Shown here one piece after another: positions 1-33,288 of a DNA stretch of 33,288 bases. This DNA is from Chloroflexota bacterium (GTDB lineage Bacteria > Chloroflexota > Limnocylindria > Limnocylindrales > CSP1-4). How positions within the stretch are numbered: position 1 is the stretch's first letter; each line of letters opens with the position of its first letter. The stretch spans positions 1-33,288 of the forward strand of contig JBDTVN010000003.1 in NCBI GenBank assembly GCA_040007155.1. Direction: 5' to 3'. Both the position numbers and the translations under genes were made by a program. A model generated the notes under the pieces. It ran no database searches and was not told the origin of the DNA. It saw only the letters and a program-made list of their open reading frames with translations.

Positions 1-2
1 AG

Positions 3-605
3 ACGCAGAACATCTCGAACGCGGCCTACTTCGTGCCGAGCATCCTCGCCATGGCACTCATGCAGCTGGGCGTGTTCGCGTCGATCCCGCTTGTCAGCCA
101 GCGCGAGAAGCAGATCCTCAAGCGCCTCGCGGCTACTCCGCTGTCACGCATCACGTTTGTTGGCTCGAACGTTGTCATGCGCCTGATCATCGCGGCGCTC
201 CAGACGATCCTCATCGTTGGCATCGGAGCGTGGCTCTTCGGCGTGACCATCGTGGGCAACGTGCTGGTCGTGGTCGGCTTCATCGCACTGGGCGCGCTGA
301 CCTTCCTGGCAGTCGGCTACATCATCGCCGCGTGGGCGCGCACCGAGGAGACCGCCAACGCAGGCACGAGCATCGTCCAGTTCCCGCTCATGTTTCTCTC
401 GGGCATCTTCTTCCCGATCTCGTTCATGCCCGGCTGGCTGCAACCAGTGGCCGCCGCAATGCCGCTCACCTATCTGGCCGACGCGCTACGCCAGACGATG
501 GTCGGCGGTGCGGCGTACGCCTCACTTGGCGTGGACGCGCTCGTCCTTGGCGCGTGGATGGTCATCTGCTTCCTGGTGGCGGCGCGGTTCTTCCGCTGGC
601 AGTAA
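3..605 (+). CDS. ABC-2 type transporter permease (5'-truncated by window edge)
   Basis: Frame is open from base 3. Multiple hydrophobic helices and ABC-2 motifs QFPLMFLSGIFFP and PLTYLADALR; ends FFRWQ. Confidence 0.9.
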   Translation, partial: TQNISNAAYFVPSILAMALMQLGVFASIPLVSQREKQILKRLAATPLSRITFVGSNVVMRLIIAALQTILIVGIGAWLFGVTIVGNVLVVVGFIALGALTFLAVGYIIAAWARTEETANAGTSIVQFPLMFLSGIFFPISFMPGWLQPVAAAMPLTYLADALRQTMVGGAAYASLGVDALVLGAWMVICFLVAARFFRWQ

Positions 606-609
606 CGGC

Positions 610-686
610 AAGCGACGGGACGGCACCGACGTGTCGTCGGGGCCGGACCACTGTCGCGCGCAGCACGGCCGAAGGCCGCGGCGGAG
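610..686. repeat. Palindromic dispersed repeat, copy 1 (intergenic)
   Basis: AAGCG, long hairpin (612-657), GCGCGCAGCA, hairpin CGGCC-GAA-GGCCG, CGGCGGAG. Same architecture as 21730-21808. Confidence 0.5.
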
Positions 687-694
687 GGAAACAA

Positions 695-1447
695 GTGCGG
701 GGTCACGCCTATATCGGCACGAGCGGCTACGCCTATCCCGACTGGGCGCCGCTCTTCTATCCCGCCGGCATCCGCGCTGGCGATCTGCTCAAGAACTACT
801 CCGGCCGACTACCCGCAGTCGAGCTCAACAACACCTTCTACCAGCAGCCCAAGCCCGACAAGATCGCCGCGTGGCTCGCCGCCACGCCTGATGACTTCCG
901 CTTTGTCGTCAAGGCGCAGCGCGGCGGGAGTATGAGAGCTTTCGCCGCAAAGCCGCAGCAGCGGTCCGCGGACCGGCTGCGGAGTCAGCAGACCGCAGCA
1001 GAAACGGTGGCCTGGCTCACCGCTCCATATCGGCTGTTCGGGGAGCGCCTGGGCGGGGTGTTGTACCGCGTGCCGGAGAACATGCATCGCGACGAGGAGA
1101 AGCTACGGCTCCTGCTCGAGGCATGGCCGCCGGACATGCCGATCGTCGTCGAGATGCACAACCCGGAGTGGCAGGTCGACGAGGTGTTTGCATTGTTGGC
1201 GCTGCATTCGGCAACGTTGTGCGCCACGGACCTTGACGATCGCGACGCGCCCGACCTCCGACTCACCGGACGCTCGATCTACCTTCGCCTGCGCCGCACT
1301 GCCTACTCAGACAAAGACCTGGCCGACTGGGCAGGCCGACTCTCCGCCTTCCTGGATTCGGGCACGGATTGCTTCGTTTTCTTCCGCCATGACGACGACG
1401 GCACGTCAGCGCTGCGCGCGCTGCGTCTGTGCGAGCTGCTCGCCTAG
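695..1447 (+). CDS. DUF72 (YecE-like) domain protein
   Basis: Motifs YIGTSGY, WAPLFYP, VELNNTFY, FRFVVKA, YLRL. GTG start at 695 preceded by GGAGGG; the upstream part of ORF 230..1447 overlaps the ABC permease. Confidence 0.9.
   Translation: MRGHAYIGTSGYAYPDWAPLFYPAGIRAGDLLKNYSGRLPAVELNNTFYQQPKPDKIAAWLAATPDDFRFVVKAQRGGSMRAFAAKPQQRSADRLRSQQTAAETVAWLTAPYRLFGERLGGVLYRVPENMHRDEEKLRLLLEAWPPDMPIVVEMHNPEWQVDEVFALLALHSATLCATDLDDRDAPDLRLTGRSIYLRLRRTAYSDKDLADWAGRLSAFLDSGTDCFVFFRHDDDGTSALRALRLCELLA
938..984. repeat. Palindromic repeat, copy 2, in frame inside the DUF72 CDS
   Basis: CCGCAGC-AG-CGGTCCGCGGACCG-GCTGCGG hairpin. Bases 957-984 match 21781-21808 at 25 of 28 positions. Confidence 0.65.
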
Positions 1448-1454
1448 CTGACGC

Positions 1455-2081
1455 TCAGTCCGCCGGTGTGACGAGACGTACCGTTATGGCGAACCACGCG
1501 AAACCCAGCAGCGCGCCGCCGATAGCGTCGGTCGGCCAGTGGACGCCAAGGGCGACGCGCGCATAGCCCATCACGAGTCCAGCGGCCAGGCCGGCACCCA
1601 GTGCGAGGCGAAACCGCCAACCCACAGGCGCCAGGACCCAGGCGAGTGCCGCGGCCAGGGCGACGGCTCGGACGACGTGACCGCTCGGAAACGAGTACGA
1701 GTCGGGGCCAAAGAATTGCGCGGTCGCCGCCGTGTCGGGCCGTGGCCGCTCAATGACGATCTTGACCGCGAACGCAGCCAGGTCGCTGGCGAGACTAAGG
1801 CCGACCAGAAGCGCTGCCCGCGCACCACGGACCAGCCAGATCACGACCGCCACCACCGCTACGAGGACCGACCAGAAGGGCAGCTCGCCGAGCGTATTGA
1901 TCAACCGGAAGACGTCCCCGAATAGGTCCCCCTTGAGGGCGATGGCGGAGACGACGCCCGGCTCCCATGGTGCCGAAGTGTTGAGGCGCGCCCAGATCGC
2001 GAGAAGGACGAAGGGCAGCAGCGTGAGAACAGCCAGCAACAACAGGTTGCGACGCTCGAGGCGCGGCGCGGGCGCGATCAA
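1455..2081 (-). CDS. PAP2-family membrane phosphatase
   Basis: KIVIERPRP, SFPSGH and ARVALGVHWPTD (C1/C2/C3 motifs). TTG start at 2081 overlaps the upstream stop codon. Confidence 0.9.
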   Translation of the reverse strand: MIAPAPRLERRNLLLLAVLTLLPFVLLAIWARLNTSAPWEPGVVSAIALKGDLFGDVFRLINTLGELPFWSVLVAVVAVVIWLVRGARAALLVGLSLASDLAAFAVKIVIERPRPDTAATAQFFGPDSYSFPSGHVVRAVALAAALAWVLAPVGWRFRLALGAGLAAGLVMGYARVALGVHWPTDAIGGALLGFAWFAITVRLVTPAD

Positions 2082-3058
2082 ACGCCTATCGGATGCCAGA
2101 CGGTCTTCATCTCCAGGAATGCGGCGATCCATTCGGGCCTCTGCGCGCGGCGGTCATCGAGCCAATCGAAACGCTCGTCGACGCCGCGCGGCGGACGCGC
2201 CAGTCGCTTGACGTTCTCTATTGCAGCTTCCTCAACAGACGTGCGCATGTCGCGCGGTACGCCCCACGTGTCGATGGCGTTGACGTCCATGTGCGAGGCC
2301 AGAATCGGCACCAGCTCGCGCCGCAGACCGGTCAGGATGTTGATCACGCCGCCCGGCACATCCGATGTCGCGAGCACCTCGCCGAGCGTCACTGCGGGGA
2401 GCGGCCGCGTCTCGCTGGCGATCACGACAACCACGTTGCCACCGACGACCGCCGGGGCGACGCGCGACACGAGCCCGAGCAGCGACGACGTTTCGGGGGC
2501 GACGACGCCCACGATGCCGGTCGCTTCGGGAAACGTGAAGTTGAAGTAGGGCGCGCCGACAGGGTTAACCGTGCCCAGCATCTGGCTGATCTTGTCGGCC
2601 CAGCCCGCGTACCAGACCCAGCGATCAATCGCGCGATCGACAACCGTCTCGGCGTCTGCGGCGCTCAACCCCTCGGCCGCGGCGACCTCGTCGACGAACT
2701 GCGCGCGGCGGCCCTCCATCAACTCGGCCACCCGGTACAGGACCTGGCCGCGGTTCATGGCGGTCTTGCCGGACCATCCCGCAAACTGTCCACGCGCGGT
2801 GCGGATGGCGTCGCGCAGATCCTTCTTGGACGAGCGGACGGCGTTGGCAAGCGGCGTGCCGTCAGGCCCGCGAACGACATATGAGCGGCCCGACTCCGAG
2901 CGCGGAAACGCTCCGCCTACGTACAGCTTGTAGGTCTTGCGCACCGCGATGCGTGTTGAAGGCGCTGGCACGGCGACCGGCGCGGTCTTTGCAACTGCAC
3001 GTGTGGAAGCTGGTTTGCGGGTGGTCGGTGCCTTTGTGGTCGTCTTCTTCGTCGCCAT
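2078..3058 (-). CDS. Aldehyde dehydrogenase family, non-catalytic Rossmann-only subunit (ALDH16 C-terminal-half-like)
   Basis: KTYKLYVGGAFPRSESGR, WYAGWADK, PGGVINILTG, ends EMKTVWHPIGV. Lacks ELGGK and the catalytic Cys domain. Confidence 0.85.
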   Translation of the reverse strand: MATKKTTTKAPTTRKPASTRAVAKTAPVAVPAPSTRIAVRKTYKLYVGGAFPRSESGRSYVVRGPDGTPLANAVRSSKKDLRDAIRTARGQFAGWSGKTAMNRGQVLYRVAELMEGRRAQFVDEVAAAEGLSAADAETVVDRAIDRWVWYAGWADKISQMLGTVNPVGAPYFNFTFPEATGIVGVVAPETSSLLGLVSRVAPAVVGGNVVVVIASETRPLPAVTLGEVLATSDVPGGVINILTGLRRELVPILASHMDVNAIDTWGVPRDMRTSVEEAAIENVKRLARPPRGVDERFDWLDDRRAQRPEWIAAFLEMKTVWHPIGV

Positions 3059-4617
3059 CAGTGGCCGCTGTCCATGTAAGCGAGCAAACCGGGCAAACCG
3101 CCCTCGCGGCCGTAGCCGGACTCCTTGTAGCCGCCGAACGGCGAGGTCGGATCGAACCGGTTGAAGGTGTTCGCCCAGACGACGCCGGCGCGCAACTTAC
3201 TGACCATGCTCAAGATGCGGCTGCCCTTCTCGGTCCAGACACCGGCTGAGAGGCCATACGCGGTGTTGTTGGCTTTCTCGACCGCCTCTGCGGGCGTGCG
3301 GAAAGTCAGCACGGACAAGACCGGGCCGAAGATCTCCTCCTGGGCGATGCGGCTCGACTGGGCGACGTTGGTGAAGAGCGTGGGCCGGAAGAACCAACCA
3401 CGCGATGGCAGCTCGCATGCTGGCTGGTACATGTCCGCGCCTTCGGCGATACCCGCCTCGACGAGCTCCTCGATCTTGGCCAGCTGCGCGGCGTTGTTGA
3501 TGGCGCCAACGTCGGTGTTCTTGTCGAGCGGATCGCCCACTCGGAGCGTGCTCAGGCGGTCCTTGAGGCGCTCGATGAAGGGCCCGACGATCGACTCCTG
3601 CACGAATAACCGACTACCCGCACAGCAGACCTCGCCCTGGTTGAAATAGATGCCGTTGATAACGCCCTCGATCGCCTGGTCCATTGGCGCGTCGTCGAAG
3701 ATGATGTTCGCGGCCTTGCCGCCGAGCTCCAGGGTCAACGCCTTGTTGGTGCCAGCGAGCGCGCGGCCAATCTCCTTGCCGACCATCGTGGATCCTGTGA
3801 ACGCGACCTTGTCGACGTCAGGATGCTTGACGAGCGCGAGGCCGATCTCGCCGGGGCCGGTGATGATGTTGACCACGCCCGGCGGCAAGTCGGCCTGGCG
3901 GCACACGTCGGCGAAGAAGAGCGCGCTCATTGGCGTGGAACTGGCCGGCTTGAGGACGACCGTGTTGCCTGCCGCAAGGGCGGGCGCGATCTTCCAGGCG
4001 AGCATCAACAGCGGGAAGTTCCACGGAATGACCTGCGCACAGACGCCGAGCGGCTGCGGATCGCGGTTGGGGAATGCGTACTCGAGCTTGTCCGCCCAGC
4101 CGGCGTAATACCAGAAGTGCGCCGCCGCGAGCGGCACGTCGACGTCGCGCGACTCCTTGATTGGCTTGCCGCCGTCGAGCGACTCGAGCACGGCGAACTC
4201 GCGACTGCGCTCCTGCAGGATGCGCGCGATACGGAAAAGGTACTTTGCGCGTTCGCGGCCGGGCAGCGTGCTCCAGTCGCGCCGGAAAGCCTTCCGCGCG
4301 GCGCCCACCGCCTGGTCGACGTCCTTAACGGTGGCGCGCGCGATCTCAGCGATCGGCTCCTCAGTCGCGGGATCGACGGTCGTGAACCATTGGCCGCCGC
4401 GCGGCGCAACTTCCTTGCCGCCGATGAACAGGCCGTAGCGGCTCTTCAGTTGAACGACATCGCGCGATTCGGGCGCGGGCGCGTACTCCCACGGGATGTG
4501 CTGGCCGTCGCCCAGGCTCCACGATGAGGGCGCAGGAGTGCCGCGCCCGACATCGGCTGACTTACCGCCTTCGATCAGCGCGCGCGTTGAGCTTGCGCCG
4601 GTCTTCCTTGTCGCCAC
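3058..4617 (-). CDS. Aldehyde dehydrogenase, catalytic subunit (probable acetaldehyde dehydrogenase, ALDH16-like)
   Basis: PWNFP, FTGST, LELGGK (catalytic Glu), GEVCCAG (catalytic Cys), EEIFGP, FGGYKESGYGREGG. Confidence 0.93.
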   Translation of the reverse strand: MATRKTGASSTRALIEGGKSADVGRGTPAPSSWSLGDGQHIPWEYAPAPESRDVVQLKSRYGLFIGGKEVAPRGGQWFTTVDPATEEPIAEIARATVKDVDQAVGAARKAFRRDWSTLPGRERAKYLFRIARILQERSREFAVLESLDGGKPIKESRDVDVPLAAAHFWYYAGWADKLEYAFPNRDPQPLGVCAQVIPWNFPLLMLAWKIAPALAAGNTVVLKPASSTPMSALFFADVCRQADLPPGVVNIITGPGEIGLALVKHPDVDKVAFTGSTMVGKEIGRALAGTNKALTLELGGKAANIIFDDAPMDQAIEGVINGIYFNQGEVCCAGSRLFVQESIVGPFIERLKDRLSTLRVGDPLDKNTDVGAINNAAQLAKIEELVEAGIAEGADMYQPACELPSRGWFFRPTLFTNVAQSSRIAQEEIFGPVLSVLTFRTPAEAVEKANNTAYGLSAGVWTEKGSRILSMVSKLRAGVVWANTFNRFDPTSPFGGYKESGYGREGGLPGLLAYMDSGH

Positions 4618-4623
4618 GACTCA

Positions 4624-4629
4624 AGCCTA
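4624..4629 (-). promoter_or_regulatory. -10 element TAGGCT, leaderless promoter of the ALDH operon
   Basis: TAGGCT lies 6 nt before the GTG start (4617); no Shine-Dalgarno. Confidence 0.6.
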
Positions 4630-4660
4630 CACCGGTGCCTGAGCGTCTGCCAGCACGACC

Positions 4661-4680
4661 AGGTGACTATATGGTCACTT
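4661..4680. promoter_or_regulatory. Palindromic operator AGGTGAC-N6-GTCACTT (copy 1)
   Basis: Inverted repeat between the divergent ALDH and NUDIX genes; the same arms recur at 10771-10790. Confidence 0.7.
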
Positions 4681-4702
4681 GTTGATGAACGAGGTTCACC
4701 GA

Positions 4703-4708
4703 TAGGCT
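4703..4708 (+). promoter_or_regulatory. -10 element TAGGCT, leaderless promoter of the NUDIX operon
   Basis: TAGGCT lies 6 nt before GTG 4715. Confidence 0.6.
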
Positions 4709-4714
4709 ACGAGT

Positions 4715-5164
4715 GTGAGCGACGTGCCGCGGACCAGGCTGGCCGCATACACCCTGTGTGTTGATACGGGCCGGCTGCTACTAGTGCGCATTGCGCCGGG
4801 TTACCCCGCGGCCGGAATCTGGACGCTGCCCGGCGGCGGCGTCGACTTCGGCGAGGATCCAGCTGACGCCGCGCGGCGCGAACTCGCCGAGGAGAGTGGT
4901 CTGCAAGGTCGCATCGACGATCTCGCGTTCGTGAACTCGAGCGCGGGCGAGAACAAGACACGTGACCGTCTGCGCGCGTGGCACGGAGTGCGCATCGTCT
5001 ACCTCGCGACGGTCACTGGCGGCACTCTGCGTGATGAGGTCGAAGAGTCAACGGACCGAGCCGAATGGGCGACCCTGCCCGGGCTGGACGGCCGGCCTGT
5101 GACTGAGCTGGTGGACGTGGCCCTGGCTTGGCTGGGCACAGATCTGCCGCCCAAGGCGAAGTGA
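4715..5164 (+). CDS. NUDIX hydrolase
   Basis: Nudix box [23 protein letters not shown], preceded by WTLPGG. Confidence 0.92.
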
Positions 5165-5481
5165 CCAAGGAGTCACGTCGACCTCCCGCTGAACTCGAGC
5201 CAGCGCGCGCAGTCAGACGTGCGCTCGCGGCCAAGGGCCTCAAGGCGCGCGACGTCGGGCTGATTGCGGTATGGGCAACTGGCGCGCTTGCGCGCGAGCG
5301 CGCCGAGCTCGCCGTAACAATGGGCCTGGGCAGGTTCGCCGATGGCGTAGTGGCGGTGTATGACGAACCTGATCCAATCGCGCGCTGCGCGGCGGCCGTG
5401 GCACGCGGCGATGTCGCGGTGGCTGTCGCATTGGTGATGGGGACCGACGGCAACCAGGCGCTAGCCTTCGGCAGTCCGTGA
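5161..5481 (+). CDS. Small hypothetical protein, weak thiolase-fold resemblance
   Basis: GTGA overlaps with both neighbours. [22 protein letters not shown] resembles thiolase/KAS segments. Confidence 0.6.
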
Positions 5482-6617
5482 GCGATCAGTCGGCTGTTCC
5501 CAATCTCCTGCCATTTGCGGGCGAACGTGTGCGCCTGCGCGATCTGCGCCCGGACGACGCGGACCTGCTCGATGCATGGAACCAGGAGGTCGAGCCCGGC
5601 ACGTTCAATGACTTCGGCCCGCGCCCGCCTACGGACAAAGACGCACTGGCGCGCGGCCCTTTCCGCAACGACCGGAACGGGATGGTCATCATCGAGCGCA
5701 TCGCTGATGGCGCGCCGATTGGCACCACGGGCTGGCGGCGGGTCATGGTCTATGGCCCCTCCCCGACTTCGGACGCGTGGCAGATCGGGATCGAGCTGAT
5801 CGCGTCGGCGCGCGGCCAGGGACTGGGCGTGGAAGCCCAGCGGCTTGTCGCGGATTACCTGTTCGCAGCGACTTCGCTCAATCGCGTCGAGGCCTCGACC
5901 GACGTCGACAACAAGCCCGAACAACGCGCGCTCGAGAAGGCGGGCTACGCCTTCGAAGGGATCATGCGCCGCGCCCAGTTCCGCGCCGGTTCGTACCACG
6001 ATCTCGCCTACTACTCGCGCCTCCGCGACGATCCGCCTGCGGCGCCATCATCTGGGCCCGCCCGCACCTCAACCGCGAGTGGCAAACTGCCGGTGAGCGG
6101 CAAGTACGTGCGCCTGCGCGACGTCGCCCTGGCCGACGGCGACATGCTTGATGAGTGGCGCACAACAAAGGAGCCCGGCAGCTTCAACGATCTAGGCCAG
6201 CCGTCAAAACCTACGCCGCGCGACGTCCTCGCGGCGGGCCAAGGGTTGCGCGACGAGCGCCGGGGCACGCTCATATGCGAGCGGCTCGAGGACAGCGCGC
6301 CGGTCGGTTCGCTCAGTTGGCACGCGGTAGGTTACGGCCCAAATCCAGAGTCGCAATGCTTCAACATCGGCATCGAGCTGTTGCCCCAGATGCGTGGCAA
6401 GGGCTACGGCGCGGACGCGCAGCGGCTGCTCGCTGACTGGTTGTTTGCGTCGAGCGAAGTCAACCGGGTCGAGGCCTCAACCGATGTCGAGAACATCGCC
6501 GAGCAACGCTCGCTCGAGAAGGCCGGCTTCACGCGCGATGGCGAAATGCGCGGCAGCCAGTTCCGCGCCGGAGCGCACCACGGCCTGTACGTGTACTCGC
6601 GGCTGCGCTCCGACTAG
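5478..6617 (+). CDS. Tandem-duplicated RimJ/RimL-family GNAT acetyltransferase
   Basis: Two repeats, each with VRLRD, IGIEL..RG.G.G..AQRL, NRVEASTDV.N..EQR.LEKAG and QFRAG. Confidence 0.9.
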   Translation: MSDQSAVPNLLPFAGERVRLRDLRPDDADLLDAWNQEVEPGTFNDFGPRPPTDKDALARGPFRNDRNGMVIIERIADGAPIGTTGWRRVMVYGPSPTSDAWQIGIELIASARGQGLGVEAQRLVADYLFAATSLNRVEASTDVDNKPEQRALEKAGYAFEGIMRRAQFRAGSYHDLAYYSRLRDDPPAAPSSGPARTSTASGKLPVSGKYVRLRDVALADGDMLDEWRTTKEPGSFNDLGQPSKPTPRDVLAAGQGLRDERRGTLICERLEDSAPVGSLSWHAVGYGPNPESQCFNIGIELLPQMRGKGYGADAQRLLADWLFASSEVNRVEASTDVENIAEQRSLEKAGFTRDGEMRGSQFRAGAHHGLYVYSRLRSD

Positions 6618-6665
6618 GGCCGAGGCTCCGTAATCAGCGGCGCACGGCCAATCCACCCGGGCAAT

Positions 6666-6693
6666 CCCAACCGAATGCCCGCGACACGCGTCT
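6666..6693 (+). promoter_or_regulatory. ECF-type promoter (CAAC-N17-CGTC), likely autoregulatory
   Basis: CAAC at 6668-6671 and CGTC at 6689-6692, ending 8 nt before the sigma GTG. Matches the general ECF consensus AAC...CGT. Confidence 0.6.
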
Positions 6694-6700
6694 CTGGTAT

Positions 6701-7276
6701 GTGGTGAGCACTCGACGAACGGTTGATGAGGTCCATGAAATCGGCGCGCCGCGCGCTGATTCGGGGTCAGGGCTGATCGAACTCGCGCGCGAGGGCAACC
6801 ACGACGCGTTCGGTCGGCTGGTCGAAATGAAGCTCGAACGCGCATTCCGGACAGCGTCCGCCGTCTTGGGAAATGAGGCGGACGCGCGCGACGCGACCCA
6901 GGAAGCGTTCGTCGCAGCTTGGCGCAACCTGCCGCGGCTGCGTGATGTCGAGAAGTTCGACGCGTGGCTGCACCGGCTTTTGATCAACAGTTGCCGTGAC
7001 ATCCAGAGACGTCGGCATCGCGTGCGTGAGATCGCGCTCGATTCGCAGCCCCTGACCGTCCCGGCCGGCGATGAGCGTACTGCTGAACGACTCGCGGTTA
7101 GCGCGGCCCTCGATCGGCTCAGCGTCAACGACCGGGCCATGCTCGTTCTGCATCACGTGGAGGGTCTGCCGGTGGCGGAGGTTGCGCGCCGGCTAGGCGT
7201 ACCAGTTGGAACGGCGAAATGGCGGCTGCACCAAGCGCGTCGCGCGCTCGAGAAAGCATTGGGGAACGACCGATGA
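6701..7276 (+). CDS. ECF RNA polymerase sigma-70 factor
   Basis: Region 2 DATQEAFVAAWRNL and FDAWLHRLLIN; region 4 EVARRLGVPVGTAKWRLHQARRAL. Confidence 0.93.
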   Translation: MVSTRRTVDEVHEIGAPRADSGSGLIELAREGNHDAFGRLVEMKLERAFRTASAVLGNEADARDATQEAFVAAWRNLPRLRDVEKFDAWLHRLLINSCRDIQRRRHRVREIALDSQPLTVPAGDERTAERLAVSAALDRLSVNDRAMLVLHHVEGLPVAEVARRLGVPVGTAKWRLHQARRALEKALGNDR

Positions 7277-8550
7277 GTCACGCGCACGTCCACCTGACCG
7301 ACGACCTGCTGCGTTCGGCATTGGCCGATCGAGCGACCACACCCGACGCCCTGCTACTGCGGGACATCCTGCGTCGCACGAGCGTCATGGACCAGCCGCG
7401 TGCGCGTTGGCGCGTGCTCGATCGTGGCACGCGACGGTCCACGATGGTTATTGCGTTTCTCATCTTGGGAACGGCTGCGGCGGCGTTCTTTGCGGCCCAC
7501 TTCCAGACTGCGCCGCCACACAACGGCGAGATCGCTACCGGTGGCTCGAATTCCTGTGCGCTGACTCTGACGGACCCTCAAACCGGCGGGTCACGCGAGT
7601 TAGGCCGGGCGGGCTCGGGGTGTTCCAAAAACTACTACCTGTCGTACGGCAACGTCATCGGCACCCCTGATGGCGCGACTGTGTTGTATGCCGTGAGTCG
7701 GATTTGCGGAGGTTGTTCATCCGGGCCGTCGACGGAGCAGTTGGACGCGACCGGCATTTGGGCCGCTGACGTCGTGACGGGGGCTGTCCATCTGATTGAG
7801 AAATGCGACCGCGGCTTCTGCCCTGACTTTTCGATCTCTGGTGACGGGCGGCTACTCGTGGTCGCGCGGCAAGGCGCAGGCGTTGAAGTGGTCAGTCTGA
7901 CCGGCGACCCGCCACGCGACATCGCGCTCGCAGGAACAACGAGCTGGGCTTATGAAGCTGCGTTCTCGCCCGACGGAATGTCGATCGCAGTCCTGGCCTT
8001 GACGAGCGCTCCCTCAGTCACTGGGCCACGGGACTCCGAGTTGCAGCTCATCGATCTGGCGTCGGGGCGCGCGACCACCGTAATCACCGGCTCGGGACAG
8101 CAGTGGGCCGTCGCTTGGTCCCGCGACGGAACGCGGCTGACGTTCCTCAGCCCTCTCCTGGACGATCCGTCGGCCTATGCGACGCGCGTTGTCTTGGTCG
8201 ACGGCACGGAGGTAGCACCGCCCACCGAAGCCATGCCTGGCGTCGTGTTTTCACCTGACGGAGTGCACGGTGCGTATGCCAGGGAGCCGGGACCGCCCCC
8301 ATTTACCGATTACCAAATCCATGTCATGCGGGTCGATGGCACGGACGATCACGTGGTCTTGAGGCAGCCGGAGTGTTGTCTCTCGGGTCCGCAGTTCTCT
8401 CCTGACGGACAATTTGTCGCATTCAGCATTCTGGTCGGCGGGAACCCCGATCGATCCGGCTTGTATTTAGCGTCGATCGACGGGGCCGACCTTCGCCGGC
8501 TGTCCGCGTCCGATCCGGGCGACCAATTCACGTGGCTGACCCAGCACTGA
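7273..8550 (+). CDS. Putative membrane-anchored anti-sigma factor with TolB/PD40-like beta-propeller
   Basis: ATGA overlap with the sigma gene; short cytoplasmic N-terminus, one TM segment (VIAFLILGTAAAAFFAA), then repeated (F/W)S(P/R)DG motifs. Confidence 0.75.
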   Translation: MSHAHVHLTDDLLRSALADRATTPDALLLRDILRRTSVMDQPRARWRVLDRGTRRSTMVIAFLILGTAAAAFFAAHFQTAPPHNGEIATGGSNSCALTLTDPQTGGSRELGRAGSGCSKNYYLSYGNVIGTPDGATVLYAVSRICGGCSSGPSTEQLDATGIWAADVVTGAVHLIEKCDRGFCPDFSISGDGRLLVVARQGAGVEVVSLTGDPPRDIALAGTTSWAYEAAFSPDGMSIAVLALTSAPSVTGPRDSELQLIDLASGRATTVITGSGQQWAVAWSRDGTRLTFLSPLLDDPSAYATRVVLVDGTEVAPPTEAMPGVVFSPDGVHGAYAREPGPPPFTDYQIHVMRVDGTDDHVVLRQPECCLSGPQFSPDGQFVAFSILVGGNPDRSGLYLASIDGADLRRLSASDPGDQFTWLTQH

Positions 8551-8551
8551 T

Positions 8552-9721
8552 TTAGACGTTCAGTCGGCCAATCCGTGCGTTGGCCTCGTTGATCTGTCCT
8601 TCGTCGACCTGACCCTGCGCGACGAGGCGCTCGATGGCGTCCAGCGCGGCCTGCACCACATCACCTGCGTTTGCGGAGGTGTTGGCGAGCAACAGCAGAT
8701 CATTGCCGGCACGGATTGCACGCCGGAGGGCCTCGTCCTGCGAGTAGTTGTTGGCAACAGCTCCAGCCATCAGGTCGTCAGTGATGACGACGCCGTCCCA
8801 GCCAACATCGTCCCGCAACAGGTTGTGCGTGGGCGCGGATAACGATGCCGGGTTACGCAAATCAAGCTGGCCGTTGAACGCGTTGCCAACCATCACGAGG
8901 TCAGCGCTTCCTGCGGCAACAAGCTGGCGGAACGGCTCCAATTCGAGGTCGGTCCAAGTGGCCGTTATGTCAACGAATTCCCGATCGGTGTCGCCGGTCG
9001 CGCTGCCCAGGCCGGGAAAATGCTTGAGGGTGGTCAACACGCCATGTTCGCGCTGGCCGGCGACCACCTCGCCAGCCATTGCCACAACGACGGTGGGATC
9101 GGCCGAGAAGCTCCGATCAAGAGCCCCGATCGATGGATTGGACGGGTTGACGTTGAGGTCGACCACGGGTGCCAGATTTAGGTTGATGCCCGCGCGCGCG
9201 AGCATCTTGCCAATGTCCGATCCGACCGAGTGGGCGTAGATCGGATCGTTGCGGCGGCCGACCTTGGCGGCTGTCGGCGTGGCCGGAAAACTGTTGTCCG
9301 GATTGAGGCGGGCCACCGCGCCACCCTCTTGGTCGACCGCGATGAGCAGCGTCCGCGCACCGGCCGCGGCGCGCAACGTTGCGGTCAGTTGGGCCAGCTG
9401 ATCGGGGGACTCGATGTTGCGCGCGAACAAGATGACGCCGCCCAGACCGTCGTCGCGAATCGCGCGGATGATCGGATCGCTGTCGCCGACCGTCTTGCCG
9501 GGAAACCCCGCGACCAGCATCTGCGCAGCGCGCACGCGCAGCGGGACCGGACTGGAGGATGGCGTCGGGCTGGGCGGGTTCGTCGGGGTTGGTGGGCTGG
9601 TCGTCGGCCGAACTGTGGGTCGCGGCGTGACCAGCTGGGTCGGCGAGCAGCCGAGGGCGAGTGATCCGAGCACAGCCGTCGCTCCGACCACGAACTCGCG
9701 CCTGGTCAAGGGACGTGCCAC
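8552..9721 (-). CDS. GH3 beta-N-acetylhexosaminidase-like, Tat-exported lipoprotein
   Basis: TRREFV twin-arginine signal, LALGC lipobox, P/T linker, GGVILF, AVDQEGG, NLAPVVD, KHFPGLG, ITDDL. Confidence 0.88.
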   Translation of the reverse strand: MARPLTRREFVVGATAVLGSLALGCSPTQLVTPRPTVRPTTSPPTPTNPPSPTPSSSPVPLRVRAAQMLVAGFPGKTVGDSDPIIRAIRDDGLGGVILFARNIESPDQLAQLTATLRAAAGARTLLIAVDQEGGAVARLNPDNSFPATPTAAKVGRRNDPIYAHSVGSDIGKMLARAGINLNLAPVVDLNVNPSNPSIGALDRSFSADPTVVVAMAGEVVAGQREHGVLTTLKHFPGLGSATGDTDREFVDITATWTDLELEPFRQLVAAGSADLVMVGNAFNGQLDLRNPASLSAPTHNLLRDDVGWDGVVITDDLMAGAVANNYSQDEALRRAIRAGNDLLLLANTSANAGDVVQAALDAIERLVAQGQVDEGQINEANARIGRLNV

Positions 9722-9726
9722 GGGCG

Positions 9727-10713
9727 TCAGTCGATCGTGAAGTAGTCGGGTCCCTGGTAGCGGCCGGTGCGCTCTTTTCTGATCTGCATCAGCACATCGT
9801 TGAGCAGGCTGCTCGCGCCAAATCGGAACAGGTCAGGCGTCATCCATCTTGGGCCGAGGGTTTCGTAGAGGACGACGAGATAGCTGATTGCCTCTTTGGC
9901 GGTCTTGATGCCGCCGGCGGGTTTCATGCCGACGATGCGGCCGGTCTTGCGATGGAAGTCGCGGATCGCTTCGAGCATGACCAGGGTCACGGGCAACGTC
10001 GCCGCCGGCGTCACCTTGCCGGTGCTGGTCTTGATGAAATCGGCGCCCGCCGCCATTGCGAGGATCGACGCCCGGCGCACGTTGTCGTACGTCTCGAGCT
10101 CACCGGTCTCGAGGATGACCTTCAGGTGAGCATCCCCGCACGCTTCCTTGACCGCGACGATCTCGTCGAAAACGTCGCGGTAGTGGCCTTCGAGGAACGC
10201 GCCACGGTCAATGACCATGTCGATCTCGTCAGCACCGGCTTCGGCGGCTTGGCGCGTCTCGAGCAACTTGACGTCCCTATACGTCTGACCGGCGGGAAAG
10301 CCCGTCGCGACCGCTGCCACCTTCACCGTCGAGCCCTTCAGTGCGTCCTTGGCGATCGCGATGTGGGCGGGGTAGATGCAGATCGCGGCGACGCTGGGGA
10401 TGGTCGGGTCGGACGGGTCGGGATGCATCCCCTTGGCGCACAGGGCGCGGATCTTGCCTTCGGTGTCTTTGCCCTCGAGCGTCGTGAGATCCATCATCCG
10501 GATCGCGAGCTCAAGCGCCCACACCTTCGATTCGCGCTTGATGGAACGCTTCTTCAGCGAGTCGACGCGCTCCTCCACGCCCACCTGGTCGACACCGCCC
10601 ACACGCTCGACCATCGACTCGATGCCTTCGCCGCGGCCGACCCAGGCACGCACCAGGGCGCTCGCCTGACGTTGCGGCGAGCCGGACGGAGGTGCTTCGA
10701 GAACTTTGTTCAC
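9727..10713 (-). CDS. deoC: Deoxyribose-phosphate aldolase
   Basis: MDLTTL, GADEIDMV, LKVILETGEL, GADFIKTSTG (Schiff-base Lys), GMKPAGGI, FRFGASSLL. Confidence 0.96.
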   Translation of the reverse strand: MNKVLEAPPSGSPQRQASALVRAWVGRGEGIESMVERVGGVDQVGVEERVDSLKKRSIKRESKVWALELAIRMMDLTTLEGKDTEGKIRALCAKGMHPDPSDPTIPSVAAICIYPAHIAIAKDALKGSTVKVAAVATGFPAGQTYRDVKLLETRQAAEAGADEIDMVIDRGAFLEGHYRDVFDEIVAVKEACGDAHLKVILETGELETYDNVRRASILAMAAGADFIKTSTGKVTPAATLPVTLVMLEAIRDFHRKTGRIVGMKPAGGIKTAKEAISYLVVLYETLGPRWMTPDLFRFGASSLLNDVLMQIRKERTGRYQGPDYFTID

Positions 10714-10720
10714 GCTGGTG

Positions 10721-10748
10721 ATGGTACAACCGCGCTCGCCGGACGCAA
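10721..10748 (-). promoter_or_regulatory. deoC promoter TTGCGT-N16-TACCAT (leaderless)
   Basis: TACCAT lies 7 nt before GTG 10713. Confidence 0.55.
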
Positions 10749-10765
10749 TGGCGGCGGATTACCTG

Positions 10766-10795
10766 TTGTCATGTGACCTGTGAGTCACTTATTCT
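10766..10795 (+). promoter_or_regulatory. arsR-like promoter TTGTCA-N18-TATTCT with operator ATGTGAC-N6-GTCACTT (copy 2) in the spacer
   Basis: Palindrome 10773-10788 sits between -35 and -10, the classic autorepression geometry. Confidence 0.72.
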
Positions 10796-10803
10796 TGCCT
10801 GCG

Positions 10804-11079
10804 ATGGCCGATCTTGATGATGTCCTGAGAGCCTTGGCCGACCCAACCAGGCGCCAACTGCTGCGGCTGGTGAGCGGTCAGCCAGGATTGAGCACTGCCC
10901 AGCTTGCACAGCGCACCGACGAGATGACCCGCTGGGGCGTGATGAAGCACCTCGCCGTGCTGCGTGACGCGGGGCTCATACAAACGATGGCCGAGGGCCG
11001 TCATCGGCGCCACTTTCCGGAAAAGGGGGCGCTGCGGCCGTTGCGGAAGTGGCTCGACGAGGCCGAGGGCCGGTCCTAG
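10804..11079 (+). CDS. ArsR/SmtB-family transcriptional regulator
   Basis: LRALADPTRRQLL and MTRWGVMKHLAVLRDAGLI; no Cys residues. ATG 10804 follows the -10 element. Confidence 0.9.
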   Translation: MADLDDVLRALADPTRRQLLRLVSGQPGLSTAQLAQRTDEMTRWGVMKHLAVLRDAGLIQTMAEGRHRRHFPEKGALRPLRKWLDEAEGRS

Positions 11080-12038
11080 CCGTTCGGCCCTAGTAGTTCC
11101 GTCAACCGATCGGGCCACATGTCCCCGAACCGCGCCGCAGCGATGATCGCGCCATCGCGCAGGCTGGTCTCAGCCGTTGTCGCCCCGTCCAGTCCCAGTC
11201 GCTCCAGGACCGCGTCCACGATGGCCGCCCCGGCAGCCAGCTGCCGCGCTCGCTGCGGCCGCACGGAGAAATGCTCGACCACCTGGGCGCTCGTCATCTT
11301 GGCCAAAGTGCGCCGGTCCTCTTTAAGTGCAGCGCGCGACAGCCGGCCCAGGCGCGCGAGATTTGTCGCCGTACCGCCCACGAAGATCGCCCGCGGCGCA
11401 GCGCTTGCGGGCCAGCGCATCTCGGGCAGCTCGCGCGCGCTGGCTTGTGCGGCCGCATGGAGCTTGTCCAACTCGGCGGCAGTCGGCGGATCGTGCGCAA
11501 CGATGCCGCGCGTCAGCCGCGCTGAGCCGATGGCAACGGGCAGCAGGGCTATGGGCGCGTCTGTGGTGTAGATGCTCACCTCGGTTGAGCCGCCGCCCAC
11601 GTCGACGACCACGAGAGGCTCAGCCGGCGCAACGCCACCGGTCACGCCAACGAAGGTAAGCAGAGCTTCCGTGCGCACGCTGATCACGTGCAGGGCGATG
11701 CCCGTGACCGCGCCAACGTCGAGCGCGACGTCGGCACCGTTCGCGGCTCGCCTGAACGGGTCCGTCCCAATCAAGGTGAGCTGCTTGGCGCCCATCTTGC
11801 GCGCCACCAGCAGGTACTCGGCGATGCGCGTCAAGAGCTGGCCGCGCTGCTCGAACGGGATGCGCGCCTCGCGATCGACCACCTCGCCCAGGCCGAGCAA
11901 CTGGCTGCGGTCGTCAACAATTGTCAGGCCGCGCCGAGCCAGGGTCTGGGCGGCGCCCAGTTGCGCGACCAACAAATGGACACTATTGCTGCCGACGTCA
12001 ATCGCCGCGCTGATCTGCTGCTGACGTCGCTTGGCCAC
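11076..12038 (-). CDS. ppx: Ppx/GppA exopolyphosphatase (short, ASKHA domains only)
   Basis: IDVGSNS, VDVGGGSTE, IGSARLT, VGGT, SLRDG. Confidence 0.88.
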   Translation of the reverse strand: MAKRRQQQISAAIDVGSNSVHLLVAQLGAAQTLARRGLTIVDDRSQLLGLGEVVDREARIPFEQRGQLLTRIAEYLLVARKMGAKQLTLIGTDPFRRAANGADVALDVGAVTGIALHVISVRTEALLTFVGVTGGVAPAEPLVVVDVGGGSTEVSIYTTDAPIALLPVAIGSARLTRGIVAHDPPTAAELDKLHAAAQASARELPEMRWPASAAPRAIFVGGTATNLARLGRLSRAALKEDRRTLAKMTSAQVVEHFSVRPQRARQLAAGAAIVDAVLERLGLDGATTAETSLRDGAIIAAARFGDMWPDRLTELLGPNG

Positions 12039-12086
12039 CTGCGTCAGTTTCGCGCCTCGGCCGCACCTTCGGCTACCGTTCTTTAC

Positions 12087-12488
12087 ATGTCTTCATTCGT
12101 TACCGGGCGCGAGTACGTGGCGCCGGTGCGCGTCCACGCCGACCGAGCAGCACAAACCCTCGAGCTCGAGTGGCCCGACGGCCACATCACGACCTACGGC
12201 TTCGAGACGCTGCGCTGGCTATGCCCATGTGCGTACTGTCGCGGCGAGGCAGGTATCCCGGGCTGGCTCGACTCGAATCCGCAGCTGACGCCGATCCAGA
12301 TGCAGCTGACCGACCTTGCCCTGGTCGGGACGTATGCGCTCCAGCCGACCTGGGCGGATGGCCACCACACCGGCTTCTACACATTCGCCCGACTGCGCGA
12401 CGAGTGTCCCTGCCCGGTCGATAGCGAGCGGCGCGACAAGGAGCACGCGGCGCACGGCGACCATTCCGGAGCGCGCCGCCTGGGCTGA
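12087..12488 (+). CDS. DUF971 (GBBH-like N-terminal) metal-binding protein
   Basis: WPDGH, LRWLCPCAYC, VGTYAL, WADGHHTGFYTF. ATG 12087 lies 7 nt after TACCGT. Confidence 0.88.
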   Translation: MSSFVTGREYVAPVRVHADRAAQTLELEWPDGHITTYGFETLRWLCPCAYCRGEAGIPGWLDSNPQLTPIQMQLTDLALVGTYALQPTWADGHHTGFYTFARLRDECPCPVDSERRDKEHAAHGDHSGARRLG

Positions 12489-12578
12489 GCGCGGCAGGCT
12501 ACCGGCCGTTTCTCGGTACCTTCGGGTGCTGGTCGGGTGGTGCTCGGATGCACCACGATCAAGCGTGATGGGCACCGT

Positions 12579-12587
12579 TGCTAGACT
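12579..12587 (+). promoter_or_regulatory. Extended -10 TG-C-TAGACT of ppk1
   Basis: Ends 9 nt before ATG 12597; no SD. Confidence 0.55.
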
Positions 12588-12596
12588 GGCCTGCTT

Positions 12597-14747
12597 ATGA
12601 CCGCCGTTCGCCCTGAGCGCGACCAGGCGCCGACCGAGCGTGCCCCAAACCCTCGGACGGCCGGTTCAGGCCGCGCACGACGAGCGGCCGCCCAGTCGCG
12701 CATGCCGTACATCAACCGTGAGCTGTCGTGGCTTGAGTTCAACGATCGGGTGCTGCATGAGGCGATCGACGAGCGCAACCCACTGCTTGAGCGCGTGCGC
12801 TTCCTGGCGATCTTCGCCACGAACCTCGATGAGTTCTTCCAGGTCCGCGTCGCCGGGCTGAAGCAGCAGGTCGCGGCCGGTAGGTCGGCGCCCACGCCCG
12901 ACGGCATGAGTGCCGCGGACACGCTCGACGCGGTACGGACCCGTCTCCTGCCCATGGTGGCGCGCCACTCGGAGACGTACGCGCGCGTCCGTGACGAGCT
13001 CGCCGAAGAAGACATTCGCATCGTCAGCTATGCCGAACGCGAAGAGCGCCACCACGAGCTCCGGACGCGCTTCTTCGACGAGATTTTCCCCGTCCTCACG
13101 CCGCTCGCGGTCGATCCCGGCCACCCGTTCCCGTACATCAGTGACCTGTCGCTGTCACTCGCAGTGACCGTGCGCGACCCCAGCACTGGGGAGCGCCTGT
13201 TCGCGCGCATCAAGGTCCCGCCGATCTTGCCGCGGCTCATGGAAGTGGGCACGAACACCTACGTGCTGATTGAACAGGTCATCGCCGCGAACCTCGATGC
13301 GCTGTTCCCGGGCATGGAAATCGTCGAGCACCATCTATTCCGGGTGACGCGCAACGCTGATATCGCGCTCGAAGAAGAAGAGGCGCCCGACCTGCTCATG
13401 GCCATCGAAGAGGAGCTGCGCAAGCGGCGCTTCGGCAAGGTCGTGCGGCTCGAGATCGAACGCACCATGCCTCACGCCACGCGGCAATTGCTCATGCGCG
13501 GCCTGGGCATCGACGCCGCCGACGTATATGAGATTAGCGGCGTGCTCGATCTGACCGCGCTTGGCGCGATCGCTGAGCTCGATGTCCCGGACCTGCACCT
13601 GGCACCGTGGCAGCCGGTCATCCCGCCGCGCCTGGTGCCACCCGACCCCGATGACGAAATCGATGTTTTCGGCGCGGTCCGTGCCGGCGACCTCCTCGTA
13701 AATCATCCGTACGAGTCGTTCGTCGCATCAGTCCAGAGGTTCATCGAGCAGGCGGCCGAGGACCCTGACGTCCTCACCATCAAGCAGACGCTGTACCGCA
13801 CCAGCGGCGACTCGCCCATCGTGCGCGCGCTTATCCGCGCCGCCGAGGCGGGCAAGCAGGTCGTGGTCCTGGTCGAGATCAAGGCGCGCTTCGACGAGCA
13901 GGCGAACATCGTCTGGGCACGCGCGCTGGAACGCGCCGGGGCACACGTTTCGTACGGCCTGGTCGGGCTGAAGACGCACACCAAGGTCGCACTCGTGGTC
14001 CGGCGCGAGGGCCGCGGCCTGCGCCGCTACGTCCACATCGGTACGGGCAACTACAACTCCAAGACCGCGCGCGGCTATGTCGACCTGGGTCTGCTGACCG
14101 CCGACCCTGAGCTTGGTGCCGACGTGACCGAGCTCTTCAACCTGCTAACTGGCCACTCACGCCAGACGCGCTATCGCAAACTCATCGTTGCGCCGTCCGC
14201 CTTGCGCACCTGGCTGACCGACCTGATCGAGGCCGAGGCCGAGCGACAGCGGACGCACGGCGACGGGCGGATCGTCTTCAAGCTCAACGCGATGGTCGAT
14301 CCGGCCATCATCGCGACGTTGTACAAGGCCAGTCAGGCGGGCGTCTCGATCGACCTCATCGTCCGCGGCATGTGCGCCGTGCGGCCGGGCGTCGACGGCT
14401 TTTCCGAGACGGTGCGAGTGCGCTCGGTCGTCGGGCCGCTCCTGGAGCACTCGCGCATCTTTGTCTTCGGCCGCGGCGAGCGCGAAAAGTTTTTCATTGG
14501 CTCGGCTGACGTGATGGAGCGCAACCTCGACCGGCGCGTCGAGGCGATCACGCCGATCACGGACGCCGAAAGCCAGGCGCGCCTGCGCCAGATCATCGAG
14601 GTCATGCTCAGCGACGACCGCCGGGCGTGGCAGCTCGATTCGAATGACACATGGCGGCGCGTAGAGGACGTGCGTCAAGCGCCGGGTCAGCGCGACACGT
14701 TCGAAATGCTGATGGCGCTCGCCCAGGCATCCGCCGGCGCGGGGTGA
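12597..14747 (+). CDS. ppk1: Polyphosphate kinase 1
   Basis: YINRELSWLEFNDRVL, NLDEFFQVRVAGL, HPFP, HPYESF, IKQTLYRT, EIKARFDE, GTGNYN, LEHSRI, RNLDRRVE. Confidence 0.97.
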   Translation: MTAVRPERDQAPTERAPNPRTAGSGRARRAAAQSRMPYINRELSWLEFNDRVLHEAIDERNPLLERVRFLAIFATNLDEFFQVRVAGLKQQVAAGRSAPTPDGMSAADTLDAVRTRLLPMVARHSETYARVRDELAEEDIRIVSYAEREERHHELRTRFFDEIFPVLTPLAVDPGHPFPYISDLSLSLAVTVRDPSTGERLFARIKVPPILPRLMEVGTNTYVLIEQVIAANLDALFPGMEIVEHHLFRVTRNADIALEEEEAPDLLMAIEEELRKRRFGKVVRLEIERTMPHATRQLLMRGLGIDAADVYEISGVLDLTALGAIAELDVPDLHLAPWQPVIPPRLVPPDPDDEIDVFGAVRAGDLLVNHPYESFVASVQRFIEQAAEDPDVLTIKQTLYRTSGDSPIVRALIRAAEAGKQVVVLVEIKARFDEQANIVWARALERAGAHVSYGLVGLKTHTKVALVVRREGRGLRRYVHIGTGNYNSKTARGYVDLGLLTADPELGADVTELFNLLTGHSRQTRYRKLIVAPSALRTWLTDLIEAEAERQRTHGDGRIVFKLNAMVDPAIIATLYKASQAGVSIDLIVRGMCAVRPGVDGFSETVRVRSVVGPLLEHSRIFVFGRGEREKFFIGSADVMERNLDRRVEAITPITDAESQARLRQIIEVMLSDDRRAWQLDSNDTWRRVEDVRQAPGQRDTFEMLMALAQASAGAG

Positions 14748-16210
14748 GCGAGGAGCTCGAGCTCAAATTTATCGTCGAGGACCCGGCTGCGGCCCGGGCG
14801 TGGATGGACCACCGACTGGGCATTTCCGAGCCCTGGCAGACGATCCAGATCATCGATCGGTACTTCGATACGGCCGACCTCGCGCTTTCTGTCGCTGGCT
14901 ACGGCGCCCGACTTCGCCAGATGGGCCGGCAGACGCTGATCACCGTCAAGTCCGACATCGAGGTGGTCGGCGGGCTGCACCGACGCGAGGAACTCGAGGC
15001 GCCTGCCGCGCGAGCACTTGATCCGGTGAAGTGGCCGGAAAGCGACGCACGGACCCGCGTTCTCGAAGTTGTGGGCGCACGGCGGCTGATCGAACGCTTC
15101 CGCGTTGAGCAGGAGCGCCATGAAGTTGAGGCCGCCGTAGACGGGGCGCTGGTCGTGGCCTCGATGGACGAAGGCGACGTATGGGCAGCGGGCCGCCTGG
15201 TCGGGTCGCTCAGGCAGCTCGAGATCGAGTTGCGCAGTGGCGATGAGACCGTGTTGCGCGGCTTGGCCGACGAGATCACGGCCGCGAGCATCGGCGTCGC
15301 TGAGCCGCGCTCCAAGCTGGCCATCGCCCTCTCGATGGTCGCGGCCGCAGAGAAGATCCAGCCGACCGACACGATGGCTGCCGCCGGTCGCCTCGTTTTG
15401 CGCCGCCAGCTGCTGCGCATGCTCGAGCGTGAGTCAGCGGCGCGCACGGGCGATCCCCTGGCGATCAAGCAGATGCGCGTGGCGACGCGGCGCATGCGCG
15501 CTGCGTGGCGGGTCTTTGGCGATGCGTACCAGAAGCGCTCCCGACGTAGGTACGTCGCCGAGCTGCGCCGCGTGGCCGATGCCCTGGGCGAGGTGCGCGA
15601 CCTGGACGTGCTGCTCGCTGGTCTTCCGGACGATGAGGCGCTGGCGCCGCTCGCCGAAGCGTGGCGCCAACGCCGCGCACTTGCGCACGCGCGGTTGATG
15701 ACGCTTCTGTACGACTCGACGTATGAGAAGTTCGTCGCGGATTACCTGGACTTCACCTCTGCTCCTGGGGCCGGGCTAGATAACGGGGCCTCACCAACGA
15801 CGATGGCGCAAGCCGCCACGACGGAGCTGATCGGTGGCGCAGATGCGATCCGCGCCGCCGCTACCGCTGTGTTCGCGAACGGCGACGATGAGGCATGGCA
15901 CACGCTGCGCATTGGCTCGCGCCGCCTGCGCTACTCAGTCGAGCAGCTGCGCGAACAGATCGGCGAAAGCGCCGCCACGGCCGCCATCGCCAATCTGGTG
16001 CGCATCCAGGATTGCCTGGGCGCGATGAACGATGCGGCCGTTGCCGCCAACGAGGCTGAGTCGTGGCTCGCCGCCCATCCGCATGCGCGGCTCACGACAA
16101 AAGGCGCGATCAGGTCGTACGTGACCGCGCAGCACGATGCGATCACGCGCCTACGCGGGGAATTCGCGCCCATCTGGCAGGAAGCGTCGGGTCTGTTTAC
16201 AGAGCGTTAA
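14744..16210 (+). CDS. CYTH + CHAD domain protein (polyphosphate-associated)
   Basis: N-terminal ELELKF (ExExK) and DRYFDT; C-terminal MRVATRRMR, LGEVRDLDV, HTLRIGSRRLRY, QDCLGAMND. GTGA overlap with ppk1. Confidence 0.9.
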   Translation: MSEELELKFIVEDPAAARAWMDHRLGISEPWQTIQIIDRYFDTADLALSVAGYGARLRQMGRQTLITVKSDIEVVGGLHRREELEAPAARALDPVKWPESDARTRVLEVVGARRLIERFRVEQERHEVEAAVDGALVVASMDEGDVWAAGRLVGSLRQLEIELRSGDETVLRGLADEITAASIGVAEPRSKLAIALSMVAAAEKIQPTDTMAAAGRLVLRRQLLRMLERESAARTGDPLAIKQMRVATRRMRAAWRVFGDAYQKRSRRRYVAELRRVADALGEVRDLDVLLAGLPDDEALAPLAEAWRQRRALAHARLMTLLYDSTYEKFVADYLDFTSAPGAGLDNGASPTTMAQAATTELIGGADAIRAAATAVFANGDDEAWHTLRIGSRRLRYSVEQLREQIGESAATAAIANLVRIQDCLGAMNDAAVAANEAESWLAAHPHARLTTKGAIRSYVTAQHDAITRLRGEFAPIWQEASGLFTER

Positions 16211-16234
16211 CAGTTAACCAATCGGACGTTCACG
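16195..16234 (+). promoter_or_regulatory. Pho box upstream of pstS
   Basis: GTTTACA (16195), GTTAACA (16206) and GTTCACG (16228) fall in an 11-bp phase, resembling Streptomyces GTTCACC and Bacillus TT(A/T/C)ACA PhoP repeats. Confidence 0.7.
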
Positions 16235-16287
16235 CTTGGCAGGAAAACTCGTTGCTATTGGGGAAGTAGCAAGGAGATCCACACAAG

Positions 16288-17199
16288 TTGAAGTCCACAA
16301 CAAAGTTGTTCGCCGTGTCCGCGCTGGCCGCGGCCGCCCTGGTCACGGGCTGCGCCGGCGGTAGCAGTGCCACGCCGACTCCCGCACCGTCTGGCCCCGC
16401 GGGCGCAGGCGTGACCAACCTCAGCACGGCTGATGCCATCGCCCTCTGGACCGGCGCCAAGACCAATTGGAGCGACTTCGGCGGTCCAGCCGAGGATATC
16501 GTCCTTATCATCCGCCCCGACTCGTCGGGCACGCGGGCGACATTCCGCAAGATTGTCCTGGGTGGCGCCACGGAAGCGTCCGGCCAGGCACTGACCGAGG
16601 ACTCGAACGGCGCCGTCACCACGGCCATTCAGAGCACCCCTGGCTCGACCAGCGTCATTGGCTTCGCCTACTACCAGTCGAACAAGGCCGATCTGAATGC
16701 TCTCCAGCTTGATGGCATTGATGCGACCGTCGAGAACATGGTAAGCGGCACATACAAGCTGAATGCGATCGGTCACATGTACACCCTCGGTGAGGCGACC
16801 GGCCTGACCAAGGCGTTCCTCGACTTCATCATGGGCAAGCACGTTCAGACCGAGCTGCTGCCGAGCAAGTTCTATGCCCCGGCCGTGACCAGCCCGGTCG
16901 ATGCCGCGCCCGCGTGCGTCGATGGCACCATCACGATCGGTGGCTCGACTGCGCTCCAGCCACTCGTCGAGGCGGCGCGTGACGAGTACCAGGCGGCATG
17001 TCCTAACTCGCACGTCGATGTCCAGGGTGGCGGTTCCGGCACTGGCCTGTCGCAGGTCGCCGCGGGCGCTTTCCAGATCGGCGACTCGGACGTTTCAGCC
17101 GGCGAGAAGCTCGAGACACCGGTTGCAGCCACGCTGGTCGATCACCAGGTCGCCAAGCAGGGCTGGGTGATGGTCACCAACATCGACGTCGGGCCCTAG
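16288..17199 (+). CDS. pstS: Phosphate-binding lipoprotein PstS, circularly permuted
   Basis: AAGGAG SD, TTG start, LVTGC lipobox. Contains TNW..GG, RPDSSGTRATF, GSTALQPL, GGGSGTG and IGDSD, but in permuted order. Confidence 0.92.
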   Translation: MKSTTKLFAVSALAAAALVTGCAGGSSATPTPAPSGPAGAGVTNLSTADAIALWTGAKTNWSDFGGPAEDIVLIIRPDSSGTRATFRKIVLGGATEASGQALTEDSNGAVTTAIQSTPGSTSVIGFAYYQSNKADLNALQLDGIDATVENMVSGTYKLNAIGHMYTLGEATGLTKAFLDFIMGKHVQTELLPSKFYAPAVTSPVDAAPACVDGTITIGGSTALQPLVEAARDEYQAACPNSHVDVQGGGSGTGLSQVAAGAFQIGDSDVSAGEKLETPVAATLVDHQVAKQGWVMVTNIDVGP

Positions 17200-17255
17200 G
17201 ACAACCAGCAGTAACCTACTGCGGCGTCCCCGGACGTTCGCAGGTTCCTCCCCCG

Positions 17256-17290
17256 CGAGCCCCGGGCCGGACTACCGGCCCGGGTTCTCG
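17256..17290 (+). terminator. Stable stem-loop between pstS and pstC
   Basis: Perfect 10-bp stem CCCGGGCCGG-acta-CCGGCCCGGG (17261-17284); no long U-tract. Confidence 0.6.
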
Positions 17291-17309
17291 TTAGCCAGCA
17301 GGATGACTC

Positions 17310-18242
17310 GTGACTTCTTTTGCCGGTAACTCGCCCGCTCAGGTGCGGCGCGGCCTGTCGTGGGCTGAGCGGATCGATCTGCCGCGGCGGCTGACCTTCG
17401 CCGCGGCCGCAATCGTTGTCCTGCTCGTGGCCATCCTGCTCGGCTTCATTACCTGGAACGGCATCCAGGTCTTCCTGCATTCGCATATCCCGCTCGAGAA
17501 CCTGCTCAGCACGCGTTGGGAGCCGCTCGCCGATCCGCAGGCGTTTGGCATTTTGCCGTTCGTCGTCGGCACCGCGGGCGTGACGGTGCTTGCTGCATTG
17601 ATCGCAACCCCGCTGTCGGTCGGTCTGGCCATCTTCATGGCCGAGATCGCGCCCGACTGGGCACGGCGCATCGTGCAGCCGGCGATGGAAGTGTTCGTCG
17701 GTATTCCCAGCGTCGTGTGGGGCTGGCTGGGCATCACGATCCTGGTGCCGTTCCTGCGTCAGAACCTGGGCTGGGCGGGCTTCAAATTTGGCTTCAGCCT
17801 CTTCGCCGGGGCGTTGGTGCTGGCGATGATGATCCTGCCTACTGTCACCACGATCGCCTACGACACGATCAAGGCTGTGCCGGCGGAATTGCGTGGCGGC
17901 TCGCTCGCGCTGGGCACGACGCGCTGGCAGACCATCCGCCACGTCGTCCTGCCCGCGGCGCTGACGGGCCTGGTCACGGCCGTTGTGCTGGGCATGATGC
18001 GTGCTGCGGGTGAGGCCCTGGCGGTTCAGATGGTGATCGGCAACCGGCCGTTGATGCCCACTGGACTGGCTGATCCGATGACGACGCTGACGAGCCAGAT
18101 CACGCTCGACATGGGCAACACCGTTACGGGCGAACCGTGGAACGAGGCACTGTGGCTGATGGGCCTGGTGCTGCTGGCGATCTCGTTCGCCTTCGTGTCG
18201 CTCGTCAGATGGCTGACGCGCGGCCGGGAGATCGGCGCATGA
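17310..18242 (+). CDS. pstC: Phosphate ABC transporter permease PstC
   Basis: FGILPFVVGT, GIPSVVWG, EAA-loop SLALGTTRWQTI, RAAGEALAV. Confidence 0.95.
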   Translation: MTSFAGNSPAQVRRGLSWAERIDLPRRLTFAAAAIVVLLVAILLGFITWNGIQVFLHSHIPLENLLSTRWEPLADPQAFGILPFVVGTAGVTVLAALIATPLSVGLAIFMAEIAPDWARRIVQPAMEVFVGIPSVVWGWLGITILVPFLRQNLGWAGFKFGFSLFAGALVLAMMILPTVTTIAYDTIKAVPAELRGGSLALGTTRWQTIRHVVLPAALTGLVTAVVLGMMRAAGEALAVQMVIGNRPLMPTGLADPMTTLTSQITLDMGNTVTGEPWNEALWLMGLVLLAISFAFVSLVRWLTRGREIGA

Positions 18243-19144
18243 CATCGCGTATTGGCCGCTCTTTGCTCGCGGATCGCATCGCGACGATCATCCTGTGGTC
18301 GATCGCCGTGTTCGTGGTCGGGATCCTGGGCGCGATCATCATCCATTTCCTGCTCGCCTCCGTGGGCACACTGTCGCTCGACTTCCTGACTTCGGACCCC
18401 AGCCGCAGTGAGGTGGGCGGCGTCGGCCCGGTCCTGTGGAATTCCTTCTACATCCTCGTGCTGACCATGCTCATCACCGTGCCGCTCGGCCTGGTCGGCG
18501 GCATCTACATGGCTGAGTACGCCGGGCCGGGCCGCCTGGCCAACATCATTCGCCTCTCACAGGAGCTGATCAGCTCGGTGCCGTCCATCGTGGTCGGCCT
18601 GTTCGGTCTCGCTTTCTTCGTGGTCGCCTTTCACTGGAACTTCAGCGCGCTGTCGGGCGCGTTAGCGCTCGCGGTGTTCAACCTGCCGCTGATGACCCGA
18701 CTGTCGGAGCAGGCGCTGCGCGCCGTGCCGAGCGGTGAGCGCGACGCCAGTCTCGCCCTTGGCGCCACGCGTTGGCAGACCATCCGCAACGTCGTGCTGC
18801 CGCTGGCCATCCCGGGCATCGTTACTGGCATTGTCCTTACGTCCGGGCGCATCTTCGGCGAGGCCGCAGCGCTCATCTTCACGGCCGGGCTGTCGACGCC
18901 GTCGCACTACGACTTCGCCAACCTCAACCTGGCCGACCCAGCGTCGCCCTGGAGTCCGTTCCATTCAGCGACAACGCTGTCGGTCTACATCTGGAAACTC
19001 AACTCAGAGGGTCTGGGCGACTTCGTGCGCCAGATCGCGGATTCTTCGTCGGCGATCCTCGTCATCGCCGTGCTCGTCTTCAACCTTGGCGCTCGGGGCC
19101 TGGGCCGCGTGCTCCAGCGACGCGTATCAGGGGCCTCGAGCTAG
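18239..19144 (+). CDS. pstA: Phosphate ABC transporter permease PstA
   Basis: IYMAEYA, SVPSIVVGLFG, SLALGATRWQTI, GRIFGEAAALIFTAG. ATGA overlap with pstC. Confidence 0.95.
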   Translation: MTSRIGRSLLADRIATIILWSIAVFVVGILGAIIIHFLLASVGTLSLDFLTSDPSRSEVGGVGPVLWNSFYILVLTMLITVPLGLVGGIYMAEYAGPGRLANIIRLSQELISSVPSIVVGLFGLAFFVVAFHWNFSALSGALALAVFNLPLMTRLSEQALRAVPSGERDASLALGATRWQTIRNVVLPLAIPGIVTGIVLTSGRIFGEAAALIFTAGLSTPSHYDFANLNLADPASPWSPFHSATTLSVYIWKLNSEGLGDFVRQIADSSSAILVIAVLVFNLGARGLGRVLQRRVSGASS

Positions 19145-19987
19145 ATGTCCACAATCGAACGGCCGATGATCCGCATCGCAGTGGAACCCAGCCGGACGCA
19201 GCCGGGCGACGAGACGGAAACGAAGATCGCGCTGCGCGATTTGAACGTGTACTACGGCACCAAGCGCGCCGTGCGCGACGTGAACCTCGACATCCCCCAG
19301 AACGCAGTGACCGCATTCATCGGGCCGTCGGGCTGTGGCAAGACGAGCATTCTGCGCTGCATCAACCGCATGAACGATCTCATCCCGGTTGCCCGCGTCG
19401 AGGGCCAGATCCTGATGGACGGCGCTGACCTTAACGGCCGCGACGTGGTCCCGGCCGACGTGCGCCGGCGCGTGGGCCTCGTGTTCCAGCGACCCAACCC
19501 ATTCCCGATGACGATCTACGACAACGTCGCGTACGGCCCGCGTCGCCAGGGAACCAAGAACAAGCAACAGCTCGATGAGATCGTCGAGGACTCGCTCAAG
19601 CGCGCCGCGTTGTGGGACGAGATCAAGGACGACTTTCGACGGAAGTCAGCGCTCGCGCTCTCGGGTGGCCAGCAGCAGCGGGTGTGCATCGCGCGGGCGT
19701 TGGCGACTCAGCCCGATGTATTGCTGATGGACGAGCCGGCATCTGCGCTCGACCCTGTCTCGACGCTGCGCATCGAGGAGCTGATCGACGATCTGCGCCA
19801 GCGCTACACGATCGTCATCGTGACCCACAACATGCAACAGGCATCGCGCGTAAGCCAGCGCACGGCGTTCTTCAACATGGGTGATGACCGTGCCGGATAC
19901 CTGGTCGAGATCGGCGACACCAGGACGATCTTCACCAACCCGCGCGAGCGACTGACCGAGGACTACATCTCAGGTCGCTTCGGCTAG
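19145..19987 (+). CDS. pstB: Phosphate ABC transporter ATPase PstB
   Basis: [46 protein letters not shown]. Confidence 0.97.
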
Positions 19988-20004
19988 AGGGAGGAGAGAC
20001 AGCG

Positions 20005-20760
20005 ATGGACGAGGAGATTCGAATCACCGCCGACGCGGCGGAAGCGGACGGTTTTGCACCCGGTCAACCACAGACGACCCCTGCTTTCCGGATACCTGCC
20101 CAGCACCAGCGCGAGACGCTCGATCGCGAGATGAGCGAGATCAAGGACGAGGTGCTGCGCATGGGCAGCCTGGTCGCGGCCCAGATTGGCGTCGCCATCG
20201 AGGCGCTGCTCGAGCACGACGCCGAAAAGGCAACCGCGGCGATCGTGGGTGACGGGCGCATCAATGAGGCGCAGCGTCACGTTGCTACGCTCATCGTCAC
20301 AGCCATTGCCACCCAGGCTCCGGTCGCGCGCGATCTGCGATTTCTGCTCGCCCTCGATCACGTCAACTACGAGCTTGAGCGCATGGGCGATCATGCGGCG
20401 TCAGTCGCTAAGCAGGCGCGCAAACTCGCGCCGCACGCGCCGCTCAAGAAATACGTCGGCCTGCCGCGTATGGGCGAGCTCGCCGCCGAGCAGGTACGCG
20501 GCGTGCTGCGCGCGCTGGTGGATCTCGACGTGGACGGGGCGCGTGACGTGGCCAAGCGCGATGATGAGATGGATGCGCTCTACCACGCAACCTTTGCCGA
20601 AGTGCTCGACCTGATGCGCGCCGATCCCGCGAACGTGGATCCGGGCACGCGCATCCTCTTTGCCGCGCACTACCTCGAGCGCATCGGCGACCGGGTGACC
20701 AATATTGCCGAGGACGTCGTCTTCCAGGCGACGGGCGATATCGAGGATCTCAACCCGTGA
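20005..20760 (+). CDS. phoU: Phosphate signalling protein PhoU
   Basis: QAPVARDLR, ELERMGDHA, LERIGDRVTNIAE; GGAGG SD. Confidence 0.95.
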   Translation: MDEEIRITADAAEADGFAPGQPQTTPAFRIPAQHQRETLDREMSEIKDEVLRMGSLVAAQIGVAIEALLEHDAEKATAAIVGDGRINEAQRHVATLIVTAIATQAPVARDLRFLLALDHVNYELERMGDHAASVAKQARKLAPHAPLKKYVGLPRMGELAAEQVRGVLRALVDLDVDGARDVAKRDDEMDALYHATFAEVLDLMRADPANVDPGTRILFAAHYLERIGDRVTNIAEDVVFQATGDIEDLNP

Positions 20761-21197
20761 ATATGGCGGCGCCAGCCGCGCGGCAGAGGGTGCTGTTCCT
20801 GTGCGTCCACAACAGCGCGCGCTCGCAAATGGCCGAGGGGCTCTTGCGCGCTCGCGCCGATGATCGATTCGAGGCTTTCAGCGCCGGCAACGTCGCGACC
20901 CAGCTGCGACCGCTCGCGATCACGGCGATGGCCGAGCTGGGCATCGACATCAGCGCCCAGCTCAGCAAGACGACGCTCGATCTGGGCGGCGCTCACTTCG
21001 ACTATGCCATCACGGTGTGCGACGACGCCAAGGAATCGTGCCCCTACTACGCCAATGCCGCGCACCAGGTGCACTGGGCATTTGATGACCCGGCGGCCGC
21101 GACCGGCGATGATGAGGAGCGGCTCGTCGTGTTCCGCCGCGTGCGGGACGAAATCGCTGCCCGCGTAGACGAATTCATAAGCGACGCGAACAGATAG
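20757..21197 (+). CDS. arsC: Arsenate reductase (LMW-PTP/thioredoxin-type)
   Basis: FLCVHNSARSQMAE P-loop, TVCDDAKESCP redox Cys pair, HWAFDDPA, FRRVRDEI. Confidence 0.88.
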   Translation: MNMAAPAARQRVLFLCVHNSARSQMAEGLLRARADDRFEAFSAGNVATQLRPLAITAMAELGIDISAQLSKTTLDLGGAHFDYAITVCDDAKESCPYYANAAHQVHWAFDDPAAATGDDEERLVVFRRVRDEIAARVDEFISDANR

Positions 21198-21216
21198 CGG
21201 GCGTAGGCTGGCGCCG

Positions 21217-21729
21217 ATGGACGGCCCCGAAGACATCACCGACTTTTCGCTCTTTCTGCTGCGCCACGCGCATGCCGGCAACGCAGCCACATGGACCGGC
21301 GAGGACGCGGAGCGCCCGCTGAGCCCGCGCGGCAAGGACCAGGCCAAGCGCCTCGGCAAGCTGCTCGCCGGCCGCGGCGTTGTCCCGGACACGATCGTCA
21401 GTAGCCCCAAGGTGCGCGCGCGCCAAACAGCCAATATCGTCGGCGACGCACTCGGCGTCGGCGTGGCCAACGACGATCGACTCGCCGAAGAGTTCGACCT
21501 CGACGCGCTCACCTCGATCATGGCCGGCGTGGGCGGGACGAGCCTCATGGTCGTCGGCCACGATCCTGATTTCAGCGAGATGCTGGCGACGCTCGTCGGC
21601 GCCGCCGAGATGCCGATGCGCAAGGGCGCGCTGGCGCGCATCGATGTTGTTCTGCCGCTCGGACCGGGCAGCGGGGTCCTGCGCTACCTCGTGCCGCCTG
21701 AATTGGTGCCCGACCCAGCCGACGACTAA
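21217..21729 (+). CDS. sixA: SixA-like histidine phosphatase
   Basis: LLRHAHA, RPLSPRG, SSPKVRARQTA, VVGHDP. Own TAGGCT -10 lies 7 nt upstream. Confidence 0.88.
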   Translation: MDGPEDITDFSLFLLRHAHAGNAATWTGEDAERPLSPRGKDQAKRLGKLLAGRGVVPDTIVSSPKVRARQTANIVGDALGVGVANDDRLAEEFDLDALTSIMAGVGGTSLMVVGHDPDFSEMLATLVGAAEMPMRKGALARIDVVLPLGPGSGVLRYLVPPELVPDPADD

Positions 21730-21808
21730 AAGCGTCCGGTCGGAATCCGGCCTAGGCCGGGGGCCGACCGGTAAGCGCGTAGCAGCGGGCCGCGGACCAG
21801 CTGCGAAG
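21730..21808. repeat. Palindromic dispersed repeat, copy 3 (also a possible end of the pst transcript)
   Basis: CCGGTCGG (21736-43), 14-bp palindrome CCGGCCTAGGCCGG, CCGACCGG (21764-71), then GCGCGTAGCAGCGGGCCGCGGACCAGCTGCGAAG. Confidence 0.6.
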
Positions 21809-21842
21809 AACTATGTTCGCGCTTGTTACATTTCGCGGCTAA

Positions 21843-22472
21843 ATGCTCGAAGCCGCACTCGCCGGTGCTGTAGCCGGCTACGCGATCGCCATCCCCGTCG
21901 GCGCGATCGCGGTACTGATCATCCATACCGCGCTGACCAGCGGCTTCCGCGCGGGTTTCGCGGCGGGCGCCGGCACCGCAACGGCAGACGGCATCTACGC
22001 CACGATCGCTGCGTTTGCCGGGGCAGGCGTGGCAGCGTTCATCGGTCCGCTGGTGGCCCCCCTGCGGGTAGTCGGTGGCATCGTCCTCGTGCTGATCGGG
22101 GTCTACGGCCTCATGACGGCGTGGCAATCGCGCGACCGTGACACCGGCGCCCACATGCCCGCGCATCGGCCGCACGCCCGCACTTTTCTGACGGTGCTGG
22201 GACTCACGCTGCTCAACCCGGCGACCGTCATCTACTTCGGCGCGCTAACCGTTGGCCTGCCATTCCTGGGTGACCTCGGCGAACGATTGATGTTCGCCGG
22301 CGCGGCATTCGTCGCATCGCTTTCGTGGCAAACGCTCGTCGCTGGGTTTGGCGCCGTGTTGGGTCGCGGCGCCGGGCATCGGCTGCGCCTTCCGACCGCG
22401 ATCCTGGGCAACATGATCGTCATCGCTTTGGGACTGCTGGTCCTCGCTGGAACACTCGCGCCGCCGACCTAG
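21843..22472 (+). CDS. LysE-family translocator
   Basis: AIPVGAIAVLI, G.G.ATADGIYA, LTLLNPATVIYF; about six TM helices. Confidence 0.9.
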   Translation: MLEAALAGAVAGYAIAIPVGAIAVLIIHTALTSGFRAGFAAGAGTATADGIYATIAAFAGAGVAAFIGPLVAPLRVVGGIVLVLIGVYGLMTAWQSRDRDTGAHMPAHRPHARTFLTVLGLTLLNPATVIYFGALTVGLPFLGDLGERLMFAGAAFVASLSWQTLVAGFGAVLGRGAGHRLRLPTAILGNMIVIALGLLVLAGTLAPPT

Positions 22473-23503
22473 ATCGCGCGCGGTAACGCCAGGAAGAGTT
22501 GCGCGCCCTGACCGGGCTCGCTGCGCGCCCACATCCGACCACCGTGGCGCTCGGCGATGTGCCTGGCGATTGCCAGTCCGAGTCCTGTTCCGCCGCGGCC
22601 CCTGGAGCGGGCGCGATCACCTTTGTAGAAGCGCTCGAAGATTCGCTCGAGATCCGCGTGGTCTATTCCCTCGCCCTGATCTTTGACCTCGATGATGACT
22701 TCCGACTCGGTGGGGCGAGCGCTGACGACCACCTCTCCACCTGCAGGCGAGTAGCGGATGGCGTTATCAATCACGTTGACCAGAATCTGGCCGATGCGAG
22801 CCGCGTCGGCGGGCACGGTGCAGTCGCTTACGTCCGCGGGCGATTCGGCGCGCAAGCTGACCTGGTGGTGATCGGCGTAGCCGCGTAGACGCTCGAGCGT
22901 CTCGTCAACGACGTTGCCCATGTCCACGGGCGCGAGATTGAGGGGGGACTCGCCCGCCTCGATCGTCGCCAGGTCGAGCAGCTCGTCGACCATCTGAACG
23001 AGGCGCGACGTTTCCAGGTCGATGCGGCTGATGCCGTCAGCGACGCGCTGCGGCAGCTCCGTCCTCTTTGCCTCCAAGGTCAGCGATTCGGCAAGCAGAC
23101 GCATCGTCGTCAGGGGTGTGCGCAACTCGTGCGACAGGTTGTCGATGAATTCGCTGCGGATGCGGCGCAGCCGGCGCAACTCGGACGCGTCCTCGAGGGT
23201 CACCGTGACGTTGGACTCATGCGCTCTGCGCCAAACACGAACGTCGAGCGTGATCGCGCGATCGGTGGGTGGCGAGTAATCGGTTCGGGTCGGCTGGCCC
23301 GCGCGCGCGGCGCGGATCAGTTCCTCTAGCCGGTGATCGACGAATGCCTCGATCAGGCTCTTGCCAGGCAGGCTCTCCGGTCGCGCGCGGAGCAGCGCAT
23401 GGGCGGCCGCGTTGGCGGCGGCCACGCGATCGTTTTCGCCAATGGCGAGGATGCCCACGCCCAGCTCGTCCGCAAGGTCCGCCTGAGACGCCCAGTCAGT
23501 CAT
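22469..23503 (-). CDS. phoR: PhoR-like sensor histidine kinase (PAS-HisKA-HATPase, no TM)
   Basis: FIDNLSHELRTPLT, NVIDNAIRYS, DQGEGI, RIFERFYK, GTGLGLAI; pst context. Confidence 0.85.
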   Translation of the reverse strand: MTDWASQADLADELGVGILAIGENDRVAAANAAAHALLRARPESLPGKSLIEAFVDHRLEELIRAARAGQPTRTDYSPPTDRAITLDVRVWRRAHESNVTVTLEDASELRRLRRIRSEFIDNLSHELRTPLTTMRLLAESLTLEAKRTELPQRVADGISRIDLETSRLVQMVDELLDLATIEAGESPLNLAPVDMGNVVDETLERLRGYADHHQVSLRAESPADVSDCTVPADAARIGQILVNVIDNAIRYSPAGGEVVVSARPTESEVIIEVKDQGEGIDHADLERIFERFYKGDRARSRGRGGTGLGLAIARHIAERHGGRMWARSEPGQGAQLFLALPRAI

Positions 23504-24180
23504 CGCCGCAGAACGTAACCCACGCCGCGTACCGTCTGCAGCACTACCGGGTTCTGCGGATCGGCTTCGATCTGGCGCCGCAGCCAGTGGACATGCACAT
23601 CGACGGTACGCGTCTCGCCCGCAAAGTCGTAGCCCCAGACCTCGCTCAGCAGCTGTTCGCGACTGAATACCTGGCCCGGGTGACGCACGAAGAACGACAG
23701 CAGCTCGAATGCCTTGGGCTTGATCGGCCGGACCTCGGTCCCGTGCATGAGTCGGTGCCCGGCCAGATCGACCGTCACCTTGCCCACACGGACCTCCTCG
23801 TCAGAGTCGGTTGCCCGTTCGTGCCTGCGCAGCAGGCCGTTGATGCGGGCAAGCAGCTCGCGCAGGCTGAATGGCTTGGTCACGTAGTCGTCGGCGCCCA
23901 GCTCCAGCCCGACGACCTTGTCGACCTCGCTCGCGCGCGCGGTCAACATCACGATGGGTGTATCCGCCTCGCGCCGAATGATTCGCGTGAGCTCGATCCC
24001 CGATAGCTCGGGGATCATCACATCGAGCAGCACCAGGTCGGGCTTGTCGGCCCGGAATCGCTCAAGCGCCTGAGCGCCGTCGGTCGCCTGGACTACGCGA
24101 TACCCCTCCTGCTCGAGCTGATACGCCAACTCGGCGCGCAGCGGCTCCTCGTCCTCGACGACTAGAACCGTGCGGACCAT
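23500..24180 (-). CDS. phoB: PhoB/RegX3-like OmpR-family response regulator
   Basis: VVEDE, LDVMIP, GLELGADDYVTKPF, VWGYDF, TRTVDVHVHWLR. ATG at 24180. Confidence 0.85.
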   Translation of the reverse strand: MVRTVLVVEDEEPLRAELAYQLEQEGYRVVQATDGAQALERFRADKPDLVLLDVMIPELSGIELTRIIRREADTPIVMLTARASEVDKVVGLELGADDYVTKPFSLRELLARINGLLRRHERATDSDEEVRVGKVTVDLAGHRLMHGTEVRPIKPKAFELLSFFVRHPGQVFSREQLLSEVWGYDFAGETRTVDVHVHWLRRQIEADPQNPVVLQTVRGVGYVLRR

Positions 24181-24182
24181 TC

Positions 24183-24629
24183 CTACTCGCTGACCTCGCC
24201 CGACTTGACCTTGGCGATCAGCTCCTGGCGGGCCTTGCGCCGGAAGTCGCGGTTCTGGATCCAGTACTCGGTGAAGCTCGTGCACTCGTTGCGATCGTTG
24301 AACTTGCACACGTACATGTTGAAGTACTGGTCGCGCAGCGGACCGCCCGGCCCGTCGAAATAGTCGCTGCGACCGTGGGCGACGTACGTGTCGCCATCTA
24401 TGGCAAGCGGCTCGTATTCGGCGTCGACGGTCCCCTTGGCATCCTGATTCTCGAGCCAGTTCGCGACGACGGCGGCGCGCCCCACCACAATGTCGTCGCC
24501 AACGTCAGCCGGGTGGTACTTGTAGACGACGTCGTCCGCGAATAGCGCGGCGATCTTGTCGGGGTCGTATGTCTTCCAAGCCTCGACATACCCGTCGAGC
24601 CAGTTCTGGAAACCCTGCCGGTCCATCAT
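24183..24629 (-). CDS. SnoaL/NTF2-like protein
   Basis: WLDGYVEAW, ALFADDVVY, GRAAVVANW, CTSFTEYW; GAGG SD. Confidence 0.85.
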   Translation of the reverse strand: MMDRQGFQNWLDGYVEAWKTYDPDKIAALFADDVVYKYHPADVGDDIVVGRAAVVANWLENQDAKGTVDAEYEPLAIDGDTYVAHGRSDYFDGPGGPLRDQYFNMYVCKFNDRNECTSFTEYWIQNRDFRRKARQELIAKVKSGEVSE

Positions 24630-24765
24630 TTCCTCACCTCACATCATGTCCTGATGACGCAGGGCATGATAACCGGCATTTGCGATTTGTGGGGTTACTA
24701 GTTTGTTAACTCTCGAGCGGACGGCCGATAAGCAGAGGGTAAGTGGCGAGCCCTAGATTCGCAAT

Positions 24766-25518
24766 GTGATAGATGCGCGCGTGGGCGCCGCTTTCAGGAT
24801 CGTCCGGCTTCGCCGGGGTTGGCGCCAGGCTGATGTCGGACGGCGCGCGCACGTGTCCGCAGGCGTCGTTTCGATGATTGAGCGTGGCCACCTCGAGCGG
24901 GTCTCTGTGCCGGCCTTTCGGCGCGTCGCAGAGACGCTCGGCATCCGCGCTGAGATAACCGTGACGCTGCCACACGGGGAGATCGAGCGACTCCTGACCG
25001 CCGGTCACGCCGCACTTCATGAGTCGCTCGCGCGCTACCTTGGTGGCCTTCCGGGATGGGTACACGCACCAGAGGTGTCATTCGCCGTGTACGGCGAGCG
25101 CGGGGTGATCGACATCCTCGCTTTCCACCCACCCACCGGATCGCTGCTCGTCGTAGAGCTCAAGACCGAACTTGTCTCACTCGAGAATCTGCTTGGCACA
25201 ATGGATGTCCGATTGCGGCATGCGGCCAAAATCGCGGCCGAACGTGGCTGGCATGCGAACAATGTCAGCGCTTGGGTCGTGTTCGCCGACAGCGCAACGA
25301 ACCGCAGGCGCGCAGGCGACCACAGGCACGCCCTGCGAGCGGCCTTTCCGGCTGATGGGAGAGCCATGCGCCGTTGGCTGCGGACGCCGACCGGGTCCAT
25401 CCGGGCGGTGTCGTTCTGGGCAGATGACAGGGTGGCGACAGCTACTCGAGTTGTCGCCGGTCAGCGGCGTGTCCGCCCGCACGCAGTGGTCATGAAGGAT
25501 GATCAGGCGGCAGCCTGA
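24766..25518 (+). CDS. XRE-family HTH fused to a PD-(D/E)XK nuclease-like domain
   Basis: N-terminal RLRRGWRQADVG..AHVS..VSMIERG; C-terminal PEVSF..GERGVIDILAFH..LLVVELKT. TAGATT lies 6 nt upstream. Confidence 0.75.
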   Translation: MIDARVGAAFRIVRLRRGWRQADVGRRAHVSAGVVSMIERGHLERVSVPAFRRVAETLGIRAEITVTLPHGEIERLLTAGHAALHESLARYLGGLPGWVHAPEVSFAVYGERGVIDILAFHPPTGSLLVVELKTELVSLENLLGTMDVRLRHAAKIAAERGWHANNVSAWVVFADSATNRRRAGDHRHALRAAFPADGRAMRRWLRTPTGSIRAVSFWADDRVATATRVVAGQRRVRPHAVVMKDDQAAA

Positions 25519-25596
25519 CACGAGAATGCCAAGGAAAGTCGTTTGCGCAGTTGCTTAGCGGTTGCCACGCTGCTGTATGAAAGTAAAAGTGGCGGA

Positions 25597-27096
25597 TCAA
25601 GCCTGGAGTGCTGCGCGCGCGGCGTCGAGGCGCTCGAGAGAGCGCTCATACCCGAGAGCCACGAGGGTGTCGAAGAGCGGCGGCGTCGCCGTCTTGCCGG
25701 TGATCGCGACGCGGATTGCCATGAAGAGATCGCCCACTTTCCAGCCGCGCTCCTCAGCCAGTTGGCGTAGCGGCGCCTCGAGCTCCTCGGCCTCGTAACT
25801 GACCTTCCCCGTCTCAGCGACGACCTCGCGCGCCGCGGTGAGCGCGGTGAGCGTCGTCGGGCGATCCCACTTCTTGGGCACGAGCATCTCCGGTTCGACG
25901 CGCAAGTCGTCGACGAACAGGAAGTCGAGCATGTCGCCGACGCCAGAGAGCGTCGCCATCCGCTCACGCACCATGGGCATCAGCGGCGCCAGGTCGTCGG
26001 CGGTGGGAACGCGAACGTCCTCGCCGGCCGCTCCCCGAGCAGCGACCGCGGCGCTAAGGAACGGCAGAGCGCGTTCGACCAGCTCGTCGTCGGACAACTT
26101 GCGAATCCACTGGCCGTTGAGCCACTCGAGCCGCTCCTTATCGAAGACCGCGCCGCCCGAATGGACCTTGTCGAGCGAGAACCTCTCGCCCAGCTCGGCG
26201 AGCGTAAAGATCTCCTCCTCTGTGCCGCTCGCCCAGCCGAGCAGCGCCAGGAAGTTGACGAACGCCTCTGGGATGTAGCCCTGCGCGCGGTAGTCGGCGA
26301 CCGCCGTCTGCGACTTGCGCTTGCTCATCTTGGTCCGGTCGGGATTGAGGATGAGCGGCAGGTGGGCGAACTGCGGCACGTCGGCGCCCATCGCCCGGAA
26401 GAGCAGGATGTGCTTGGGCGTGTTCGACAGGTGATCCTCGCCGCGGATCACATGGCTGATCTCCATCTCGACGTCGTCGACGACGACTGTGAAGTGGTAG
26501 AGCGGCGTGCCGTCGGAGCGGACGATGATCAGGTCGCCGCCGAGCGCGGTGGTGTCGATCTCCACGGTGCCGCGGACGATGTCGTCGAACTTGACGAGCT
26601 CCTGCCCGACCCGGAAACGGATAACGGGCTTCACACCAGCCGCAACCTTGGCGGCTTGTACGGCCGCGCTCAGATGCGCGCAACGGCCGACGTAATGCGG
26701 CGGCTGATGAGCCGCCTCCTGGGCGTGCCGATCGGCGTCGAGCTCTTCCTTGGTGCAGTAGCAGTAGTACGCCTTGTCCGCGGCGAGCAACTTGTCTGCC
26801 GCGGCCGCGTAATGCTCCAGCCGCTGCATCTGGCGATATGGGCCGTACGGCCCGCGTGCTGGCTGGCCCGCGACCTCAGGACCCTCGTCCCAATCGATGC
26901 CCAGCCAGTGCAGGCCATCGAGGATGTCCTGCTCGAACGCGACGGTCGAACGCGCGACGTCGGTGTCCTCGAGACGCAGGATGAACGTGCCGCCCATCTT
27001 CTTGGCGAAGAGGTAGTTGAACAGCGCCGTCCGCGCGGTACCCAAGTGCAGCGGCCCAGTGGGCGATGGTGCGATGCGACAGCGAATGGCGCTCAT
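25597..27096 (-). CDS. gltX: Glutamate--tRNA ligase
   Basis: APSPTGPLHLG (HIGH), RLEDTD, CYC, VIRGEDH, KMSKR, and an anticodon-binding C-terminal domain. Confidence 0.97.
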   Translation of the reverse strand: MSAIRCRIAPSPTGPLHLGTARTALFNYLFAKKMGGTFILRLEDTDVARSTVAFEQDILDGLHWLGIDWDEGPEVAGQPARGPYGPYRQMQRLEHYAAAADKLLAADKAYYCYCTKEELDADRHAQEAAHQPPHYVGRCAHLSAAVQAAKVAAGVKPVIRFRVGQELVKFDDIVRGTVEIDTTALGGDLIIVRSDGTPLYHFTVVVDDVEMEISHVIRGEDHLSNTPKHILLFRAMGADVPQFAHLPLILNPDRTKMSKRKSQTAVADYRAQGYIPEAFVNFLALLGWASGTEEEIFTLAELGERFSLDKVHSGGAVFDKERLEWLNGQWIRKLSDDELVERALPFLSAAVAARGAAGEDVRVPTADDLAPLMPMVRERMATLSGVGDMLDFLFVDDLRVEPEMLVPKKWDRPTTLTALTAAREVVAETGKVSYEAEELEAPLRQLAEERGWKVGDLFMAIRVAITGKTATPPLFDTLVALGYERSLERLDAARAALQA

Positions 27097-27851
27097 CGCT
27101 CGCGCCCCGGACGGACGTCGCCACCACGACCCTCGCCAGCGCGGTCTTCCGTGGCCGCGCGATTGCGGGCCTCCGCCTCAGCAGCGGCGCGCGCTTTACC
27201 TGCGGTGAGCGGCTGCGCGCCAATGTGGCGAAAGACGCCGCGCGACGGCAGATCGGCGTCGCCCTTGCGAAAGTAGGCGCGCGCGGCCATGGACCACGCC
27301 GCGCCGCTCGAGCGGTTATAGACCTCGAAATCGGGCGCGGCTGGTCGCTCTTCCGCCGGCTCGGACTCAGTCGCGCCACCAATCGTGGCTCCAGGCGCGG
27401 CTCCCGGCGCGCGACGACGTGTCGGACGCTTCGCGCCCTCGCGCCGCAGCCCATCCTCCCACCACGGCACCTCACTCGCCGACCAGGTGTAGGAACGATT
27501 CGAGCGCGGGCGCGCTCCGGCAGGTCCGCTCGTGGTCGTCGCCGGTGTGGGCGCTTTCGGCCCGCGGGTTGGACGGGTGGCCTTGGGCTCAGGGCGCTTA
27601 GTCGGTGCCTTTCCGGTCGCAGCCGTGGCTCTGATCGGCCCGGGTGCGTGGCGGGCGTCCCATTCGCGGCGCAGCAGCGGGTCGGACAGGACGCGGTACG
27701 CCTCCTGCACGACAAGGAAGCGCTTCGCGTCGCCCTTGCTTGCGTCGGGGTGGAACTTCTTCGCCAGCTTGCGATGCGCCTTCTTGATGTCGGTGACGTG
27801 AGCGCCGCGGGGCACGCCGAGCGCGCGATATGGATCGGGAGGTCCGGCCAC
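27093..27851 (-). CDS. J-domain (DnaJ-like) protein with low-complexity C-terminus
   Basis: DPYRALGV, IKKAHRKLAKKFHPD, EAYRVLSDP. Confidence 0.88.
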   Translation of the reverse strand: MAGPPDPYRALGVPRGAHVTDIKKAHRKLAKKFHPDASKGDAKRFLVVQEAYRVLSDPLLRREWDARHAPGPIRATAATGKAPTKRPEPKATRPTRGPKAPTPATTTSGPAGARPRSNRSYTWSASEVPWWEDGLRREGAKRPTRRRAPGAAPGATIGGATESEPAEERPAAPDFEVYNRSSGAAWSMAARAYFRKGDADLPSRGVFRHIGAQPLTAGKARAAAEAEARNRAATEDRAGEGRGGDVRPGRER

Positions 27852-27859
27852 GACGAACC

Positions 27860-29023
27860 TCAGCCCAGTTCGGACAGTGGCGCGAGGCGGAACGATGGCA
27901 CAGCCTGGGCGACCTCGACGCCCCGCGGATCCTGCATCGGTGGCCGGTGCAGATCCGACACGCGCTCGAGGGCAGCGCCGCTCAAGACGTGCAGCTGGGA
28001 TAGCGCCTCGACCGTGACTGCGCGATTGGCGCGCTTGGCGAGATCACCGTCCTCGATCTTGATCGCGACACCGGCCGCAGGCGAGTCGGTGCCGCGTGCA
28101 CCGCGCAACAGGCCGATTCCGCGCAATCCTTCGGCACCACCCTTCATGACGATCATCCCCGGTCGCGCCCGCATCAGCATCGTGTCAGGCGAGTTGTGCG
28201 CGCCGCCGATCATCTCTGGCGCGGCCATCATCGAGTCGCGAATCCGGGTCAGGTGCGGGATGAGCGGCTGGCGCGCAGCATCGGCGCCACCTTCCGGGTC
28301 AGCCAGGAGCGCATACGCGCGGGCGATCGCGACGAGTGGAAAGGCGTAGGTCAGGACGCCGCATTGATCGACCGCGGTCACCAATGCGGACGGTCGTACG
28401 CCGAAGATGCGGGCAACGATCTCCGACATCGCGACCTGCGTGGGGTGGTCGGGCTTCCAGTAGTCGGCCAGGCTGTAGCCACCGATCTTGGCCATCAGCA
28501 GGCTCGCGGTATGGAAGCCTGAGCAGTTGTGGCGGATGGCGCCAGGCGCCTCGCCTTCACGCGCAAGTCGCGCCGCCGTGACAGCATCTTCCGGGGCCCC
28601 GGTCGTGCCACAAGCAAGCATTGTTTGCGACAAGCCAGCGCGCCGCAGCATGGCCTGAATGGTGCGCACGTGAGCGTCCTCGCCATGATGCGACGCGGAC
28701 ATGACGGCGATCTCAGGATCGGTCAGGTGAAACGCATCCGCGCCGCCTGCCTCGAGCAACGCCACGACGCCAAACGGTTTCACGGCAGAGCGGAGCGACG
28801 TGACCAGGTCGGGATCACCGATCCCCTGCTCGACCTTGCCCTCGACGTTGACCTGGACCACGTGACCGCGATGGCGGCTCTCGACGAATGGTCCGCGATG
28901 GAACTCGACCAGCACCGGCGCCGCGACGTTGCGCGGATAGCGCGTCTTGGCCAGCGCCGGTGGCAGCGTTTGGCGGGCAGGCTTGCGCGCACCAAAGGAA
29001 GGTCGGAGAGGGGTCTGGGGCAT
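27860..29023 (-). CDS. Class 3 (Rhizobium-type) L-asparaginase-like protein
   Basis: RGPFVESRH, RSAVKP, SASH, HNCSGFH, DQCG, KGGAEG, KIEDG. ATG 29023 lies 7 nt after TACCAT. Confidence 0.85.
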   Translation of the reverse strand: MPQTPLRPSFGARKPARQTLPPALAKTRYPRNVAAPVLVEFHRGPFVESRHRGHVVQVNVEGKVEQGIGDPDLVTSLRSAVKPFGVVALLEAGGADAFHLTDPEIAVMSASHHGEDAHVRTIQAMLRRAGLSQTMLACGTTGAPEDAVTAARLAREGEAPGAIRHNCSGFHTASLLMAKIGGYSLADYWKPDHPTQVAMSEIVARIFGVRPSALVTAVDQCGVLTYAFPLVAIARAYALLADPEGGADAARQPLIPHLTRIRDSMMAAPEMIGGAHNSPDTMLMRARPGMIVMKGGAEGLRGIGLLRGARGTDSPAAGVAIKIEDGDLAKRANRAVTVEALSQLHVLSGAALERVSDLHRPPMQDPRGVEVAQAVPSFRLAPLSELG

Positions 29024-29030
29024 CGTTGCG

Positions 29031-29044
29031 ATGGTACCTACAAT
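29031..29044. promoter_or_regulatory. Back-to-back divergent -10 elements (TACCAT on minus, TACAAT on plus)
   Basis: ATGGTA-CC-TACAAT sits in a 35-bp gap between divergent start codons 29023 and 29059. Confidence 0.55.
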
Positions 29045-29058
29045 CCGGCGCACCAACC

Positions 29059-30978
29059 ATGATCGACTCAAACCGGCCGAGCCCGGGTCGCACACCCAGC
29101 TCGCGCACATTCGACCTGGTCATGGTCGCGTTGTTGGCGTTGCTCGTCGTGGGCGGCCACGTCCTTATCTGGGCCGACGACCCCACACGCAATTACGTCA
29201 GCGGCGATCAGCTCTTCAGCATCTGGGCGCTGCCGCTGTATGCCGGGTTAGTGCCCGCGGCGTACTTGCTGTTCGTGTGGTGGAGCGCGCGTCGACGGGG
29301 TGGCGACGTGCCCTTTGGTTACCGCGCCGCGCTCATAGGGGCGGCCATCTTCATCCTCGCGCTGGCGGCCGAGTTCGCGTCGCGCTCCGTCGCCGATCGA
29401 CCCGCGCCTGGACCAGAAGGCGTGCTTGCGCCATCGCGCATCGCCCTCTTCATCGGCACAGCGCTGATGGTCAGCGGACCCCTGTTGGCGCTCTGCCGGC
29501 GATTGGCGGCGGCCGGGGTGCCAAGGCGGGTGGCGTCGGTTGATGGCGCGGCATTCGCGGTGGCACTCGGTCTGCTGCTGTCCATCACGACGCTGCTGAC
29601 CGGCTTCATTCACCCCTTCGTAGTCCTCGCCGGGGCGCCCATCGAGCAACCGCTCGTGCAGACGCCGACCGACCTCTACCGGGTGCCGATTGATGGCTCA
29701 GGCAGCCAGCGACTGACGGTCACACCGACCGAGTGGGAGGTTCATCCCGCCATTGCGTTCAACGGCAGCCTCGCCTATGCACGCGGCCAGCTCAACGACT
29801 TCCGCGTGTCGATCGACGCCGCCGACGGCACGCGAATTCGGGTCGACCCGCGCGAGATCCCGCAGGACAGCCCGGTCTACTCGCCCGACGGAGCGCGCAT
29901 CGCATACTGGGCGCCGCTCAACGCCGCGCCCGCGCCAGAAGCAGGAGACAAGCCCGCGCCGGTCGATCTGAGCGGTCTCGCGATCTGGATCTACAACCAG
30001 CCCGACGGCACGACCAAGGCGCTCCACCAGGTCGGCGGCGAGGGCGTCGAAGCCTGGTCGCCCGACGGCAGCACGCTGTGCGGCTGGAGCATCGCCAACG
30101 GCTCGTTCGACATCTACACCTGGGACGTCACGACGGGTGCCAGCCACCCGGTCACGAATGACGCGAGCCAGGAATGGGGCTGCTCGTGGGCGCCTGACGG
30201 GTCGCGCCTCTACTTCCATTCCGACGCGACCGGAAACTGGGAGCTCTACTCCGCCGCGCCCGACGGCACGGACGTGCGCCAGCTCACGGATGACCCGGGC
30301 ATCGATCAGCTGCCGCACCTCTCCCCTGACGGCACGACCCTCGCCTGGATGTCGAGCCGCGACGGCGATCTGGACATCTTCCTCGCTGATGCCGATGGCG
30401 CGAACCCGCGCAATCTGACGCGCGACCCGGCACTGGAAGATGGCTTCTACGGCTTCACCTGGCTGAGCGACGGATCGGGGCTGATCGCCGCTTCCGCCGG
30501 CCGCTCGTACGCAGCGCCGGGGCTCGCCGATACCGTGCCGCTCGGCGTCGGCGCAATCACGCTCAACGCATTGATCTTCGTGGGCCTGCTGCTGCTCGGC
30601 CTGCGCCTGGTCGGGCCGATGGTCGGCATGGGCACGATCGCAGGGCTGATTGGCGGGCTGCTCGCCGCGCTCGTCGGGCAGGAGCCGCTGCTCTTCGTCG
30701 CGGGGCTGGCAGGCGGCGCGGTCGCGGACTTCGTGCTGTTGCGCTCAGGCGCCGCCGACCGGCGAACAGCAATGATCATGGCCGGCACGACCGCGTTCGT
30801 ACTGGTCACGGTCTACTTCATTGCGCTCGATGCGACGCGCGGCATCGGCTGGGGTTTCGACCTGGTCATTGGCTCGATCGTTCTGTCAAGCGCGCTGGCG
30901 ATGGCGCCGGCCTTCATCGGCGGCTGGTCGGCCAGCCCGGATCAGTCGGCTGAAGCGGACGCTACGATCAGCCCGTAA
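29059..30978 (+). CDS. Multi-pass membrane protein with internal TolB/PD40 beta-propeller
   Basis: About five N-terminal TM segments; repeats YSPDG, WSPDG, WAPDG, LSPDG with DIY/ELY/DIF; about five C-terminal TM segments. Confidence 0.8.
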
Positions 30979-31634
30979 TGGCCACGGACCGCACTACCGA
31001 GTTTCCCAGCCTGCACGTTTCGTCCCACCCGGCGGTCCTGCACAAGCTGTCGTACCTGCGCGACTCCGCGACCGAGCCCAAGAAATTCCGCGAGCTGGTG
31101 CGTGAGATCTCGTGGCTCGTTGGTTACGAGGCGCTGGCCGACGCCCGCGTCCGCGACGTGAAGGTCGACACGCCCATCGAGCAGACCGATGGCGTGAAGC
31201 TGGCCGACCGCATCGGACTGGTGCCGATCCTGCGTGCCGGCCTGGGCATGGTCGACGCCATGCTCGAGCTGATGCCAACGGCGCAGGTGTGGCACCTGGG
31301 TCTCTTCCGCGATGAGCACACGCTGCGCCCGGTCGAGTACTACAACAAGCTGCCCGACTCGGCCACGGTCGACCTGACCCTGATCCTGGACCCGATGCTG
31401 GCCACTGGTGGCTCAGCGACGGCCGCGATCGATGTCCTCAAGCGGTGGGGCTCGGCGCGCATCAAGCTGCTCAACCTGATCGCGGCGCCAGAGGGTGTCC
31501 GCGCGGTCCAGGCGGCACACCCGGACGTGCCGATCTACACTGCCGCGCTTGACCGCCAGCTCAATGAGAAGGGCTACATCATGCCCGGCCTGGGCGACGC
31601 GGGCGATCGCCAGTTCGGCACGGGCGGCGGCTAG
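30978..31634 (+). CDS. upp: Uracil phosphoribosyltransferase
   Basis: [35 protein letters not shown]. Confidence 0.97.
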
Positions 31635-33286
31635 TCGGAGTCAGACCCCGGCGCGCCGGGTTGCGCAAGAAGTGCCGCGACCTGTTCGCCTGCCTGCGCT
31701 GAGGCGAAGATGGTCAGCCGATCGCCCGCCTCCAGGACGACATCGCCGCGCGGCACAATGACCCGGTCGCCGCGCGCGATGGCCACGAGCACGGCCTCGC
31801 GCGGCCAGGCCACCTTGGCGACGGTCATGCCGGCGAGGTTCGACGCCGGGCCTACGTGGGCGTCGACAAGGGAGCCCGTGTGCTGTACGGAACGGACGCG
31901 CTGAACGTTCGCCGCCAGGGAGCCGCGATAGACGCTCAGGATGTCGCCCACGGAGATGATGCCGGTGAGCTTGTCGTCGGCGGCGACCGGCGCCCAAGAT
32001 CGGTGCGCGTCAGAAAGTGTCGCGAGGGCATCGTCAAGTCCGTCCTCGACGCTGATGACCAGGCCGTCGAGCTGCAAATCACGCAAGTGGCTTTCAGGGG
32101 CCGCAGTCGCCAGGTCCTCGATGTTCACGCTGCCCTTGAGCACCCTTGAGCGGCCAACCACCGGCGCGCCGGGGAGATTGTTGGCAGCAAGCCGTAGCCG
32201 CGCGGTCGCGACTGTGTCGTCGACGGACAGCACCAGGCGCGGCGCCCGCGCCGCATGGGCAGCCGGGATCGACGCCATCAAGGGCAATGCGAACCGGAAC
32301 TGGTGGGCGGGCGACTCGGCCCGGTTGCGCAGCTGTGAGCGATAGATGGTGCGATCGCCGACAACGAGTGTCGCCAAACCGATCGCCAGCATCGCCGGAG
32401 CGAGCATCGACAGATTGCCCGTCATCTCAGCGACCATGAGCATGACCGCCAAGGGGGCATGGGCGATGCTGCCGAACAGGGCCATCATGCCCACGATCAC
32501 AAAGCCTGTCGGGTCGACCGGTACTGCCGGCGCGATAGGTTCGAGCACGCGCCAAACCGAAGCACCGAGCAACCCGCCGATGACCATTCCCGGGCCGAAG
32601 ATGCCACCCGAGCCACCCGAGCCGATCGACAGCGATGTAGCCGCGATCTTGGCCAGAGGCAGGCCGAGCACCACCCACAGTGGCAGCCCCAGCAACGTGT
32701 TGCGGTCAAGCGAAGCCTGGACCCAGCCGTAGCCGGTGCCGAGCACGCCCGGAATCACCAATGCGATGCAGCCGACGGCAAGGCCGGCGATCGCGGGTCG
32801 AATGAAGCGCGGCAACGGCCAGCGGGCGATCCACGCTGTTGCGCCGTAGAAGCCACCGATATAGGCCCGGCCGAGCAGACCGGCAGCAAGGCCTATCGCG
32901 CCGTAGTAGATGAGCTGGGCTGGATTCGTGAAGGCCGCGCCACCGGTGCTCCCGAAGATCGGCACGTAGCCAATGACCGCGCCGAAGATCGAGAACGCGA
33001 CGATCGATGACACGAAGCCGGGCACGAGCGCCTCCGACTCGACGTCGTCGCGATAAGGGATCTCGGCCGCAAGAACCGCGCCGCCGAGCGGAGCTCGAAA
33101 GATCGCGCCGATGCCCGCGCCCATGCCGCACGCGACCGCGATCCGCGCGTCGCGCGCGTCCAAATCAAGGACGCGTGCCAGCCACGAACCGAAGCCGGCA
33201 CCAATCTGAGCCGTTGGGCCCTCGCGCCCGCCCGATCCGCCGGACCCAATCGTTATGGCCGACGAGATGAGCTTGATGATGGGAAT
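31631..33286 (-). CDS. ClC chloride channel/antiporter with CBS pair and TrkA-C domain (5'-truncated by window edge)
   Basis: Frame is open to the window end: [28 protein letters not shown]; C-terminal CBS-like repeats and [16 protein letters not shown]. Confidence 0.92.
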
Positions 33287-33288
33287 AC

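Follow-up and report, generated by a model that had tools for sequence, protein, structure and literature searches.

A circularly permuted PstS phosphate-binding lipoprotein encoded at the head of a Limnocylindrales pstCAB-phoU locus

The pst locus

The window, the whole 33,288-nt stretch of Chloroflexota DNA analysed here, carries a pst locus in which a pstS gene heads pstCAB-phoU (Table 1). Judged from its sequence, this open reading frame is a circularly permuted PstS, the phosphate-capturing protein of a soil bacterium's phosphate pump. The locus is otherwise unchanged, running from ppk through the CYTH-CHAD gene, the operator, pstS, the hairpin and pstCAB to phoU, and its genes stand in the order, and show the neighbour identities (70-80%), seen beside ordinary pstS genes, with PstC and PstA being no more diverged than the other neighbours. 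A preliminary description of this DNA had called the reading frame, lipobox, Shine-Dalgarno site, Pho box and pstCAB context intact, and we found each of them kept.

The stop codon of the preceding gene overlaps unit 2 of the Pho-box-like operator, and the same phased pattern lies ahead of the ordinary pstS genes at loci L013, L002, L106, L014, L015 and L016. The operator may bind a PhoP/PhoB-type regulator. The intergenic stretch between pstS and pstC aligned with its counterpart in L013 with a local score of 32, which none of 300 shuffles reached (mean 16.3, maximum 30). From their position, the histidine kinase and the OmpR-type response regulator encoded downstream are candidate Pho sensors. 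An Rfam search gave no match in the window, and a sigma-70 scan of positions 16100-17400 gave no promoter-like site.

Table 1. Features of the pst locus, with positions in the window
Feature	Position	Strand	Basis or remark
ppk	12597-14747	+	Upstream; gene order as in L013
CYTH-CHAD gene	14651-16210	+	Upstream; gene order as in L013
Pho-box-like operator, four 11-bp units	16194..16237	+	Phased pattern; units 1, 2 and 4 with a GTTnAC-type hexamer
Shine-Dalgarno-like AAGGAG	16271..16276	+	Read from the sequence; 11 nt ahead of the TTG start
pstS open reading frame	16288-17199	+	TTG start; encodes a 303-aa lipoprotein
Signal peptide and lipobox, aa 1-22 (L-V-T-G-C22)	16288..16353	+	Invariant Cys
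P/S/T/A/G-rich flexible tether, aa 23-40	16354..16407	+	Sequence and model
C-terminal block of ordinary PstS, aa 41-198, GVTNLS to FYAP	16408..16881	+	Profile, phmmer and BLASTP matches
Joint (linker) between old C-terminus and old N-terminus, aa 199-209	16882..16914	+	Homologue comparison
N-terminal block of ordinary PstS, aa 210-303, C210 to DVGP, with stop codon	16915..17199	+	Profile, phmmer and BLASTP matches
Conserved pstS-pstC intergenic stretch	17239..17291	+	Homologous to the stretch after ordinary pstS in L013
G+C-rich hairpin in the pstS-pstC intergenic stretch	17261-17284	+	Within the conserved stretch
pstC	17310..18242	+	74-78% identity with the pstC genes next to ordinary pstS in genomes of the genus
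pstA	18239..19144	+	Start placed at the ATG overlapping the pstC stop
pstB	19145..19987	+	Locus comparison
phoU	20005..20760	+	Locus comparison
Histidine kinase	22469-23503	-	Pfam domains
OmpR-type response regulator	23500-24309	-	Pfam domains

Layout of the encoded protein

The start position of the window protein is common to its homologues, which begin M/L/V-K-S-T. The TTG start codon, 11 nt past the Shine-Dalgarno-like site, was counted against the reading of pstS as a working gene. The lipobox Cys is preceded by Gly or Ala in all 11 permuted proteins. The tether that follows differs in length across the family and has a pLDDT of about 50 in the model described below, and the linker has one of about 96. 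The second half of this linker resembles the segment ahead of the conserved Cys in ordinary relatives, and the stretch between about P203 and C210 has the look of their pre-domain segment. The landmarks placed by the preliminary description were accurate, namely V42 at nt 16411, FYAP at aa 195-198, the linker at aa 199-210, G213 at nt 16924, and DVGP followed directly by the stop codon. Residues C210 and C238 are equally conserved in ordinary relatives and are therefore ancestral, not tied to the move of the blocks.

In the layout that we propose, an 18-residue tether would follow the signal peptide and lipobox Cys22, and the chain would then start in the C-lobe, just past the place at which the ordinary hinge strand crosses into that lobe. 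It would then follow the ordinary C-terminal part up to FYAP, cross a linker of about 11-15 residues bridging the old termini, and form the N-lobe core with the GSTA, GGGSGTG and SD motifs, before the long hinge strand, coming last, leads back to the C-lobe alongside the new N-terminus. Compared with ordinary PstS, then, the order of the blocks is reversed, the C-lobe and not the N-lobe receives the N-terminus with its lipid tether, the old termini are linked, and the hinge strand ends the chain.

Evidence for the swapped order

The swapped order of the blocks, which the preliminary description had claimed, was seen in five independent comparisons, far beyond chance, and was borne out by profiles, BLASTP, phmmer and homologues alike. 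Specifically, positions 99-264 of Pfam profile PF12849 (PBP_like_2) matched nt 16396-16833 and positions 3-103 matched nt 16903-17196; the score of 96.2 bits, against a cut-off of 27, places the protein in this family. In the NCBIfam profiles, aa 41-197 corresponded to positions 132-293 of the 295 in TIGR02136 (E 2e-51), and aa 215-284 to positions 1-71 of TIGR00975. The whole-protein score for TIGR02136 was 175 bits, below the curated cut-off of 206.6, which assumes the ordinary order; the shortfall arises because the permutation splits the match into two stretches, not from divergence. Permuted binding proteins falling under curated cut-offs in this way may be under-named by automatic annotation.

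A BLASTP comparison with the ordinary PstS of the same genus (protein P0030 of locus L013, from a Candidatus Limnocylindrales bacterium MAG) gave the two matches in swapped order that were expected of a permutant, both gapless: aa 41-198 with residues 142-299 (74% identical) and aa 210-301 with residues 49-140 (68% identical). Only residue 141 of P0030 falls between the two, so that nothing has been lost or duplicated, as had been proposed. A third, weak match paired the signal peptides of the two proteins (E 0.029). P0030 has the same motifs and Cys pair as the window protein and shares with it the lipoprotein signal, the operator, the pstCAB-phoU locus and, in predicted models, a two-lobed fold. 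The pattern was repeated with solved PstS structures: phmmer matched aa 214-302 to residues 5-92 and aa 40-194 to residues 91-240 of 4ECF, and gave the same arrangement with 4EXL.

Predicted fold and docking

AlphaFold2 predicted, with confidence for residues 41-303, a two-lobed protein (mean pLDDT 89.5, pTM 0.81) in which strand 283-297 closes the chain; the predicted fold resembles that of the solved Gram-positive-type PstS proteins 4EXL/4LAT and 4ECF. In VIA-align the model matched ordinary PstS with Z 17.7-17.9 over about 156-162 residues, compared with Z 30.6 over 244 residues for the control, the ordinary P0030 model on 4EXL. The block of aa 41-198 in the model superposed on the 4EXL and 4ECF chains with an rmsd of 1.7-1.9 over 156 residues. 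Block by block, the predicted models and the sequential aligners agree. Residues 40-206 of the model aligned with residues 87-305 of E. coli PstS; with the lobe limits that we take to hold for the E. coli protein, the new N-terminus therefore lies in the C-lobe. The order of the blocks, its recurrence and the two-lobed model thus agree with the earlier proposal that the lipid anchor has shifted to the other lobe. The ESM Atlas held no structure for the window protein, and a feature search gave only ordinary PstS clusters.

Docking of the protein on PstCA was weakly predicted, with a score of 0.42 against 0.02 for the best control. This passes a mark that 58 of 80 solved complexes and two of 110 mismatched pairs reached; scores of 0.60 or less were given by only seven of the 80 solved complexes and by both mismatched pairs that passed. 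The runs shared at least 90% of their contacts, with partner pLDDT values of at least 82. Because the E. coli PstSCAB complex has been solved, the pass may reflect a structure already known to the predictor. With the motifs unaltered and the fold and cleft predicted to be so, the cleft would hold phosphate and the protein would dock on PstC/PstA as ordinary PstS does, though tethered from the C-lobe side.

Recurrence and phylogeny

If the contig were misassembled or chimeric, two pstS copies or strains might have been joined into an order that no cell carries, and the source genome is indeed a fragmented metagenome-assembled one of 218 contigs, while one homologue, P0008, is clearly chimeric with an unrelated TctC-type protein. 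Against this reading, which we regard as barely credible, stands the recurrence of the arrangement in related sequences. Among the best 120 proteins, 10 clusters besides the window's own align with the query over 87-100% of its length at 65-91% identity and have the same order, start and end; they comprise 18 sequences from three data sources (JGI, ENA and Logan), the longest contig being 295,546 bases. Two more permuted members were found, both frameshifted. In addition, independent short contigs from public runs (three runs of one study and one of another), matching at 99-100%, bridge each joint, at nt 16410, 16880-16924 and 17197, with no loose ends or joints reported; the first two are the joints at which the preliminary description had called for bridging reads. 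The study with three matching runs may be the source sample. Parts of 16100-17400 lacked contig cover in single runs, to which we attach no meaning. The reading frame, too, is open, and neither block needs a gap when aligned with ordinary PstS. Recurrence, the tree and the bridging contigs show that the swapped order is encoded in the gene and inherited.

In a tree of 79 rows, the 11 permuted rows formed one clade (SH-aLRT 95), sister (94) to a clade (99) containing the ordinary PstS of the same-genus genomes G012, G014, G214 and G325. None of the 31 other genomes in the genus yielded the permuted form. Of 400 sampled genomes of the family, 66 had a close homologue, none of them a full-length in-line match to the window protein; 26 of the 27 family loci examined held one open reading frame with the ordinary order, and L107 had no single frame holding both blocks. 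Similarly, none of the 86 loci among the matches listed in the metagenome and genome scans was permuted: 83 had the ordinary order and three (L031, L083 and L085) carried the C-type block alone, at a contig end. Mean identity was 0.78 inside the permuted clade (minimum 0.68) and 0.82 inside its sister (minimum 0.77).

Origin of the permutation

Because the permuted rows form one clade, a single origin is indicated, and because locus order, neighbours, operator and downstream hairpin have been kept, the gene was rearranged in place. We propose that the rearrangement was a single event inside the coding region, in the lineage whose sister group is the ordinary PstS found in this genus. Its route was probably, by our estimate with some room for doubt, tandem duplication followed by in-frame fusion and trimming of both outer parts, much as the preliminary description had suggested. 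That suggestion is plausible in so far as fused tandem PstS proteins exist; an intermediate in this lineage was not found. Fusions with two to four complete modules are common: 17 of the best 150 representatives were 511-878 aa long with three or four matched stretches. Four sequences illustrate this group, P0126, P0123 and P0150 being tandem and P0162 a cut C-N-C piece. Across the module joint, 85-86% of the window protein can be aligned in line with P0126 (551 aa), P0123 (799 aa), P0150 (537 aa) and P0122 (1060 aa), which are the kind of intermediate that the duplication model needs. Unlike the window protein, these fusions have complete, untrimmed modules; they are 31-36% identical to it, belong to another PstS subfamily and are not ancestors of the clade.

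Alternatively, the gene may have been split and its halves re-fused in reverse order, or one half may have been cut and pasted, routes that we consider rather unlikely. In their favour, neither a duplicated nor a half-trimmed form was seen in this lineage, and a search past the stop codon for a remnant of a second C-type block gave a score of 16 against a shuffle mean of 18.2; moreover, duplication and fission-fusion are both accepted models in the field (PMC3320104). They are countered by the finding that trimming one of the common tandem fusions gives exactly the order seen in the window, and by the appearance of the linker, in which a former C-terminal tail seems to run into the pre-domain segment known from ordinary PstS. 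A similarity of 6 nt to the 'Q-stop' of ordinary genes, located 11 nt past the new stop codon, was set aside as too short to count.

Function of the permuted protein

We conclude that the gene most likely encodes a working phosphate-binding lipoprotein, circularly permuted, of the pstSCAB-phoU transporter of a member of the Limnocylindrales (Chloroflexota). The permutant is very probably functional, its folding, phosphate binding and docking being predictions. Eighty positions do not vary among the 11 permuted proteins and agree to at least 95% in 55 ordinary ones, and these include all of the family motifs, GSTA, GGGSGTG, IG.SD, R..SGTR and DSNG, which have a role in phosphate binding in E. 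coli PstS. Only three fixed differences separate the permuted from the ordinary clade. The dN/dS values between the window gene and ordinary genes were 0.21-0.48, compared with 0.10-0.30 among ordinary genes.

Two other readings of these data were weighed. The gene might be a decaying or idle pstS, with phosphate taken up through another binding protein or transporter, a view that would fit a genome only 75% complete, the lack of any close homologue in 25 of the 31 further genomes from the genus, so that the genus can do without this type of PstS, the broken ordinary copy in G009, and the somewhat raised dN/dS on the path to the window gene. Yet dN/dS is well under 1, and the permuted clade, as deep as its ordinary sister, keeps the 80 invariant positions with every family motif and an intact frame in 11 diverged members; the operator, Shine-Dalgarno site, lipobox and intact pstCAB-phoU have been kept as well. 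A second PstS was not found in the 218 contigs of the 75%-complete genome; one may lie on a missing contig. On this evidence an idle gene is highly improbable. Somewhat less so, though still very unlikely in our judgement, is a functional protein with an altered role, one that binds another oxyanion such as arsenate or phosphite, or that acts mainly as a sensor without delivering phosphate to PstCA. Docking geometry could differ with a tether that exits from the other lobe, and three residues are fixed differently in the permuted clade; according to passages of PMC12976172, the N-lobe of the E. coli protein sits on PstA and the C-lobe on PstC. The tether, however, is long and flexible, the gene still heads pstCAB-phoU, PstC and PstA show no excess divergence, and no family motif residue differs from those of ordinary relatives. 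The change in phosphate/arsenate selectivity that the preliminary description had contemplated is therefore one to which nothing points, all family motif residues being unchanged.

Relation to other permuted binding proteins

The best structural match of the window model was PDB 4H1X (Streptococcus pneumoniae SP_2084; Z 23.4, rmsd 3.7 over 225 residues, model residues 69-303 on chain residues 35-268), named 'pstS 2' by its depositors. Residues 54-152, the linker and residues 153-208 of the 4H1X chain align in line with aa 107-265 of the window protein, and phmmer placed aa 71-298 on residues 11-237 of the 265 in the chain. We conclude that 4H1X is also a permuted PstS, in which the C-terminal-type block precedes the N-terminal-type one, and the uniqueness implied by the preliminary description falls away. 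The two proteins differ in that 4H1X is only 23% identical to the window protein and lacks the equivalent of aa 41-68 at its start and has it at its end, where residues 213-264 correspond to the ordinary hinge strand and helix (profile search, E 0.025, a weak match). Because the cut in 4H1X lies about 25 residues further on, it represents a separate, independent event; a shared cut site and common descent were not found, the window clade nesting among ordinary PstS at about 70% identity. Other searches did not reach 4H1X. Specifically, a 33-aa helix query against solved chains gave two matches, 4H1X not among them; an 86-aa query from the ordinary junction did not retrieve it at E values up to 1, only the profile doing so; and it was not in the best 50 structural matches of the P0030 model (lowest Z 16.1), an absence that alone proves nothing. 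Within the literature covered, which excluded subscription journals and supplements, none of the papers listed called 4H1X or SP_2084 permuted or dealt with circular permutation of PstS. SP_2084 appears in a table of pneumococcal lipoproteins in PMC11075461, and passages of PMC4913102 state that each of the pneumococcal Pst systems alone supports growth, which offers a precedent for the function of a permuted PstS.

Natural permutants are known among other binding proteins. For example, TpMglB-2 (Tp0684) of Treponema pallidum is described in passages of PMC4990184 as a 'Type Ic / Cluster Bc' glucose-binding lipoprotein and a natural circular permutant. Like the window protein, it is a permuted, tethered lipoprotein of an ABC transporter with homologues of the same topology, and it still binds its ligand; unlike the window protein, it binds sugar, belongs to Type I (cluster B) and is unrelated in sequence, and its permuted part is poorly conserved and needs a fourth hinge crossing, whereas the window blocks are about 70% identical to ordinary relatives. 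Classification of the window protein as a TpMglB-2-like 'Type Ic' was rejected, since profiles and structure matches identify it as PstS, of type II; PstS is assigned to cluster D in a passage of PMC12976172. Circular-permutation relations were also detected with CPSARST among OpuAC and ProX (glycine-betaine-binding), molybdate-binding proteins and CysB (PMC2395249). These cases resemble the window protein in belonging to the type II binding-protein fold class and in having permuted connectivity among natural members, but they are old, structure-level relations at less than 24% identity, for which no traceable event or sister form is known.

Implications

Most natural circular permutations are old and have come to light through structure comparison alone. 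The window PstS is a recent, traceable natural permutation, though not the first of its kind: it is young, its blocks are 68-74% identical to those of ordinary orthologues, and operator, signal peptide, hairpin and partner genes are untouched. In addition, the solved and widely cited pneumococcal structure 4H1X (SP_2084) is shown to have the same kind of topology. With ordinary sister genes in the same genus, the case offers a matched natural pair for asking how a permutation arises inside an operon that is perhaps the cell's only high-affinity route of phosphate uptake, and whether docking on the transporter depends on where the lipid tether is attached.

One further idea, which we advance as unlikely but worth stating, is that PstS has been permuted at least twice in nature, with the cuts in two surface loops flanking the first C-lobe helix and both proteins being membrane-tethered lipoproteins of bacteria without an outer membrane, and that selection itself favoured a tether on the C-lobe (PstC side) over one on the N-lobe (PstA side), for example by altering the docking or release rate of the tethered PstS. 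If this were true, the Limnocylindrales clade and its ordinary sister genes in the same genus, at about 70% identity and at the same locus, would form the first matched natural pair in which the effect of the tether side may be measured.

Block order of the window PstS

We found that the block order of PstS is swapped in the protein encoded by the window, with the C-terminal-type block preceding the N-terminal-type block. The PF12849 profile matched the gene in two reversed parts (see the table), TIGR02136 positions 132-293 of 295 aligned with residues 41-197, and TIGR00975 positions 1-71 aligned with residues 215-284; the whole-protein TIGR02136 score was 175 bits, below the cut-off of 206.6. 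The coordinates in the preliminary description were all correct, and the two swapped-order matches it had predicted against ordinary PstS were obtained by BLASTP with P0030, the ordinary PstS of a relative: residues 41-198 matched P0030 142-299 (74% identity) and residues 210-301 matched P0030 49-140 (68% identity), both without gaps, leaving residue 141 as the sole subject residue between them. The signal peptides gave a weak third match (E 0.029). Among solved ordinary PstS structures, 4ECF aligned in the same manner (chain 5-92 with residues 214-302, chain 91-240 with residues 40-194), and 4EXL showed the same swapped pattern. The window protein is a PstS in all respects except chain order.

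Features of the window considered in this part
Feature	Position (nt)	Strand	Remarks
Aldehyde dehydrogenase-like ORF, 326 aa	2078-3058	-	first half of profile only (11-232 of 461)
Full-length aldehyde dehydrogenase gene	3058-4617	-	
Pho-box-like operator	16194-16237		four 11-bp units, of which 1, 2 and 4 have a GTTnAC-type hexamer
Permuted pstS	16288-17199	+	TTG start, 303 residues
PF12849 match, profile 99-264	16396-16833		
PF12849 match, profile 3-103	16903-17196		
pstS-pstC spacer stretch with hairpin	17239-17291		homologous to the spacer after ordinary pstS
Low-molecular-weight phosphatase/ArsC-like gene (PF01451), histidine phosphatase gene (PF00300)	20757-21729		directly after phoU
Sensor kinase and response regulator pair	22469-24309	opposite	

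The pst locus

The gene order of the window (ppk, CYTH-CHAD, pstS, pstC, pstA, pstB, phoU) is the same as that of L013, a locus with an ordinary pstS whose product is identical to the PstS of genome G012 of the same genus. Neighbouring gene products were 46-80% identical between the two loci, with PstC, PstA, PstB and PhoU at 72-80%, in the range of the PstS blocks. The operator-like stretch resembles a Pho box and would be a putative regulator-binding site; the same phased pattern was present upstream of ordinary pstS in six relatives. The spacer alignment scored 32, compared with a maximum of 30 for shuffled sequences (0 of 300 reached 32). Since gene order, operator and spacer are all kept, the rearrangement is limited to the mature coding region.

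In same-genus genomes with an ordinary pstS (L013:5059-5800, and loci L002 and L106), the CHAD gene and pstS are separated by a gene for a 231-aa protein, which has an OmpR-type DNA-binding domain (PF00486) with no recognisable receiver domain. This gene is missing from the window (positions 16190-16290 compared), and the best own-genome relatives are only 25-37% identical. The window CHAD gene and the regulator gene share their last nine bases, a stretch that overlaps with the first operator repeat, so the locus has probably lost about 0.75 kb by deletion. Elsewhere in the window, the aldehyde dehydrogenase-like ORF directly downstream of the full-length gene may represent a truncated duplicate.

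Recurrence, conservation and phylogeny

The preliminary description had named misassembly as a possible objection to the swapped order; the order recurs in other assemblies. Among the best 120 matches of a protein search, 11 proteins besides the window's own had alignments covering 87-100% of the query. The layout of the window PstS is shared by ten of them (P0003-P0007 and P0009-P0013; 65-91% identity), with G-V-T/S-N-L/M after the lipobox and tether and an end at D-V-G-P plus 0-2 residues. The 18 sequences behind these ten fall into 10 clusters and come from JGI, ENA and Logan, the longest contig having 295,546 bases, and two frameshifted permuted members, P0148 and P0255, were found in a search of cluster representatives. 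The 108 other listed proteins each gave a single alignment over 52-56% of the query, and all six of those inspected had the ordinary order. Logan contigs from one run of one study and three runs of another, possibly the source sample, matched the window locus at 99-100%; individual pieces bridged nt 16410 (16304-16536 and 16227-16475), nt 16880-16924 (16755-16942 and 16752-16914) and the stop codon (17090-17400 and 17177-17400), and the contigs had no reported joints or loose ends. The permutation is therefore real and inherited, and not an artefact.

The eleventh protein, P0008 (428 aa, from a JGI contig of 1999 bases), is a permuted PstS only to the I-G motif, after which it continues as a TctC-family protein (PF03401); either chimerism of the contig or a fusion that arose recently is the probable cause.

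We found 80 positions that were invariant across the 11 permuted proteins and at least 95% conserved among 55 ordinary ones, with both Cys and the motifs GSTA, GGGSGTG, IG.SD, R..SGTR and DSNG among them, and only three fixed differences between the permuted and ordinary clades, one being the new C-terminal Pro. Mean identity was 0.78 within the permuted clade compared with 0.82 in its sister clade, making the two equally deep. The dN/dS values, which are rough since dS is near saturation, were 0.25-0.33 (C-terminal-type block) and 0.21-0.48 (N-terminal-type block) between the window and same-genus ordinary genes, compared with 0.17-0.30 and 0.10-0.21 between ordinary genes. No second PstS was found in the window's genome (75% complete). 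The swapped order is confirmed, and the functional natural circular permutant that had been proposed is supported by the recurring order, the conserved motifs and a confident two-lobed model; the window PstS is a conserved and most probably working permutant.

Within the genus (32 genomes), only the window's own genome carries the permuted gene; four members have an intact ordinary gene and one a broken ordinary gene, while a search at E up to 1e-20 gave no close homologue of this type of PstS in 25-26 of the 31 other genomes, indicating that this type of pst system is patchy within the genus. Some genomes without a close homologue are 90-92% complete, and several gave only distant PstS-like matches (E about 1e-4 to 1e-6). 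The broken gene (L004, G009:C4:315383-316164) lies in several frames with an internal stop, with pstC and pstA still downstream. Close homologues were present in 66 of 400 sampled genomes of the family, none of the 400 giving a full-length in-line match, and the permuted order was found in none of at least 86 loci fetched in two collection scans. Among the matches listed from 1.84 billion cluster representatives, P0011 was the only protein of about 300 aa aligning in line over its full length.

For the tree, the two blocks of each protein were put into ordinary order by script, and any ordinary row with over 88% identity to a retained one was removed, reducing 164 rows to 79. All 11 permuted proteins fell into one clade (SH-aLRT 95), whose sister (94) was a clade (99) containing the ordinary PstS of same-genus genomes G012, G014, G214 and G325. 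A single permuted clade with an ordinary sister makes one origin sufficient; the permutation arose once, in place.

Predicted structure and docking

An AlphaFold2 model, built from 141 rows comprising the permuted family together with ordinary relatives, each of whose two blocks was entered as a fragment row of its own, had a mean pLDDT of 89.5 and a pTM of 0.81; residues 41-303, linker included, were confident, and the chain ended in a 15-residue strand (283-297). VIA-align superposed about 156-162 residues on ordinary PstS (Z 17.9 for 4LAT; 17.8, rmsd 1.9, for 4EXL; 17.7, rmsd 1.7, for 4ECF), pairing chain 119-276 of 4EXL and 4ECF with model residues 41-201, and E. coli PstS residues 87-305 with 40-206. 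A control model of ordinary P0030 (pLDDT 89.5) aligned with 4EXL over 244 residues (Z 30.6). The hinge of E. coli PstS lies near residue 76/77, and by these lobe limits the new N-terminus would fall in the C-lobe, about ten residues past the hinge.

Unrelated type II binding proteins of ordinary order (OpuAC, AioX, ArrX and LysR-type domains) also aligned in line with the permuted model (165-212 residues, Z 9-11; VIA-align rows 31-50), presumably because the two lobes are alike, and cutting a permutant close to the boundary between them makes it look like an ordinary protein whose lobes have changed places. Such likeness calls for caution with sequential structure alignments of the type II binding-protein fold.

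In E. coli PstSCAB, PstS rests with its N-lobe on PstA and with its C-lobe on PstC (PMC12976172), so the tether of the window PstS would exit on the PstC side. Complex prediction with PstC, PstA and PstS residues 40-303 scored 0.42 (runs 0.39-0.50; best control 0.02), with at least 90% contact agreement between runs and partner pLDDT of at least 82. Of 80 solved complexes, 58 attained the mark used, as did 2 of 110 mismatched pairs, scores up to 0.60 being found in only 7 of the 80 and in both passing mismatched pairs; as a similar complex is already solved, the score may reflect likeness only. The prediction weakly suggests that the window PstS may dock on PstC/PstA.

Precedents and origin of the permutation

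The closest structural match of the window model was PDB 4H1X, SP_2084 of Streptococcus pneumoniae TIGR4 (Foldseek E 1.8e-18, 239 columns; VIA-align Z 23.4, rmsd 3.7 over 225 residues, chain 35-268 with model 69-303). phmmer aligned the two proteins in one stretch (chain 11-237 of 265 with residues 71-298), in which a C-terminal-type block (chain 54-152) is followed by a linker and an N-terminal-type block with the G-S-T motif (153-208), so 4H1X is also permuted. When the ordinary junction (hinge strand, helix, T-N-W) was turned into a profile, it matched 4H1X chain 213-264 weakly (E 0.025), suggesting that the helix opening the window protein (residues 44-64) closes 4H1X. The cut sites thus differ by about 25 residues, identity is 23%, and the window clade is nested in ordinary PstS, so the two events were independent. 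A permuted PstS is therefore not categorically new; the window PstS represents an independent event with a new cut site. A literature search, with supplements outside its reach, found no paper calling SP_2084 or 4H1X permuted, and PMC4913102 has no word starting with 'permut'. The PDB entry names SP_2084 'pstS 2', whereas a lipoprotein table in PMC11075461 has SP_2084 as 'pstS' and SP_1400 as 'pstS2', the opposite naming. According to PMC4913102, deletion of nptA, the third uptake gene, is possible when one of the two pst systems has been mutated but impossible when both have, so each pneumococcal Pst system works alone. This makes the pneumococcus a living precedent for a permuted PstS serving a transporter. 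The Type I glucose-binding lipoprotein TpMglB-2 of Treponema pallidum is permuted too; 'Type Ic' was suggested as a name for it in the original paper, which also raised the question of whether tethering had favoured this topology as an adaptation (PMC4990184). CPSARST likewise reported that glycine-betaine binders, molybdate binders and CysB are related by permutation (PMC2395249).

Two models are standard for the origin of a permutation: duplication followed by trimming, or fission followed by fusion (PMC3320104). PstS proteins fused in tandem are common: among the best 150 representatives, 17 have 511-878 aa and 3-4 matched stretches; P0126 (551 aa) and P0150 (537 aa) contain two full modules and P0123 (799 aa) three, while P0162 is a cut C-N-C piece. 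The window PstS spans the joints between modules in line over 85-86% of its length, but is only 31-36% identical to these fusions, which show that the route exists and are not the ancestor of the window lineage. Its linker reads as the old C-terminal tail plus the ordinary segment preceding the first Cys, and no remnant of a second pstS copy was found at the window locus. On balance, we lean towards duplication and trimming. Two to four complete tandem modules, joined by short acidic or glycine-rich linkers, were observed in P0122 (1060 aa), P0123, P0126, P0150 and 13 more representatives, and one tandem cluster is labelled mostly Chloroflexota in the ESM Atlas.

The value of the window PstS lies in its being a young permutation with a sister gene of ordinary order at the same locus.
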